Source of the DNA: an uncultured Ruminococcus sp. | GTDB lineage: Bacteria; Bacillota; Clostridia; Monoglobales; Monoglobaceae | DNA: 58,201 bases | Reading direction: 5' to 3' | Assembly (NCBI GenBank): GCA_902791425.1 | Contig: CADAVS010000001.1 | Coordinates: 1 to 58,201 of the forward strand | Shown: piece by piece, positions 1 to 58,201 of the stretch | Position numbering within the stretch: the first letter of the stretch is position 1 | How the letters are laid out: every line of letters starts with the position of its first letter | The notes under the pieces: generated by a model | What the model was told of the DNA's origin: nothing | Database searches by the model: none | Seen by the model: the letters and a program-made list of their open reading frames with translations, nothing else | Translations under genes and position numbers: made by a program

Positions 1-1
1 G

Positions 2-553
2 AAAAGAGGCAAAAAGCTCTGTTCTGTTGAAAAGAGCAATGTTTTGGACTCAAGCAGACTTTGGAAAAGGGTTATGCACAAATTGGCTGAGGAATATCCC
101 GAGGTTGAGCTTTCGGATATGTTGGTGGACAATTGTGCTATGCAGATAGTTAAAAACCCTGCACAGTTTGATGTTATCGTAACAGAGAATATGTTTGGCG
201 ATATCTTATCAGACGAGGCATCTATGATAACAGGCTCCATAGGTATGATACCTTCTTCAAGTTTAGGAAGTACCTCTTGCGGCTTGTATGAGCCAATTCA
301 CGGCTCTGCACCTGACATTGCGGGAACAGATGTTGCCAATCCTATCGGAACCATATTATCTGCGGCAATGATGTTGAGATACAGCTTTGATATGGCAAAT
401 GAGGCAGACGCAATAGAAAACGCTGTTTCAGCTTTTCTTGACAAGGGGTACAGAACAGCAGATATTATGCCAAACGGCGAAGATGCTGAAAACTGCATAA
501 AGGTTGGCTGCAAGGAATGCGGCAAGCTTATAATAGAAAATTTAAAAAGATAA
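2..553 (+). CDS. leuB: 3-isopropylmalate dehydrogenase, C-terminal part (5' end lies outside the window)
   Basis: The frame is open from the window edge. Motifs [26 protein letters not shown] and [12 protein letters not shown] are typical of LeuB. It lies directly upstream of the ilv genes. Confidence 0.9.
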
Positions 554-572
554 TCAGTTAAGGGGTGATGTA

Positions 573-2240
573 ATGATTTTATCCGGGGCGGACATAATTG
601 TAAAAACATTAATAGAACAAGGGTGTGACGTTGTTTTCGGATATCCGGGCGGACAGATAATTAATGTATATGACTCTTTGTATAAATATCAGGATGAGAT
701 TACTCATATCTTGACAGCACACGAGCAGGGAGCAACCCACGCTGCTGACGGATATGCAAGAACAACAGGAAAGCCGGGGGTTGTTATTTCGACTTCAGGA
801 CCGGGTGCGACCAACTTAGTCACAGGTATTGCCACAGCGTATCTCGATTCTGTTCCGCTTGTTGCCATATGCGGAAACGTGCCTACCACTCAGATAGGCA
901 CAGACAGCTTTCAGGAAATTGATATTACGGGTATAACCTTGCCTATTACCAAGCATAATTATTTTGTCGGAAATGTGGAATCCCTTGCGGATACTATAAG
1001 AGAGGCATTCAAGCTTGCGGTATCAGGCAGACCGGGACCTGTGTTGGTTGATATTCCCAAGGATGTTCAGATGGCAATGTGTGAGTATACTCAGCATAAT
1101 GTGGCAGAGCCTGAAGAAAAGAAGGCGGCAAAGGATATCAGAATTCAAGAAGCGGCAGAATGTATTAATGCCTCCAAAAGACCTTATATCTACTTTGGCG
1201 GCGGTCTTATTACTGCAGAGGCACAGGAAGAAATGTTGGCACTTGCAGATAAGATAGACGCACCTATAGGCTGTTCATTGATGGGACTTTCGGGCATACC
1301 GACAGATACAGAGAGATTTTTGGGAATGCAGGGTATGCACGGACACTATGCTTCGTCAATGGCTATGCATCACGCGGATTGTATCATATCCTTGGGTGTA
1401 AGATTTAATGACAGAGTAACGGGAAACAGAGAAAAGTTTGCCACAACAGCAAAGATTGTTCATATTGATGTTGACGGCTCTGAGCTTTCAAAGACTGTAA
1501 ATTCTGCACACGGACTTCGAGGCGATGTAAAGCTGACACTTCAAAAGCTGTTGCCCTTGATTAAAGAGGATGCAAAGCCTATGTGGCAGAACGAAATCAA
1601 AGAGTTCAAGACAGAAGAAGTTAAAAATTCAGATACTCGTGACAGCCTGACGCCTAAAAATACTATTCAGACATTGAACAAGTTCTTGGGCGAGAATACC
1701 GCCGTTGCAACGGATGTAGGTCAGCATCAGATGTGGGCGGCTCAAAATCTTTCGTTTAAGAAGTCAAGACGCTTTGCGTCAAGCGGCGGCTTGGGAACAA
1801 TGGGCTTTGGTATGGGTGCCGCAATCGGTGCGGCGTTCGGCACAGGTGAGAGAACAGTTCTTGTCACAGGTGACGGCAGCTTTGGTATGTGCTTAAATGA
1901 GCTTGCAACTGCTGTTACATACAATATTCCGATTGTTATTCTGTTGATGAACAACGGAGTTTTGGGAATGGTAAGACAATGGCAGACCTTGTTCTTTGAC
2001 AAGCATTATTCAAATACGGTGCTTGACAGAAAAACCGACTTTATTAAGTTGGCAAAGGCTTTCGGTGCAGATGGCGAGAGGGCAGATTCTGTTGCCGAGC
2101 TTGAAAAAGCGTTGGAAAATGCCTTTAACTGTTCGGGTCCATATGTGATAGATTGTGCTGTCGACAAAGACGAGTTTGTTCTTCCTATGCTTCCTCCCGG
2201 CGGCTCAATGGATGATATTATTGTAAAGGTGGGTGATTGA
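573..2240 (+). CDS. ilvB: acetolactate synthase large (catalytic) subunit, ThDP-dependent
   Basis: 555 aa. It has the GYPGG start region, the ThDP-binding GDGSF...NNG motif and full-length AHAS architecture. The ilvN gene overlaps its stop. Confidence 0.93.
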   Translation: MILSGADIIVKTLIEQGCDVVFGYPGGQIINVYDSLYKYQDEITHILTAHEQGATHAADGYARTTGKPGVVISTSGPGATNLVTGIATAYLDSVPLVAICGNVPTTQIGTDSFQEIDITGITLPITKHNYFVGNVESLADTIREAFKLAVSGRPGPVLVDIPKDVQMAMCEYTQHNVAEPEEKKAAKDIRIQEAAECINASKRPYIYFGGGLITAEAQEEMLALADKIDAPIGCSLMGLSGIPTDTERFLGMQGMHGHYASSMAMHHADCIISLGVRFNDRVTGNREKFATTAKIVHIDVDGSELSKTVNSAHGLRGDVKLTLQKLLPLIKEDAKPMWQNEIKEFKTEEVKNSDTRDSLTPKNTIQTLNKFLGENTAVATDVGQHQMWAAQNLSFKKSRRFASSGGLGTMGFGMGAAIGAAFGTGERTVLVTGDGSFGMCLNELATAVTYNIPIVILLMNNGVLGMVRQWQTLFFDKHYSNTVLDRKTDFIKLAKAFGADGERADSVAELEKALENAFNCSGPYVIDCAVDKDEFVLPMLPPGGSMDDIIVKVGD

Positions 2241-2748
2241 TGTGGCAAGATTTACTGTGGCTGTCCTTGTAAACAACCATTTTGGCGTATTGAACCGCGT
2301 AACAAGTATGTTCAGACGCCGTCAGTTCAACATCAGTGCATTGACGGTAAGTGAGACGGAGTCAAATGAGTATTCACGTATCACAGTTGTATTCGATGGT
2401 GATGAACAAAATAAACAACAGCTTGTAAATCAGCTGTATAAGTTGCCTGATGTATGCTCCGTAAGCGAGTTAAAGGACGACGATTCAATTAACTGCGAAT
2501 TGTTGTTGATTAAGCTTGCAAACAACGCAGAAACAAGAGATGAAATTATGGCTGCGACAACTGCCTTTGAAGCCAAGATAATGGATTATTCAAAGGACTC
2601 ACTTATTTTACAGCTTACGGGTACAAGCAGACGTATTGATGATTTTATAAATTTAATGCGCGACTTTGAAATTCTGGAAATATGCAGAACGGGTAGCGTA
2701 TCCCTTGAAAAGGGAAGTTCAACTATAAGAAAAGTAACAAATTTTTAA
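2233..2748 (+). CDS. ilvN: acetolactate synthase small (regulatory) subunit, ACT domain
   Basis: 171 aa with a GTG start overlapping the ilvB stop. VLVNNHFGVLNRVTSMFRRRQFNI is the ACT-domain signature of IlvN/IlvH. Confidence 0.9.
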   Translation: MIDVARFTVAVLVNNHFGVLNRVTSMFRRRQFNISALTVSETESNEYSRITVVFDGDEQNKQQLVNQLYKLPDVCSVSELKDDDSINCELLLIKLANNAETRDEIMAATTAFEAKIMDYSKDSLILQLTGTSRRIDDFINLMRDFEILEICRTGSVSLEKGSSTIRKVTNF

Positions 2749-2756
2749 TATATTAA

Positions 2757-3791
<1,035 letters not shown>

Positions 3792-3837
3792 TCGTCAATT
3801 ACTTGCAACAATTGTATTTAAGAGAGGAGAAACATCA

Positions 3838-5493
3838 ATGAAAAGCGATTCATTAAAGGCAGGGGCACAAAATGCCCCACACAGAGCTTTATATCACGCT
3901 CTCGGAATGACAGAAGAAGAAATAAACAGACCGCTTGTGGGCATTGTAAGCTCATATAACGAGATTGTTCCCGGACATATGAATATCGACAAAATAGTTG
4001 ACGCTGTTAGAATGGGCGTTGCTATGGCAGGCGGAACACCTATTGTCTTTCCCGCAATTGCTGTATGTGACGGAATTGCTATGGGACATACAGGTATGAA
4101 GTATTCTCTTGTCACACGTGACCTGATTGCCGACTCTACCGAGGCAATGGCTATGGCTCACGGCTTTGACGCACTTGTTATGGTTCCCAACTGTGACAAG
4201 AACGTGCCCGGACTTTTGATGGCGGCGGCAAGGCTTAATGTTCCAACTGTATTTGTAAGCGGCGGACCAATGCTTGCCGGCAGAATTGACGGCAAAAAGA
4301 CAAGCTTTTCGTCTATTTCAGAGGCTGTCGGCGAATTTAACGCCGGTAAAATAACCGAGGAAAAGCTCCGTGAATATGAGTGCAAAACCTGTCCCACTTG
4401 CGGTTCCTGTTCGGGAATGTATACTGCCAACTCAATGAACTGTTTGACAGAGGCTCTCGGTATGGGACTTAAGGGCAACGGAACTATTCCTGCAGTATAT
4501 TCTGCACGTATCGAGCTTGCAAAGCACGCAGGAATGAAGGTTATGGAGCTTTTGGAAAAGAATATCCGTCCTCGCGATATTATGACAGAGGAGGCATTGA
4601 TGAATGCTTTGACAGTTGATATGGCACTTGGCTGCTCTACCAACAGTATGCTTCACCTCCCTGCAATCGCTCACGAATGCGGTGTTGAAATAAACCTTGA
4701 TATTGCAAATAAAATTAGCGAAAAGACACCTAACCTTTGTCATTTGGCACCTGCAGGCAGAACATATATCGAAGAACTTGACGAGGCGGGCGGTGTTTAC
4801 GCTGTTATGAACGAGCTTGACAAAAAAGGCTTGCTGAATACGGATTGCATAACCGTAACAGGAAAAACTGTGGGTGAAAATATTAAGAATTGCATCAATC
4901 TCAATCACGAGGTAATCAGACCCATCGAAAATCCGTACAGCGAAACAGGCGGTATCGCTGTATTGAGAGGTAACCTTGCCCCCGAGGGCAGCGTTGTTAA
5001 GCGTTCGGCAGTATTGCCCGCGATGCTTGTTCACGAAGGTCCGGCAAGAGTTTTCGAGTGCGAGGAAGATGCTCAAGCCGCAATAAATGCAGGCAAGATA
5101 AACCCCGGTGATGTAGTCGTTATCAGATACGAAGGTCCTAAGGGTGGACCGGGTATGCGTGAAATGCTCAATCCTACATCTGCCATAATGGGTATGGGCT
5201 TGGGCAACAGCGTTGCACTTATTACTGACGGACGTTTCAGCGGTGCAACAAGAGGTGCTTGTGTAGGTCATATCACACCTGAGGCGGCAAGCGGCGGTTT
5301 AATCGGTGTTGTAAACGAAGGCGATATTATTAGCATAAATATTCCGGAAAACAAGATCGAACTTAAAGTTCCGCAAGATGAGCTTGACGAGCGTATGAAG
5401 AACTTTACACCTAAAAAGAAGGAGCTGACAGGCTATCTTAAGCGTTATGCCGAGATGGTGTCAGGCGGTGCTTCGGGGGCGATTTTAAACTAA
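3838..5493 (+). CDS. ilvD: dihydroxy-acid dehydratase
   Basis: 551 aa. Fe-S ligand region [11 protein letters not shown] and ITDGRFSG motifs are present. RBS GAGAGGAG lies upstream. Confidence 0.95.
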
Positions 5494-5494
5494 A

Positions 5495-6676
5495 ATGCTG
5501 TACTCGAATTTAGACAAACTAAAATTGCAGTTGGACTCTCTTGCGGTGTTCAGAGGATTGCTGTCGGATGATGTGGTTGCATCTCTGTATAACTATCTTG
5601 ACAATCCTACTGTAAGAGGATATTCAGACTTTGTTGCAAAGCTTTACAGAGCAAATATGGGAAACCTGAGCAAGCACATAAATTCAATCTGCGAAAATGA
5701 TGAAAACGTGTACGTAAAGGCAATAGGCAACGGCGAGAGTGTGCCTGAATATTTAAGCCAATGCGTAAAAAACGAACTGCAGATACTTCAAAGTGTTGCA
5801 GAAATTTCGGCGGAGGAATTATGTCAGTCCCTTGAATGGAGCGAGGCTTTGCCAAAGTTTTGTTCGGATAATATCAGCCTGTCTGATAATTATGCTCACA
5901 GAACAAAGAATATCGGCAAATACGGATATGGCGTATATGCTAAATATTCGATGTTCTATGTTGACGATACGGGCAGTATCGTGCCTGTAAACAATCCGGA
6001 CTCTACACGTCTTAGCGACCTGTTGGATTACAAGCGTGAGCAGCAGATAATTATTGACAATACAAAGGCTCTGCTTGAGGGCAAGCCTGCCGCAAACATT
6101 CTGCTGACAGGCGATGCGGGAACAGGCAAATCGTCTACCATAAAGGCTGTAACAAATGAGCTGTTTTCTGAGGGCTTGCGTATAATCGAAATGAGTAAGG
6201 ATAAGCTGAGTGTTATCCCTAAAATTTTGAACGAGCTTGCAGATAACCCGTTGAAGTTTATAATATTCATAGACGACCTTTCGTTTTTGAAGGATGACGA
6301 TAACTTTAACGCATTAAAGGCGGTGCTTGAAGGCTCTGTTTCGGCAAAGTCAAAAAATGTTGTAATATATGCAACAAGCAATCGTCGCCACATTATCAGA
6401 GAAACCTTTGGAGAGCGTGGGGATGACGATATTCACCGCAACGAAACAATGCAGGAGATAATATCTTTGTCAGAGCGTTTTGGAATACATATAACCTTCC
6501 AAAAGCCCAATAAGGATACATTCTTGCGTATTGTATACGGGCTTGCAGAGGCAAATGGCATTGATATGCCTAAGGAGGAGTTAGCCGCACAGGCTGAAAG
6601 AATGGCGTTGGAACGCGGCGGACGTTCTGCAAGGCTTGCTAAGCAGTATATAGATTATCTATTGTCTGCAAAATAA
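5495..6676 (+). CDS. AAA+ ATPase of the DUF815 family (function unknown)
   Basis: 393 aa. Walker A is GDAGTGKSS and Walker B is IIFIDDLSF. The start is 1 nt after the ilvD stop, so it is probably co-transcribed. Confidence 0.75.
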   Translation: MLYSNLDKLKLQLDSLAVFRGLLSDDVVASLYNYLDNPTVRGYSDFVAKLYRANMGNLSKHINSICENDENVYVKAIGNGESVPEYLSQCVKNELQILQSVAEISAEELCQSLEWSEALPKFCSDNISLSDNYAHRTKNIGKYGYGVYAKYSMFYVDDTGSIVPVNNPDSTRLSDLLDYKREQQIIIDNTKALLEGKPAANILLTGDAGTGKSSTIKAVTNELFSEGLRIIEMSKDKLSVIPKILNELADNPLKFIIFIDDLSFLKDDDNFNALKAVLEGSVSAKSKNVVIYATSNRRHIIRETFGERGDDDIHRNETMQEIISLSERFGIHITFQKPNKDTFLRIVYGLAEANGIDMPKEELAAQAERMALERGGRSARLAKQYIDYLLSAK

Positions 6677-6753
6677 AATGCGTCAACACCTGAGTTAATA
6701 AGGTGAATATTATTGTCGTTTTACGGCAATAAATTACAGAATATAATTATAAT

Positions 6754-6791
6754 GGCTGTTGCAAGCACTGTTCTGTGTGCTTGCAACAGCC
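6754..6791. terminator. bidirectional intrinsic terminator between the DUF815 gene and spoIIID
   Basis: Perfect 15-bp stem GGCTGTTGCAAGCAC / GTGCTTGCAACAGCC with an 8-nt loop, placed between convergent genes. Confidence 0.8.
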
Positions 6792-6796
6792 TGTTT

Positions 6797-7063
6797 CTAT
6801 CCTGCGTTTTTTTGTCGGCGGTATTTTTCGCGTGTGGCATAGCCGCCTCTGATGTGTCGCTCCTGCTTGTTTTCGGTGAGAATTTTACGCACGTCTGCTG
6901 CAAGTCTGCCGTTTATATCAAGCAGACGTTCTGTCACGTCTTTATGTACGGTTGATTTTGAAATTCCAAACTTACGTGCGGCTTCTCTGACTGTGCATTT
7001 GTTCTGAATGATATATTCTGCAAGCTCAACAGTTCTTTCTTCTATAATGTGACTTTGACGCAT
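6797..7063 (-). CDS. spoIIID: stage III sporulation protein D (mother-cell transcription regulator)
   Basis: 88 aa from the ATG at 7063, with a GGGAGTG RBS 6 nt upstream. The HTH FGISKSTVHKDVTERL and the C-terminal HIRGGYATREKY closely resemble B. subtilis SpoIIID. Confidence 0.9.
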   Translation of the reverse strand: MRQSHIIEERTVELAEYIIQNKCTVREAARKFGISKSTVHKDVTERLLDINGRLAADVRKILTENKQERHIRGGYATREKYRRQKNAG

Positions 7064-7178
7064 ATAAATCACTCCCATATATTATGCTATTTCAAATATA
7101 TGACCAATATATGGGTTTTAGAATTTATATTATTGCAATACAATTAACTTATATCATTTATGATTATATTAAATGGCA

Positions 7179-7548
7179 TTATTTCATCTTTTTCAGTACT
7201 TCCTCAAATACTGTACCGATGCTGTCCCTGAATACCAAATCAGAATTATTGTCAAAAGCCGTGCAATTCAATTACTTTGCAACTGCCTGCCCTTTGATGA
7301 AGTCAGTCTATATTTTGGGAAATAACCGCTTTTAATTTGCCCATTTCTTCAAGCACGGCAAGTGATTTATGTGTCTTATTCGGCTCTGCCTCTGATGTGA
7401 AATATTTTCTGTAAAAATCATAGAAAACATCAGGATAATCTTTGAAAAGGTCTATGCTGAGTATCGTTTCGGGCGATATTCCCGCACCGCCAAAGAACAC
7501 AATATTGTTACATTCATTTATCATATTTGCAAATTTTTCTATATTCAT
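7179..7548 (-). pseudogene. decayed NAD-dependent deacylase (Sir2/CobB family) remnant
   Basis: The N-terminal part has FFGGAGIS and VISQNID, followed by an in-frame TGA where the Gly of QNIDGLH is expected. It continues LHQRAGSCKVIELHGF and stops. A C-terminal-like tail (SDLVFRDSIGTVFEEVL) sits in another frame. The Zn-ribbon and catalytic core are missing. Confidence 0.75.
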
Positions 7549-7556
7549 AGTTAACC

Positions 7557-7871
7557 TCAATCTGCATCCTCATTAAGTGCCTCAATCAAGAAACTGACAG
7601 GGCGGAAACCATCGTTACAGGAAATCATTGCAGATTTCTTGTTTTTCATCCATCCGTCATAAAAGTCCTCTGCCCCGTGAGAAAGTGCCATAACAAAGGC
7701 GGACATACTATCCCAAGCACTGTCGCACATACCGTCAGGCTTTTGCCAGCCGTTTGCAACAAAGGTTTGACCTACTTTCATATCACAGGCGTGCTCAATA
7801 GGATTTTCGTATTTTTCAATCAAATCCTCATAGCGAGCCATTTTCATTACTGTAATTTTACATTTTTTCAA
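7557..7871 (-). CDS. TIGR04076-like small Cys-containing protein (function unknown)
   Basis: 104 aa. A TTG start lies 9 nt after GGAG. The length and pattern (KITV..., VGQTF, PDGMCDSAW, ISCNDGFRPVSF) match my recollection of the TIGR04076 family. Confidence 0.6.
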   Translation of the reverse strand: MKKCKITVMKMARYEDLIEKYENPIEHACDMKVGQTFVANGWQKPDGMCDSAWDSMSAFVMALSHGAEDFYDGWMKNKKSAMISCNDGFRPVSFLIEALNEDAD

Positions 7872-7941
7872 GGGTTACATCTCCTTTTCAAACTCAAAAA
7901 TCCCATTAAAATACCTGTTATATTCATTTTCCAATTTCATC

Positions 7942-8379
7942 TCATCTTTTCTTAAATATAACAAGTTCGGGGTCTGCACCATTTTCTTTATATGTGCAAA
8001 CGAGCAAAAAGTCCATTCCTGCAGCCATACCGAAGCATTTGTTATCGGTATCAAACTCACATTCAGCCTGTGCACCAAGATAAATCTCGTTATCATCGAG
8101 AAATTTTTGCTTTGTTCCATTTGGCAGGGAATATTCCAAATTAACATATGCACCATTCAAGGCATAAAGTTCAGTAATTTTGGACATTCCCTCTATGTTT
8201 AATGCATTAAACTCCGCAATTAATTTCTTTTTAAATGCATTATATGCATCTATGCCTCCAATTTTTATGTAATTTGCAATGAAACATTTCTTTCCGAAAG
8301 GTGAATCACAGCCTTTGCAGCCGCAGTTATTGCCGTATTCACAATTTGAGCAATCTGCCCCACATAGTCCTTTCATCAT
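7942..8379 (-). CDS. DUF3795-like cysteine-rich protein (function unknown)
   Basis: 145 aa. The N-terminus CGADCSNCEYGNNCGCKGC is typical of DUF3795 in anaerobes. Its start lies 2 nt after the upstream DUF5131 gene. Confidence 0.65.
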   Translation of the reverse strand: MMKGLCGADCSNCEYGNNCGCKGCDSPFGKKCFIANYIKIGGIDAYNAFKKKLIAEFNALNIEGMSKITELYALNGAYVNLEYSLPNGTKQKFLDDNEIYLGAQAECEFDTDNKCFGMAAGMDFLLVCTYKENGADPELVIFKKR

Positions 8380-8380
8380 C

Positions 8381-9097
8381 CTACTTCCTTTCGTAATCTA
8401 TTCCTGCAAGTCTGGCTTGTTTCATCAAATCTTTTGTTTGCAGCTTGTACTTCTTTCCGTCTTTAATAAAATGCGTACCGCATTGACGGAACTCAAAGCT
8501 GACATTTTTATTTATACATTGTTCTCTGATGTGCAGCACCCAAGCATAGTTTAGAGGTCTTGCATACATATCCGACTCGCCGCCTACAATTACACTTTCA
8601 ATACCATCTAAATATTTTTCTATGTAAAGGTCGGAAATCAGCGGTTGTGCTGTGATTTGCTTATGCTTTATGGGCAGGTCCTTGAAGATGGAAAGCTTGT
8701 AATCGGCATTTTTCTGATTTTCTATAGTGCAGCAAACTACAACATTATCGTATCCGTCACCCCAATCGTCAGGAATACAATCCATAAACCTGTCAATCCG
8801 CTTGGTCAGAAACAAAAATATACAGTCCTTACGCTCTTTTATCATCTGCCAACATTCGTATCTCCAACCGTCTGCCTCTTCAATGAGAAAATCGGTAGAA
8901 AAGCATAGATAAACAAGCCCCGATTTCATTTTATATTCGCCGTTTTTCTTTTTATCTATGGGTTTTGAAAAATCCTTTGTTTTTACAATTTCATCTGTGT
9001 TGACCTTGCGTTTTGCGTCGCCTTTATGTATATAGCAGTGCAAACATCCGTCACTGCATTTGTGGCAACCTCGCCACGGACTCCACATTGATGCCAT
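8381..9097 (-). CDS. DUF5131 (phage Gp37/Gp68-like) protein with an N-terminal Cx3Cx2C motif
   Basis: 238 aa. The N-terminus WSPWRGCHKCSDGCLHCY has the family hallmark and contains CSDGCLHC (Cx3Cx2C). Confidence 0.7.
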   Translation of the reverse strand: MASMWSPWRGCHKCSDGCLHCYIHKGDAKRKVNTDEIVKTKDFSKPIDKKKNGEYKMKSGLVYLCFSTDFLIEEADGWRYECWQMIKERKDCIFLFLTKRIDRFMDCIPDDWGDGYDNVVVCCTIENQKNADYKLSIFKDLPIKHKQITAQPLISDLYIEKYLDGIESVIVGGESDMYARPLNYAWVLHIREQCINKNVSFEFRQCGTHFIKDGKKYKLQTKDLMKQARLAGIDYERK

Positions 9098-9117
9098 AAT
9101 AACACCGCCGTTCTATA

Positions 9118-9699
9118 TTAAATTGTTAATTTAAACATTCCGTGCTTGTTGCAATAGGCATATAACATCCCGTGTCCTTTTCTCTTGAACCTGACGCATA
9201 CATCTTGCTCGGGATACAGCTTTTTTATCTCAAGAGTATCGCTTGAAATATATACTATAAAAGAAATATAGTGATTTTTGCTCATAGAATGTGCCATTGT
9301 AATCAGGAGCTCGTTTTCTGCTTGCTCCACGCACATTTGGTGTTCGCTGTCAGGTGCTTCAGCTTCAAGCTTGGGCAGATTTATGCCACAGCAAGTAAAA
9401 CAGCCATCACCCATAGAATTGATAACATTACCGCAAATTGGGCAGACATAAAACTGCATTTTCTTCATATTGGCTGATATATTTTCGTTAATTCTTAAAT
9501 CCCCTGTCAACAGCTCCGAAAGTGAAACTCCCAACGCTTTTGCCAAATCCTCAATAACGCATAAATCGGGCAGACCTCTGTTGGTTTCCCATTTTGATAC
9601 CGCTTTGTCGCTCACCATTAGTTTGTCCGCAAGCTCTTTTTGAGTGAGATTTTGTTTCTCGCGAAGTTTTTTTATTGTTGTTCCGGTTACATATTCCAT
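9118..9699 (-). CDS. XRE-family HTH domain fused to a complete desulfoferrodoxin (desulforedoxin plus superoxide-reductase-like domains)
   Basis: 193 aa. The HTH is LTQKELADKLMVSDKAVSKWE. The Dx-like motif is CPICGN...CFTCCG. SOR centre-II-like ligand positions are SEHQM, AHSMSKNHYISF and YCNKHG. RBS AGGAGGG is present. Confidence 0.8.
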   Translation of the reverse strand: MEYVTGTTIKKLREKQNLTQKELADKLMVSDKAVSKWETNRGLPDLCVIEDLAKALGVSLSELLTGDLRINENISANMKKMQFYVCPICGNVINSMGDGCFTCCGINLPKLEAEAPDSEHQMCVEQAENELLITMAHSMSKNHYISFIVYISSDTLEIKKLYPEQDVCVRFKRKGHGMLYAYCNKHGMFKLTI

Positions 9700-9727
9700 T
9701 TTTTTGCCCTCCTTATTTGATGAACAA

Positions 9728-9756
9728 AGTATATCTCAAAAATGCTTGTTCTGCAA
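9728..9756 (-). promoter_or_regulatory. sigmaA-type promoter for the HTH-Dfx operon
   Basis: On the minus strand: TTGCAG, 17 nt, TATACT. The -35 overlaps one arm of the inverted repeat CTGCAAC(9751-9757)/GTTGCAG(9781-9787). Confidence 0.45.
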
Positions 9757-9809
9757 CCTACTTAAAGTAGAGGAGGGAGTGTTGCAGATTATATATTTAT
9801 GATACAAAA

Positions 9810-10163
9810 TTATTTGAGTTTTTCGCTCCATTCACTTTCTTTAAATCCAATCAAAACAAAGTCTGTGCCTATCACGAGAGGACGTTTTACAAGCATTCCG
9901 TCTGATGCAAGAAGCTTTAACTGTTCCTCATCAGACATAGCGGGAAGCTTTGTTTTAAGCTCCATTGACTTATACAATAGACCTGATGTGTTAAAAAACT
10001 TCTTTAGAGGCAGTCCGCTCATTTTGTACCAGGCAGACAGCTCCTCAAAATTCGGATTATTTTCTTTTATATCACGAAGTTCATATTCAATTTTGTTGTC
10101 ATCAAGCCATTTTTTCGCTTTTTGGCAGGTTGTGCATTTGGGGTAACAAATAAATTTTATCAT
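9810..10163 (-). CDS. ArsC/Spx-family thiol oxidoreductase-like protein
   Basis: 117 aa. It has an N-terminal CPKCTTCQKAKKWL and the GMLVKRPL motif of the ArsC/Spx/YffB fold. Confidence 0.8.
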   Translation of the reverse strand: MIKFICYPKCTTCQKAKKWLDDNKIEYELRDIKENNPNFEELSAWYKMSGLPLKKFFNTSGLLYKSMELKTKLPAMSDEEQLKLLASDGMLVKRPLVIGTDFVLIGFKESEWSEKLK

Positions 10164-10178
10164 AGTAATTCTCCATTC

Positions 10179-10625
10179 TTATTTTTCTGTTTCATAGGGC
10201 CAGTCGATAATACCGCCAAATTCTTTTACATTTGTATAACTAAGTTTGGAAAGAGCCTCGGCGGCAATTTTACTTCGTCTGCCTGACCTGCAATATACAA
10301 GAATTTGCTTATCCTTATCAGTTATTATTTCTTCTGCTTTATTCTCGATTTCGGTATATGGAATTAAGATTGCACCGGGAATGTGTCCCTCATCATATTC
10401 GTATTGCTCTCTGACATCAAGGATAATAACCTCCTCATCGCTATCCATTATCTTTTTGGCAGCTTCTGCCGTAATTGTTTCATACATTGCTTTTTCTCCT
10501 TTATCAGTTACAATTATTGATGTCGGTTCATCGGCTCCGCCAATAATACCGATACTGCTATCATTTCCGCAAGCAGTAAGCATAATGCAAATTAAGATTG
10601 ATATAAAACAAAATATTTTCTTCAT
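10179..10625 (-). CDS. rhodanese-domain lipoprotein
   Basis: 148 aa. The lipobox is LTAC-G. The rhodanese active-site loop is CRSGRRS. Confidence 0.85.
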   Translation of the reverse strand: MKKIFCFISILICIMLTACGNDSSIGIIGGADEPTSIIVTDKGEKAMYETITAEAAKKIMDSDEEVIILDVREQYEYDEGHIPGAILIPYTEIENKAEEIITDKDKQILVYCRSGRRSKIAAEALSKLSYTNVKEFGGIIDWPYETEK

Positions 10626-10661
10626 AATATTCTCACCCTAGGCACAAATAATTAAATTACC

Positions 10662-11030
10662 TCATATCAAAGATTTTGAAAAGTCATAGGCTACTGCTGT
10701 TTCGGGATTTCTGTATTCGTGCTTTTCGTAATAGCCAATCAAACTTCCCTCGTCATCACGCAGTGCAACCATATACACATCTTTGTTTTCTTTTTCGCTG
10801 TGGAATGTGTAAATCATATTATTATCACGGCTTTCTTTAAACCAATCCACAACTTTTATAATAATCTCGTTTGACTTTGCATTGTGACAATCAAGCAGAG
10901 AAGAACCTGTTAAGTCCTTGTGATACCTCTCTACAGCAACCTTATTCATATAGACTATTGTGTGATTAACATTGCAAATCACCACCGCAGACCTGTCAGT
11001 TTCAATTACACTTTTAAATAAATTATACAT
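10662..11030 (-). CDS. stand-alone PAS-domain protein
   Basis: 122 aa with a PAS-like fold pattern (VVICNVNHTIVYMNKVAVERY ... DDEGSLIGY). It is the first gene of a tightly spaced minus-strand trio. Confidence 0.6.
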   Translation of the reverse strand: MYNLFKSVIETDRSAVVICNVNHTIVYMNKVAVERYHKDLTGSSLLDCHNAKSNEIIIKVVDWFKESRDNNMIYTFHSEKENKDVYMVALRDDEGSLIGYYEKHEYRNPETAVAYDFSKSLI

Positions 11031-11227
11031 TTTATGCCTCTTTATAGATTTTTATAGATTTTATGATATTATAACACTCTATCTATGAAAAATCAATGCT
11101 GTTGCCGACTAAATTTAACAGTATTTTTGTGCAGTTGAAAAATTTTATTTATAAAAATAATAGTTAATATTTTTGTATTATTTTTCTTGGTTTAAAAAAT
11201 AATATATATAGGCAATTGCAAGAGTAA

Positions 11228-11310
11228 AAATCCGAAGTAATTTTAATGAACAATTGCCAAAAGCCCATACAGTTGCCAAGCCCAACTGCAATGAAAAGTT
11301 ATTTCAGACT
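11228..11310 (-). repeat. copy C of a roughly 85-nt hairpin element (sense strand is minus)
   Basis: The reverse complement of 11263-11290 is identical to the 28-nt core TGCAGTTGGGCTTGGCAACTGTATGGGC at 21779-21806 and 41626-41653. Flanking AU-rich arms are at 11231-11244 and 11294-11308. Confidence 0.85.
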
Positions 11311-11353
11311 TTTGCAAACGGTTAAAATAATATATAAAAACGGAGGAGATGAA

Positions 11354-12649
11354 ATGGATTCAGTATGGGAGCAGACTTATTCCAAAGATAACTTTGGAAG
11401 GCTTAATAAAGATATAAAAACAGATGTGTTGATTATCGGCGGCGGAATGACGGGGATATTATGTGCATACTATCTCAATCAGGCAGGTGTTAGCTCTGTA
11501 CTTGCGGAGGCAAAAACGATAGGTGGCGGAATCACCAAAAATACAACAGCCAAAATCACATCGCAGCACGGACTGATTTATGATAAAATAATAAAAAAAT
11601 ATGGAATAGAAAAGGCAAAACAGTATCTTGAAATAAACCAATCAGCACTAAAAACATATCGTGATTTATGCAAAAACATTGATTGTGATTTTGAAGAGAA
11701 GAACTCTTATGTTTACAGCATAGATAACAGACAGAAAATTGAAGACGAGATAACAGCACTTAGTAAATTGGGTTTTAATGCAGAATTTACAAAGGATTTG
11801 CCTCTGCCCTTTGAGGTGGCAGGTGCGGTGCGTTATCCCAATCAGGCACAATTTAATCCGCTTAAATTTTTATATGCAATATCAAAAGGCTTAAATATAT
11901 ACGAGCACACCAAAGTACGTGAGCTTATGGGCACGACAGCAATCACCGATGGTGGCAAAATTTATGCCAAAAAGATTATTGTGGCGACACATTTTCCGTT
12001 TATCAATAAACACGGCGGTTATTTTATTAAAATGTATCAGCATCGCTCCTATGTGATTGCACTTAAAAATGCACCTGATGTAAATGGCATTTATGTAGAT
12101 GAATCGCAAACGGGAATGTCATTTAGAAATTACGAAAATTTATTGTTTGTGGGTGGCGGTGCTCACAGAACGGGAAAGAAGGGCGGAAATTGGGAGGAAT
12201 TACGAGCATTTGCAAAAAAACATTACCCTAATGCTATAGAAAAATACCATTGGGCAACCCAGGATTGTATGACACTTGATGGTATGGCGTATATAGGTTC
12301 GTATAGTAAAAGCACAAAGGGACTATATGTTGCAACCGGATTTAATAAATGGGGAATGACCTCAGCGATGGTATCAGCAATGATTTTATGTGATATGGTG
12401 CAAGGAAGAAAAAATGAATATCAAGATTTATTTTCACCATCAAGAAGAATACTGCATCCTCAACTTGCGGTAAATATATTTGAATCAACTAAAGGCTTGC
12501 TTACACCAAAGCCCAAAAGATGTCCGCACTTAGGTTGTGCACTCAAATGGAATCCCTATGAGCATACATGGGATTGCTCGTGCCACGGCTCCCGTTTTAC
12601 GGAAAACGGAGAAGTTATTGACAATCCCGCAACGGGAGATTTAAAATAA
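11354..12649 (+). CDS. FAD-dependent oxidoreductase fused to a C-terminal Rieske [2Fe-2S] domain (YhfW-like)
   Basis: The start is set at ATG 11354, 5 nt after GGAGGAG. The FAD motif is VLIIGGGMTG. The Rieske motifs are CPHLGC ... CSCHGS. Confidence 0.85.
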   Translation: MDSVWEQTYSKDNFGRLNKDIKTDVLIIGGGMTGILCAYYLNQAGVSSVLAEAKTIGGGITKNTTAKITSQHGLIYDKIIKKYGIEKAKQYLEINQSALKTYRDLCKNIDCDFEEKNSYVYSIDNRQKIEDEITALSKLGFNAEFTKDLPLPFEVAGAVRYPNQAQFNPLKFLYAISKGLNIYEHTKVRELMGTTAITDGGKIYAKKIIVATHFPFINKHGGYFIKMYQHRSYVIALKNAPDVNGIYVDESQTGMSFRNYENLLFVGGGAHRTGKKGGNWEELRAFAKKHYPNAIEKYHWATQDCMTLDGMAYIGSYSKSTKGLYVATGFNKWGMTSAMVSAMILCDMVQGRKNEYQDLFSPSRRILHPQLAVNIFESTKGLLTPKPKRCPHLGCALKWNPYEHTWDCSCHGSRFTENGEVIDNPATGDLK

Positions 12650-12656
12650 CACAATA

Positions 12657-12680
12657 AGGCTTTGCGACGCCGCAAAGCCT
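12657..12680. terminator. bidirectional hairpin between convergent genes
   Basis: AGGCTTTGCG-ACGC-CGCAAAGCCT forms a 10-bp stem. The flanking T-tracts are weak. Confidence 0.6.
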
Positions 12681-12724
12681 ATATTTATGCCAATGTTACT
12701 ATGACAAATATATAAATTTTAAAA

Positions 12725-13384
12725 TTACAACAGCTTAAAATAATTCCTTTTACATTCCAAAATGTTTTCTTTTCTGAGTTTGCTGATTTCAGCGGACAAT
12801 CCACTGCGGTCTACCTCGAGATAGTCTGCAAGTTCTTGTCTGTTAAACGGAATTTTAAAGCTGTTTTTATTATTCTTTTTAGCACAAATTGTAAGATATG
12901 TGAGTAGCTTTTCCCGCGTTGTTCTCTTTGATATAATCTCGATTTTTTGTTGGAACATAACGGTCTTTAAAGCTAAAACCTTCATCAGATTATAAACTAA
13001 TTGCTGATGATGCGGGCAGTCCTTTTGGCAGGTGTGCAAAATATGGCTACAATCAATAAACATAATTTTACTTCTCTCATTGGCAATAGCCGATACGGGC
13101 ATAGAGGTCATTTGCACACAGGCAAATGCCTCTGAGAAGAGTTCTCCTTCACAAAGATTGCCTAAAATACTTCTGTTGCCATAGTAATCCGTTCGGGTTA
13201 TCTGTACCGAACCTGAAAGCACTATGCCAATATATTTTGCAGGCGTACCCTCCGATAAAATAGTATAATTCTTATCAAATATATCCGTTTTTGCCTCAAG
13301 GCATTCAAGCATTGTAATAATATTATTATCGGATAAATCAAAGAATAAAGGACATTTTTTTAATACATTTAAAAATTTTCTCAT
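12725..13384 (-). CDS. Crp/Fnr-family transcription regulator
   Basis: 219 aa. It has an N-terminal cNMP-binding-like barrel and a C-terminal HTH (RQELADYLEVDRSGLSAEISKL). Confidence 0.85.
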   Translation of the reverse strand: MRKFLNVLKKCPLFFDLSDNNIITMLECLEAKTDIFDKNYTILSEGTPAKYIGIVLSGSVQITRTDYYGNRSILGNLCEGELFSEAFACVQMTSMPVSAIANERSKIMFIDCSHILHTCQKDCPHHQQLVYNLMKVLALKTVMFQQKIEIISKRTTREKLLTYLTICAKKNNKNSFKIPFNRQELADYLEVDRSGLSAEISKLRKENILECKRNYFKLL

Positions 13385-13400
13385 ATTTATCTCCGTTTTG

Positions 13401-13414
13401 TTGAAATTTCAACA
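13401..13414. promoter_or_regulatory. perfect 14-bp palindrome GTTGAAATTTCAAC, a candidate Crp/Fnr-family operator
   Basis: It is centred about 41.5 bp upstream of the TSS predicted from TATAAT at 13437-13442. No -35 hexamer is present, which fits a class-II activator layout. Confidence 0.5.
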
Positions 13415-13472
13415 CACTTTATATAAATATTATATTATAATTATGCTATAAAAATCAAGGAGGAATACAAAA

Positions 13473-14168
13473 ATGATTAGAAAAATAATTAAAATAGACG
13501 AAGAAAAATGCAATGGCTGCGGTGCTTGTGCGGCTGCCTGTCACGAGGGTGCGATTGATATGATAGACGGAAAGGCGAAACTGACACGAGAGAATTATTG
13601 TGATGGTCTTGGAGATTGCTTGCCTGCCTGTCCCGTAGATGCTATCAGCTTTGAGGAACGTGAGGCACCTGCATATGACGAGGAAGCCGTAAAACAAGCA
13701 CAACTTAAGAAGAGTGCTGACACACTTCCTTGCGGATGCCCGGGTACACAGTCAAAAGCATTGAAAAGAGAAATGATTTCGGCGGTATCCACACAAAGCA
13801 TACAAAGTCAGCTTATGCAGTGGCCTTGCCAGATAAAGCTTGTTCCCGTAAACGCACCGTATTTTGAGGATGCAAATCTTTTGATTGCGGCAGATTGTAC
13901 GGCTTATGCCTACGGAAATTTCCATAATGAATTTATGAGGGGTCATATTACGATTGTCGGATGTCCTAAGCTGGACGAGGGTGACTATGCAGATAAACTG
14001 ACGCAGATTATTGCAAGCAACAATATCAAAAGCGTGAAAATAGTGCGTATGGAGGTTCCCTGTTGCGGTGGCATAGAAAATGCGGCAAAAAGGGCCATTC
14101 AAAATAGCGGAAAATTCATTCCGTGGCAGGTTGTTACAATATCAACCGATGGCAAAATAATTGAATAA
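13473..14168 (+). CDS. 2x[4Fe-4S] ferredoxin-domain protein with a Cys-containing C-terminal domain
   Basis: 231 aa. Motifs are CNGCGACAAAC and CDGLGDCLPACP, with a later CGCPG and a VPCCGG. RBS AAGGAGG is present. Confidence 0.8.
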   Translation: MIRKIIKIDEEKCNGCGACAAACHEGAIDMIDGKAKLTRENYCDGLGDCLPACPVDAISFEEREAPAYDEEAVKQAQLKKSADTLPCGCPGTQSKALKREMISAVSTQSIQSQLMQWPCQIKLVPVNAPYFEDANLLIAADCTAYAYGNFHNEFMRGHITIVGCPKLDEGDYADKLTQIIASNNIKSVKIVRMEVPCCGGIENAAKRAIQNSGKFIPWQVVTISTDGKIIE

Positions 14169-14177
14169 GTTGTATCG

Positions 14178-14215
14178 AAAATGCAGGAGCCGAGTATGGT
14201 TCCTGCATTTTAATA
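14178..14215 (+). terminator. intrinsic terminator
   Basis: AAAATGCAGGA / TCCTGCATTTT stem followed by Ts. Confidence 0.75.
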
Positions 14216-14287
14216 TTTATAGTATAATTAACTTATGTTTAACCTATATAATTTATAATAATAAAAACAGTAGAAAGGGTGATAGTA

Positions 14288-15133
14288 ATGAAACGCCTGA
14301 TATGTTCATTAACGGCAATGAGCTTAACAATAATCTTTTTGTTTTGTTCCTGCGTAAGCAGTAAAAAAGAAGGTGTGGCTCCCCCTGAGGTTACAGGGGA
14401 ACTTGAGATTTCGGGTTTAAAGGTCGGTCAAGCTGATGCGATTATTATTAATACAAAAAATCATTGCTTTATTATCGACTGCGGTGAGGCAGATGATGGT
14501 GATGAAGTGGTAAAGTATTTAGCAGAAAAGAATATAAGCTGTGTTGATTGTCTTTTTATTACACATTTTGATAAGGACCACGTGGGCGGTGTTCCGGAGG
14601 TGCTTAGTAATATATCTGTTGAAAAAATTATTACACCTGATTATGTAGGAAACAATGATGAGTATGAAAGCTTTGTTAGGAAAACAGATGAGCTTGGCAT
14701 TGTTCCTGAAAGAATTACAAGTGAACAGTCATTTATTGCAGATGATGTTCTGTTTGAAATTTATCCGCCTTTTAAGTTAAGTTATACAGAAGGAGATAAC
14801 GATTTCTCTCTTGCCATAGGGGTAACTCACGGCGAAAATAAATTCTTGTTTACGGGAGATGCAGAGGCTGAACGGATAAGCGAGATAATTCAAAAGTGCA
14901 ACGGTGAATATGACTTTTTAAAGGTTCCTCACCACGGAAAGTATAATAAGAACACAAAGAAGCTTTTTGAAAAAGTAAAACCCAAATACGCAGTTGTAAC
15001 GGACAGCGAAAAAAATCCTGCTGAGGATAAGGTTGTATCTGCACTTAAAGCGGTGGGATGCGATGCTTACTTCACAAGGTACGGAGATGTTTATGTTATA
15101 AGTGACGGAAAAAATATTGAAATAAAGCAATAA
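14288..15133 (+). CDS. MBL-fold metallo-hydrolase lipoprotein (similar to the ComEC C-terminal domain)
   Basis: A signal peptide and lipobox (LFCSC) are present, with the THFDKDHVGG metal motif and a downstream HHG. Confidence 0.75.
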   Translation: MKRLICSLTAMSLTIIFLFCSCVSSKKEGVAPPEVTGELEISGLKVGQADAIIINTKNHCFIIDCGEADDGDEVVKYLAEKNISCVDCLFITHFDKDHVGGVPEVLSNISVEKIITPDYVGNNDEYESFVRKTDELGIVPERITSEQSFIADDVLFEIYPPFKLSYTEGDNDFSLAIGVTHGENKFLFTGDAEAERISEIIQKCNGEYDFLKVPHHGKYNKNTKKLFEKVKPKYAVVTDSEKNPAEDKVVSALKAVGCDAYFTRYGDVYVISDGKNIEIKQ

Positions 15134-15204
15134 ATTTTTGAATATTAACTTAGACTTAACATTGGGGTGTTATAATGCAAGCATAAGATACGAGGTGATA
15201 CGAG

Positions 15205-15927
15205 ATGGCAATCGAAGTTTTTAACAGATATGAGCATAAGTATATGTTGGACAAGGAAACATATGAAGCCGTAATTGACATAGTAGAAAAGCATATGGAG
15301 ATAGACGCACATAACGAAAATCGCAAACCATACACAATTGCAAATATCTACTACGATACACAGGACGACCTTTTGATAAGAACATCCCTTTCAAAGCCTG
15401 AATATAAAGAAAAGCTGAGGCTCAGGGCATACGGAGTTCCGCAAAAAGACAGTAAGGTTTTTCTTGAAATTAAGAAGAAGTACAAAGGCTTGGTTAATAA
15501 AAGACGAACAAAAATATCATTGTCAGAGGCGTATGACTTTGTGGAAACGGGGAATATGCCCGAGAGCAAAGGATATATGAACGAACAGGTAGTAAAAGAA
15601 ATTGATTACTTTATTCACCTATACGATTTAAGACCAAAGCTATATCTTGCCTATGACAGAATTGCATATTTTGAAAGAGAAAATGCGGACCTTCGGATAT
15701 CTTTTGATACAAATATTCGTTCCAGAAGGTATGATGTCAGACTTGAGAACGGCGATTTTGGTGAAGAGCTGTTGTGCGGAGAATACTACTTGATGGAGAT
15801 AAAAACATCATATGCAAAGCCGTTGTGGCTTGTTGATATGCTTAGCACATTAAATATAAAAAGACAAAGCTTTTCCAAATACGGAACAGAATTTAAAAAG
15901 AATATAAATAAAAGTTTAGCTGTATGA
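15205..15927 (+). CDS. VTC-domain (triphosphate-tunnel, polyphosphate-polymerase-like) protein
   Basis: 240 aa. It has the N-terminal NRYEHKY (ExK) motif and alternating basic strands KLRLR, LEIKKK and MEIKT, typical of the TTM/VTC fold. Confidence 0.75.
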   Translation: MAIEVFNRYEHKYMLDKETYEAVIDIVEKHMEIDAHNENRKPYTIANIYYDTQDDLLIRTSLSKPEYKEKLRLRAYGVPQKDSKVFLEIKKKYKGLVNKRRTKISLSEAYDFVETGNMPESKGYMNEQVVKEIDYFIHLYDLRPKLYLAYDRIAYFERENADLRISFDTNIRSRRYDVRLENGDFGEELLCGEYYLMEIKTSYAKPLWLVDMLSTLNIKRQSFSKYGTEFKKNINKSLAV

Positions 15928-15946
15928 AAGAGAGGTCAGACAGAAT

Positions 15947-16630
15947 ATGAATGAATTATTTAACAATATTTTGACAAGCACATCTTCTGAGATGAGCGTG
16001 GCGGGAGCGGTAGTTACAATGCTTATTGCGGTCAGTTTTGGAATAGTAATAGGTTTTACATATTATATGACGCAGAAGGAGAATTATCAAAGAAGTATGG
16101 CAGTTACCCTTGTGATGTTACCGATAATCCTATCGGTAATCATACTATTTGTGGGCAGTAATATAGCACGTGCTTTCAGCCTGGCAGGAACTCTTTCGAT
16201 TATCAGGTTCAGAAGTGCACCCGGCGACCCTAAGGATATAGGCTTTATCTTCTTTGACATAGCCGCAGGACTTGCCTGCGGAGTAGGACTTTACGGATAT
16301 GGGGCTTTGTTTGTGCTGATTTTGTGTGTTTTGATTATTGCTTTGGAAAAGGGAAACATATTTGACAAAAAAGAAGTACATAAGACTTTGAAAATAACCA
16401 TACCCGAAAATTTGAATTATGAGAGTGCATTTGATGATGTGCTTTCAAGGTATACACAAGCATATACACTTAATAAAATTAAAACAACGGACTTAGGTTC
16501 TCTGTTTGAGGTTGTGTATGATGTAGTAATGCTGCGTGAGCATAATGAACAAGAATTTTTGAATGAACTTAGATGCAGAAACGGAAATTTGACGATTATT
16601 CTGGCTGTTTCGCCATCAAAAATCAAATAG
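15947..16630 (+). CDS. DUF4956-like integral membrane protein
   Basis: 227 aa with 4 predicted TM helices followed by a soluble C-terminal domain. It lies immediately downstream of the VTC gene. Confidence 0.7.
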   Translation: MNELFNNILTSTSSEMSVAGAVVTMLIAVSFGIVIGFTYYMTQKENYQRSMAVTLVMLPIILSVIILFVGSNIARAFSLAGTLSIIRFRSAPGDPKDIGFIFFDIAAGLACGVGLYGYGALFVLILCVLIIALEKGNIFDKKEVHKTLKITIPENLNYESAFDDVLSRYTQAYTLNKIKTTDLGSLFEVVYDVVMLREHNEQEFLNELRCRNGNLTIILAVSPSKIK

Positions 16631-16647
16631 CAATGGAGGAGATAAAA

Positions 16648-18891
16648 ATGAAAATTACAAGAATTTTATTATCGGCAGTATTGACTGCGGCGGTTGGATT
16701 GTCGACGCTTTCATTTGCGGCAGACGACAAGTCAAAGGAAAAAGTAAAAGTAAAAATCGACGGAACGGAAATTTCCTTCGATGTTGAGCCTGAAATAATT
16801 GACGGACGTACAATGGTGCCTATCAGAAAAATATTTGAGGAGCTTGGTGCTCTTGTTAAATGGGATGATGAAACACAAACTGTTTCGGCAAGGAAAAGCT
16901 CTAAAACAGTGACGTTGACAATTGATTCCGAAGATATGCAGATTGATAAAGGGGATACCGACAGTGAGGGCAATGCCATTGTAGAAACCGTTACATTGGA
17001 TGTGCCTGCACAGTTGGTGTCGGACAGGACATTGGTGCCTGCAAGGGCGATTTCGGAGGCATTCGGGTTAGATGTTGATTGGGACGAAGCGACTAATACG
17101 GTGTCCATCACATCTGAAGAGGAAGACGAGAGCTGGAAGGACAATGAAAGCGAGATAAACTTATCGGATATGTCATTTGTAGGTGACGGAGTTGAAATCG
17201 CCAACAATCAGATTTTAATTACAAAAGGCGGTATTTATACTCTGTCTGGAACTTTGACAGACGGCAATATTACTGTCGGAACAGAAGAAAAAGTCAGACT
17301 TTGTTTGAATAATGCAACTGTTGCTTCAACAGATAATCCCTGTATATATGTAGAGAAAGCAGATAAGGCATATTTGATGCTTGTTGACGGAACGGAAAAT
17401 CATTTGACTTCTGAAAATGCAAAAGGAGTTATATATTCAAAAGAGAATTTGGAAATCAACGGCGACGGCACGCTATATGTAACAGCGAAAACAGAACACG
17501 GCATAAAGGCATCGGATAATATTACGATAAAAGGCGGTAATATTAATATAGAAGCAGCAGGTGACGGCATACATATCAATGACACCTTTAAAATGACAGA
17601 CGGTGAGCTCAATATTGTATCTGTCGGCGACGGCATAGATTCTGAGTCAATCGTTATTGTGGAAGATGGTAAAATTAATATAGTAACCGAAGGACAGCCT
17701 ATTGAAACAACAACTCTTGATACAACCCAGACAACCGATAAAAATACTGCGACGCAAGGCAATAGAAAAGGAATGATGCAGGAAACGCCGAGCGTAGAGT
17801 TTGAGTCCTCTACAAAGGGTATAAATGCGGAATGGATGATGTGCATTAACGGCGGTGAAATAACTGTTAATTCCTCTGACCACGCAATACATTGTGCTGA
17901 TGAAATTGAGATTAACGGTGGGTTGTTCGATTTAACTTCGGAATATGCAAAAGGGATATCCGGACACGGCAATGTGACGATTAACGGAAACGAAACCGTA
18001 ATAGATATAAAGAAATCGACCGAGGGCATTGAAAGTAAGAATGTACTTACCATCAATGATGGTAAAATAGGTGTTGTGTCCACAGATGACGGACTTAATG
18101 CAACAGGCGGTACAAGCGGTGAAATGATGATGCCCGGCGGTAAGCAAAAGCCAATGCCTCAGGATATGCAGAGTATGACGCCTCCTGATATGCCTGAAGG
18201 CAATGCGGACACACAGCCTAATTCGCAAATGCAGAGGGGAGAGCGACAGAATAATGTGCCTTCGGACAGAAATATGCAGGGCGAGGAAATGAGAAATACC
18301 GAGGGCGATGCAAACCAAATTGTACCTACTTCGGATAACAATGGCGAAAGACGAGGCGGTATGGGTGGCTTCGGCGGAGTTATGAATAAAAAGGAATGTC
18401 TGATAATAAACGGCGGTGAGCTTGAGGTTTATGCAGGTGATGATTGCTTAGATGCAAACGGTAATATGGTCTTAAACGGCGGTGTTATAAAGGCTGTTAA
18501 AACAAACGGTACATTCTCGGGTAATAACGGCGTGCTTGATGCAGACGGACAGATTGTTGTAAACGAGGGTGTGACTATCATAGCCGCAAGCGGGGGCTCG
18601 CAAGGCAATATGAATATCCCTCAAAATACTATAACCATATACAGCGAGGCATCACATAACGATGGTGAGAATATAGTGCTTTATAACAATAACGGAAATG
18701 TAATGACTGAGTATTCACCTAAAGGCAATTATAGTGTTGTTTTGATAACATCACCTTCTCTTACAATTGGTGAAAGTTACAAAGTTTCTCTCGGAGATAC
18801 GACATATAATGTTACATTGTCAGAGCAAAATACAATCATTGGAACTCCAAACAACACGATGGGTGGCAGAAATAATGGGTTTATGCGATAA
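16648..18891 (+). CDS. secreted protein with copper-amine-oxidase-N-like repeats plus a Cthe_2159-type (DUF4353) beta-helix carbohydrate-binding region
   Basis: The start is set at ATG 16648, after GGAGGAG. A signal peptide ends at SFAADD. The DGRTMVPIRKIFEELGA and DRTLVPARAISEAFG motifs are present, with repeated GDGI, DDGLNA and DCLDANG turns. An M/Q/P-rich linker lies at about 18124-18385. Confidence 0.7.
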   Translation: MKITRILLSAVLTAAVGLSTLSFAADDKSKEKVKVKIDGTEISFDVEPEIIDGRTMVPIRKIFEELGALVKWDDETQTVSARKSSKTVTLTIDSEDMQIDKGDTDSEGNAIVETVTLDVPAQLVSDRTLVPARAISEAFGLDVDWDEATNTVSITSEEEDESWKDNESEINLSDMSFVGDGVEIANNQILITKGGIYTLSGTLTDGNITVGTEEKVRLCLNNATVASTDNPCIYVEKADKAYLMLVDGTENHLTSENAKGVIYSKENLEINGDGTLYVTAKTEHGIKASDNITIKGGNINIEAAGDGIHINDTFKMTDGELNIVSVGDGIDSESIVIVEDGKINIVTEGQPIETTTLDTTQTTDKNTATQGNRKGMMQETPSVEFESSTKGINAEWMMCINGGEITVNSSDHAIHCADEIEINGGLFDLTSEYAKGISGHGNVTINGNETVIDIKKSTEGIESKNVLTINDGKIGVVSTDDGLNATGGTSGEMMMPGGKQKPMPQDMQSMTPPDMPEGNADTQPNSQMQRGERQNNVPSDRNMQGEEMRNTEGDANQIVPTSDNNGERRGGMGGFGGVMNKKECLIINGGELEVYAGDDCLDANGNMVLNGGVIKAVKTNGTFSGNNGVLDADGQIVVNEGVTIIAASGGSQGNMNIPQNTITIYSEASHNDGENIVLYNNNGNVMTEYSPKGNYSVVLITSPSLTIGESYKVSLGDTTYNVTLSEQNTIIGTPNNTMGGRNNGFMR

Positions 18892-18901
18892 TTAAAGTAG
18901 T

Positions 18902-18940
18902 GACGGCTTTGAAATTTTTTAAAGCCGTCAATTTACTTTA
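18902..18940 (+). terminator. intrinsic terminator
   Basis: GACGGCTTT / AAAGCCGTC stem with a T-rich loop and tail. Confidence 0.7.
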
Positions 18941-18981
18941 ATAAAATTTTGTGGTAAAATAGAAATATCGGAGGTGGAGTT

Positions 18982-19653
18982 ATGAAACTTCTTATAGCAG
19001 AAGACGAAAAAAGTCTGAACAAAACTATTGCAGAACGTTTGACACGGAGCGGTTATACTGTGGATAGCTGTTTTGATGGCGAGGACGCATTATACTATAT
19101 AGAAAGCACGCAGTATGACGGAATAATTCTTGATGTTATGATGCCTAAAATAAACGGCTTTGAGGTTTTGCGTATTATCCGTGAAAAGAAAATACTCACT
19201 CCTGTCCTTATGCTAACCGCTAAAGATGCCGACGAGGATATTATAACAGGACTTGATACGGGGGCTAATGATTATCTTACAAAGCCGTTTTCTTTCGGGG
19301 TGCTGAGTGCCAGAATTCGTGCAATGCTGAGAGTAAAGGAAAATGTTACAAGCACTGTGCTTGAGATTGCTGACTTGAGCTTAGATACCACAAAAAGAAT
19401 TGTAAAACGCGGAGGAAAAGATATCGAGTTATCGTCTAAGGAATATTCTATTTTAGAGTATATGATGCGTAATAAAGGAATTGTCCTTTCAAAAGATAAA
19501 ATTGAGGATAATATTCGGAATTATGAATATGAGGGGACAAGCGACATTATAAAAGTGTATATCCATCATCTTAGGAAAAAAATTGATGATAATTTTGATA
19601 AAAAGCTGTTGCATACCGTAAAAAATGCAGGCTATGTACTTAAGGAAGATTGA
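18982..19653 (+). CDS. OmpR-family response regulator
   Basis: 223 aa. The receiver domain has DVMMP and LTAKD, followed by a winged-helix C-terminus. Confidence 0.9.
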   Translation: MKLLIAEDEKSLNKTIAERLTRSGYTVDSCFDGEDALYYIESTQYDGIILDVMMPKINGFEVLRIIREKKILTPVLMLTAKDADEDIITGLDTGANDYLTKPFSFGVLSARIRAMLRVKENVTSTVLEIADLSLDTTKRIVKRGGKDIELSSKEYSILEYMMRNKGIVLSKDKIEDNIRNYEYEGTSDIIKVYIHHLRKKIDDNFDKKLLHTVKNAGYVLKED

Positions 19654-19654
19654 A

Positions 19655-21004
19655 ATGAAAAAGCTTACTTCTATAAAAACAAGAATAACAATTTGGTATA
19701 CCACATTAATGTTTATTTTGGTTTCGGTGGTGTTGGCGATAGTTGGCTCTCTGTCCTATCAGCTTTCAATAGACGGTATAGAAAATGACATTAAGGCTCA
19801 GGTTTCACAGGTGTCCGAAAGGGTAAGGAACAGAGCGTCAAAAAATATATTTTATAGTGTTGAGAGCAGTAAAGAGTTTAAAAATGTTTCAGTATATTTA
19901 GAGGACGGCTCCTATGTGGTGGGACAGTATCTTTATGACTTATCATCAATTCCGTTTAAAGAAAAACTGCGCAGAGAGACTGTTGACGGTGAAACATATA
20001 TAGTATATGACGAGTTTAAGCCATCAAAGCCGGGCGACAACAGAGGGTATTGGATAAGAGGTGCAGAGTCGGTAAATTATACTAAGGTTTTGGGACGTTC
20101 TATGTTTATGATTATACTTATTATTATACCGATTATACTGCTTATCACAGCGTTTGGCGGATATTATATCACAAGAAAAGCCTTTTTGCCTGTTAATGAT
20201 ATTACGCATACCGCAAACGAGATATGCACTCAAAATGATATTAAAAAGAGAATACCAATTAATCCCTACGGCAGAGAGGATGAGCTGTATAAATTATCCT
20301 TAACCCTAAATAAAATGCTTGATAAAATAGAGGACTTAATTGTAAAAGAAAAGCAATTTACTTCGGATGCCTCTCACGAACTGAGAACACCTATCAGCGT
20401 AATTTTAGCACAGGGTGAATATCTTTTGGATATTGCCGACAATGAAAAGGAAAAGGAGCTGGCTAAAAGTATTGTTGATAAATCAAATCAGGTATCAAAG
20501 CTTGTTTCAAGGCTTCTGCTCCTTGCACGCATAGACAGCAACAGACAAAAAATTAATAAGGAAAAGGTTGACCTCAGCGTTCTTGTGGATATTGCCGCAG
20601 ACGGAATGAGAGAATTGGCAAAGAGTAAGAATATAGTTATCCTCACAGATGTCAGTGAAAACACAATTGTAAATGCAGACGAGGCGTTGCTTTTAAGTGC
20701 GATTTCCAACCTTATCAGCAATGCAATAAAATACGGCAGAGAGTCAGGTCACGTTATAATCAAGGCATCAAAATATGCGGATAGTACGGAGATTGTCGTT
20801 TCAGATAACGGCATAGGTATTTCAAGCGAGAATTTGGAAAAGATATGGGGACGTTTTTACCGCGTGGATGACGTCAGAAATGACGAATACGGCAGCAGTG
20901 GTTTAGGTTTGTCTATGGTAAAGAGTATAGTGGAGCTTCATAACGGCAAAATTTTTGTTAAGAGTCAGCCCGGAAAAGGAACGGAATTCAGAATAGTATT
21001 GTAA
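19655..21004 (+). CDS. sensor histidine kinase (2 TM, HAMP, HisKA, HATPase)
   Basis: The start is set at ATG 19655, directly after the response-regulator stop. The H-box is SDASHELRTP. The N and G boxes are NAIKYG and GLGLSMVK. Confidence 0.9.
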   Translation: MKKLTSIKTRITIWYTTLMFILVSVVLAIVGSLSYQLSIDGIENDIKAQVSQVSERVRNRASKNIFYSVESSKEFKNVSVYLEDGSYVVGQYLYDLSSIPFKEKLRRETVDGETYIVYDEFKPSKPGDNRGYWIRGAESVNYTKVLGRSMFMIILIIIPIILLITAFGGYYITRKAFLPVNDITHTANEICTQNDIKKRIPINPYGREDELYKLSLTLNKMLDKIEDLIVKEKQFTSDASHELRTPISVILAQGEYLLDIADNEKEKELAKSIVDKSNQVSKLVSRLLLLARIDSNRQKINKEKVDLSVLVDIAADGMRELAKSKNIVILTDVSENTIVNADEALLLSAISNLISNAIKYGRESGHVIIKASKYADSTEIVVSDNGIGISSENLEKIWGRFYRVDDVRNDEYGSSGLGLSMVKSIVELHNGKIFVKSQPGKGTEFRIVL

Positions 21005-21074
21005 ATTAACTGTTGCAGAATTATGCACGGGTGCCTAAATATCATATAAATTATGTTAATTTTTTGCAAAAGTA

Positions 21075-21103
21075 TTGACAAGCAGTATAGAAAACAGTAA
21101 AAT
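21075..21103 (+). promoter_or_regulatory. sigmaA-type promoter for rubredoxin-thioredoxin
   Basis: TTGACA, 17 nt, TAAAAT, about 38 nt upstream of the rubredoxin ATG. Confidence 0.65.
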
Positions 21104-21141
21104 TAAGATAATAAATTATATATTTTAAGGAGGAATTTTTT

Positions 21142-21297
21142 ATGAAATATGTATGTGATGTATGCGGATGGGAATATGACGAGGAAGTCGGATGCCCTGA
21201 TTGTGGCATAGAACCCGGCACAAAGTTTGAGGATTTGCCTGAAGATTTTGTTTGCCCTCTTTGCGGAGTAGGCAAAGACCAATTTTCTGAGGCATAA
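21142..21297 (+). CDS. rubredoxin (51 aa, below the length cut-off of the supplied ORF track)
   Basis: The translation is [51 protein letters not shown]. It has two CxxCG knuckles and an AAGGAGG RBS. Confidence 0.9.
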
Positions 21298-21323
21298 AGC
21301 ATAACAACATAAGGGAGATTAAT

Positions 21324-21635
21324 ATGGCAGAGGTTGTTGTTACAAAGAGTAATTTTGAAACAGAGGTAGTAAAATCGGACATTCCCGTAGTTGTTGACTT
21401 TTGGGCAACCTGGTGCGGTCCTTGCAGAATGTTGGGGCCTGTTCTTGCTGATATTGCGGAGCAGTACGAAGGCAAGGTTAAGGTTGCTAAAGTAAACGTA
21501 GACGAGGAACCTGAGCTTGCTATGAGGTTTAATGTTTCAAGTATTCCTATGCTCCTGTATTTCAAAAATGGTGAAATATTAAACAAATCAATAGGATATG
21601 CACCAAAGGAAGAAATAGAGGCTATGTTTGTTTAG
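21324..21635 (+). CDS. trxA: thioredoxin
   Basis: 103 aa with the WCGPC active site. Confidence 0.93.
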   Translation: MAEVVVTKSNFETEVVKSDIPVVVDFWATWCGPCRMLGPVLADIAEQYEGKVKVAKVNVDEEPELAMRFNVSSIPMLLYFKNGEILNKSIGYAPKEEIEAMFV

Positions 21636-21642
21636 AAAGAGT

Positions 21643-21676
21643 CACACCGCATAATAAATTGCGGTGTGCTTTTATA
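21643..21676 (+). terminator. intrinsic terminator after trxA
   Basis: CACACCGC / GCGGTGTG stem followed by CTTTTAT. Confidence 0.8.
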
Positions 21677-21757
21677 TTGTATATTATAGTTGCCGATTTT
21701 TCTCAAACGGGACGATGTGGGCATCGTCCCCTACAATATGCAAGGCAGCCAATTATA

Positions 21758-21846
21758 AATTTAAAATAATTTTTTCCTTGCAGTTGGGCTTGGCAACTGT
21801 ATGGGCGAAGGGCAATAATTCAATAAAATTATTTTGGATTTATAAT
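21758..21846 (+). repeat. copy A of the roughly 85-nt hairpin element
   Basis: The arms are 21760-21773 and 21825-21838, forming 14 bp including 2 U-G pairs. The core at 21779-21806 is identical to copies B and C. The 3' end forms TTCAAT-16-TATAAT. Confidence 0.85.
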
Positions 21847-21897
21847 TGACACCACACACAAGGAGCTGAAACATTCTTACAAAGGAGAAGATGAAAG

Positions 21898-22884
21898 ATG
21901 TATGTTGCAAATTCAGACAGATACGATAAAATGAAGTTTGCGTTTAGCGGTAAAAGCGGTTTGCAGATACCGAGAGTTAGCTTAGGTCTATGGCATAACT
22001 TTGGTTCTGTTGATGTTTATGACAATATGCGTGATATGTGTTTTACGGCATTTGATAATGGCATTACGCACTTTGATATTGCCAACAACTATGGTCCCAT
22101 ACCGGGAAGTGCGGAAACAAATTTTGGTCAAATAATAAAAAATGACCTGTCTGCATATCGTGACCAACTGATTATCAGTACAAAGGCGGGTTATGATATG
22201 TGGGAAGGTCCTTACGGCAACGGCGGCAGCAGAAAATATCTTATTTCGAGTCTTGATGCCAGCCTTAAGAGATTGGGACTTGACTATGTTGATATATTCT
22301 ATCACCACAGAATGACACCCGAAACACCCCTTGAAGAATCAATGCTTGCCCTTTCTCAAATTGTGAAAAGCGGAAAGGCTTTATACATTGGAATATCAAA
22401 TTATGATGGTGAGAATATGAAAAAGGCATCGGATATCCTCAAGGAGCTGAAAGTGCCGTTTATTATTAATCAAAACAGATATAATATTTTTGACAGGCAG
22501 ATAGAGAGCAATGGACTATTAAAGGCTGCCGAGAGCGAGGGCAAGGGCGTAATATGTTTCAGCCCTCTTGACCAAGGCAAGTTGACGGACAGATATTTAG
22601 ACGGAATTCCGGCAGGCAGCAGAGCCTCTAAAAATCATTTTTTAAAGGAAAGTCAAATCACTCCTGAACTGATAGCGAAAATAAAGGGTTTAAATGATAT
22701 TGCCGCAAACAGAGGACAAAGCCTTGCACAAATGGCTCTGTCGTGGGTGCTAAAGGATAAGACTGTGACAAGTATATTAATTGGCGCATCTTCGTCAGAG
22801 CAAATTCTTGATGACTTAAAGTGTATAGACAACACCGAGTTTTCGGCTGAAGAATTAAAAATGATTGACGATATTGTTTTATAG
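21898..22884 (+). CDS. aldo/keto reductase (YghZ/Gpr-like)
   Basis: 328 aa with AKR motifs (THFDIANNYG, LYIGISNY). RBS AAGGAGAAG is present. Confidence 0.88.
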   Translation: MYVANSDRYDKMKFAFSGKSGLQIPRVSLGLWHNFGSVDVYDNMRDMCFTAFDNGITHFDIANNYGPIPGSAETNFGQIIKNDLSAYRDQLIISTKAGYDMWEGPYGNGGSRKYLISSLDASLKRLGLDYVDIFYHHRMTPETPLEESMLALSQIVKSGKALYIGISNYDGENMKKASDILKELKVPFIINQNRYNIFDRQIESNGLLKAAESEGKGVICFSPLDQGKLTDRYLDGIPAGSRASKNHFLKESQITPELIAKIKGLNDIAANRGQSLAQMALSWVLKDKTVTSILIGASSSEQILDDLKCIDNTEFSAEELKMIDDIVL

Positions 22885-22900
22885 TATTTGATATGCTTAA

Positions 22901-22945
22901 AAAGGCTGTGACATTAAGGATATTATCTTTAATGTCACAGCCTTT
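22901..22945. terminator. bidirectional terminator
   Basis: 17-bp stem AAAGGCTGTGACATTAA / TTAATGTCACAGCCTTT between convergent genes. Confidence 0.85.
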
Positions 22946-24627
22946 TATTGTTCAACTATTTCAAAATGTCCGTCGTCCATATGAAGATGCGTGTCGCATA
23001 TTGAAAGAGCGGCGTTTTTGTGTGATATAAAAAATATTGTCTTTGTGTTAAGCTTTTTGATGTTCGCAAGCAAATCCTCTTCGGTCTGGGCGTCAAGTGC
23101 GGAGGTACATTCATCAAGCATAAGAATAGGTGCGTTACAGCATAAGGCTCTTGCAATTGCAATTCTCTGTATCTGACCCTCCGACAAACCCAAGCCGTGT
23201 TCGCCGATTTTTGTGTCAAAGCCGTTTGGCAGAGAAGAGATAAAATCGTATATACAAGCCGTTTTTGCGGCAGAAATCATTGCTTCTTCTGATAAATTTT
23301 CGTTGCCAAAGGTTATGTTTTCCCTCAGACTTCCCGATATTAGCAGGTTGCCCTGTGGAACATATGCAAACATAGAACGCGTTGCGGCGGTTAAATCAAT
23401 TGGTGATGTATTTGTTTTTACAAAAAGTTTTCCCGATGTGGGAGAGTACAGACCAAGCATCAGCTTAAATAATGTTGATTTTCCTGTTCCCGAAAGTCCT
23501 GTTATTGCAACGCAATCTCCTTTTTTAATAGAAAATGTTGTGTTGGATATAATTGACTTTTTGTTGTATCCGAAGTTCAAGCCTTCCGCACATATATGTG
23601 TCATATTTTCATAGGCTGAATTTGGGTCAAAGTCGAAAGCGGATATTTCATCAGGAATATCCTCAAGCTCGGCTAAACGCTCAGCCGATGCCATAGCACC
23701 GTATAATTGTGTTATCAGAGATGACGCATTAAAGAATGGTGATGATATCTGAGATACTATCTGCATAAACGCCATCAATGTACCATAATCCATTGCTTTG
23801 TTTGCAATCATAAAGGCTCCCCAACAGAGTGTTGCATAATATACAAATCTGTATATAAGGGTTGCACCTCCGCCTGCAATATTGCCGATGTGGTTACGCA
23901 GAATTTGCAGGTCGTATATTTTTTGAAGATAGCTGTCAAGCTTTTTAAGGAGCGGTCCGCTGTTTGAAAACGTTTTTACAACCACCATATTCTCAGTACA
24001 TTCCTGAGTAAAGCCTCGCATTACTCCCGTTGCCTCTCGTGTTTTTCTGTGAATTTTTTTGTAAAAAGGTTTAAGGCAAAATGCACATAAAACTATAAAC
24101 AATCCCACAAACAGAATAAAAACGGCATAGCTTTTACTGAAAGATAAGATTAGTATAAACCCTGCAACAGCTTTTGCCACAATAGAAATTGCCTCGGGTA
24201 CAAATGAGGTTATGCCTGATATTACTATATCAATATCACTTGTAAATCTGTTTAAAATTTCACCCGAATGCATATCGGAAAGCTTTGGATATTCTTTTTT
24301 TGTTATTGTTTCAAAAAAGCTGTGGCGCATATCCTTTTCCAATCTGCCCTCTATTACCACACGCAGGTGGGAGTTCAAAATCATAACACCAACTGTTACA
24401 ACAACAAAGGCGAGCAAGGCAAGAGCGTACTTTATTATATCGCCCTTTGCATCGGCTAACGAGGCGGAATTTACTGCCGAATTTATTATCGACTTGGAAA
24501 GAAGTGCGGGCACAACATAGCTTACAGATACCAGCATACTTAAAAACGTCAATAATAATATAAGCCCCATTTGTTTTTTCGATTTATTCAAAAGCCACAT
24601 AACAGAATTTTTTTGTTTTTTCTTCAT
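22945..24627 (-). CDS. ABC exporter, fused permease and ATPase (half transporter)
   Basis: 560 aa. An N-terminal 6-TM domain is followed by Walker A GLSGTGKST, the signature LSEGQ and Walker B ILMLDE. Confidence 0.88.
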   Translation of the reverse strand: MKKKQKNSVMWLLNKSKKQMGLILLLTFLSMLVSVSYVVPALLSKSIINSAVNSASLADAKGDIIKYALALLAFVVVTVGVMILNSHLRVVIEGRLEKDMRHSFFETITKKEYPKLSDMHSGEILNRFTSDIDIVISGITSFVPEAISIVAKAVAGFILILSFSKSYAVFILFVGLFIVLCAFCLKPFYKKIHRKTREATGVMRGFTQECTENMVVVKTFSNSGPLLKKLDSYLQKIYDLQILRNHIGNIAGGGATLIYRFVYYATLCWGAFMIANKAMDYGTLMAFMQIVSQISSPFFNASSLITQLYGAMASAERLAELEDIPDEISAFDFDPNSAYENMTHICAEGLNFGYNKKSIISNTTFSIKKGDCVAITGLSGTGKSTLFKLMLGLYSPTSGKLFVKTNTSPIDLTAATRSMFAYVPQGNLLISGSLRENITFGNENLSEEAMISAAKTACIYDFISSLPNGFDTKIGEHGLGLSEGQIQRIAIARALCCNAPILMLDECTSALDAQTEEDLLANIKKLNTKTIFFISHKNAALSICDTHLHMDDGHFEIVEQ

Positions 24628-24768
24628 CAGCCCGCCTCCTTATTTGGCATTATACCATTTTGCATACACACCGTCAAGCAGTGTGAGAAAAAATGATATA
24701 AAAGTGGTTCTAATTCGGGACAAAGTGTCATAACAATATTCTATAAGAAAGCGAAAGGAAGATTAATT

Positions 24769-25698
24769 ATGAATAAACAAAGGATATCAGAGGTTTTGCA
24801 CTATCTTCCCCAGAGCATAGGCGACTTGCTGAATAGGCTTATGTCTGATGAATGGATAGAAATTGAAGAAATACGATTGAGATGTAATGCACCGCTGACG
24901 GTAGGGGTGTGGGGAGAGAGCTGTTTTATAACTAACACAGGAGGAATAACAAATTATGAGAGTGATGCTTATAAGGTTACGTCGGAGGAAGTCGGTACGG
25001 CATTCCGAAAAATCTGTGAAAACTCAGTTTACGCACATATGGAAGAAATTAGAAGAGGTTATATTACGATTAAGGGAGGCCACAGAGTCGGTATTTGCGG
25101 AAAAGCCGTCTGCGAGGAAGGAAGAATAAAAATGTTTAAAGAGGTAAGCTCTTTAAATTTCAGGATTGCACATCAAATTATCGGACTTGCTGACGGAATA
25201 ATCGACACAATAATAAATGGAAATGAGGTAAACAGTACATTGATTATCTCCCCTCCGCAGATGGGCAAAACAACTCTTTTGAGAGATATTCTCCGTCAGG
25301 TTTCCGATAAGGGATTTAAGTGCGGAGCGGCAGACGACAGAGGTGAGCTTGCGGCTATGTATCAGGGAATGCCCACAAATATGGTAGGTGCCCAAACTGA
25401 TGTAATTGACGGAGCGCCAAAGTCTGAGGCAGTAGAAATGTTGCTGAGAACAATGTCGCCAAAGGTGATTTTCAGCGACGAGATAGCCTCTGATGCTGAT
25501 GTTGCCGCTCTCAGAGTGGCGGCAGGAACAGGGGTTAAAATTATTGCAACGACTCACGGTGATTGTGTGGAGGAAGTTATGTCAAGAAAGTTTTTAAAGC
25601 CCGTCTTTGAAGATAAAATATTTTCTCAGGCGATTTTGCTCCGCAGAGATTTTTCCACCCCCGAGTCGGTTACATACACAAAGGCGGTTAAGCTGTGA
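24769..25698 (+). CDS. spoIIIAA: stage III sporulation protein AA (ATPase)
   Basis: 309 aa. Walker A is PPQMGKTT. It is the first gene of the eight-gene spoIIIA cluster. Confidence 0.9.
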   Translation: MNKQRISEVLHYLPQSIGDLLNRLMSDEWIEIEEIRLRCNAPLTVGVWGESCFITNTGGITNYESDAYKVTSEEVGTAFRKICENSVYAHMEEIRRGYITIKGGHRVGICGKAVCEEGRIKMFKEVSSLNFRIAHQIIGLADGIIDTIINGNEVNSTLIISPPQMGKTTLLRDILRQVSDKGFKCGAADDRGELAAMYQGMPTNMVGAQTDVIDGAPKSEAVEMLLRTMSPKVIFSDEIASDADVAALRVAAGTGVKIIATTHGDCVEEVMSRKFLKPVFEDKIFSQAILLRRDFSTPESVTYTKAVKL

Positions 25699-26219
25699 GC
25701 TATTCTGTAAAGCTCCTTGCCGCCGTAATGGTCATATTCGGCGGCGGATATGCAGGCGTTCTATTGTCCTCTGCCTTTTCAACACGGGTCAGACAGCTTA
25801 AGCAGTTGAGCAACGGAATTTCCCAAATCGGGTTTAACATTAGTTTTTTGCATATGAATGTTGCGGACTCTATGAGATGTGCATCAGGACTTGTCAAGGG
25901 AACAGTAAATAAAATTTTTTTGTGTGTGGCAGAGGACATATCTTCAAATGGAATGAAACCATCTGTCGCCTTTGACAGAGCAATGCGTAGATACAGCGGC
26001 GACTTATGCCTGACCTCTGCTGACAGAGAGATTATCAAGGAGTTTGCCGACAACCTCGGTATAGGTGATGCTGAAAGCGAAATGAACAACATCAAGGCGG
26101 CGGCAGCAAAGCTGCACCTTGCCGAAACAGAGGCAGAGTCCGAGTGCGACCAAAAGGGCAGGCTGTGGAGGGGCATTGGAATATTGGGCGGAGTGTTTGC
26201 GGTCATACTTTTGTTTTAG
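25695..26219 (+). CDS. spoIIIAB: stage III sporulation protein AB
   Basis: 174 aa with N- and C-terminal TM segments. Its position and size match spoIIIAB. Confidence 0.85.
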   Translation: MSYSVKLLAAVMVIFGGGYAGVLLSSAFSTRVRQLKQLSNGISQIGFNISFLHMNVADSMRCASGLVKGTVNKIFLCVAEDISSNGMKPSVAFDRAMRRYSGDLCLTSADREIIKEFADNLGIGDAESEMNNIKAAAAKLHLAETEAESECDQKGRLWRGIGILGGVFAVILLF

Positions 26220-26236
26220 GCGGAATGGGGATTAAT

Positions 26237-26434
26237 ATGGATGGAGTAGATTTGATTTTTAAGGTTGCCGCTATCGGCATTTTGGTTGCTGTTCTGAATG
26301 TTTTGCTGATACGTGCGGGACGTGAGGAACAGGCGTTGATGACAACCATTGCGGGTCTGGTTACGGTTTTGCTTGTAATCGTCAAGGAGATAAGCGGTTT
26401 GTTTGATACCATAAAATCGTTATTTGGACTTTAA
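26237..26434 (+). CDS. spoIIIAC: stage III sporulation protein AC
   Basis: 65 aa with 2 TM segments (MDGVDLIFKVAAIGILVAVL...). ATG 26225 is an alternative start. Confidence 0.85.
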   Translation: MDGVDLIFKVAAIGILVAVLNVLLIRAGREEQALMTTIAGLVTVLLVIVKEISGLFDTIKSLFGL

Positions 26435-26436
26435 AT

Positions 26437-26826
26437 ATGTTGATATTTAAAATAATCGGAATAGGACTGACGGGAGCAATACTTTCATTGGTTGTAAGGC
26501 AATACAAGCCTGAGCTTGCTGTTGCAATACCTATTCTTGTGGCTGTAAGCATCATAGGTATTTGTGCTCCGTATATAGAAACAGTTGTGGCTATGATTGA
26601 AAATATGGCTGACAGTACAGGCATAGAGATGAGCCAGGTGAGAATAGTGATAAAAATTATCGGTGTGGCTTATATATGTCAATTTGCGTCAGATATATGC
26701 AAGGATATAGGCGAAAGCTCTGTTTCAAGCAAAATCGAGCTTGGGGGTAAGGTGGTTATCATTACTCTTTCTATGCCGATAATATATAATCTTTTAGAGC
26801 TTGTAAACAGAATAGTAAACATTTAG
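26437..26826 (+). CDS. spoIIIAD: stage III sporulation protein AD
   Basis: 129 aa multi-TM protein in the conserved position. Confidence 0.85.
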   Translation: MLIFKIIGIGLTGAILSLVVRQYKPELAVAIPILVAVSIIGICAPYIETVVAMIENMADSTGIEMSQVRIVIKIIGVAYICQFASDICKDIGESSVSSKIELGGKVVIITLSMPIIYNLLELVNRIVNI

Positions 26827-26846
26827 AAAAATACGGAGTTATACAT

Positions 26847-28043
26847 ATGAAACAAAAGCTGATTGTGCATATCATAATATTGCTTTTTACCCTGATGTAC
26901 AGTGCGGAAGTTGCGGCAGAGAAAACCTCGTTGGATAGAGATGATTTTTACTCGGTTCTTGATGACTACGCCGCATTTTACGGAGAGATTTTTGAAGACG
27001 GAATTGATGAAATAGAGGGAGGCAATTCCTTTTTGAATATGCTGCCTGAGTTCAAGGCTTCTGATATATTAAAGAGCTTTAATAATGGTGAAGTAGCGTT
27101 TACGCCAAAACAATTGTTAGACTACTTTTTAAGGCTTTTGCTCGGCGAGGTATACTCGGCGGCAAAGCTGATGGCATTAATACTTGCAATGGCGGTGCTG
27201 AGTTCATATTTAAGCGGTTTGAAATCGGGCTTTGGTGAAAATTCTGTATCTATCGCAGCCTTTTATGTCTGTTATATAGTAACCGCAGGAATAGCGGCAA
27301 CTGTGTTTTATGATACGTCAAGCTGTGCTGCAGACGCCGTAGAGAATGTGGCACTGTTTATGAAGATAATTGTGCCCTCGGTAATGGTACTGTTGATGAC
27401 AAGCGGAGCTACCATATCGGCAACTGTTTTAGAGCCGACAATGCTTGCAATAGTAGAAATTGTTGTGCCTGTTGTGCAATATATTTTTATTCCCGCGGTT
27501 ATGATTTCTACCGCATTAAATATAGTAAACGGTATGTCGGATAAGTTCAAAACAGACAGAATGGTTAAGCTGTTGAACAGCGTTGTCAAATGGGGATTGT
27601 CTGTTATGCTGACAATTTTTGTGAGCCTTGCAGGGCTTAAAAGCATAGCCTCGGCAGGTGCTGACGGACTTACCATCAAGCTGAGCAAGTTTGCAACCTC
27701 TAATCTTGTGCCTATGATAGGCGGTATTTTAGCGGAGTCGGTTGAAACAGTAATGAATTGCAGTGTTGTAATCAAAAATTCCGTAGGAATATTGGGTATA
27801 ATATGCTTGGTGTTGATTGCCCTAAGACCTGTTTTAAAGCTCGGTGCAATATTAATCTTGTTCCGCTTGACTGCCGCCGTTGCAGAGCCTGTGTCAGAGC
27901 CCAAGCTGATAAATTGTATATCAAGACTTGCGGACTCCGTTGCGGTGCTGTTTTCTATAGTGGTGGCTGTCACGGTAATGTTTATAATCGTTATAACAAT
28001 ACTTATAAATGCGGGAAACAGTGCCGTTATGTTCGGCGGATAG
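26847..28043 (+). CDS. spoIIIAE: stage III sporulation protein AE
   Basis: 398 aa with a signal peptide and a polytopic membrane domain. Confidence 0.88.
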   Translation: MKQKLIVHIIILLFTLMYSAEVAAEKTSLDRDDFYSVLDDYAAFYGEIFEDGIDEIEGGNSFLNMLPEFKASDILKSFNNGEVAFTPKQLLDYFLRLLLGEVYSAAKLMALILAMAVLSSYLSGLKSGFGENSVSIAAFYVCYIVTAGIAATVFYDTSSCAADAVENVALFMKIIVPSVMVLLMTSGATISATVLEPTMLAIVEIVVPVVQYIFIPAVMISTALNIVNGMSDKFKTDRMVKLLNSVVKWGLSVMLTIFVSLAGLKSIASAGADGLTIKLSKFATSNLVPMIGGILAESVETVMNCSVVIKNSVGILGIICLVLIALRPVLKLGAILILFRLTAAVAEPVSEPKLINCISRLADSVAVLFSIVVAVTVMFIIVITILINAGNSAVMFGG

Positions 28044-28075
28044 GTGGATTGGCATATGACGAAATGGAGATTAAT

Positions 28076-28564
28076 ATGGCGGAATTTTTAAGAGAATGGA
28101 CAATGACGCTTGCCGGCATTATTGTGTTTGGCTCTCTGTGTGAGATGATTTTGCCCGGCGGCGTATACAAAAAATATATACATTTGGCAATCGGTCTTAT
28201 GCTGTGCCTGGCTGTTCTGTCACCGCTTGCGAGCAAAAAGACAGAGGTTGATATAAGCTTTATGGAGCCTGAAACATATGCAATGATTGAAGTACCTGAG
28301 GAGGCACAAAGAAACGAAGTTTTAAGGATATACAAGGATAATCTTTGTAAGAATATGACAGAAGAAGTAAAGAAATATTCTGATTTGGAATTTGACATCA
28401 AGTGTGATGTCAGCGAAGACGAGGACAGCTTTGGGGTAATAAAAAATGTATGGATAACAGTTGATGCAGACAGAGGTGAGAGACTTGATAACAGGTGTGT
28501 GGATGCCTTGAAAAATATATATGGAATAGATGATGGGTGCATAAGCATAAAGTATTTAGGGTGA
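28076..28564 (+). CDS. spoIIIAF: stage III sporulation protein AF
   Basis: The start is set at ATG 28076, 5 nt after GGAGA. It has 2 N-terminal TM segments and a soluble domain. Confidence 0.8.
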   Translation: MAEFLREWTMTLAGIIVFGSLCEMILPGGVYKKYIHLAIGLMLCLAVLSPLASKKTEVDISFMEPETYAMIEVPEEAQRNEVLRIYKDNLCKNMTEEVKKYSDLEFDIKCDVSEDEDSFGVIKNVWITVDADRGERLDNRCVDALKNIYGIDDGCISIKYLG

Positions 28565-28670
28565 AAGTATAAAACCGAACCGTGATTTTGAAAGGTAAAT
28601 TTACGTTTTATCTGCGTTAAAATACTCGGTAATCTTTAGGGTAACAACGATAAGTGGGGCGATTTCCGTA

Positions 28671-29225
28671 ATGAGTTTTAGGGATATGCTTAGTAAAAGA
28701 GAAATTTCTGAAGATGGCTATGAGAAGAAAAAGCCAAATAAAGTTTTAATCATAATAATAATTCTGGCAGTAGTTATTCTGGCTTTCAGCAGTTTTTTTG
28801 AAGGGAATGACACGCCATCAAAAGAGAATACCAATGATGCCGATACTGTCGAAAGGTTTGCAAGAGAGCAGGAACGCAGACTTGAAATGATTTTGAAAAA
28901 GATTAACGGAGCAGGAGATGTTTCGGTGTTTATAAGCGTTGACAACGGAGGTGAAAAGGTTTTAGCACGTGACAACAAAAACAAAGCTTCAGAGGAGACA
29001 AACGGCTCTGAATTATCAAAAAACGAGGAGTACGAAAGCCAAATTGTAAAAGGCGGAAAAGTTTCCGGTGAGGAACCTTATGTAGTCGAAGAAAGAACGC
29101 CTGAGGTATCGGGAGTTTTAGTCGTGGCAGAGGGTGCCTCCAGCGAGAAGGTCAGGCTTGAAATCTATGATGCGGTCAAGGCTGTATTCGGAATTGCACC
29201 GCACAGAATTAAAATTACATATTAA
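28671..29225 (+). CDS. spoIIIAG: stage III sporulation protein AG
   Basis: 184 aa. An N-terminal TM segment is followed by a C-terminal ring-building-motif-like domain (VSGVLVVAEGA). Confidence 0.85.
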   Translation: MSFRDMLSKREISEDGYEKKKPNKVLIIIIILAVVILAFSSFFEGNDTPSKENTNDADTVERFAREQERRLEMILKKINGAGDVSVFISVDNGGEKVLARDNKNKASEETNGSELSKNEEYESQIVKGGKVSGEEPYVVEERTPEVSGVLVVAEGASSEKVRLEIYDAVKAVFGIAPHRIKITY

Positions 29226-29246
29226 TTTTGAAGGGGTATGTGAATT

Positions 29247-29813
29247 ATGAGCAAACAGAATAAAAATTTTCAGTTTAAGGGAAAGCAGATTTTGTTGTTA
29301 GGGCTTGTTGCTCTTGTCATTACTGCAGGTTATTATAGATGGAATATAGAAAAGGAACAGCTGTCGTTAGCGGTTCCTGCCGCCAATGAAATGTCTGACG
29401 GGGCAGTAAGCGACGGCGAAAATCAAGAACAGAACGAAAACAATGAACAGAAGAATGAAAGTTCTTCCACAGACGAAATAACAAAGCTTAAACAGACGCG
29501 TGATACTTCAAGAAGTCAATCCACAGAGGAGTGGACAAAAATAACAAAGAGCAATGATGCATCGACTGAGAATAAAAAGGATGCCGAAAAAAAGATTGCC
29601 GCAGAGGCAGACCACGCAGACAAGGAGAGAAAAATAGAAACACAGGTCAAAGCAAAGGGATATGCGGATTGCATTGCCTATGTTGACGAAAACGGCGTGT
29701 CGGTAACGGTTCAAGGTGGCGAGGTAAACGGCGAGAAGGTCGCTCAAATTAAAGATATCATTGTTTCGGTAACAAATGTTCCCGTTAAAAATATAAAGAT
29801 AAATGCTCTGTAA
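29247..29813 (+). CDS. spoIIIAH: stage III sporulation protein AH
   Basis: 188 aa. An N-terminal TM segment and a charged linker are followed by a C-terminal domain. It is the last gene of the operon. Confidence 0.85.
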   Translation: MSKQNKNFQFKGKQILLLGLVALVITAGYYRWNIEKEQLSLAVPAANEMSDGAVSDGENQEQNENNEQKNESSSTDEITKLKQTRDTSRSQSTEEWTKITKSNDASTENKKDAEKKIAAEADHADKERKIETQVKAKGYADCIAYVDENGVSVTVQGGEVNGEKVAQIKDIIVSVTNVPVKNIKINAL

Positions 29814-29820
29814 AAAGGAT

Positions 29821-29859
29821 ATGCATTCCAAGGACAAAAGGCTTTGGAATGCATTTTTA
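29821..29859 (+). terminator. intrinsic terminator of the spoIIIA operon
   Basis: ATGCATTCCAA / TTGGAATGCAT stem followed by TTTTT. Confidence 0.85.
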
Positions 29860-29897
29860 ATAATTTGAATAAAATTGTTGTAATATAAAATTTTATG

Positions 29898-30256
29898 TGT
29901 TATAATAGCTTTACAAAAGCTATTTGAACATAACACTCCGCATCGGCAAGCTCAGCTTCGTTGCAGAGGAATGAAAATCCTTTGGATTTTCTTTTGATAT
30001 GTTATAATAACCTTACGGCATAAACAAAATCACAGATTTTGATGCCTGAGAGAACATTGAAACATAACACTCCGCAACACCTTTGGCGTGCTGCGTTGCA
30101 GAGGAATGAAAATCCTTTGGATTTTCTATTTATATGTTATAATAACCTTACGGCATAAACAAAATCACAGATTTTGATGCCTGAAAGAACATTGAAACAT
30201 AACACACCGCAACACCTTTGGTGTGCTATGTTGCTAATGTAAATGTAAATGTAAAT
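29898..30256 (+). repeat. tandem repeat with a period of about 133-135 bp (2.3 units) carrying three TGTTATAAT extended -10 boxes, followed by (AATGTA)3
   Basis: TGTTATAAT occurs at 29898-29906, 30000-30008 and 30135-30143. The unit starts (TTGAA(A)CATAACAC) are at 29924, 30057 and 30192. Segments 30000-30098 and 30135-30233 differ at about 5 positions. Confidence 0.85.
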
Positions 30257-30289
30257 ACGCATATAACTTTATATAAAGGAGATGTTTAT

Positions 30290-30715
30290 ATGGATAAAAC
30301 AACAAACTCTGAAACTTTTAAGGACAACGGAACAGTTAATATTTCTGACGAAGTAGTTGCTGTTATGGCATCATTGGCGGCAACGGGAGTTAAGGGCGTT
30401 GCAGGTATGTCAGGCGGTGTCGCAGGCGGATTTGCGGAACTCCTCGGAAAGAAGAGCCTTTCCAAAGGCGTTAAAATTAATAAGGATGCCGACAAGGTTG
30501 CACTTGATTTGTCAATCGTTGTAGAGTATGGCTCTAATATACCTGATGTTGCCTGGGAGGTTCAGGACAAGGTTAAGACTGAGATAGAAACAATGACAGG
30601 CATCAATGTAGAAAGCGTAAACGTATCTGTTGACGGAATAAATGTTCCTGCAGATGATGCAAAGCAGGAGGCTGTTGCCGAAAATAGTGAAAGCGTTGAA
30701 GTAACAGAGGAATAG
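30290..30715 (+). CDS. Asp23/Gls24-family (DUF322) envelope/alkaline-shock-like protein
   Basis: The start is set at ATG 30290, after AAGGAGA. The ISDEVVAVMASLAATGVKGVAGM motif is present. Confidence 0.85.
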   Translation: MDKTTNSETFKDNGTVNISDEVVAVMASLAATGVKGVAGMSGGVAGGFAELLGKKSLSKGVKINKDADKVALDLSIVVEYGSNIPDVAWEVQDKVKTEIETMTGINVESVNVSVDGINVPADDAKQEAVAENSESVEVTEE

Positions 30716-30725
30716 GATAGGTAAT

Positions 30726-31124
30726 ATGAACAGAAGACAAGCGAGAGAGCAGGCGTTTTTATTGCTTTTTCAGTATAAATTTCAGCCTGACGATATGGAG
30801 CTTTTATTAGAGAGATTTTTTGAGGAAAACAATGCCGCAGACCAAAGCGGTTATATTGAAGACGTTGTTAAGGGCGTTATCTCCAAAAAAGAGGAAATAG
30901 ATAATGTCATAAACGAATTTTCAAAGGATTGGGATGTTGACAGACTTTCATCTGTCAGCCTCGCTGTTTTGCGTCTTGGTGTTTATGAGATTATGTATAT
31001 TGACGACATTCCGTCAGCCGTTTCGGTAAATGAGGCTGTTGCCCTTGCCAAAGAATTTGAAGGTGAAGAGGCGGCTCCGTTTATTAACGGAATAATGGGC
31101 AAAATTAAGGAGAAATTCAACTGA
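30726..31124 (+). CDS. nusB: transcription antitermination factor NusB
   Basis: 132 aa with the RRQAREQAFLLLFQ start typical of NusB. Confidence 0.92.
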   Translation: MNRRQAREQAFLLLFQYKFQPDDMELLLERFFEENNAADQSGYIEDVVKGVISKKEEIDNVINEFSKDWDVDRLSSVSLAVLRLGVYEIMYIDDIPSAVSVNEAVALAKEFEGEEAAPFINGIMGKIKEKFN

Positions 31125-31126
31125 TT

Positions 31127-32326
31127 ATGATTGAGGAAAGAAAGGCTTTATCTGTTACTCAGGTCAATTTATATGTAAAAGATGTAATAGCGAGAGATGA
31201 TATACTCTGCGATATCCTTGTCAAGGGTGAGCTTTCAAACTTCAAGGCTCATTCTTCAGGGCATATGTATATGTCTTTAAAGGATGACAGCGGAGTTATC
31301 CGTGCTGTTATGTTTCGTTCCAGTGCGTCAAAATTGAATTTTAAGCCGCAGAATGGTACAAAAGTTATTGCACACGGCAGAATTGGCGTGTACGAACGTG
31401 ACGGTCAATATCAATTATATATAGACGATATGCAACAGGACGGACAAGGCGATTTGTATGCCGCCTTTGAACAGCTTAAGATAAAGCTTGCGGCAGAGGG
31501 GCTTTTTGACCCCGTACATAAAAAGCCTTTGCCTAAATATCCTAAGAAGGTCGGCGTTGTTACCGCTCCTACGGGAGCGGCTATCCGCGATATAATCAAT
31601 GTGCTTACAAGACGTTTTTCCTATTCGGATATTGTGTTATATCCCGTTTTGGTTCAGGGCGAAAATTCCGCCGCAAGCATTGTAGAGGCGATAGAGTATT
31701 TTAACAAATCCAAGATAGCAGATGTGTTAATTGTCGGCAGAGGCGGCGGCTCTATTGAGGACTTGTGGTCCTTTAACGAGGAGATTGTTGCCCGTGCCAT
31801 TTATAACAGTGAGATACCAATAGTATCAGCGGTGGGGCACGAGATTGATTTTACCATATCGGACTTTGTTGCCGATTTGCGTGCACCTACACCGTCTGCT
31901 GCGGCAGAGCTTGTTGTTCCCTCGCAGATTGAACTTGCCGAAAAGTTTAACAATGTCTATAAAATGATGTACAGGCAGGCGTTGAGGATTATAGAAAACC
32001 GAAGATTACAGATTGAAAAATGCAAGGACAGAGCGGTATTTAAAAACCCGTTGCGTAACATTGACAGCGACAGACAGTATCTTGACAATCTTGCACATAT
32101 GTTTGAAACAGCGTGCAAATCGGCGGTTGCCGCAAAACGTCAAAAGGTAGCGGAAAACGCCGCAAAGCTTGATGCACTAAGTCCCTTGGGAACTCTCGGC
32201 AGGGGTTATGCCTTTGCTAAAAATTCTTCAGGGGCGGTTATCAGGTCTGTATCTCAGGTGAGTGCAGGTGACAAGGTTACCATAAGGGTATCGGACGGCG
32301 ATTTTAAAGCAGAAGTTATTGATTAA
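31127..32326 (+). CDS. xseA: exodeoxyribonuclease VII large subunit
   Basis: 399 aa. It has an OB-fold N-terminus and the VGVVTAPTGAAIRD and GRGGGSIEDLW motifs. Confidence 0.93.
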   Translation: MIEERKALSVTQVNLYVKDVIARDDILCDILVKGELSNFKAHSSGHMYMSLKDDSGVIRAVMFRSSASKLNFKPQNGTKVIAHGRIGVYERDGQYQLYIDDMQQDGQGDLYAAFEQLKIKLAAEGLFDPVHKKPLPKYPKKVGVVTAPTGAAIRDIINVLTRRFSYSDIVLYPVLVQGENSAASIVEAIEYFNKSKIADVLIVGRGGGSIEDLWSFNEEIVARAIYNSEIPIVSAVGHEIDFTISDFVADLRAPTPSAAAELVVPSQIELAEKFNNVYKMMYRQALRIIENRRLQIEKCKDRAVFKNPLRNIDSDRQYLDNLAHMFETACKSAVAAKRQKVAENAAKLDALSPLGTLGRGYAFAKNSSGAVIRSVSQVSAGDKVTIRVSDGDFKAEVID

Positions 32327-32340
32327 TAAAGGTGAATGTA

Positions 32341-32571
32341 ATGAGTGATAAAAACAGTTTTGAAAAGAATTTGAGTGAGCTTGAACAGGTTGTTAAGGCT
32401 CTTGAGGATAACGAGGTCAGCCTCGATAAAATGATTGAGCTTTTCGAAAAGGGTGTAGGCCTTACCAAAGAATGTACCAACGCATTAAATGCCGCAGAAC
32501 AGAAAATCACAATTTTGATGAAAAACCGTGATAGCGGTGAAATGACAGAGCAGCCATTTAATGCTGAATAG
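32341..32571 (+). CDS. xseB: exodeoxyribonuclease VII small subunit
   Basis: 76 aa from ATG 32341, after AAAGGTGA. The FEKNLSELEQVVKALE motif is present. Confidence 0.9.
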   Translation: MSDKNSFEKNLSELEQVVKALEDNEVSLDKMIELFEKGVGLTKECTNALNAAEQKITILMKNRDSGEMTEQPFNAE

Positions 32572-32584
32572 CAGAGGTGTGACT

Positions 32585-33484
32585 ATGGATTTTAATGGGC
32601 AATATGATATATATTTAAAAGCGGTTGAAAAAGAGATAGAAGAATACTTCAAACCTCTTAATATTCCGCAGAAAAATGTGCTTGATGCTATGGAATATGC
32701 GATTACCGCAGGCGGCAAGAGGCTTAGACCCGTGCTTGTTCAGGCGGCGGCAGAGATTTACGGTGCAGATATGGAGGATGCGGCATCTGTCGCTCTTGCG
32801 GTGGAATGTATACATAATTACTCCCTGATACACGATGATTTGCCGTGTATGGACAATGATGATTTAAGACGGGGCAGACCCACCTGTCACAAGGTCTTTG
32901 GAGAGGATATTGCTCTGCTTGCAGGTGACGGACTTTTAAATTCCGCATTTGAGATTTTGTCTGACAAAAGCAGGTATAAGTCAGTCAGTTATGAGTCGCT
33001 GTTAAAAATAGTCAGATGCTTATCTGTTGCCTCAGGGGTATTCGGAATGATAGGCGGTCAGGTCGTAGACCTTGAGTGCGAAAAACGTAACGACGTTACC
33101 TTGGAGGAGTTGTCATATCTTCACGCCAACAAAACGGGTGCGTTAATTAGGGCGGCTGTAAAATGCGGATGTCTGTGTGCCGATAGCAATAAAGGCGATA
33201 AATATATAGACATATTGGACAGCTTTGCGGAAAAGCTGGGACTTGCCTTTCAAATAAAAGATGATATATTGGATTTTGAGGGTGACGAGGCGGTTCTCGG
33301 CAAACCGATAGGCAGTGACGAGAAAAGCGGAAAGAGTACATATGTAACAATATTGGGTATGAATTCAGCAAAGGAGTATCTTGAAAAATGTACGCAAGAG
33401 GCAAAGGCTGCACTTGAGCCTTTGGGTGAAAAGGGTGAATTTTTCTCCTGTCTTGCTGACTATTTATTAAAGAGAAATTATTAG
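32585..33484 (+). CDS. ispA: polyprenyl (farnesyl/geranylgeranyl) diphosphate synthase
   Basis: The two Asp-rich motifs are IHDDLPCMDNDDLRRG and KDDILD. Confidence 0.9.
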   Translation: MDFNGQYDIYLKAVEKEIEEYFKPLNIPQKNVLDAMEYAITAGGKRLRPVLVQAAAEIYGADMEDAASVALAVECIHNYSLIHDDLPCMDNDDLRRGRPTCHKVFGEDIALLAGDGLLNSAFEILSDKSRYKSVSYESLLKIVRCLSVASGVFGMIGGQVVDLECEKRNDVTLEELSYLHANKTGALIRAAVKCGCLCADSNKGDKYIDILDSFAEKLGLAFQIKDDILDFEGDEAVLGKPIGSDEKSGKSTYVTILGMNSAKEYLEKCTQEAKAALEPLGEKGEFFSCLADYLLKRNY

Positions 33485-33491
33485 GGGTAGG

Positions 33492-33959
33492 ATGAATTTA
33501 ATGTATTTTACGCAATTAATTAATAATACAACATTTATAGTAGTAATTCTTTCGTGGGCATTGTCGTGTCTGATAAAGGGAATACTTGTGTGTATCAGAG
33601 ACGGAAAAATCGACTGGACAAGATTTATGGGTTCAGGCGGTATGCCATCATCGCACTCGGCGATAGTGACATCTCTTGCCACCTCCGTTGCCATACACGA
33701 TGGATTGGGTTCCACCACATTTGTGATATGCTGTGCGTTGGCTTTTGTGGTTATGTATGATGCCTCCGGGGTTCGCCGTGCGGCAGGCAAGCAGGCGTCG
33801 GTTATTAATATGATTATTGATGCGTTGGAGGAATCCTCGCCTGTCAAAAAAGAAGAAAAGCTAAAGGAATTGCTGGGACATAAGCCTGTTGAGGTTTTTG
33901 CAGGTGCCGTTCTGGGAATTATCATTGCTCTTACATATAATTTTATATTCGGTATGTGA
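33492..33959 (+). CDS. divergent PAP2-family membrane protein (YuiD-like)
   Basis: 155 aa with the GGMPSSHSA and YDASGVRRAAG motifs. Confidence 0.85.
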   Translation: MNLMYFTQLINNTTFIVVILSWALSCLIKGILVCIRDGKIDWTRFMGSGGMPSSHSAIVTSLATSVAIHDGLGSTTFVICCALAFVVMYDASGVRRAAGKQASVINMIIDALEESSPVKKEEKLKELLGHKPVEVFAGAVLGIIIALTYNFIFGM

Positions 33960-33973
33960 TTATAAAAAAGGTG

Positions 33974-34027
33974 AAGGGCGTGTCTCAATAAGTGAATTTT
34001 CACTGAGTTGAGGCATCGCCCTCTTTT
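33974..34027 (+). terminator. long imperfect hairpin terminator
   Basis: AAGGGCGTGTCTCAA / TTGAGGCATCGCCCT forms about 14 bp with one bulge, followed by CTTTT. Confidence 0.65.
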
Positions 34028-34189
34028 CCCGCCCAAAATGTGGATTTTAAATTTTTTTTGAATTATGGGTACACAAAACGAAGCTCGTCATTTTACGAAC
34101 TTTTCAATTTTGCTTTTTTTTAAGCCGATTTTATCTCATACAAAAATTGCCCCTGACGGTTGGCTATCGTCTTATTGTGCAAATTTTTA

Positions 34190-34220
34190 GGGCTATCTCA
34201 CCTTTTTAGTGAGATAGCCC
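34190..34220. terminator. hairpin terminator downstream of the LUD-domain gene
   Basis: GGGCTATCTCAC / GTGAGATAGCCC forms a 12-bp stem with T-rich flanks. Confidence 0.75.
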
Positions 34221-34224
34221 CTTT

Positions 34225-34845
34225 TTAAAATCCTAATTCTTCACCTACGAGAATGATTTTTATTCTGCCTTTTACCTTGCTCCTGCGTGTTTTTACAATG
34301 TAAGAGCACATACATTCGTCTGACAGACAGTTTACACATTTGCCTTTTGAACAGCCTGTTTTGGTAAGTCCAAAGCGTTCGGCATTTTTAACAGCCGCAA
34401 CATTATGTACGCGGTCTACGGCAGCCTCAACTGTTTCACACAGCTTGTTCATTCCTGCAATAACAATTACGCTGTCAGGTCCGTAGCACATTGCCGCAAC
34501 ACGATTGCCGTTGCCGTCAATGTTTACCAGGATACCGTCCTCTGTGATGGCGTTTGAACTTGTTAAAAACGTATTGGCGGTAAGCCCTTGTTTCATAAGC
34601 TCGTTACGCTCCTCAGGAGTTGAGGCGGAATCTCTGTCGATTAGCTTGTAATCATTTTCTTTAAGCACTTCAATCAGGTTGAGGTCTTTGAGAGTCTTAG
34701 AGCCTCCCCAACTGATAGTGCCGTTTTTGTCTATTAATGATATGGCTTTGTCTAAAGCCTGTTCTCTATTGTCACAATAGTATGCTTCAAAATTTCTCTT
34801 TTCAAGGTTTGGAATAAGTTTTTCCGCTAAGTTTTTGTAGTTCAT
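34225..34845 (-). CDS. LUD-domain (DUF162, lactate-utilisation-protein-like) protein
   Basis: 206 aa with the ITEDGILVNIDGNGNRV motif and a C-terminal Cys cluster CSKGKCVNC...CMC. Confidence 0.75.
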   Translation of the reverse strand: MNYKNLAEKLIPNLEKRNFEAYYCDNREQALDKAISLIDKNGTISWGGSKTLKDLNLIEVLKENDYKLIDRDSASTPEERNELMKQGLTANTFLTSSNAITEDGILVNIDGNGNRVAAMCYGPDSVIVIAGMNKLCETVEAAVDRVHNVAAVKNAERFGLTKTGCSKGKCVNCLSDECMCSYIVKTRRSKVKGRIKIILVGEELGF

Positions 34846-34859
34846 AGTATTTCACCCGA

Positions 34860-35405
34860 TTAAATAAGTTCAGGAACATTTGACATAAGTTTAGCTGATG
34901 CCAAAGCCTTTGCAACAATGTATGCGATTATAAAGTCAACGCAGTGATGTGCGAATGTGCCGCCCGCCGTAATGATTACCATTGAGATTACGGAATATCC
35001 TTCGGCAGGTGTGCTCATACCTGTAGTAAAGAATACCAAAACGATTAATGCCTCAATTCCTGCGTGAACGATACCGGTCAAAAGGCAAAGAGGAATAGCT
35101 CCCATACCTTTTTTAAGTAAATATGCACCCATAATTGCAAATACAATATGAGATGCCGCACGTACAGCAACTATAACAGGTGCAGTAAAGAAGAAGCCTA
35201 TGGTTGTACCTACTGCTGTGAATATTGCCGTAACAGGTGATATAAACATTGCAATGATTACAGGAACGTGTGCCATAAGTGTCGCACTATACGGACCGAC
35301 AACAATTCTGAACGGAAAACCCGTAAATATCATCGGAATAAGAATACCTATTGCAATCAGCAGTGCTGATGTTACCATATCTTTTGTTTTAATTGTGTTG
35401 TTCAT
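34860..35405 (-). CDS. ECF-transporter S (substrate-capture) component, substrate unknown
   Basis: The start is set at ATG 35405, after GGGAGGAAG. About 6 TM segments of small hydrophobic residues are present. The promoter TTGACA-17-TATTAT is at 35474-35446. Confidence 0.6.
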   Translation of the reverse strand: MNNTIKTKDMVTSALLIAIGILIPMIFTGFPFRIVVGPYSATLMAHVPVIIAMFISPVTAIFTAVGTTIGFFFTAPVIVAVRAASHIVFAIMGAYLLKKGMGAIPLCLLTGIVHAGIEALIVLVFFTTGMSTPAEGYSVISMVIITAGGTFAHHCVDFIIAYIVAKALASAKLMSNVPELI

Positions 35406-35552
35406 TTTCTTCCTCCCATAGAATTTATTAAAATGTCTTTTCAAAATAATAGCACAAATCAGAGGAAATGTCAAACAAATAAGGTATAGTATTACAGATT
35501 TATGTCAACAATATTTACAAGTAAAAGCATATAAAATTTGGAGGAAATGCAT

Positions 35553-35846
35553 ATGTTGGATAAAAATGGAAAAAGAGCGGTAATTATAAGCAATATAAGG
35601 TCGAACTCTATTGAACAGGCAATATTTATTTTAAAATCAAATGATGCAGAACCCATAAAAGATGTGGGCAGCGGAATTGTTGCTGAGGCTCAGGAGATAA
35701 TTAATAACTATATCAAAAAAGTAGAGCGTGCGTTGCCTTGCAGGGCAAAACACAAAAACCGAAAGAAAATTGCCGTAATTGCAGTGACTGCTGTTATGCT
35801 TGCAATAGTCGGAGGCTTAGCACTTTTAAAGCTGAATATGTCATAA
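35553..35846 (+). CDS. hypothetical C-terminally membrane-anchored protein
   Basis: 97 aa from ATG 35553, 7 nt after GGAGGA. The C-terminal TM segment is IAVIAVTAVMLAIVGGLALL. I did not recognise a family. Confidence 0.45.
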   Translation: MLDKNGKRAVIISNIRSNSIEQAIFILKSNDAEPIKDVGSGIVAEAQEIINNYIKKVERALPCRAKHKNRKKIAVIAVTAVMLAIVGGLALLKLNMS

Positions 35847-35880
35847 TAAGTCGTGAATATTTTTCTTATACCTACCTCCG

Positions 35881-35914
35881 TTCGACACAAAAAATGGAAA
35901 ATTATGGATATAAT
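35881..35914 (+). promoter_or_regulatory. spoIIE promoter region with a Spo0A-box-like heptamer
   Basis: TTCGACA, the reverse complement of the 0A box TGTCGAA, is at 35881-35887. It lies 21 nt upstream of TATAAT at 35909-35914. Confidence 0.4.
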
Positions 35915-35942
35915 ATTTTATGTTTAATAAAGGGGTGGTATA

Positions 35943-38276
35943 ATGGAAAATACAAAAGAATTATGTGAGGTTCGGATAAATCAAGAGGGAGCCGCACCGA
36001 AAAAGGAGAGAATAAGGAAATATGATGTACTGATTAGATTGATAGGACTGCTGCTTGCAAGGGGGACTGCGTTTTATGTGTTGGCACCCTTTGGTGTGTC
36101 GTATATGGCAATGGAAAGGCGTTTTTCCAAAAAGGCGTTGATTAGCTGTTTGATGGTGTGTGCAGGGTATTTAAGCCTGTTTGATATTAATATTTCGGGC
36201 AAATATATATTTGCGACAATTGGGTATATGGCTTTTTTATTTGTTGCCGACAGAGGCGACTGTGATATTCCCGATTATGCGTGCATTGCGGCGGCGGGAG
36301 TTGTTACGGCACTCGGAAGATTGTGCGGTATGATATGGACAGGCTTTTCTCTCGGTGAGTGGATATGGATTGTATGTGATACGGCCCTTGCGGTTGTTGG
36401 TGCTTTTGTATTTGAAAAAAATAAAATTATATTAAACGGACACAAAAACGCAGTATATTCAATGAACAGAGAAGAAAAAGTATGTTTTTATATACTGATG
36501 ACAATTATGCTTTTGGGGCTTAAAAGCATATCTCTTGACGGCTTTGTTGGGGTTGCAAATATAGTCGGCATATGGGCAACTGTTGTTTTTGCTATGTGCG
36601 GAGGCACAGGTGTTGGTGCCGTGTGTGGAATTGTAATAGGAGGCATATTGGGAGCGGAAAGTGATATGACTGTATATATGGCGATTTTTGCTGTGGGAGG
36701 TATCGTCTGCGGTACACTGTCGAAATATGGCAAAACCGCAAGTGTATTGGCAATATCGGCAGTAGTTATCGGCGGTTGCGTTTTCCTTGGCGAAAGAACA
36801 GAGGTTATCGGCTATCTGGATATTCCCCTATCTGTTATGCTGACTATGTTTACATCAGAATCGCTTATAAGAAGAATAGGAAGAATTGGTGGATTGACAA
36901 CGGATAATTCAGACAGTGAACGTTTAAAAGAATATATAAAAACAAGACTGAATACGGCGGCGAGCTCCTTTAGGATACTTGCCGAGACATTTCTCGATTT
37001 GTCGGACAAGCAGAACAACGTGGATATGGAGGATGTGTCTATGATGTTTGACAGAACTGCCGACAGGGTATGCAGAGAGTGTTCGAGAATGAGCGAATGT
37101 TGGGTTAATAATTTTAATAATACGTACAAATCCCTTTTTCATATGCTTGAGGTGATGGAGAGAAAGGGCGAGCTTACCGAAAGTGATGTCAACGAATATT
37201 TTTCAAAGAAGTGCTTGAGGTTACGCGGAATTGTCAAAGAAATGAACAGGTTTTTTGAAATATATAAGATTAATTGTGTATGGAAAAGCAAGCTTCAGGA
37301 AAACAGAGAGTTGGCAGGGGAACAGCTTGGAAGTGTTGCACAGATATTGGACAGCATAGCAGACGAGATGTATGAGGAGAGAATTGACAGCTCATCAGAA
37401 GAAGAAATAAGGATACGGCTTGAGGATAAGGGTGTCAGAGTTGTCAGTCTTTCTGCGGCAATTAATGTAAAGGGCAGATTTTCGGTATACATAGAGGTAG
37501 AAGAGAATACTTCTATTGACGTGTGCAGGCGTGCCTCCGAAACAGCACTTAAAGCGGTGCTTGGTACAAGACTTGTTATGAACGGCATCGTTAGAAAAGA
37601 GACAGGCGAGATAATGCTGAAGTTCTCTCAGCCTGAGGGGTATATGGTGGAAACGGGAATTGCAGGCAAAAGTGCAGGAGATGAAAACGGCGACAACTGC
37701 GTTGTAAGATATTTAAGTGACGGCAAATTTGCGGCGGCGTTAAGTGATGGTATGGGAACAGGACACAAGGCGTCGAGAGACAGCGGTGCAACCGTCAGGC
37801 TGCTGGGTGACTTTTTGGAGGCAGGCTTTGACAAGACCATTGCGGTAAGGCTTATAAATTCAATAATGGTTATGAAGTCCGCAAACGAGGCGTTTGCAAC
37901 AGTTGATATGTGCGTTATAGATTTATTCAGCGGTGAGGCGGAGTTTATTAAAAACGGAGCGGAGCCAAGCTATATTAAACGTCAGGGCGGTGTTGAAACA
38001 ATAAGAGCGGCATCTCTGCCCGTGGGTGTCATTCAAGGAGTTGAGATAGAGAGCTTTGCCTATAATTTAGAGGAGAACGATATTGTTGTACTTTTGAGCG
38101 ACGGTTTGCAGATGAAAAAGGGATATGAAAATTGGATTAAATCAGCGGTAGAGGAGGCGGACAGAGAGATGCCGGCACAGGAGCTTGCCGACAGAATAAT
38201 TGATATGGCAAAGGCTCTGCAGGGCGAAAATTCCGACGATATGACGGTTGTTGTGTTAAAGCTTCGGCAGAGATAA
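35943..38276 (+). CDS. spoIIE: stage II sporulation protein E (PP2C phosphatase with a polytopic N-terminal domain)
   Basis: 777 aa. About 10 TM segments are followed by a C-terminal PP2C domain with SDGMGTGHKA and LLSDGL. Confidence 0.92.
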   Translation: MENTKELCEVRINQEGAAPKKERIRKYDVLIRLIGLLLARGTAFYVLAPFGVSYMAMERRFSKKALISCLMVCAGYLSLFDINISGKYIFATIGYMAFLFVADRGDCDIPDYACIAAAGVVTALGRLCGMIWTGFSLGEWIWIVCDTALAVVGAFVFEKNKIILNGHKNAVYSMNREEKVCFYILMTIMLLGLKSISLDGFVGVANIVGIWATVVFAMCGGTGVGAVCGIVIGGILGAESDMTVYMAIFAVGGIVCGTLSKYGKTASVLAISAVVIGGCVFLGERTEVIGYLDIPLSVMLTMFTSESLIRRIGRIGGLTTDNSDSERLKEYIKTRLNTAASSFRILAETFLDLSDKQNNVDMEDVSMMFDRTADRVCRECSRMSECWVNNFNNTYKSLFHMLEVMERKGELTESDVNEYFSKKCLRLRGIVKEMNRFFEIYKINCVWKSKLQENRELAGEQLGSVAQILDSIADEMYEERIDSSSEEEIRIRLEDKGVRVVSLSAAINVKGRFSVYIEVEENTSIDVCRRASETALKAVLGTRLVMNGIVRKETGEIMLKFSQPEGYMVETGIAGKSAGDENGDNCVVRYLSDGKFAAALSDGMGTGHKASRDSGATVRLLGDFLEAGFDKTIAVRLINSIMVMKSANEAFATVDMCVIDLFSGEAEFIKNGAEPSYIKRQGGVETIRAASLPVGVIQGVEIESFAYNLEENDIVVLLSDGLQMKKGYENWIKSAVEEADREMPAQELADRIIDMAKALQGENSDDMTVVVLKLRQR

Positions 38277-38309
38277 AATAAAAAGATAAAATAAAAATGG
38301 AAAAAAGTC

Positions 38310-38338
38310 TTGACAAATATGTAAAAAAAGAGTAATAT
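38310..38338 (+). promoter_or_regulatory. sigmaA-type promoter of the aro operon leader
   Basis: TTGACA(38310-38315), 17 nt, TAATAT(38333-38338). Confidence 0.7.
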
Positions 38339-38391
38339 ATAAGAAGTTTCGAAACGATGTCATACAAAAAAATTAAGAAAGGACAAAGGAA

Positions 38392-38502
38392 ATGAGTAAT
38401 ATTAAGCCTTCTGCACTGTTTAACAAATATTACTTTAGCTTTAGCTTTTTTGGCTACGGCTTGTTTTTGTGTAGAAAATCTCAGACCTTTGGACTGGTTT
38501 AA
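38392..38502 (+). CDS. putative Phe/Tyr-rich leader peptide (36 codons)
   Basis: The translation is MSNIKPSALFNKYYFSFSFFGYGLFLCRKSQTFGLV, with 7 Phe and 3 Tyr. RBS AAAGGA lies upstream. A terminator 29 nt downstream precedes the DAHP synthase gene. Confidence 0.6.
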   Translation: MSNIKPSALFNKYYFSFSFFGYGLFLCRKSQTFGLV

Positions 38503-38530
38503 TATAGAGTTAAATATTATGTATAGCTCT

Positions 38531-38558
38531 GGCAGGTTCAAAGGAACCTGCCTTTTTT
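38531..38558 (+). terminator. intrinsic terminator/attenuator in the aro leader
   Basis: GGCAGGTTC-AAAG-GAACCTGCC followed by TTTTTTG, about 60 nt upstream of the aroF start. Confidence 0.8.
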
Positions 38559-38616
38559 GTTGCATTAGAATTTTACAAAATATAGCCATACAAGGTGGCG
38601 GAATGGAGAAATTATT

Positions 38617-39633
38617 ATGGTAGTATGTTTAAACCCAAAAACAACAAAAGAGGATGTAGATAAAATAATATCCTACATCAAAGATATGGGACTTGATGTT
38701 CAGGTGACAGAGGGACAGCAGAGCACAATTTTAGGTCTTATAGGCGATACAAGTAAAATTGACCCTAACACACTTATGATGAATGTTCACGTTGACAAGG
38801 TAATGCGTGTGGCAGAGCCCTTCAAAAAGGCTAGCAGAACCTTTAACCCTGTTGACACAGTTGTAAAGGTAGGAAACGCAGAAATAGGAAACAGAAAGAA
38901 GTTCACTGTAATTGCAGGCCCTTGCTCTGTTGAAAATCACGACCAGATTGTAGAAGTTGCTGAAAGCGTTAAAAACAGCGGTGCAACTCTATTGCGTGGA
39001 GGTGCATTCAAGCCGAGAACCTCACCATACTCTTTCCAAGGCTTAGAACTTGAGGGGCTTGAACTGTTGAAAGAGGCAAAGGCTAACACAGGTCTTCCTA
39101 TTGTTACAGAGATTATGTCACCTAAGATGGTTGAGAAGTTTGAAAGTGATGTTGATATTATTCAGGTTGGCGCAAGAAATATGCAGAACTTTGACTTGCT
39201 CAAAGAGCTGGGCAAAGCGTCAAAGCCTATTCTGTTAAAGAGAGGCTTATCCGCAACAATCGAGGAATGGCTTATGTCTGCTGAATACATTATGGCAGGC
39301 GGAAACGAAAACGTAATACTCTGTGAACGAGGTATCAGAACATTTGAAACATACACAAGAAACACTCTTGATTTAAGTGCTATTCCCGCTGTCAAGAAGC
39401 TCAGTCATTTGCCTGTTGTTGTTGACCCGTCACACTCAGCCGGCAGAAGATGGATGGTAGAACCTCTATCGCTTGCGGCTATGGCAATCGGTGCAGACGG
39501 TCTTATTGTTGAAGTTCACAACTGCCCTGAAAAAGCGTTATGTGACGGAGCACAGTCACTTGACCCTAAACAGTTTGATGACTTGATGACAAAGTTGCGT
39601 AATATGGGAAAGAACTTAGGAATTGAAGTATAA
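38617..39633 (+). CDS. aroF: 3-deoxy-7-phosphoheptulonate (DAHP) synthase, type I-beta with an N-terminal regulatory domain
   Basis: 338 aa with the GPCSVE, KPRTSPYSFQG and DPSH motifs. Confidence 0.92.
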   Translation: MVVCLNPKTTKEDVDKIISYIKDMGLDVQVTEGQQSTILGLIGDTSKIDPNTLMMNVHVDKVMRVAEPFKKASRTFNPVDTVVKVGNAEIGNRKKFTVIAGPCSVENHDQIVEVAESVKNSGATLLRGGAFKPRTSPYSFQGLELEGLELLKEAKANTGLPIVTEIMSPKMVEKFESDVDIIQVGARNMQNFDLLKELGKASKPILLKRGLSATIEEWLMSAEYIMAGGNENVILCERGIRTFETYTRNTLDLSAIPAVKKLSHLPVVVDPSHSAGRRWMVEPLSLAAMAIGADGLIVEVHNCPEKALCDGAQSLDPKQFDDLMTKLRNMGKNLGIEV

Positions 39634-39651
39634 TATATTTGGAGGAATACG

Positions 39652-40527
39652 ATGGAAAGCCACTTCAGAATTTCGATTATTGGTTTAGGCATAATAGGCG
39701 GTTCCGCAGCGTATGCTTTGAAAGGTTTTAACAATGCCGAGGTTATCGGTTTTGATAAAAGTGATGATGTAATGGGTATGGCTCTCGAAAGGGGTGCCAT
39801 TGACAAAGCTGCAAAAAGTGTTGCAGAGGCTATTGATGGTTCTGACCTGATAATCATTGCCACATATCCCAACAGCATACCGAGGATAGTCGGTGATAAT
39901 AAAGCCGCTTTTAAAAAGGGAGCGGTTTTAACCGAATTTTGCGGAGTCAAGACAAAAATATCAGCCGAGATAGAGGCGGTTCTTCCCGAAGGCGTTGACT
40001 ATGTCGGAGGACACCCAATGGCAGGTAAAGAGGTTGACGGATTTGTGAATGCTGACCCTGACCTTTACAAAAACTGCGGTTTTATTATAACTCCGTCAGA
40101 AAAATCATCGAAAGACGGAATAAGACTGATTTACGATATGGCAGAGTATATGGGGGCTACAAGAATTGATGTATGTGTTCCCAAAATACACGATGAGTTG
40201 ATTGCGTATACAAGTGATTTGATGCACATAGCTGCGTCTGCACTGTGCTTAGACTTTGACGACAGGATTAATCTGGCATATACGGCAGGTGCTTTTCGTG
40301 ATTGTACAAGGGTTGCTCTTATCAACCCTGAATTGTGGACAGAACTTTTTATGATAAACGGCAGTAATACTGTCAAAGAAATTGACAAGTACATTAATTC
40401 GTTGACTAAGATGAGAAACGCAATATCCGAAAAGGATGAAAAGAGCTTATATGAAATGCTGAAAATTGTTCGTAACAATAAAGAGGATATACTTAAAAGA
40501 GAACCAAAAAAGGGGATTGTGTTATGA
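39652..40527 (+). CDS. tyrA: prephenate dehydrogenase
   Basis: 291 aa with the IIGLGIIGGS NAD motif and GGHPMAG. Confidence 0.9.
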   Translation: MESHFRISIIGLGIIGGSAAYALKGFNNAEVIGFDKSDDVMGMALERGAIDKAAKSVAEAIDGSDLIIIATYPNSIPRIVGDNKAAFKKGAVLTEFCGVKTKISAEIEAVLPEGVDYVGGHPMAGKEVDGFVNADPDLYKNCGFIITPSEKSSKDGIRLIYDMAEYMGATRIDVCVPKIHDELIAYTSDLMHIAASALCLDFDDRINLAYTAGAFRDCTRVALINPELWTELFMINGSNTVKEIDKYINSLTKMRNAISEKDEKSLYEMLKIVRNNKEDILKREPKKGIVL

Positions 40528-41564
40528 AAATATTAAAGGTGAATATTCCGGGGAGAGAATATAATATTCATATAGGGAGCGGCTTGCTTGAAAAAACAGG
40601 CGAAATCGTATCCGAAATTTTTAATGGGAAACGGATTGCGATAATCACAGATGAAAATGTTGGAACATTGTATGCGGAAAAAGTCACAAAAGCACTTGCA
40701 GATTATGATGTATCCCTTATAACAGTAGATGCGGGAGAGAAGAGTAAGTCCTTTGAAACTCTGCAATATGTTTACACAAGGCTGCTTGAAGAAGGTATTA
40801 CAAGAACAGATTTAATAGTCGCATTGGGTGGCGGCGTAGTTGGCGATTTGACAGGCTTTGCATCAGCGACTTTTCTGCGTGGTGTGGACTTTATTCAAAT
40901 CCCTACAACATTATTGGCACAGGTGGATTCAAGCGTTGGCGGCAAGACGGCAGTCAATTTGCCTCAGGGCAAAAACCTTGTGGGTAGCTTTTGTCAGCCG
41001 AAGGCCGTCATTGCGGATGCCGATACACTTAAGACTTTATCCGATAAAATCTTAAGTGATGGTATGGCTGAGGTCATAAAGTATGGTGCAATTTGTGATG
41101 CGGAATTATTTGAGCTATTGTCAAATATAAAAAACAATGAAGAATTATTTGCAAAAATTGAAGAAATAGTATATACTTGTTGCAGGATAAAAAGTGAAAT
41201 TGTCGAGGAAGATGAATTTGACACAGGCAGAAGAATGATTTTGAATTTTGGGCATACCTTTGGACACGCAATTGAAAAGAAGTTTAACTTCTCGTCGGTG
41301 ACTCACGGAATGGGGGTTGCGGCAGGAATGGTTATGGCGGCGTTATGGGGAGAGGAGCATAATGTGACTCCTAAGGGTACAGCTGAAAAGATTGAGGCTG
41401 TTCTTAAAAATTATAATTTGCCCACAGCGTATGATTTGACAAAAGAGGAATTGCTGGCATCAGCCGGAGTGGATAAAAAAAGCGACGGGGGTATGATAAA
41501 TCTGATTTTACTAAATCGCATAGGTGATGCTGTTATTCACAAAATCGACAGACAGAGTATTTAA
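40524..41564 (+). CDS. aroB: 3-dehydroquinate synthase
   Basis: 346 aa with the GGGVVGDLTGFAA and DSSVGGKT motifs. Confidence 0.93.
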   Translation: MKILKVNIPGREYNIHIGSGLLEKTGEIVSEIFNGKRIAIITDENVGTLYAEKVTKALADYDVSLITVDAGEKSKSFETLQYVYTRLLEEGITRTDLIVALGGGVVGDLTGFASATFLRGVDFIQIPTTLLAQVDSSVGGKTAVNLPQGKNLVGSFCQPKAVIADADTLKTLSDKILSDGMAEVIKYGAICDAELFELLSNIKNNEELFAKIEEIVYTCCRIKSEIVEEDEFDTGRRMILNFGHTFGHAIEKKFNFSSVTHGMGVAAGMVMAALWGEEHNVTPKGTAEKIEAVLKNYNLPTAYDLTKEELLASAGVDKKSDGGMINLILLNRIGDAVIHKIDRQSI

Positions 41565-41604
41565 AAATATCTTAGGACACAAAATTGCGGAAAATTCTTC
41601 GCCA

Positions 41605-41693
41605 AATCCAAAATAATTTTTTCAATGCAGTTGGGCTTGGCAACTGTATGGGCTTTGGGCCATTATTCAATAAAATTATTTTGGATTTATATT
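41605..41693 (+). repeat. copy B of the roughly 85-nt hairpin element, inside the aro operon
   Basis: Perfect 14-bp arms are at 41607-41620 and 41672-41685. The identical 28-nt core is at 41626-41653. The 3' end forms TTCAAT-16-TATATT. Confidence 0.85.
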
Positions 41694-41804
41694 TGTGCGG
41701 AGAGCAAGCAGAGAAAATAAACAATAATAAGCCAAATTATCTTTATTTTACGCGATTTAATCTTTGACAAACGAATTTAAAAATATCTTCACAGGAGGGC
41801 AGCT

Positions 41805-43067
41805 ATGGATAACGTAACCATTAAACCTGCAATGCTAAAGGGAAAAGTAAATATTCCGCCGTCAAAAAGTATGGCACACCGTGCTGTAATTGCGGCGGCT
41901 TTATCTGAGGGCGATTGTGTCGTCAGCAATATCTCTATGTCGCAGGATATATCTGCAACATTGGGCGGATTGCGTGCACTTGGCTATAAGTATAGCTATA
42001 ATCAAAAGCAGAAAAGGGTTAAGTTTACTGCAGGCAGACGCAAGCTTACAGGCAAGGAGATAGAGATTGATTGCGGTGAAAGCGGTTCAACTCTCAGATT
42101 TTTAATTCCTATTGCGTTGCTGACGGGAAAAGATATAAAATTCATATGTCACGGCAGACTTTTGCAAAGACCTATGAAGCCGTATTTTGATATGTTTGAT
42201 AAATGCGGAATAACCTATGAAATCGGTGGCGACTACATACGTACAAAGGGAAAGCTGAAGCCGGGCGTGTTTATGATTGCGGGCAACATCAGCTCGCAGT
42301 TTATATCAGGACTTTTATTTGCTTTGCCGTTGCTTGATAAGAACAGCGAAATTGTGATTACCGAAAGTCCCGAGTCCACAGGTTATATTGATATGACTCT
42401 TGATACCATAGACGGCTTTGGTATAAAGGTTGAAAACAAACAATATTTGAAATATGCAATATTGGGAAACCAATCATACAAAGCAAAGGATATGGTGGTA
42501 GAGGGGGATTACTCTCAGGCGGCATTTTTCTTAACTGCAGGTGCAATCGGCTGTGATGTTGAGTGCTTAGGTCTGCCCGAACACAGCTTGCAGGGTGACA
42601 GAGAGATTATTGATATAGTTAAAAGGGCAGGCGGTAAGATTGAAAAGACGGCAGACGGTATTAAAGCAAAGCACACTGCCAATATGCACGGCATAACGGT
42701 AGATGCAAGGAATATACCTGACTTGATACCGACAGTTGCGGTTATGCTGTCCTTTTGCAATGGAGAAAGCAACATAATAAACGCAGGCCGTTTGAGAATG
42801 AAGGAAAGCGACAGATTGTCAGCAATATGCGATGAGCTTTCGCGGCTTGGGATTGATATACAAGAGGGCGGAGATTATATTAAAATTAACGGAGGTCAGA
42901 CCGCAAGCTGTCAGACTGTTTCGGCAAGAAACGACCATAGAATTGCAATGGCGCTTGCTATTGCTGCTTGTCGGTGTGAGGGTGATGAGATTACCATTCT
43001 TGGTGCTCAGACCGCCGTTAAGAAGTCATATCCCGACTTTTTTGATGTATACGAAACATTGAGATAA
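41805..43067 (+). CDS. aroA: 3-phosphoshikimate 1-carboxyvinyltransferase (EPSP synthase)
   Basis: 420 aa with the PPSKSMAHR, GESGSTLRF and NDHRIAMA motifs. Confidence 0.93.
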   Translation: MDNVTIKPAMLKGKVNIPPSKSMAHRAVIAAALSEGDCVVSNISMSQDISATLGGLRALGYKYSYNQKQKRVKFTAGRRKLTGKEIEIDCGESGSTLRFLIPIALLTGKDIKFICHGRLLQRPMKPYFDMFDKCGITYEIGGDYIRTKGKLKPGVFMIAGNISSQFISGLLFALPLLDKNSEIVITESPESTGYIDMTLDTIDGFGIKVENKQYLKYAILGNQSYKAKDMVVEGDYSQAAFFLTAGAIGCDVECLGLPEHSLQGDREIIDIVKRAGGKIEKTADGIKAKHTANMHGITVDARNIPDLIPTVAVMLSFCNGESNIINAGRLRMKESDRLSAICDELSRLGIDIQEGGDYIKINGGQTASCQTVSARNDHRIAMALAIAACRCEGDEITILGAQTAVKKSYPDFFDVYETLR

Positions 43068-43090
43068 ATTGAATTGTAGGAGAGATTACT

Positions 43091-44161
43091 GTGAATGTTT
43101 GGGGCGAAAAAATAAAACTAACAATATTCGGAGAGTCGCACGGCAAGGGTATCGGCATTGTGATTGATGGCTTGCCGTCAGGATTTGAGTTGAATTTGGA
43201 CAGAGTTGCCGAGCAGATGAAAAGACGTGCACCCGGGCGGAATAAGCTTTCTACATCAAGAGCAGAGGCAGATGAATTTCAGATTTTGTCAGGGTTTTTT
43301 AACGGAAAGACAACGGGTACGCCTTTAACGGCAGTGATTTTTAATACTGATATGCGTTCTAAGGACTACAATCCCGAGATTTTAAGACCGTCACACGCAG
43401 ATTTTACCGCTCTTTGTAAGTACGGCGAGAGCAGAGATTACCGAGGCGGTGGACACTTTTCAGGTAGAATAACCGCACCGCTGGTGTTTGCAGGGGCGGT
43501 CGCAGAACAAATTTTAGAGGAAAAAGGTATATATACAAGTGCTCATATTATGCAAGTGGGAGTCGTTTGCGACAAGCCCTTTGATATGGTGAATACCCAT
43601 AAGGAATTGCTTAAAGAGCTGTCAAAGATGGACTTCCCTGTTATTGACGGCGAATGTGCCGAAAAAATGAAAGAGGAAATTGACAAATACAGATGCGATA
43701 AAAATTCTGTCGGAGGCAGGGTGGAGGTTTGTATCTGCGGTGTTGAGGCAGGTATAGGCGCGCCTTTCTTTGGTTCTGTTGAAAGCAGATTGTCGTCAAT
43801 GATGTTTTCAATTCCTGCGGTTAAGGGAATTGAGTTTGGTTTGGGCTTTGATTTTGCCACAGCTGACGGAAAGGCGGCAAATGATGAAATTTATATTGAA
43901 GATGATGTTGTTAAAACATATACAAACAATAATGCAGGTATAAACGGAGGTATAACAAACGGTATGCCTATTGTGTTCAGGCTTGCGTTAAAGCCTACGC
44001 CGTCAATCGCTTCCGTGCAGAAAACTGTGAATATTGACACAAAGGAAAACACTGAAATAGCGATAAAGGGCAGGCACGACCCGTGTATTGTGCATCGTGC
44101 CGCAATAGTTGCGGAATGTGCAACTGCCATTGCTATGTTAGATATGGTTTTAGACAAATAG
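43091..44161 (+). CDS. aroC: chorismate synthase
   Basis: 356 aa with a GTG start and the FGESHG, GRHDPC and RPSHAD motifs. Confidence 0.93.
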   Translation: MNVWGEKIKLTIFGESHGKGIGIVIDGLPSGFELNLDRVAEQMKRRAPGRNKLSTSRAEADEFQILSGFFNGKTTGTPLTAVIFNTDMRSKDYNPEILRPSHADFTALCKYGESRDYRGGGHFSGRITAPLVFAGAVAEQILEEKGIYTSAHIMQVGVVCDKPFDMVNTHKELLKELSKMDFPVIDGECAEKMKEEIDKYRCDKNSVGGRVEVCICGVEAGIGAPFFGSVESRLSSMMFSIPAVKGIEFGLGFDFATADGKAANDEIYIEDDVVKTYTNNNAGINGGITNGMPIVFRLALKPTPSIASVQKTVNIDTKENTEIAIKGRHDPCIVHRAAIVAECATAIAMLDMVLDK

Positions 44162-44182
44162 TTATATAACGAGGAGTAGGTT

Positions 44183-45343
44183 ATGAACGAGCTTGAACAA
44201 TTGAGAGATGGTATAGATAAAATAGACAGAGAGCTTTTGCCAATGTTTATAGAGAGAATGAGACTGTGCGGACAGGTTGGTGAATATAAAAAGAGAAACG
44301 ATATGCCCGTTCTGGACTCAGGCAGAGAAAAACAGCTTTTGGAAAATAAGCTAAACCTGATTGAGGACAAGGACAAAGACGTGTCCAATGAGGTCTACGA
44401 GTTCTTTAATTCAATAATGGCAATCAGCCGTACATATCAAAAAAAGCTGATTTCAGGCGAAAAGTGTGGAGTTTGTTCGGAATTGCTCGAAAATTCAGTT
44501 GCAAGAAAAGATAATCCAAAGGTAGTATGCTTTGGATATGAAGGCTCTTACAGCGAAGAGGCGGCTGAAAAATTCTTTGAAAATAAGTGTGAAAAAATAT
44601 ACGTTTCCGCATTTGTTGATGCATTTGATGCACTGACGAATAATGGTGCGGACTACGCTGTTCTTCCCATTGAAAATTCTTCCGCAGGAGTGATAGCGGA
44701 GGTTATGGACTTACTTGCGGAAAGAAAGCTATACATAGTAGGCGAGGAGTATATACCCATCAGACATTGCCTGATGGGCGTAAAGGGAACAAAAACGACC
44801 GATATAAAGAAGCTGTATTCCCACGAGCAAGCCTTTTTGCAATGCCCTGACTTTATAAAGTCGTTGGGTGACGTGGAGTGTATATCACATTACAGTACGG
44901 CACTTTCCGCAAAGTCGGTTGCACAGATGAACGATGTTTCATATGCGGCGATTGCGTCTGAGAGGACCGCTGAGATATACGGGCTTGAAATTCTGGCTAA
45001 GAATATCAACAGCGTTGATTGCAACACAACAAGATTTGTAGTTATTTCAACAAAGCCTGAGGTAAGTGATGATGCGTCAAAGGTAAGCATTGTATTTAAT
45101 CTTGACCACGAAAGCGGAGCTTTATACAGGGTATTGAGCAGCTTTGCCCACGGCGGATTAAATCTGTTAAAGCTTGAGTCAAGACCCGTCAGAGAAAAAC
45201 CGTTTGAGTATAAATTCTTTGCGGATTATACGGGCAACCTGAGAGATGCCGAGGTCAGAGCAATAACCGAGGAGATTGCACAGATGACAATAAATCTTAT
45301 TTTGTTGGGTAACTACACAAATTCAGATGGTGAACATAGATGA
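44183..45343 (+). CDS. pheA: bifunctional chorismate mutase / prephenate dehydratase with a C-terminal ACT domain
   Basis: 386 aa. The N-terminal CM_2 helix pattern (IDKIDRELLPMFIERM) is followed by a PDT domain (TRF motif) and an ESRP ACT motif. Confidence 0.9.
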   Translation: MNELEQLRDGIDKIDRELLPMFIERMRLCGQVGEYKKRNDMPVLDSGREKQLLENKLNLIEDKDKDVSNEVYEFFNSIMAISRTYQKKLISGEKCGVCSELLENSVARKDNPKVVCFGYEGSYSEEAAEKFFENKCEKIYVSAFVDAFDALTNNGADYAVLPIENSSAGVIAEVMDLLAERKLYIVGEEYIPIRHCLMGVKGTKTTDIKKLYSHEQAFLQCPDFIKSLGDVECISHYSTALSAKSVAQMNDVSYAAIASERTAEIYGLEILAKNINSVDCNTTRFVVISTKPEVSDDASKVSIVFNLDHESGALYRVLSSFAHGGLNLLKLESRPVREKPFEYKFFADYTGNLRDAEVRAITEEIAQMTINLILLGNYTNSDGEHR

Positions 45344-45837
45344 GAGATATAATTTTGATAGGTATGCCCGGGTGCGGAAAGAGCACTTTGGGCAGAGGTA
45401 TAGCAAAAAAATCAGGCAGAGAATTTGTTGATACGGACATAGAAATCGAAAGAAGTGAACGCAGGTGTATTCCTGAAATATTTAAAAACAGAGGCGAAAA
45501 GTATTTCAGAAAGTGCGAAACACAAATTCTTAAGAAACTGCTGGGCAATGGTTACGTCATTGCCACAGGCGGAGGAATTATTTTGAATAATGAAAACGTC
45601 AAGCTGATGAGGGAGTCAGGTGCATATGTGCTGTTTATCGACCGTCCGCCCGAAAATATAGTGAGTGACGTAAGAACGTCAAACAGACCCTTGCTGGCAA
45701 GCGGGGCAGAGAGAGTATTTGACTTGTATAAAGAGAGATATGAAAGGTACATTGCGGCTTGTGACGAAAGAGTTTTGAACGACAAAGATGCCAATGCTGC
45801 AATTAAAAAGATAGAAAAACTTTTAGAAAAAATATAA
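45340..45837 (+). CDS. aroK: shikimate kinase
   Basis: 165 aa. Walker A is GMPGCGKST. The start overlaps the pheA stop. Confidence 0.9.
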   Translation: MRDIILIGMPGCGKSTLGRGIAKKSGREFVDTDIEIERSERRCIPEIFKNRGEKYFRKCETQILKKLLGNGYVIATGGGIILNNENVKLMRESGAYVLFIDRPPENIVSDVRTSNRPLLASGAERVFDLYKERYERYIAACDERVLNDKDANAAIKKIEKLLEKI

Positions 45838-45850
45838 GGGGGTAATTTTG

Positions 45851-46315
45851 ATGAAAATAATGGTAATTAACGGACCAAACCTCAATTTGACAGGTATGCG
45901 TGAGCCTGATATATACGGCAATCAAACCTACGCCGATTTAGAGACATATATCGAAGATTATGCCGAAAAAGCAGGGGCAGAGGCAGTTGTTGTTCAAAGC
46001 AACGGCGAGGGTGAGATTATAGACTATATTCACTACTGTCTTGGAAGCTGTGACGGAATAGTGATAAATGCAGGTGCATATACCCATTACAGCTATGCGA
46101 TACACGATGCCATTAAAGCTGTCGATATCCCCACTGTTGAGGTTCATATAAGCAATATACATAAGCGTGAAGAGTTCAGGCATCATTCGGTAATAGCTCC
46201 TGCCTGTGTCGGTCAGATATGCGGGCTTGGGTTTATGAGCTATACTTTGGCTATTGATTATTTGTTAGCCAATGCAGTATCGCCTGATGAAACTAAAGAG
46301 GTAGCTCAATGTTAA
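45851..46315 (+). CDS. aroQ: type II 3-dehydroquinate dehydratase
   Basis: MKIMVINGPNLNLTGMREPDIYG and the HISNIHKREEFR motif are present. Confidence 0.93.
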   Translation: MKIMVINGPNLNLTGMREPDIYGNQTYADLETYIEDYAEKAGAEAVVVQSNGEGEIIDYIHYCLGSCDGIVINAGAYTHYSYAIHDAIKAVDIPTVEVHISNIHKREEFRHHSVIAPACVGQICGLGFMSYTLAIDYLLANAVSPDETKEVAQC

Positions 46316-47136
46316 AAATTGCTGTGATAGGACATCCGATTGCTCATAGCCGTTCTCCGCAAATACACGGAGCGGCTTTGGATAGCATCAATGTTGAATA
46401 CAAATATGAAAAATATGATATAAAAAAAGAAGATTTGGAGAGCTTTTTGGAATATGCAAAGTCAAATCTTGACGGCTTTAACTTGACTATGCCTCTTAAA
46501 GTAGATGTGTTGCCGTATTTAGAGGGGATTTCTGAGGATGCTGAGAAGTTCAGGTCGGTAAATACTGTTAAGGTCAAAGACGGAAAGCTGTACGGATATA
46601 ATACAGACTCCGACGGATATATACAGGCTTTAATAAATAAAGGTTGTGACCCAAATAATAAGAGAATTGTTATTCTCGGTGCAGGCGGAGTTGTGCGAAC
46701 CATTGCAAAGAAGTTGACGGAATGTGGTGCAGAGAGCATAGTTATATTAAACAGAACCATAGAGAAGGCAGAGGAAATAGTTAAGTATATCGGAAGTGAA
46801 AATATTGAATGCGGAGAATTTTCAATCGAAAATATTACAGCTAACTGTAAAGCAGCAGATATACTTATTAATGCGACTCCTCTTGGTATGGAGGGGAACG
46901 ACGGCGATTTTGATGACACGTCATTTTTAAAGGCGTTGCCTGATTATGCGATAGTGTCTGATTTGATATATGCTCCGCCAAAGACTAAGCTTTTAAAAGA
47001 TGCAGAAAAGCTGGGACTTAAGATAATGAACGGACTTGATATGCTGATTTTTCAGGCAATTCTTGCCGACGAGATATATCTTGACGAAAAGCTGGACCTG
47101 TATGAGATTTATAAGTCAGTAATAAGCAGAATATAA
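46309..47136 (+). CDS. aroE: shikimate dehydrogenase
   Basis: 275 aa with the GHPIAHSRSP, NLTMPLK and GAGG motifs. Confidence 0.92.
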   Translation: MLKIAVIGHPIAHSRSPQIHGAALDSINVEYKYEKYDIKKEDLESFLEYAKSNLDGFNLTMPLKVDVLPYLEGISEDAEKFRSVNTVKVKDGKLYGYNTDSDGYIQALINKGCDPNNKRIVILGAGGVVRTIAKKLTECGAESIVILNRTIEKAEEIVKYIGSENIECGEFSIENITANCKAADILINATPLGMEGNDGDFDDTSFLKALPDYAIVSDLIYAPPKTKLLKDAEKLGLKIMNGLDMLIFQAILADEIYLDEKLDLYEIYKSVISRI

Positions 47137-47139
47137 ATA

Positions 47140-47180
47140 AAAATGCTGTGCACATTGGTGTGTCACAGCATTTTTATTTT
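47140..47180. terminator. bidirectional terminator between aroE and the DUF1846 gene
   Basis: AAAATGCTGTG / CACAGCATTTT stem with A/T runs on both sides. Confidence 0.8.
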
Positions 47181-48648
47181 ATTTATTTTGATATGCAGGC
47201 TCGCAGGTGAGATTTACACCCAAGCGTCTGAATACCTTATCATCAACGGAGGATAGAATAACCGAGGAATGTGCTTCACAGCCACGCAGTTTGCCAAGCT
47301 GTTCCATTGCCAATTCCGCATTAGAGTCTGTTGCCGCACAAATTGACAAGGCAATAAGTGCTTCGTCAGTATGCAGACGAGGGTTGCGATTGCCCAAATG
47401 GTCAACCTTGAGATGCTGTATAGGTTCGATTACCTCAGGGGAGATAAGATGCACGCTGTCATCTATGCCTGCAAGTGTCTTTAAGGCGTTGAGCAACAGA
47501 GCAGAGGAGGCCCCCAAAAGTTCTGAGGTTTTGCCTGTAAGTATTCTGCCGTCAGGTAGCTCAATTGCACTTGCGGGGCTGCCCGTAAGTGCCGCCTTTT
47601 GCAGAGCAGGGCCGATAACACTGCGGTTGTCAACGGATATTTCTGCCTTCTTCATCAATAATTCAAGCTTCAATACTGTTTCCTCACTTGCAAGCCCCTT
47701 TCTGTGGTCGCACAATGCGGTGTAGTATCTGCGTAAAATTTCTTGTCCGGAGGCATCTTTTGTCGCATCATCATCTATTATGCAGTTGCCTGCCATATTT
47801 ACACCCATATCTGTTGGTGACTTATAAGGACATTGTCCTGCGATTTTCTCAAACATTGCCTTTACAACGGGGAAAATCTCAACATCACGATTGTAGTTTA
47901 CCGTGGTTGTGCCATATGCTTCAAGGTGGAACGGGTCAATCATATTTACGTCATTTAAGTCGGCGGTTGCCGCCTCGTAGGCGAGATTGACAGGGTGCTG
48001 AAGAGGAATATTCCAGATAGGGAAGGTTTCAAACTTAGCATATCCCGCCTTTATACCTCTCTTGTATTCGTGATATAACTGAGAGAGGCAAGTTGCCATC
48101 TTTCCGCTGCCGGGACCGGGGGCGGTGACGATTACCAATTCCTTAGTTGTTTCTATATACTCATTTTTTCCGTAACCATCATCACTTACGATTTTTGATA
48201 TATCTGAGGGATAACCATCTATGGGATAGTGGCGGTAGACCTTGACGCCGAGAGAGTTAAGACGCTTTTGAAATGCCTCTGCCGTTGGTTGCCCTCTGAA
48301 TTGCGTCATAACAACACTGCTCACATAAAGACCAACATTTCTGAAACAGTCAATCAGACGTATTACGTCTAAGTCGTAGGTAATACCCAAATCTCCGCGT
48401 AATTTATTCTTCTCTATATCAGAGGAATTAATGGCGATTACTATTTCGGCTCTGTCCTTTAACTTTAACAGCATTCTCAGCTTGCTGTCAGGCTGAAAAC
48501 CCGGCAAAACTCTTGATGCGTGATAGTCGTCAAAAAGCTTGCCTCCGAATTCAAGATACAGCTTGCCGCCAAACTGTGAAATTCTTTCCATTATATGCTC
48601 TGATTGCATACGCAGGTACTTATCATTATCAAAACCAATTTTATGCAT
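47179..48648 (-). CDS. DUF1846 / UPF0371-family protein (function unknown)
   Basis: 489 aa. The N-terminus [19 protein letters not shown]...[21 protein letters not shown] is characteristic of UPF0371. Confidence 0.85.
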
Positions 48649-48858
48649 ATTTTAATCTCCATTCCGCCGCCTTGCGTCAGCATAAATAGTAATTAAATTT
48701 ATCTCCTATCCGCAAGGCAACGGAATGATAAGAGATTAATATGCACATCGCCGTTTCGCACTTATGTGCGAAAATTTCGGCGGTGCAATTTAATCCGCCG
48801 GAGGCTATGATGCGAAAGGAACTTTCGCGTCATAATTTCTCCCGACAAATATTTCTAA
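48649..48858 (-). promoter_or_regulatory. structured 5' leader of the DUF1846 gene with an SD-sequestering helix (candidate riboswitch/attenuator)
   Basis: There are four hairpins. Arms at 48654-48676 and 48711-48737 form about 23 bp and include the GGAG Shine-Dalgarno. Repeated CCGGCGG, CCGCCG and GGCGGCGG blocks allow alternative pairing. Confidence 0.55.
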
Positions 48859-48864
48859 TAGAGT

Positions 48865-48893
48865 ATTATACAGTAAAAACTTTATTCTTTCAA
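48865..48893 (-). promoter_or_regulatory. sigmaA-type promoter of the DUF1846 leader
   Basis: On the minus strand: TTGAAA, 17 nt, with an extended -10 TGTATAAT. Confidence 0.7.
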
Positions 48894-48944
48894 GTCCTGA
48901 ATTGCAAAAATTTAAAACCTTTGAACGTATTTCTATATTTGGTG

Positions 48945-48973
48945 TTGAATTTATGGAAAATATTTGTTATAAT
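48945..48973 (+). promoter_or_regulatory. sigmaA-type promoter of cysK
   Basis: TTGAAT, 17 nt, TATAAT with the TG extension. Confidence 0.65.
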
Positions 48974-49012
48974 ATCATATAATAAATAAACGATATAATT
49001 TTAAAGGTGAAA

Positions 49013-49945
49013 ATGATGATATATAATAACATTTTAGAGTGTATGGGCAATACACCTATGATTAGATTAAATCATATGGGTGACCCTGACGGTGCGGAGA
49101 TATTGGTTAAGTTTGAAGGCTTGAACGTGGGCGGTTCCATAAAGACAAGAACGGCATTTAATATGATAATTGATGCGGAAAAAAAGGGATTGATTAACTC
49201 TGAGTCCATAATAGTGGAGCCTACAAGCGGAAACCAGGGTATCGGTCTTGCACTTGTTGGTGCAGTACGGGGATATAAGACGATAATTATTATGCCTGAC
49301 TCTGTTAGCGAGGAGAGAAGAATGCTGGTCAAGCATTACGGAGCAGAGGTTATATTGGTTCACGATTCAGGCGACATAGGTGCATGTATTGAGGAATGTT
49401 TGAATAGGGCACTTAAAATGCGTGAGGAAAATCCTAAAGTTTTTGTGCCGCAACAGTTTGAAAATCCCGCAAACCCCGATATACAAAGAAGAGGTACGGC
49501 GGCTGAAATTTTAGAGCAGGTTGACAAACCAATTCACGGTTTTTGTTCGGGTATAGGCACAGGAGGAACTATAACGGGAATTGGAGAAGTCCTCAAGGAG
49601 CATAATCCCGATATGGAAATTTGGGCGGTTGAGCCGCAAAATGCCGCAATTTTGTCGGGCGGCTCTATCGGAACACATATACAAATGGGAATAGGTGACG
49701 GCGTAATTCCCGATATATTAAATTGCGGTATATATGATGATATTTGTATAATAACAGATGAAGAGGCAATTAAAACATCAAGAGAGTTGGCGTCAAAAGA
49801 GGGTATTATGTGCGGTATAAGCAGCGGCACAAATGTTGCGGCGGCTATTAAATTGGCAAAAAAACTTGGCAAAGGCAAGACAGTTGTGACAGTTTTGCCC
49901 GATACTGCCGAGAGATATTTTTCTACACCATTATTTGATGAATAA
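49013..49945 (+). CDS. cysK: cysteine synthase A (O-acetylserine sulfhydrylase)
   Basis: A PLP-lysine region (GGSIKTRTA) and the TSGNQG and GIGTGGT motifs are present. The start is ambiguous among 49007, 49013 and 49016. Confidence 0.92.
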   Translation: MMIYNNILECMGNTPMIRLNHMGDPDGAEILVKFEGLNVGGSIKTRTAFNMIIDAEKKGLINSESIIVEPTSGNQGIGLALVGAVRGYKTIIIMPDSVSEERRMLVKHYGAEVILVHDSGDIGACIEECLNRALKMREENPKVFVPQQFENPANPDIQRRGTAAEILEQVDKPIHGFCSGIGTGGTITGIGEVLKEHNPDMEIWAVEPQNAAILSGGSIGTHIQMGIGDGVIPDILNCGIYDDICIITDEEAIKTSRELASKEGIMCGISSGTNVAAAIKLAKKLGKGKTVVTVLPDTAERYFSTPLFDE

Positions 49946-49950
49946 AAAAG

Positions 49951-49982
49951 TTCGGGTGGCTTAAAGCCACCCGAATATTTTT
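49951..49982. terminator. bidirectional terminator
   Basis: TTCGGGTGGC-TTAAA-GCCACCCGAA followed by a T-rich tail. Confidence 0.85.
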
Positions 49983-51150
49983 ATAAGGTAATCCAATCGG
50001 ACAGACAGCGTACAAACATTTGCATAATTGTGATTTTGGGGACATAGTGGTCTGCACACACATCACGACGTGCGACTTCCGCTCCCTCAATCGTATAAAT
50101 AACCTCGCCAAGCTTTTGTCCCTCTGTTACAGGGGCGTTGACAGAAGCTTCAAGCTCAAAGGATTGTTCTACCTTATCGAGATTTCCCTTTTTTAAGATA
50201 AAGCCGTTACCGCTTATTTTAGGTGCAATCTGGCTCTCTGTACCACCGATTATATTTACGTAGGGCACAGAGGTTTTAAGAATGTCGTCGCCTGCAACCT
50301 CATAATTTGCAAAACCATAATCAAGCATAGCACTTGCGGAGGAAAATCTTTCTGCGGTGGACGGAGCACATATAACAACGGAAATCAACTGCATATCATC
50401 ACGCTTTGCAGTTGCGGAAATACAATACTTTGCGGTGCTTGTGGAGCCTGTTTTAAGGCCGTTTGCACCATTGTAAAATCGGATAAGCTTGTTTGTATTT
50501 GAAAGCCCAAAGGAGCCGTTGCGTAAGCTGTCCATCCAAATTGTTGTGTAGTCAAAAATTTTTTCGTGTTTTAAAAGCTCTTTGGAGATAAGGGCTATAT
50601 CTCTGGCTGTACTGTAATGCTCTTCTGTTTCGTCAAGGCCGTTGCAGTTAATAAAGTGGGTGTTGGTGCAGTTCAGCTCTGAGGCACGTTTGTTCATTTT
50701 TTCTACAAAGGCACCTTCGCTGCCCGAAACAAATTCAGCCATTGCAACTGCGGCATCGTTGCCTGAGGCAACGGCTATTGCCTTCATCATATCGTCTACC
50801 GACATTTGCTCGCCCGGCTCCAAAAATACTTGGGAACCGCCCATTGATGCGGCATAGTCACTGACTGTGACAGTGTCATTTATGCTTATTTTTCCGCTGT
50901 CTATTGCCTCCATTATCAACAGCATTGTCATTGTCTTGGTGACGCTTGCAATCTGTAATCTCTCGTCAGCGTTTTGCTCGTACAAGACTTCGCCTGTTGA
51001 TGCCTCCATCAATATTCCTGATTTTGCACTTATTAATTGTGTCGAAACGTCTGTGTCTACCTGCGTTGCGTTTTCGGCAAATGATGTTACCTGCAAAAAT
51101 GCGGAAAAGATAAGTGTTATACATATAAACTTTTTTATTGGAATTTTCAT
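49981..51150 (-). CDS. D-alanyl-D-alanine carboxypeptidase (S11, PBP5/DacB/DacF-like)
   Basis: 389 aa with a signal peptide and the SVTK (SxxK), SGN and KTGST motifs. Confidence 0.9.
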   Translation of the reverse strand: MKIPIKKFICITLIFSAFLQVTSFAENATQVDTDVSTQLISAKSGILMEASTGEVLYEQNADERLQIASVTKTMTMLLIMEAIDSGKISINDTVTVSDYAASMGGSQVFLEPGEQMSVDDMMKAIAVASGNDAAVAMAEFVSGSEGAFVEKMNKRASELNCTNTHFINCNGLDETEEHYSTARDIALISKELLKHEKIFDYTTIWMDSLRNGSFGLSNTNKLIRFYNGANGLKTGSTSTAKYCISATAKRDDMQLISVVICAPSTAERFSSASAMLDYGFANYEVAGDDILKTSVPYVNIIGGTESQIAPKISGNGFILKKGNLDKVEQSFELEASVNAPVTEGQKLGEVIYTIEGAEVARRDVCADHYVPKITIMQMFVRCLSDWITL

Positions 51151-51282
51151 ATTCGTTCCTCCGAAACATACTGATTTTATATTTATAATAATGTTTATTT
51201 TGAGTATGCCAAAAATATAACTGCAAGTTTGTAATACGATTTATGAATAGTTTGTGATTTATATTACAAAATGGTTAATTCC

Positions 51283-51311
51283 TTGCATTTTAATTTTGTT
51301 TATAGTATAAT
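51283..51311 (+). promoter_or_regulatory. sigmaA-type promoter of the RCC1-repeat gene
   Basis: TTGCAT, 17 nt, TATAAT. Confidence 0.65.
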
Positions 51312-51346
51312 AATTTAAAAATATATGTGAAACGTTGGTGCTGAGG

Positions 51347-53080
51347 ATGGAAAGTTTACAGGTGATAGAAAAACTTTTTAACGCAAAAGAAAATTGTCCG
51401 TTTACAATAAAAAAGTGTGAGCTTATGTATAATTCCGATGAGGTATGCAAGATGCTGAGGTTGACATTAAGTGAACAGGCAAGCAGATACAAGGAAATAA
51501 AGATAAGTGTTTGCTGTTACAATGCGGAGGGTTTTAAGCTTGCTGTGATGGAGGATATTCCGTATATTGACGGAGGAATGCTTGTACAACTGCCATCACT
51601 GATGACGGAATATGTTGAAGTTATGGTAAAAAGTGCAAAGTCCGATGACGGAATTTTATGGACTGAGAATGCGAGTTTTCCCAACAAAAGACCCGTGAGC
51701 GAACAGGACAATTTATATACGGCAGACCCGACGAATACTGAAATTGATGATACGATTGAATTTGACTCGGCTGAGGTTAATCGTGAAATTGAAAATGTAA
51801 AATCCGCACCTATGACAAAAATGGAGAAAAAACTTGAAAGACTCAGAAGATATGATGAAGAGGAAGAAATAAGACAGTTTATTAAAAACGACCCAACGGA
51901 AAAGAAAAAACGTTTTTTTACAAGATTAATAATTCTGATTATTGTTGTATTGCTTGCAGGCGGCGGAATATACGTTGCGAAATATAAAAGTGATGCGGAT
52001 GCGGCGTACAACAAAGCGATGAATTTATATAACGGCGGAAAGTTTGAGGATGCCGCTGTTGAATTTGAAAAAACAGAGAGCTATATTTACACAGGTGAAA
52101 AAAGAGATAATCTGTATTGGGCAGTTGCAATGAGCAACGCCAGAAATCGTGATTTTTATAATGCGGCACTCTATTTTCAGAAAAACGGAGATTATAAAGA
52201 GAGTGTTGCAAATTACAGAAGTATAATAAATGCATATGCAGGCATTGTGTCGGCAGGTAAAAATCATACGGTAGCTTTAAAGAATGACGGAACTGTTGTT
52301 GCGATAGGTGATAACAGCAAGGGTCAATGCAATATCGGAAAATGGAATGATATAGCGAGAGTTTATGCAGGCGGAGAACATACTGTGGTTCTTGACAAAA
52401 ATAAAGCTGTTTACGCAACAGGTGATAACAGTAAAGGACAGTGTGATGTTTCACGCTGGAGGGATATTATAGATATATCGGCAGGAGAGCTTCACACAGT
52501 AGGTGTTGAAAATGTAGGCAGAGTTGTTGCGACAGGTGATAACACATATGGCCAATGTGATGTTGATGATTGGTCGGGAATTATAGAGGTTAGTGCCGGA
52601 ACCCGTCATACAGTGGGCTTAAAGCTTGACGGAACAGTTGTTGCCGTAGGAGATAATGAGCACGGCGAATGTGATGTAAAAAGTTGGAATAATATTGTCT
52701 TGGTTGTTTCGGGTAACGGATATACGGCAGGACTTAAAAAAGACGGCAAGATTGTTTTTACGGGTGATGATACATATAAAATCTCTGATGCAAAATCAGA
52801 GAAGAACGTATTTTCGATTTCGGCAGGGCATAAAAACCTTATTGTAGTGTATACTGACGGTACGGCAAAGACGTATGGCTCAAATGAAAGAAATCAGGGC
52901 ATTACGGATTTGTGGAAGAATATTATCGCAGCCTGTGGCGGCGAAGGTCACAGTGTGGGAATTACTGCCGACGGCAAGGCATACGCTGTAGGCGCAAATG
53001 ATAAGGGGCAGGCTCAGGTTGTTGATTGGAATGATATAGGTATTCCGAAGTCGACAGTGACAATTCGAAAAGGCGAATAG
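51347..53080 (+). CDS. single-pass membrane protein with an extracytoplasmic seven-blade RCC1-like beta-propeller
   Basis: The TM segment is LIILIIVVLLAGGGIYV. There are seven repeats of the type GDNSKGQCDVxxWxDI...HTV. The start is uncertain among TTG 51335, GTG 51338 and ATG 51347. Confidence 0.75.
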   Translation: MESLQVIEKLFNAKENCPFTIKKCELMYNSDEVCKMLRLTLSEQASRYKEIKISVCCYNAEGFKLAVMEDIPYIDGGMLVQLPSLMTEYVEVMVKSAKSDDGILWTENASFPNKRPVSEQDNLYTADPTNTEIDDTIEFDSAEVNREIENVKSAPMTKMEKKLERLRRYDEEEEIRQFIKNDPTEKKKRFFTRLIILIIVVLLAGGGIYVAKYKSDADAAYNKAMNLYNGGKFEDAAVEFEKTESYIYTGEKRDNLYWAVAMSNARNRDFYNAALYFQKNGDYKESVANYRSIINAYAGIVSAGKNHTVALKNDGTVVAIGDNSKGQCNIGKWNDIARVYAGGEHTVVLDKNKAVYATGDNSKGQCDVSRWRDIIDISAGELHTVGVENVGRVVATGDNTYGQCDVDDWSGIIEVSAGTRHTVGLKLDGTVVAVGDNEHGECDVKSWNNIVLVVSGNGYTAGLKKDGKIVFTGDDTYKISDAKSEKNVFSISAGHKNLIVVYTDGTAKTYGSNERNQGITDLWKNIIAACGGEGHSVGITADGKAYAVGANDKGQAQVVDWNDIGIPKSTVTIRKGE

Positions 53081-53151
53081 TGATATTATTTATATCCTGT
53101 CAATGAAAATATTAAAAAAGGCTGTGACAGGCGGCAGAACGGAGAGTATAA

Positions 53152-53673
53152 ATGGATATTTTTACAGAGTGTATGGTGAAAAAGAAAAAGGGAATTGCGG
53201 ATTACTTAAAAGTAGTTGTATGCATATTGGTTATTGTGGTTATATTGCTTTCAATGCCGCTTGTTTCACAGATTAACTATGTGGGTATAATCCTGTTTAT
53301 GGTATGTGCAGGTGTTATTTATCTTTTGTATAATATTATAATTTCAATCAATCTCGAATACGAATACACCTTTACAAACGGCGCTATGGATGTTGACAAA
53401 ATTATTGCCGCAAGACGCAGAAAAAGAATGACATCTTTAAATGCACGTTCCATTGAAATTATGGCAAGCGTTGACAGTAAAGAGGTTGGTGCATATGCAA
53501 ATGATAAAAGTATAAAAAGACATTATGCCTGTAGCTCAGTTGACGACCCTGACACATATTTTGTTGTGTATTCAGAAAACGATAAGAAACATATGCTTAT
53601 ATTTAATCCCAATGAAACGATTAAAGATGGATTTAAGAGATTAAATCCTCAGAAGGTATTTTTAGCTGACTGA
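53152..53673 (+). CDS. hypothetical 2-TM membrane protein
   Basis: 173 aa with two N-terminal TM helices and a soluble C-terminus. I cannot name the family with confidence. Confidence 0.55.
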   Translation: MDIFTECMVKKKKGIADYLKVVVCILVIVVILLSMPLVSQINYVGIILFMVCAGVIYLLYNIIISINLEYEYTFTNGAMDVDKIIAARRRKRMTSLNARSIEIMASVDSKEVGAYANDKSIKRHYACSSVDDPDTYFVVYSENDKKHMLIFNPNETIKDGFKRLNPQKVFLAD

Positions 53674-53699
53674 TGGTTTAGCGGATTGAGGACTGTGCT

Positions 53700-54923
53700 A
53701 TGATTAGAGTTGGAACGGATATTGTGGAAATTTCACGTTTTTCTAATATGAAGAACAGGGAAAACTTTAAAAACAGATTTTTTACAAAGCGAGAGATTGA
53801 ATACTTTGATATGCTCAGCAATCCGTGGCAAAGTATCGCAGGAGCCTTTGCGGCGAAGGAGGCTTTTTCCAAATATTTAGGCAGTGGGTTCAGAAAATTT
53901 GAATTGCGTGATATTGAAATATTGCACAACAGGCTTGGAAAGCCGTACATTGAGTTCTTCGGTATAAGGGTAAATGCTGATTTGAGCATCAGTCATTCCA
54001 AAGAATACGCGGTAGCAACCGTATGCGGAGAAGATGTAATATCTGAATACGACATAAAAGAACTGCACGAATATGCAAAGTTGTTGCCAAAAAGATACAG
54101 TAATATGCATAAGGGTGATTGCGGACAAGTGCTTGTGGTAGCAGGTTCGGTTGGTTTTGTCGGTGCCGCTTGCCTGTGTTCAAAGGCTTGTATCAGATGC
54201 GGGAGCGGGCTTGTTACTTTGGCAACACCGCAATGTATTCAGCCATATGCTTCCGTAAAGCTGACGGAGGTTATGACAAAACCGCTCAAGTGCGAAAGCG
54301 GAGTTATATCAAAAGATGCAATACCACAGATAATTGATGGGTTGAAAAACAGCGATGTATGTGCCATAGGACCCGGCTTGGGAAGGTCAAAGGACTTGGA
54401 GCTTGTGGTTAAAGAGATGCTTAAATGTGATGTTCCTTGTGTGATTGATGCTGACGGCTTAAATGTTGTTTCAAATGATGTAGATATGCTGAAAGAGAAA
54501 AACTGTCGGGCTATACTGACGCCGCACCCGGGAGAGATGTCAAGACTTACAAGCCTGTCGATAGCAGAAATCGAGGAGAACAGAGAAAGTATCGCGTTGG
54601 AGTTTGCTGAAAAATACGATGTAACATTGTTGCTAAAAGGTCACAACACAGTTATTGCAAGTCCTGACGGCAGAGTTAAAATTAATACGACAGGCAACAG
54701 CGGAATGGCATCGGGGGGAATGGGCGATGTTTTGACGGGGGTTATTGCATCGTTTGTCGGACAGGGGATTTCGTGTTTTGATGCGGCGGTGCTTGGAGCC
54801 TATTTGCACGGCAAAGCGGGAGATATTGCCGCAAATGAGGTTGGAGAGTTTGGACTTATTGCAAGCGATGTAGTAGATAAACTGCCATACGCGATAAAGC
54901 TTTTGCAAGAAAATATAACGTGA
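53700..54923 (+). CDS. acpS: fusion of holo-ACP synthase (AcpS) with ADP-dependent NAD(P)H-hydrate dehydratase (YjeF_C/NnrD)
   Basis: Residues 1 to about 112 have GTDIVEISRF...AAKEAFSKYLG...SISHSKEYAVA (AcpS). From about residue 125, HKGDCGQVLVVAGS and GMASGGMGDVLTG match NnrD. It is a single uninterrupted ORF. Confidence 0.8.
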   Translation: MIRVGTDIVEISRFSNMKNRENFKNRFFTKREIEYFDMLSNPWQSIAGAFAAKEAFSKYLGSGFRKFELRDIEILHNRLGKPYIEFFGIRVNADLSISHSKEYAVATVCGEDVISEYDIKELHEYAKLLPKRYSNMHKGDCGQVLVVAGSVGFVGAACLCSKACIRCGSGLVTLATPQCIQPYASVKLTEVMTKPLKCESGVISKDAIPQIIDGLKNSDVCAIGPGLGRSKDLELVVKEMLKCDVPCVIDADGLNVVSNDVDMLKEKNCRAILTPHPGEMSRLTSLSIAEIEENRESIALEFAEKYDVTLLLKGHNTVIASPDGRVKINTTGNSGMASGGMGDVLTGVIASFVGQGISCFDAAVLGAYLHGKAGDIAANEVGEFGLIASDVVDKLPYAIKLLQENIT

Positions 54924-54939
54924 AACAGAGGTAATACAG

Positions 54940-56139
54940 ATGACGGAATACAAAGACAGAGTGTGGGCTGAAATCAATCTTGATGCCATATACAACAATA
55001 TCAGGTCGATAAGAGAGTATGTTTCCCCGTCGGCTAAGGTTTTGGGGGTTGTCAAGGCTGACGCATACGGACACGGATTTTCGCACGTTGCAAGGACCCT
55101 TCTTCAAGGCGGTGCCGATATGTTGGCTGTTGCGTGTCTTGATGAGGCAATACAACTCAGAAAATCTGACTTTGATTGTCCCGTATTAATTCTCGGTAAC
55201 AGCTATATAAAAGAGGCTGAGAAAATTGTTAAATATGATGTTATGGCTGCTTGTTTTGAATATGACCTGGCAAAGGCAATATCGGATGCGGCTGTAAAGC
55301 TTAACAAGACTGCAAATATTCATATAAAGATTGATACAGGTATGGGACGTGTGGGCTACAGATACACAGACGATACAGAAGAATGTGAAAAAAGTATAGA
55401 GGAAATAATCAAAATTGCCGCTTTGCCTAATTTGAAAATAAACGGCATATTCACTCATTTTGCTGTTGCGGATGAGAATGATGACGAATATACATATTTG
55501 CAGTTTAAAAGATTTTGTGATATATGTGATAAGTTAAAAGAAAACAATATTGAAATTCCCATAAGACATTGTGCAAACAGTGCGGCACTAATTCGCTTCC
55601 CTGAGATGCATATGGATATGGTAAGACCGGGGATAATACTGTACGGCATAGCTCCGTCGGATTTTGTTGATTGCAGTAAGCTGAACTTAAAACCTGCTAT
55701 GACGCTTAAAGCTCATATAACAAATGTAAAAAAAATAGAAAAGGGTTCAAGTATCAGCTATGGCAGAAAATTTATAGCTGAGGAAACAAGAAAGATTGCA
55801 ACCGTTCCAATAGGGTACGCTGATGGTTATTCGAGGTTGTTGTCTAACAAGGCACAGGTTCTTGTGAGTGGAATTTTGTGTAATGTTGTCGGAAACATTT
55901 GTATGGATCAATGTATGATTGATGTAACAAATGTAAATAATATTGATATCGGCGACGAAGTCATTTTATTCGGCAAAGGCGATAGTGCAGAATTACCGGT
56001 AGAGAGCCTTGCTGATAAAATGGGGACTATCAGTTACGAAATCCTTTGTATGATTAGCAAAAGAGTTCCGAGGATATATATAATCAACGGTTTAAAAGAA
56101 CAGTCACATAATTATCTTCTTGACTCTCCCTTTTGCTGA
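54940..56139 (+). CDS. alr: alanine racemase
   Basis: 399 aa with the PLP-lysine motif VVKADAYGHG and the PIGYADGY motif. Confidence 0.93.
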   Translation: MTEYKDRVWAEINLDAIYNNIRSIREYVSPSAKVLGVVKADAYGHGFSHVARTLLQGGADMLAVACLDEAIQLRKSDFDCPVLILGNSYIKEAEKIVKYDVMAACFEYDLAKAISDAAVKLNKTANIHIKIDTGMGRVGYRYTDDTEECEKSIEEIIKIAALPNLKINGIFTHFAVADENDDEYTYLQFKRFCDICDKLKENNIEIPIRHCANSAALIRFPEMHMDMVRPGIILYGIAPSDFVDCSKLNLKPAMTLKAHITNVKKIEKGSSISYGRKFIAEETRKIATVPIGYADGYSRLLSNKAQVLVSGILCNVVGNICMDQCMIDVTNVNNIDIGDEVILFGKGDSAELPVESLADKMGTISYEILCMISKRVPRIYIINGLKEQSHNYLLDSPFC

Positions 56140-56285
56140 TTAATTTATAAAGTCGGCTCTGCCCGTACATAATCAATGTTCGTTAGCCGCAAGTTTGTCC
56201 TTTGATTATGCACAAATTCACCCATTGGTGCGTATAATGCAGATGAGAGCAAAGGATATATTATAACTTGCGGAGCGTGAATATT

Positions 56286-56630
56286 TTGATAGTAAAAAGA
56301 GGAGATATATATTATGCAGATTTAAGTCCGGTAGTTGGTTCTGAGCAGGGCGGTATACGTCCCGTGCTGATAATTCAGAACGATATCGGAAACAGATACA
56401 GCCCTACTGTAATAGCGACGGCTATAACCTCGCAGATTAACAAAGCCAAGATGCCTACACATATAGAAATTGATGCAGGCGGCTTTGGACTTTCAAAGGA
56501 TTCTGTTGTTTTGGCAGAACAAATCAGGACAATAGACAAAAGGCGGTTGAAGGAAAAAATAGGCCACGTAGATGGTTCGTTAATGGATAAAGTAAATGAG
56601 GCACTTGAAATCTCTTTCGGACTTTCGTAA
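56286..56630 (+). CDS. mazF: MazF/EndoA-type endoribonuclease toxin
   Basis: A TTG start lies 10 nt after [46 protein letters not shown] is nearly identical to my recollection of B. subtilis EndoA (NdoA). Confidence 0.9.
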
Positions 56631-56681
56631 GAGGAAAAAATCTTTTGATAAAAGAGTGTGTTTATACACTGATAAGAAAGG

Positions 56682-57167
56682 ATGAAAAAAATGAAAAAAT
56701 GGGATTGTGTTAAGGTAGGATTAATATTGGTGATGTGTCTTACTGCCGTAGGCGGGTTTGCGGTTTTTTCTGAGCCGGGAGGCACTGATGATCCTGTGGT
56801 ATCGAAAAGCTACATTGTGGAAAAGGTTGTACCTGAGTTAAAAGCGTATGTTGATGAAAGGCTGGGAATTGCGGCGGGTGACTCAACTGTTACTGCAAGA
56901 CCCGATAGCTTTGTGGTTGTTAATTTAAGTGCGGGACAGAGCGTTATATGCGAAGCAGGCACCGAGATGATTTTGCGTATGGGTGCAGGTACTGTTATCG
57001 CAACGCAAAAGGGCGGACTTGCCGATACAACGGCAGGCTATGACCTTGCAAACGGAGTCAAGGTTCCATCTAATCATTTGTTGATTGTCCCCGTAGCCGA
57101 TGGCAGAGGTATGATTGCAACACAAGAGGCTATCCTTATGATTAAAGGCGGATATACAATAAAATAA
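56682..57167 (+). CDS. hypothetical secreted or membrane-anchored protein
   Basis: 161 aa with an N-terminal signal/anchor (VGLILVMCLTAVGGFAVF). I did not recognise a family. Confidence 0.5.
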   Translation: MKKMKKWDCVKVGLILVMCLTAVGGFAVFSEPGGTDDPVVSKSYIVEKVVPELKAYVDERLGIAAGDSTVTARPDSFVVVNLSAGQSVICEAGTEMILRMGAGTVIATQKGGLADTTAGYDLANGVKVPSNHLLIVPVADGRGMIATQEAILMIKGGYTIK

Positions 57168-57183
57168 AATTGTTTTTAAATTA

Positions 57184-57225
57184 CAGGGCGGTGTAATGTT
57201 TTACTCCGCTCTGTTATTGTGTTTT
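57184..57225 (+). terminator. probable intrinsic terminator
   Basis: CAGGGCGG / CCGCTCTG stem (one G-U pair) followed by a T-rich stretch. Confidence 0.5.
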
Positions 57226-57251
57226 TGTGTTGCAAAAAAGGAGGTAAAAGT

Positions 57252-58201
57252 ATGACAAGTGAAGAGCTATTAAAAGAGGCGCAAAATTATCAAGACAAAA
57301 TCGTCAAGGACAGAAGATATCTGCATATGCATCCCGGAACGGGTTTTGATATTTCGGAAGCTGTTGAATATGTAAAACAAGAATTGTCGGAGATGGGATG
57401 TGAGCCGCAACAATGCGGCAGAGCAGGAGTTTGTGCAATTATAGGCGGAAAAAAGAACGGCAAGGTTTTTATGCTGAGAGCGGATATGGACGCATTGCCA
57501 ATTAAGGAAGAGTCGGGAGTTGACTTCAGTTCCGAAAACGGAAATATGCACGCCTGCGGTCACGATATGCATACTGCAATGCTGCTCGGTGCCGCACGCC
57601 TGCTAAAAGCACACGAGAACGAAATTGACGGAACGGTAAAGCTGATGTTTCAGCCTGCGGAGGAGATTTTTGAAGGCTCACACGATATGATAGAGGCAGG
57701 AATTTTGGATAACCCCAAGGTAGATGCCGCATTGATGATTCACGTTATGGCAGGGATGCCCTTTGAGCCGGGAACAGTCATTGTTTCTTCACCCGGGGTT
57801 AGTGCACCTGCGGCTGACTATTTTGAAATAAAGGTCAAAGGCAATGGCTGTCACGGCTCTATGCCTAATATGGGTGTTGACCCAATAACAGTGGCGGCAC
57901 ACATATTGATTTCCCTGCAGGAAATTCACGCAAGGGAGCTTGCCCTCTCTGACAAAGCGGTTTTGACAATCGGAACAATAAATGCCGGAACAGCGGCAAA
58001 CGCAATTCCCGATACAGCCGTAATGGGCGGAAGTATACGCACCTTTGACGAGGAGGTTCGCACATATCTGAAGGAACGATTAACGGATATTTCAAAGCTG
58101 ACAGCCAAGACATTTCGTGCAGATGCGGAGGTAACATTTGGGAGCGGATGCCCCACTTTGTTAAATGACACAGAGGTGTCCGCATCGGTTGAAGGATATA
58201 T
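57252..58201 (+). CDS. M20D-family amidohydrolase (N-acyl-amino-acid amidohydrolase-like), 3' end outside the window
   Basis: RBS AAAGGAGG and ATG 57252 are present, and the frame stays open to the window edge, so it is absent from the ORF track. Motifs are LHMHPG, MHACGHDMH and FQPAEE. Confidence 0.85.
   Translation, partial: MTSEELLKEAQNYQDKIVKDRRYLHMHPGTGFDISEAVEYVKQELSEMGCEPQQCGRAGVCAIIGGKKNGKVFMLRADMDALPIKEESGVDFSSENGNMHACGHDMHTAMLLGAARLLKAHENEIDGTVKLMFQPAEEIFEGSHDMIEAGILDNPKVDAALMIHVMAGMPFEPGTVIVSSPGVSAPAADYFEIKVKGNGCHGSMPNMGVDPITVAAHILISLQEIHARELALSDKAVLTIGTINAGTAANAIPDTAVMGGSIRTFDEEVRTYLKERLTDISKLTAKTFRADAEVTFGSGCPTLLNDTEVSASVEGY

Follow-up and report, generated by a model that had tools for sequence, protein, structure and literature searches.

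The gene at positions 9118–9699 (minus strand) of the window, the 58,201-nt stretch of contig CADAVS010000001.1 from an uncultured Ruminococcus sp. to which all coordinates refer, appears to encode a self-contained, autoregulated transcription factor built around an iron site. The protein is possibly still an enzyme, and redox or iron sensing by its metal centres is plausible. We hold this reading, which was reached by comparing sequences, to be reasonably probable. An operator-like palindrome precedes the gene in all relatives examined, so that the protein very probably controls its own production.

The whole gene was recognized from the ORF list, the sequence itself and matches in Pfam, NCBIfam and the PDB. 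It starts with an ATG located 8 nt downstream of a GGAGG ribosome-binding site read from the sequence (9708–9712, minus strand), and comprises 193 codons plus stop. At the N-terminus, where the first-pass annotation had proposed an XRE helix-turn-helix (HTH) in residues 1–68, the Pfam family HTH_3 matches residues 9–63 (E 7.4e-17, 61.6 bits against a cut-off of 23), and the AF2 monomer model (pLDDT 80.4 overall, approximately 77–92 in the Dx-SOR part) places five helices at residues 6–15, 20–27, 31–38, 46–56 and 60–65. Together with Foldseek and the invariant columns, these data delimit an XRE/cI-type HTH of residues 6–65 (9505–9684, minus strand), the model of which matches the P22 c2 repressor 3jxb with a TM(target) of 0.86. 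Its recognition helix contains S35-K36-W37-E38-T39, a stretch that is invariant among relatives.

The remainder of the chain resembles a two-iron superoxide reductase (2Fe-SOR, or desulfoferrodoxin, Dfx), an enzyme that carries two Fe per monomer and converts superoxide to H2O2. Residues 80–110 (9370–9462, minus strand) form a desulforedoxin-like centre I knuckle with the motif C86-x2-C89-x13-C103-C104, as judged from alignment to Dfx and from invariance, and residues 111–193 (9121–9369, minus strand) form a neelaredoxin-like SOR centre II beta-sandwich, as judged from PF01880, HMMER, ligand invariance and Foldseek. In phmmer searches of the PDB the window protein matches the D. baarsii SOR structures 2ji2/2ji1 (E 4e-9 to 2e-8) and 1dfx (3e-5), and the family profile reaches E-values of 1.4e-15 and 5.7e-10. 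In line with these matches, a Foldseek search with the AF2 model returned 2ji2, 2ji1, 1dfx and 1y07 at the top (TM(target) 0.74–0.81, E 2e-10), so that a Dx knuckle and a seven-stranded SOR beta-sandwich are predicted to be present. When scored against the curated cut-offs for the 2Fe-SOR/desulfoferrodoxin family, the protein passes PF01880 alone (26.3 bits against 22.2); the N-terminal domain PF06397 stays below its cut-off despite the CxxC...CC motif (17.3 bits against 23), as does TIGR00320 (dfx_rbo), which spans residues 79–190 with an E-value of 7e-13 and scores 48.9 bits against 146.9.

Between the two modules lies a linker of residues 66–79 (9463–9504, minus strand), delimited by column conservation and AF2 pLDDT. 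In the alignment of relatives N71, N73 and N77 are invariant, and E72, M78, K79 and K80 are kept at 92–96%; residues 68–79 are predicted to be disordered in the monomer (pLDDT <50). This conserved linker is a candidate for a signal-transmitting hinge.

On the grounds of domain architecture and ligand set, the window protein can be assigned to HTH-Dx-SOR, a class of 19 proteins that SORGOdb defined by architecture only (Lucchetti-Miganeh et al., 2011; PMC3116461). The order is the same, namely an N-terminal HTH, a desulforedoxin-like Cys4 site and SOR centre II, whereas the parent motif is quoted with x15 and the Dx motif of the window protein reads C-x2-C-x13-CC. SORGOdb gave the class no function, operator or regulation (PMC3116461), and no functional study of its DNA binding, metal content or activity was found in the searchable literature. 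The fusion architecture is not new; what is newly added here is a defined operator for an uncharacterised class. Relatives of the window protein fall into 2762 clusters at 90% identity and occur in more than 588 species genomes. They belong to Bacillota, Actinomycetota (Collinsella, Adlercreutzia) and Spirochaetota (Treponema), and dominant gut groups are among the carriers, namely Lachnospiraceae, Oscillospiraceae, Collinsella and ASF356.

The operator-like palindrome is the 15-bp sequence TCTAC-TTTAA-GTAGG (9757–9771, minus strand; family consensus TCTACGnnnCGTAGG), with half-site centres 10 bp apart and its own centre at about −43. It directly abuts a −35 hexamer, TTGCAG (9751–9756, minus strand), recognized from register statistics and from the alignment of 69 upstream regions, in which nearly all family members share the TTG. 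Register statistics also place a −10 hexamer, TATACT (9728–9733, minus strand), 17 nt after the −35, and transcription is likely to start near 9721. The 17-nt spacer recurs in 72 of 74 unique family promoters, and the −10 box shows at least 4 of 6 matches to TATAAT in 69 of the 74. A generic promoter scan missed the window promoter because its −35 matches the consensus at only 3 of 6 positions.

Several observations tie the palindrome to the HTH-bearing gene. Within 300 nt upstream of the gene, a site with a PWM score of at least 14 is found in 81 of 81 loci from three phyla. In the window the site scores 23.8 and the next best anywhere in the 58 kb scores 9.6, while the pattern YCTAC-N5-GTAGR occurs once, with 0.05 matches expected; 838 kb of flanking DNA yielded one weak non-self match. 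The PWM was built from the loci first scored, and independent checks come from a metagenome scan, locus L206 and the HTH-less loci. The blind scan of metagenome contigs yielded 123 exact matches to CTACGNNNCGTAGGTTG, of which 60 precede a homologue by 66–220 nt in the correct orientation. Upstream of two independent HTH-less homologues the palindrome is absent (best PWM score no higher than 0.7), and in Terrisporobacter, a distant HTH-fused clade outside the training set, a site scoring 23.7 sits at the same place. Moreover, a clade in which the start of the recognition helix is altered (VPKTVSKWE) carries a site that is likewise altered, with its register unchanged. Taken together, these patterns strongly suggest that the palindrome is the cognate operator at a regulated promoter, and the autoregulation proposed in the first-pass annotation is thereby considerably strengthened. 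In principle, the palindrome could also be the target of a different dedicated factor.

The arrangement is reminiscent of the lambda cI, 434 and P22 c2 repressors, which have the same HTH fold and act on palindromic operators with half-sites one helical turn apart, as found at the window gene. At lambda PRM, the promoter of the regulator itself, the OR2 site lies at about −42/−43 and abuts the −35 as the window palindrome does, and from OR2 cI contacts sigma region 4. In the family studied here the promoter register is invariant, which suggests contact with RNA polymerase and, hence, activation; activation and repression via occlusion of the −35 are equally possible. Two features set the cI-type repressors apart: their operator is tripartite whereas the window gene has a single one, and their C-terminal dimerisation domain is peptidase-like whereas the C-terminal module of the window protein is an iron protein. 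No indication of a phage context was seen for the window gene.

The ligands of both metal centres are strongly conserved. C86, C89, C103 and C104 align with the centre I cysteines of Dfx from D. baarsii and D. desulfuricans, and H120, H137, H143, C183 and H186 align with the centre II ligands of the same proteins. Eight of these residues are invariant in 121 of 121 relatives sharing 62–98% identity, and H143 is kept in 120 of the 121. The CxxC...CC motif and the centre II ligands described in the first-pass annotation are thereby recovered, and HMMER reproduces the motif correspondences given there (SEHQM with EKHVP, AHSMSKNHYISF with AHPMEEKHYIQW, and YCNKHG with a Dfx partner that here reads YCNIHG). 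Compared with 2Fe-SORs (2ji1 of D. baarsii, 1dfx of D. desulfuricans), the window protein has the same two-domain fold at a predicted TM of 0.74, together with the four centre I cysteines and five centre II ligands, at approximately 25% identity and with four short deletions; 2Fe-SORs, in contrast, have no DNA-binding fusion.

The catalytic loop is where the likeness to the enzymes breaks down. In the EKHxP loop of SORs, the Glu is the ligand of the ferric state, and the Lys serves in substrate steering and protonation. The window protein lacks E-K-H-x-P and reads S118-E119-H120-Q-M instead, with the Lys replaced, and in the NCBIfam equivalog model it reaches a third of the score required. Across the family position 119 is variable (E, D or N, rarely K), and 72% of members have a Glu at position 118, two positions ahead of the first His. 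The ligand spacings are compressed as well: C-x2-C-x13-CC and H-x16-H-x5-H-x39-C-x2-H stand against published SOR ranges of x15, x19–27 and x40–63 (PMC11980386). The description of the C-terminal module as a full 2Fe-SOR consequently stands as regards all nine ligands, and fails as regards the catalytic Lys, the spacings and the TIGR00320 score. The missing Lys and the distance from the TIGR00320 cut-off weaken the notion that the protein is still an enzyme.

These departures could also be accommodated by a constitutive autoregulator, in which the Dx-SOR-like module would be a metal-stabilised dimerisation scaffold, as paralleled by the Zn-ribbon domain of MqsA, and the palindrome would mediate autoregulation with no sensing at the metal sites. 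The non-conserved Lys and the low TIGR00320 score would fit such a protein, and some HTH-bearing lineages of the wider family have a degenerate centre II (HKDSE, SKDDN) or CCCH/CxxD variants while keeping the HTH. Since centre II ligands are missing from these lineages, metal sensing at that site cannot extend to the whole of the wider family. Neither the degenerate lineages nor the replaced Lys, both of which are compatible with a non-catalytic role, imply sensing. However, in the clade of the window protein the ligands of centres I and II are essentially invariant across 62–98% identity, 72% of the family retains the ferric-ligand Glu at 118, and the needs of folding alone hardly explain the conservation of an open-site His4Cys centre. 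We therefore consider constitutive autoregulation unlikely.

We propose, as the preferred reading, a model in which the 14-residue linker joins a cI/XRE-type HTH to a compact module of the desulfoferrodoxin type, with a predicted Cys4 site and a His4Cys site in which one coordination position is open. The dimeric state of 2Fe-SORs would go well with a palindromic operator; the window protein would likewise dimerise via its beta-sandwich and thereby set two HTH domains on the palindrome near −43, the occupancy of which would set transcription of the protein's own gene. At a further remove, the state of the iron site may alter the geometry of the linker or of the dimer and, through it, the affinity for DNA. 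A candidate for this state is the Fe(II)/Fe(III) couple of centre II, with the redox-linked on/off switch of Glu that SORs exhibit; other candidates are metal occupancy and the centre I redox state. The signal is most likely superoxide or O2-derived oxidation, with iron availability as the second choice.

Related logic is known from other systems. In PerR/Fur of anaerobes and Firmicutes a His-bound, regulatory mononuclear Fe(II) controls DNA binding through its oxidation or occupancy, and the same logic may apply here; fold and DNA-binding domain are unrelated, though, and in line with this no FUR family match to the window protein was obtained in Pfam, NCBIfam or the PDB. Furthermore, PerR governs a regulon of detoxification genes, whereas only self-regulation is detectable in the window family. 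The likeness to PerR/Fur is a working analogy in mechanism, not membership. In trigger enzymes such as PutA, BirA and NadR, a single polypeptide unites a redox or catalytic module and a DNA-binding domain through which the protein acts on its own gene, as proposed here, but they have no sequence relationship to the window protein, the enzymatic role of which is putative.

The gene neighbourhood shows little constancy. All-against-all ORF clustering of 80 loci revealed no shared family of operon partners, the largest neighbour cluster having 7 members, all from near-identical Collinsella loci, and a Pfam census distributed 141 nearest-neighbour genes over 130 families. Same-strand genes lie 110 nt upstream of the window gene and no terminator-like site was called between them, the neighbours are unconserved, and the downstream DUF5131 and Cys-rich genes form an indel that a 92%-identical relative lacks; the gene is thus not clearly the first of an operon, and such a position is not a family feature. 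A DAO+Rieske oxidoreductase considered as a recurrent partner was dismissed, being found only in the window lineage, L058 and one HTH-less homologue, which is too few. PWM scans of the window and the 838 kb of flanks, and inspection of 63 non-self metagenome matches, gave only anecdotal regulon candidates. A small distal regulon with degenerate sites may exist beyond the window, flanks and metagenome contigs scanned. With no conserved partner gene or second operator, the main output of the system would be the level of the protein itself, so that it probably serves as sensor and effector at once and would be an SOR-like protein that regulates itself.

This neighbourhood also bears on whether the protein could sense iron availability by a Fur-like logic, with Fe(II) occupancy of centre II rather than oxidation deciding DNA binding. 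In its favour, the Fe(II) site of centre II is mononuclear and exposed to solvent, and FUR-family genes adjoin the family gene in 2 of 141 cases. The neighbour census, however, shows no conserved iron-uptake or iron-storage genes nearby, no further operators were found at other genes of the window, flanks and metagenome contigs apart from the anecdotal candidates, and an iron sensor controlling itself alone has no obvious use. On balance, this alternative seems improbable to us.

The purely structural role of HTH_3-like domains in HppE, HEPD and MPnS counts against the preferred reading of a DNA-binding autoregulator. Foldseek identifies these proteins as whole-chain architectural analogues, in which an XRE-like helical domain precedes a mononuclear non-haem iron beta-domain as in the window protein, the iron domain being a cupin instead of a SOR sandwich. 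By extension, the window protein could be an enzyme only, with all metal ligands retained and the palindrome bound by some other regulator. Yet HppE, HEPD and MPnS have no known operator, whereas in the window family the HTH is accompanied by a dedicated operator: the palindrome is found where the HTH is present, irrespective of the Dx-SOR module, is essentially confined to the family gene across three phyla, and changes in the clade with a changed recognition helix. The invariance of SKWET, and the absence of the Lys important for SOR catalysis, also speak against a mere enzyme, which we judge to be quite improbable.

It is harder still to credit a function for the outer inverted repeat CTGCAAC-N23-GTTGCAG (9751–9787), be it as an operator for widely spaced HTHs or as the terminator of the upstream Spx-like gene. 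The first-pass annotation was right that this repeat exists and overlaps the −35, and an exact 7-N23-7 repeat of this kind is unexpected by chance (0 in shuffles) and lies directly after the stop of the upstream gene; the conserved operator, however, is the inner palindrome, the right arm amounts to no more than a G followed by the −35 hexamer, the left arm (9781–9787) is not conserved in the family, being common only to the closest relative, L001, with one mismatch (ATGCAAC), and neither a T-tract after the repeat nor a called terminator-like site is present.

Peroxide sensing relies on PerR and thiol stress on Spx/OseR; we know of no account of how strict anaerobes of the gut, which are without SoxR, sense superoxide apart from these stresses. 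OseR of C. difficile and TrtA of T. denticola were considered as the same regulator as the window protein and set aside, the former being Spx/YusI-type and the latter a 104-aa XRE protein, both unrelated. A bolder version of our proposal, possible but in our view doubtful, is that the His4Cys centre acts as a direct receptor of superoxide, O2 or NO that switches the cI-like HTH at the −43 operator, which would constitute the first one-component system dedicated to superoxide sensing in strict anaerobes. Promoter, operator and gene would then form a self-amplifying sensor-effector cassette disseminated by horizontal transfer among the Bacillota, Coriobacteriia and Treponema of gut and rumen communities. 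Should the iron site indeed gate DNA binding, the active site of an enzyme would have been turned to sensing, and the unit would be compact enough to serve as a portable oxidative-stress reporter in anaerobes; a merely constitutive autoregulator or an odd enzyme would be of specialist interest only. In practical terms, the 15-bp operator and its promoter make a 15-year-old database class directly testable.

Three loci from the regulon search deserve mention on their own. L143 carries an anecdotal non-self match and L022 a weak non-self site, and at L111 the palindrome lies at an isochorismatase-like gene behind a good promoter.

Sequence comparison establishes that the gene at 9118-9699 (minus strand), an ATG-initiated open reading frame with GGAGG 8 nt 5' of its start codon, encodes a 193-aa protein joining a cI-type helix-turn-helix (HTH) domain to a desulfoferrodoxin (Dfx)-like module with intact metal sites. 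In Pfam, the protein matches HTH_3 at residues 9-63 (E 7.4e-17) and Desulfoferrodoxin (PF01880) at 26.3 bits, above the gathering score of 22.2; the N-terminal Dfx model PF06397 scores 17.3, below its cut-off of 23. The NCBIfam desulfoferrodoxin equivalog, TIGR00320, aligns over residues 79-190 (E 7e-13) with 48.9 bits against a cut-off of 146.9. The closest solved structures are those of the 2Fe superoxide reductase (SOR) of Desulfoarculus baarsii (2ji2/2ji1, E 4e-9 to 2e-8), with Desulfovibrio desulfuricans Dfx (1dfx) at E 3e-5, and a profile built from 38 family members improves the PDB matches to E 1.4e-15 and 5.7e-10. The AlphaFold2 model (mean pLDDT 80.4) comprises five helices (residues 6-65), a low-confidence linker (68-79) and a beta-rich C-terminal part. 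As a Foldseek query against the PDB, this model retrieves 2ji2, 2ji1, 1dfx, 1vzg and the Treponema pallidum SOR 1y07 at the top ranks (TM(target) 0.74-0.81, E down to 2e-10), and its N-terminal domain matches the P22 c2 repressor with a TM(target) of 0.86. Domain matches, structure matches, alignments and predicted fold thus bear out the HTH-desulfoferrodoxin fusion proposed in the first-pass annotation, whose CxxC...CC motif falls on the cysteines of the desulforedoxin-like centre I in HMMER alignments, and whose motif pairs are recovered there as SEHQM/EKHVP, AHSMSKNHY/AHPMEEKHY and YCNKHG/YCNIHG or YCNLHG. The linker, though predicted to be disordered in the monomer, is as conserved as the domains themselves, with N71, N73 and N77 invariant and E72, M78, K79 and K80 kept at 92-96%.

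Judged by its sequence, the protein belongs to the HTH-Dx-SOR class defined by SORGOdb (BMC Microbiol 2011, PMC3116461), of which it displays all three defining features, and JGI names its relatives 'DNA-binding XRE family transcriptional regulator/desulfoferrodoxin (superoxide reductase-like protein)'. To a specialist, the fusion as such comes as no surprise: it is already catalogued, and the class is experimentally uncharacterised, no functional test of it having been found in the literature searched. What is new here is the operator with its promoter, the self-contained unit that they form with the gene, and a pattern of constraint in which the metal ligands are kept and the catalytic lysine is lost. 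The family is widespread in gut anaerobes, comprising 2762 clusters at 90% identity with relatives in at least 588 species genomes; among the matches listed are Lachnospiraceae, Oscillospiraceae, Acutalibacteraceae, Christensenella, Peptostreptococcus, Collinsella, Adlercreutzia and Treponema. Among named relatives, the window protein is closest to those of a Monoglobaceae MAG (98%) and of a rumen 'Ruminococcus' MAG (92%). Two recently described oxygen-stress regulators considered as possible relatives, OseR of C. difficile (a Spx/YusI protein) and TrtA of T. denticola (a 104-aa XRE protein), are unrelated.

When the query and the D. baarsii SOR are aligned with 120 relatives of 62-98% identity, a check suggested in the first-pass annotation, the ligands of centre I and of centre II, the His4Cys site of SORs, fall into register: C86, C89, C103, C104, H120, H137, C183 and H186 are invariant in the aligned family, and H143 is kept in 120 of 121 sequences. 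Their spacings in the window protein (C-x2-C-x13-CC; H-x16-H-x5-H-x39-C-x2-H) are compressed relative to the longer 2Fe-SOR motif of PMC11980386. The family residue aligned with the catalytic Lys, K48 of the D. baarsii enzyme, varies among E, D and N, and the Glu preceding it is kept in 72% of the family, the window protein having Ser and then Glu at these two positions. In SORs, the loop Glu before this Lys is the sixth ligand of the ferric site. In this alignment, the metal sites are strongly constrained in the clade of the window protein and the signature of efficient SOR catalysis is not, since the ligands are invariant and the catalytic Lys position is variable. The protein is homologous to 2Fe-SORs, yet it should not be filed as a desulfoferrodoxin equivalog, because it misses the TIGR00320 cut-off, lacks the catalytic Lys and is a fusion protein.

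With only the Dx-SOR part as query, representatives clustered at 50% identity were searched exhaustively, and 1090 clusters matched at E <= 1e-3, 405 of them at E <= 1e-10. The best matches are mostly of about 193-200 aa, with the match beginning near residue 74; some others, about 116 aa long, lack the HTH altogether. A minority of lineages keep the HTH and have lost the centre II ligands or carry CCCH/CxxD variants. These HTH-fused proteins (P0237, P0259, P0180, P0233, P0243, P0244 and P0206 among them) show patterns such as HKDSE or SKDDN, or replacement of the last His by Asp or of the fourth Cys by His; as natural 'mutants', they could reveal which metal site matters for regulation. The HTH-less forms include a stand-alone 'mini-Dfx' subfamily of 114-120 aa (P0171 and P0282 in loci L201-L205, and other matches of about 116 aa), which has no Pfam match on record and carries the same signature motifs as the fused module (KFYVCPxCGN, CCG, HxMxKxHY, LYPEQ, YCNxHGLF). 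Mini-Dfx and HTH-fused forms are interleaved by similarity, which suggests that the HTH has been gained or lost repeatedly.

The aligned 5' regions of homologues contain a conserved element with the consensus nnTCTACGnAnCGTAGGTTG, followed after 3+17 nt by TAtAAT. On the minus strand of the window, it reads as a left half-site CTCTAC (9772-9767), a spacer TTTAA (9766-9762), a right half-site GTAGG (9761-9757), a -35 box TTGCAG (9756-9751), a 17-nt spacer (9750-9734) and a -10 box TATACT (9733-9728). The half-sites YCTAC and GTAGR lie 10 bp apart from centre to centre; if transcription starts near 9721, the midpoint of the palindrome falls at about -43. A matrix built from 58 unique sites scores the element at 23.8, the next best site in the 58 kb reaching 9.6, and YCTAC-N5-GTAGR occurs once against 0.05 expected. 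In each of the 81 loci, a site with a score of 14 or more precedes the gene by no more than 300 nt, and 46-112 nt (median 58) separate the G of TTG from the start codon; a matrix scan of the flanking DNA, 838 kb in all, added only one site, a weak one in locus L022. Of 74 unique promoters, 72 have a 17-nt spacer before the best -10 box, 69 have a box with at least four of six matches to TATAAT and 24 have an extended TG. The palindrome is dedicated to the gene and locked in register to that gene's own promoter.

Metagenome contigs scanned blind for the exact pattern CTACGNNNCGTAGGTTG gave at least 123 matches in at least 120 stretches. Sixty of the 123 listed are correctly oriented and precede a homologue by 66-220 nt; among the others listed, most lack the TCT prefix and the -10 box and are as expected by chance in so large a collection. 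The site is missing throughout the five loci of P0171 and P0282 (best matrix score 0.7), two independent homologues that lack the HTH and are genuine free-standing genes behind ordinary promoters. A distant HTH-fused Terrisporobacter clade, outside the matrix set, carries ACTCTACGAAGAGTAGATTG at the same position (score 23.7). Where the recognition helix starts with VPKTVSKWE in place of SDKxVSKWE (P0340 and P0354, loci L208-L211), TGTACGGATAGTGGATTG replaces TCTACGnnnCGTAGGTTG with the register unchanged, and this joint alteration hints that protein and DNA site co-vary.

Our findings allow us to propose that the protein, bound to the palindrome as a dimer, controls how its own gene is transcribed, and we consider such autoregulation likely. 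The promoter register, invariant across three phyla, would resemble that of activator sites contacting RNA polymerase, as for lambda cI at OR2, centred at -42 on PRM; repression by blocking of the -35 box is as possible as activation. The conserved linker would further relay the condition of the iron sites, for which SORs offer a ready-made conformational switch: their loop Glu binds the iron once centre II is oxidised. That the metal sites gate DNA binding seems to us an evenly balanced proposition, and that the signal is specifically superoxide is rather doubtful. The protein is probably both sensor and output, a 'self-regulating SOR-like protein', since the site is found only at its own promoter. 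In its way of working it may be likened to cI/XRE autoregulators and, by hypothesis, to the iron-based redox sensor PerR and the trigger enzyme PutA, with neither of which it shares a family. The family bears on how strict anaerobes sense superoxide, a question that the 15-bp site makes directly testable.

Among the rival, less likely explanations, the protein may be a constitutive autoregulator whose metal module is structural, a reading that shares the palindrome and leaves the ligands without a sensory role, or it may sense iron occupancy. It could also be an enzyme with a structural HTH, like HppE and HEPD, architectural analogues among the Foldseek matches; the dedicated palindrome, which goes with the presence of the HTH, speaks against this reading. 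The 7-N23-7 inverted repeat highlighted in the first-pass annotation is real in the window, but is a poor candidate for the functional element, its left arm being common only to L001, the locus of the 92%-identical relative, and its right arm merely the -35 hexamer plus one G.

On the same strand, the gene order is PAS-like gene, rhodanese, Spx/MgsR-family gene, HTH-Dx-SOR gene, DUF5131, 145-aa Cys-rich gene, TIGR04076 and Sir2 fragment. The position of the gene as first in an operon, as initially annotated, is not secure, because no terminator-like site was called between it and the Spx-like gene 110 nt upstream (9810-10163, minus strand; CxxC motif; TIGR01617, 98.8 bits versus a cut-off of 75). 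The latter, together with the rhodanese with a lipoprotein-like N-terminus (10179-10625, minus) 5' of it and the PAS-like gene (10662-11030, minus) further 5', forms a small group of thiol/redox genes preceded by a strong promoter-like site (11096-11068); the Spx-like gene adjoins the HTH-Dx-SOR gene in L001 too, and not generally in the family. Clustering of ORFs from 80 loci revealed no neighbour common to the family, and the 141 genes lying closest are spread over 130 Pfam families, the largest with at most 7 members; by this comparison, the gene arrangement of the window is not a family property. Synteny with L001 stops exactly at the stop codon of the HTH-Dx-SOR gene: L001 lacks the DUF5131 gene (8381-9097, minus; weak similarity to 'radical SAM mobile pair protein A') and the 145-aa Cys-rich ORF (7942-8379, minus; no family match), and its TIGR04076 gene directly follows the regulator. 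The difference between the two loci, window 7942-9097, amounts to an indel of some 1.2 kb directly behind the regulator stop codon. The 85-aa ORF at 7303-7560 (minus), which covers the 180-position Sir2 profile only from 31 to 87 and ends just past the QNID motif, is probably a truncated Sir2 remnant.

An FAD-dependent oxidoreductase with a C-terminal Rieske domain (11246-12649, plus) lies 1.5 kb from the HTH-Dx-SOR gene in the window lineage (in L001 at 2751-4046) and in locus L058 (8038-9381), and directly upstream of an HTH-less mini-Dfx homologue in L203 (1578-2876). It could be an electron-transfer partner, the cases being too few for a claim. In L206, from a Terrisporobacter MAG, the HTH-Dx-SOR gene is divergent from a DUF2238-rubrerythrin operon (1106-2298, minus), with the operator (2433-2452) inside the shared 202-nt intergenic region, an anecdotal link to peroxide and oxygen defence. 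The gene in L208-L211 adjoins another HTH_3+Zn_ribbon_2 gene and mobile-element genes (DnaB-like, NikA-like, DNA methylase). In the metagenome loci L120, L130 and L172, operator and promoter precede a 59-aa ORF covering only the last third of the SOR domain, which looks like a deletion derivative present in three samples; L139 has a frameshifted copy that has lost Cys residues. Among the non-self matches listed, only one exact operator sequence comes with a consensus promoter (TTGATT-17-TATAAT) and a ribosome-binding site, at L111 9321-9337 (minus), before a 168-aa isochorismatase/nicotinamidase-like gene; this site may serve as a rare target in trans or have arisen by chance. The remaining context is ordinary: ilvB-, ilvC- and ilvD-like genes (573-5493, plus), a Crp/Fnr-type regulator (12725-13384, minus) and SpoIIID (6797-7078, minus), which points to a spore-forming member of the Clostridia.

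Follow-up and report, generated by a model that had tools for sequence, protein, structure and literature searches.

The window analysed here, the whole of a 58,201-nt stretch of DNA from an uncultured Ruminococcus sp. (GCA_902791425.1, CADAVS010000001.1:1-58201), carries three copies of a nested palindrome, each oriented towards the next gene: copy A ahead of an aldo/keto reductase, copy B ahead of the EPSP synthase gene aroA, and copy C ahead of a weak-PAS/rhodanese/ArsC trio. All three share the exact 28-mer TGCAGTTGGGCTTGGCAACTGTATGGGC (21779-21806, + strand; 41626-41653, + strand; 11263-11290, - strand), for which shuffled sequences give a chance expectation of 0 even with three mismatches permitted. 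The hairpin CAGTTG-N7-CAACTG is found at these copies and nowhere else in the window (0.05 occurrences expected). The 28-mer is nested in a palindrome of ~85-95 nt, whose AU-rich arms pair perfectly over 17 bp in copy B (41604-41620 with 41672-41688), have TT opposite GG in copy A, and contain two mismatches in copy C. An earlier note on this DNA had described the identical 28-mers, the core hairpin and the pairing arms (perfect in copy B, with CC changed to TT in copy A) in the same terms, and these observations are confirmed. Searches of the window by nhmmer and short BLAST found no further copies or terminal-repeat shells beyond these three. Their parts, named for the mobile-element reading argued below, are as follows.

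~21687..21868, + strand: composite element A, decayed, boundaries approximate
from ~21687, + strand: left end of element A, terminal-repeat-like, TAGTTGCCGATT...
21709-21730: REP-like GC hairpin of element A, followed by CTACAA (GTAG on the other strand)
21750..21848, + strand: central palindromic module of copy A, comprising outer arms, P2 hairpin and the invariant 28-mer
21750-21773 / 21825-21848, + strand: outer arms of copy A, a 24-bp palindrome with two G·T pairs
21781-21799, + strand: P2 hairpin of copy A
21857-21868, + strand: degenerate right terminal repeat of element A, CACAAGGAGCTG
41560..41573: left target-site duplication of element B, TTTAAAAATATCT(T), 13-14 bp
41573/4..41775, + strand: element B, a MITE of the long form; the aroB stop codon (41562-41564) precedes it and the aroA ribosome-binding site follows
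left end of element B: TAGGACACAAAATTGCGG..., with an internal deletion of ~18 nt
41604-41694, + strand: central module of element B, with the 28-mer at 41626-41653
right end of element B: right sub-terminal module and right terminal repeat, ending ...TTTGACAAACGAA
41776..41789: right target-site duplication of element B, TTTAAAAATATCT(T), 13-14 bp
11196..11208: lower copy of the target-site duplication of element C, AAAATAATATATA on the + strand, exact 13 bp
11209..11323, - strand: element C, a minimal 115-nt MITE (terminal repeat, central module, terminal repeat)
11228-11311, - strand: central module of element C, with the 28-mer at 11263-11290
terminal repeats of element C: (T)AACCGTTTGCAAAAG and CTCTTGCAATTGCCTA
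11324..11336: higher copy of the target-site duplication of element C, exact 13 bp

The sense strand of each copy folds into an outer helix, P1, enclosing the hairpin P2; the predicted energies are -33.3 kcal/mol for copy A (z = -6.1) and -29.3 kcal/mol for copy B (z = -3.5), the fold of copy C being weak (z = -1.5). Because the element is a palindrome, good folds are likewise obtained for the opposite strand and with DNA parameters. The element is non-coding, as had been proposed. The ORFs over copies A and B (21664-21849 and 41585-41767) read the shared sequence in different frames; copy B additionally carries a 31-aa ORF in the same frame as the ORF of copy A. No ORF is conserved among the units, and the indels that distinguish the 74 aligned copies rule out coding. 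A small peptide encoded by the element was considered and rejected, its frames being unconserved.

The genome-wide search that the earlier note had recommended yielded 79 more copies, together with their insertion contexts and target-site duplications. The pattern GTTGGGCTTGGCAACNNTATGGGC was scanned against one genome per species, 185,579 species genomes in all, and matched 73 stretches beyond the window in seven of them, which brings the total to 82 copies, all intergenic. Most are in four rumen MAGs labelled “uncultured Ruminococcus sp.” by NCBI (RUG11189, 23 copies; RUG10604, 23; RUG12270, 21; RUG14314, 6), with one to three each in three other uncultured Clostridia MAGs; a 99%-identical aldo/keto reductase carries the label Monoglobaceae. 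Many of the matches lie less than 100 nt from a contig end, as expected of a repeat that breaks assemblies. The family consensus is ATTATAAATCCGAAATAATTTTTTCATTGCAGTTGGGCTTGGCAACTGTATGGGC-NNN-GGGCAATTATTCAATAAAATTATTTCGGATTTATAAT. Rfam 15 yielded nothing at its gathering threshold, either for the window or for ten related loci, and only noise for copy B in E-value mode (E up to 10), in agreement with the earlier note, which had recognised no known Rfam family. BLAST against plasmid and phage collections found no match, and a metagenome scan with the right-end 18-mer ACGTTTTACAAACGGCTA returned eight matches, all attributable to chance. The single IMG/VR match (L074) is the same as a MAG locus (L036) over 500 nt on each side, and this identity beyond the element means that it is not evidence for phage carriage. 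These hosts make up a narrow clade of uncultured rumen and gut Clostridia, to which the family is restricted.

Terminal inverted repeats of ~16 nt (TAGSCGWTTGTAAAA ... TTTTACAAWCGSCTA) delimit the full unit, whose length ranges from 115 to ~330 nt; roughly half of the loci have TAGSCGWTTGTAAAA and its reverse complement on either side of the core, 80-150 nt away. In RUG11189 the unit around the core measures ~240 nt and runs between TAGGCGATTGTAAAATG and CGTTTTACAAACGGCTA; such units are flanked in turn by direct repeats of the target: GATGAGCTTTAAA at L010, 11-13 bp around AGATCAATTTG at L019, and ATCTGCATAAACA at L048. A systematic search identified 12 terminal-repeat-bounded units with exact direct repeats of 9-13 bp at their flanks, 13 bp in six of them; among 300 random positions, repeats of at least 9 bp were seen at 2. 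The exact 13-bp duplications include those at L010, L019, L028, L048 and window copy C; at seven further units the duplication is 9-12 bp. The orthologue of element C in RUG10604 (L028) has the identical structure and target-site duplication. The terminal repeats of copies A and B are partly degenerate, and no target-site duplication is recognisable at copy A; at the position homologous to copy A, L081 and L083 have an intact right terminal repeat, TTTTACGTTTTACAAACGGCTA, and the RUG10604 version of element A (L005) is ~230 nt longer.

The state of a target before insertion can be read at the junction of aroB and aroA. In relatives whose AroA is 89%, 79% and 70% identical, the aroB-aroA spacer lacks an insertion and measures 24, 22 and 41 nt, respectively; the junction is uninterrupted in L075-L078, with the target sequence present once, and in the nearest relative (L077) the empty site reads TATTTAAAATGATTTGCACAGGAGG. 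Relative to these, the window has ~203 nt inserted and the target duplicated. The single uninterrupted target in the relatives implies that copy B split an operon junction, and the insertion is common to the window genome, RUG10604 and RUG12270. Insertion duplicates ~13 bp of target DNA. No empty site occurs among the fetched loci, because every one of these was chosen for carrying a copy. An empty site for copy A was also sought through a relative with an 87%-identical aldo/keto reductase, which was uninformative, its gene order being different; copy B is thus the one window copy whose empty site was recovered, copies A and C having yielded none. Just downstream of this 87%-identical reductase is a DUF772 transposase-domain (PF05598) fragment of 93 aa (L079:4064-4345), whose flanks have no similarity to the MITE terminal repeats. 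No parent transposase or multi-copy ORF was found in 0.57 Mb of flanking loci.

Two of the window sites look different in relatives. At the copy A site, exactly the 22-nt P2 hairpin has been lost in L081, L083 and L084, which have 92% nucleotide identity to the window and the same gene order. The region L081:9700-10008 (and its counterparts in L083 and L084) is orthologous to window 21610-21905 and retains the arms and right terminal repeat; the hairpin GCAGTTGGGCTTGGCAACTGTA is absent and TGGGT replaces TGGGC, a clean palindrome excision. Such a clean loss in one close lineage indicates that individual copies are dispensable. Beside copy C, the FAD-dependent oxidoreductase/Rieske gene (11351-12649) is almost wholly absent from the RUG10604 orthologue, through a deletion of 1.08 kb (window 11339-12422 versus L028:3831-3833). 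The deletion begins 3 nt from the MITE target-site duplication, which suggests that it was element-associated.

We consider it highly probable (roughly 85%) that a new family of non-autonomous MITEs exists in a narrow clade of uncultured Clostridia, and that the three copies are its conserved central body. The units are short, non-coding and dispersed, in tens of copies per genome; they have terminal inverted repeats, a duplication of fixed length, and an insertion polymorphism with an empty site at aroB-aroA. A small mobile MITE/REP-like element had been the first of three explanations offered in the earlier note, and it is the one that these observations bear out. The minimal unit of 115 nt (copy C) is a central nested palindrome between two terminal repeats; the elements would be moved in trans by a DDE-type transposase making a staggered cut of ~13 bp. 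Survival of copies would be limited to intergenic positions, with a preference for the orientation that does no harm on co-transcription with the neighbors. The palindromicity of the arms and of the CAGTTG/CAACTG hairpin would derive partly from a small number of master copies, with hairpin-templated (quasipalindrome) correction contributing and selection on sense-strand structure possibly doing so as well. Effects on neighboring genes, whether by read-through, a weak outward promoter or an RNA hairpin, would be a by-product and not the reason for the element.

Open frames of at least 150 codons were used as gene proxies for the orientation counts; a crude first pass was similar. Between co-directional genes, 27 copies are sense and 10 antisense (p = 0.008); nine more are in divergent regions and five between convergent genes. 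Over all contexts the downstream gene is co-oriented for 45 of 63 copies and opposed for 18. Core orientation with respect to local GC skew is about even (33 versus 28). The earlier description of the element as always lying in sense upstream of a gene thus holds in the window (3/3); across the family the sense-upstream orientation is a real bias (~70%), not a rule. Selection against insertions that interfere with co-transcription would account for this bias no less well than a useful function would. The distance from element to start codon varies from <10 to >400 nt. A Pfam scan of ten downstream genes found a PLP-dependent enzyme, OadB, a MurB-like protein, mannose-6-phosphate isomerase, a nucleoside phosphorylase, a Clp ATPase, PdxS, a class-V aminotransferase, a dockerin protein and Ham1, whose functions are unrelated. 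Unrelated downstream functions, together with varying orientation and distance, make a regulon or riboswitch unlikely.

Might the element instead be a mobile promoter, that is, a co-opted MITE in which the 3′ arm and flank supply an outward sigma-A promoter to the downstream gene? Such a promoter could, for example, have restored aroA expression after the aroB-aroA junction was split, and copy B is indeed intra-operonic and in sense; the preponderance of co-oriented downstream genes also fits. The hexamers in question are present as first written: TTCAAT-16-TATAAT at copy A, TTCAAT-16-TATATT at B and TTCATT-16-TTTACT at C. Of 74 copies, 18 have a perfect TATAAT after the 3′ arm and 42 have TANNNT, but the remaining 32 are without any -10-like box. 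The -35-like hexamer, TTCAAT or TTCATT, agrees with TTGACA at only 3/6 positions, and a sigma-70 consensus scan of the three regions did not flag the hexamer sites. Promoter-like matches in these regions (3 versus 1.6, 3 versus 1.5, and 8 versus 2.7 in shuffles) are not clearly above expectation; 18 copies face away from the downstream gene, and five are between convergent genes. As a general role of the family, outward promoter delivery is not borne out and seems rather unlikely; an outward promoter is possible for some copies, but it is not a property of the family. A terminator scan of the three regions found none within the element. Two other readings of short motifs were tried and set aside: a sigma-54 -24/-12 promoter in TGGCAACTGTATGGGC, where the spacing, judged by eye, is off by one, and an integron attC site (GTTGGGC fits GTTRRRY), which would require a paired R″/L″ architecture and a cassette array, neither of which is present.

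Pairing in P1 and P2 reaches 97% across an alignment of 74 distinct copies, and four positions have changes on both sides of the pair (CG/UA, AU/GC, UA/AU and AU/GC/GU). None of 500 shuffles attained the observed paired cells, doubly-changed cells, pair types or covariation score, and 13 of 500 reached the count of pairs changed on both sides; slid registers score far below the real one, and RNAalifold recovers identical P1/P2 helices. The copies in this alignment are recent, close paralogues, which limits how the covariation can be read. On the sense strand, G·T pairs outnumber A·C pairs by 35 to 16 with one conserved G·T excluded, and by 26 to 3 at the four covarying positions. Mutational skew was considered as the source of this excess and rejected: the ratio (~2:1) is equal in loci of positive and negative GC skew, and skew therefore does not explain it. 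The earlier argument that U-G wobbles in the sense RNA of copy A, as against A-C mismatches in the antisense, favor a strand-specific structure holds only weakly.

Over seven orthologous pairs there are 0.02 differences per site in the 28-nt core (22 of whose 28 positions are fixed by the search pattern), 0.03-0.04 in the arms, 0.11 in the junctions and 0.24 in the NNN spacer. Between orthologues the core has changed only at one compensating pair, A-T to G-C, seen in the copy B orthologues, and in RUG10604 (~91% genome identity) the core is intact at the orthologues of all three window copies. Hairpin-templated (quasipalindrome) repair can make inverted repeats uniform in the absence of selection, and inverted repeats of mobile DNA covary without any RNA function, a caveat that applies to the four covarying pairs. 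Structure and rates point, weakly, to constraint on the sense-strand structure, whether for transposition or for a host process.

One way to accommodate these data within a mobile family is that the invariant 28-nt core and its arms are a strand-specific RNA or single-stranded DNA structure used by the host or by the element; such a structure might be bound by a protein or RNA, or might signal processing or stability. This is kept open because the core is intact across ~9% divergence and has undergone a compensating change in place, and because the NNN between two GGGC boxes varies freely and the G·T excess is independent of skew. The intact core, its slow change, its compensating pair, the orientation bias and the G·T excess fit a host function better than simple junk. 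We regard such use as unlikely overall. If the core were functional, dozens of unrelated Clostridia genes would share one post-transcriptional input, and a host role would provide an example of transposon-spread regulatory wiring.

A stronger version would make the element primarily a cis-acting structured RNA (riboswitch-like, an attenuator, a stability element or a ribozyme) that has merely been spread by the MITE, with P1 and P2 forming the fold and the invariant G-rich single strands (the GGGCUUGG loop, UAUGGGC and GGGCAA) binding a factor or ligand. The degree of pairing, the compensating changes, the agreement on the helices, the slow core, the orientation bias, and a G·U pair conserved at one position within a G·T excess that is indifferent to skew all count in its favor. 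Against this, there is no Rfam match, the downstream genes are unrelated, the distance to the start codon is variable, ~30% of copies are antisense or convergent, and both strands fold, as RNA or as DNA. The stems are almost invariant, unlike those of true RNA families; the covariation of an inverted repeat could also arise by subfamily descent or quasipalindrome correction, and P2 has been lost at the copy A site in one lineage while the locus was retained. The cis-acting RNA among the earlier proposals is not needed, and given the unrelated genes and the varying position and orientation we judge it very unlikely; the covariation, the slow core and the 2:1 G·T excess would still allow the host a secondary use of the core.

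The units differ considerably in build. Longer ones (200-330 nt), copies B and A among them, have sub-terminal modules in addition and, at some sites, GC-rich REP-like hairpins; the core may be in either orientation relative to the sub-terminal modules of its shell. At L070:3760-4085 the terminal-repeat shell holds other cargo, GC-rich hairpins replacing the core. At L012:97-175 and L068:720-810 the shared AT-rich arms enclose a different central hairpin (CCGCTG...CAGCGG, or loop GGCCCCA and TGAGC), and hybrid or partial copies in L047 and L051 have a GTAG-type REP hairpin in place of P2. The family is a mosaic of interchangeable modules.

Copies occur in tandem at three loci, with duplication periods of 92-133 nt (L020:1078-1193, L047:7190-7307 and L067:4715-4871) and some 3′ arms truncated; half-copies lie immediately upstream of full copies in L031, L051, L056 and L073. 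GC-rich hairpins of a second repeat family, GGGACG...CGTCCC with CTACAA after it, are present at many loci, including window 21709-21736, L038, L067 and L071; the other strand reads as GTAG followed by a hairpin, the classical REP signature. The sequence CGTCCCCTACA is present 33 times in the loci, a REP-like hairpin (CCCCTACA/CCCTACAA) lies within 90 nt of 17 core copies, and there is a sister type, GGCAGG-AGCAAGCC-CCTGCC-CTACAA. Long-form units carry, in their left sub-terminal module, TGTGGATAA, which is exactly the DnaA-box consensus TTATCCACA in reverse complement; there are 18 instances in the loci (including L012:4060-4075, L010, L019, L026, L043, L063 and L005:631-640) and none in the window.

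Other repeats were noticed in the window. Two tandem 135-nt units, 96% identical, lie just upstream of an Asp23-family gene (29955-30224); in alignments with L081 and L083 this region aligns in two registers that overlap, and collinearity is interrupted; the array may differ in length there. A stretch of ~80 nt at 28554-28634 is 94-96% identical to sequences in RUG10604 (L005:4028-4104, inverted; L030:144-224; L067:5040-5118); it has no Rfam match at the gathering threshold, and is another dispersed repeat or a small RNA gene. The intergenic or leader region 48632-48845 is ~80% identical to L035:1500-1667 and L054:5196-5395 and contains several GC-rich inverted repeats; Rfam in E-value mode gave noise only.

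The mosaic build raises the question of whether these are REP/BIME-type elements, hairpin modules multiplied by a RAYT of the HUH family acting on one DNA strand. This would explain both the strand asymmetry and the mosaic with GTAG hairpins: REP-like units (GTAG and a GC-rich hairpin, such as GTAGGGGACG...CGTCCC) adjoin 17 of the 82 copies in fixed orientation, one of them beside copy A at 21709-21736, and the hybrids in which a REP hairpin stands in for P2 have a BIME-like modularity. However, HUH enzymes do not make 13-bp target-site duplications or terminal inverted repeats, and the core is AT-rich, measures 85-95 nt, and has its P2 flanked by TTGCA and TATGGGC with no GTAG. No RAYT gene was seen in a look that was less than genome-wide. 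The REP/BIME reading is very unlikely indeed.

That the palindrome is a shared operator, upstream of promoters and defining the regulon of a DNA-binding regulator, as also suggested in the earlier note, is scarcely credible, despite its symmetry, the invariant 28-nt core and the redox genes in two of the three window neighborhoods (thioredoxin and aldo/keto reductase near copy A; rhodanese, ArsC and FAD oxidoreductase near copy C): neighboring genes are unrelated across the 82 copies, position and orientation vary, with 18 of 63 copies facing away from the downstream gene and some convergent, the element is an insertion with target-site duplications, and an invariant core of 28 nt with arms of 17-24 bp is far larger than an operator.

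If the MITE reading is right, the three look-alike hairpins are insertions of one mobile repeat, and there is no regulon or riboswitch to chase. The family would be an undescribed example, in uncultured rumen and gut Clostridia, of an ordinary kind of bacterial repeat, its less common traits being the ~13-bp target duplication, the 115-nt minimal form and the interchangeable hairpin cargo. A further such trait is an insertion that split the aroB-aroA operon junction and persists in three species-level genomes. Repeats of this kind break up MAG assemblies, can be lineage markers, and may alter neighboring expression.

Several known systems offer comparisons. The Correia elements of Neisseria (CREE/NEMIS) are dispersed, non-coding intergenic MITEs of ~100-155 bp, present in tens to hundreds of copies per genome; their long terminal inverted repeats fold into a hairpin on transcription, and the -10-like boxes at their ends have led to the proposal that they deliver promoters. 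They duplicate the dinucleotide TA and have 26-bp terminal repeats and an IHF site. The present family is likewise made up of short non-coding intergenic units with terminal inverted repeats, but it duplicates ~13 bp, has a CAGTTG/CAACTG central hairpin, belongs to Clostridia, and has no sequence similarity to the Correia elements. MIC231 and other MITEs derived from IS4/IS231 in the Bacillus cereus group are also from Firmicutes, and can have variable cargo between their ends; the target-site duplications given by ISfinder are 10-12 bp for IS231 and 11-13 bp for the IS4 subgroup. Terminal inverted repeats and long target-site duplications are shared with the elements described here, whereas the TAGSCGWTTGTAAAA terminal repeats are not known to resemble the IS231 ends, and no parent insertion sequence was found. 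ERIC/IRU, RUP, BOX and EFAR are imperfect palindromes of 100-170 bp that are co-transcribed with their neighbors, with orientation-dependent effects on mRNA reported, and BOX is modular; their sequences and hosts differ from those of the present family, and ERIC and BOX are without clear target-site duplications. With the BIMEs and REPs of enterobacteria and pseudomonads the family has in common an intergenic mosaic of interchangeable hairpin modules, and the same genomes also carry GTAG and GC-rich stem hairpins beside many copies. REPs, however, are GC-rich sequences of 20-40 nt, linked to RAYTs and without terminal inverted repeats or target-site duplications, whereas the present element is AT-rich and has both; it is these two features that place it, despite its BIME-like modularity, as a mobile unit among the MITEs.
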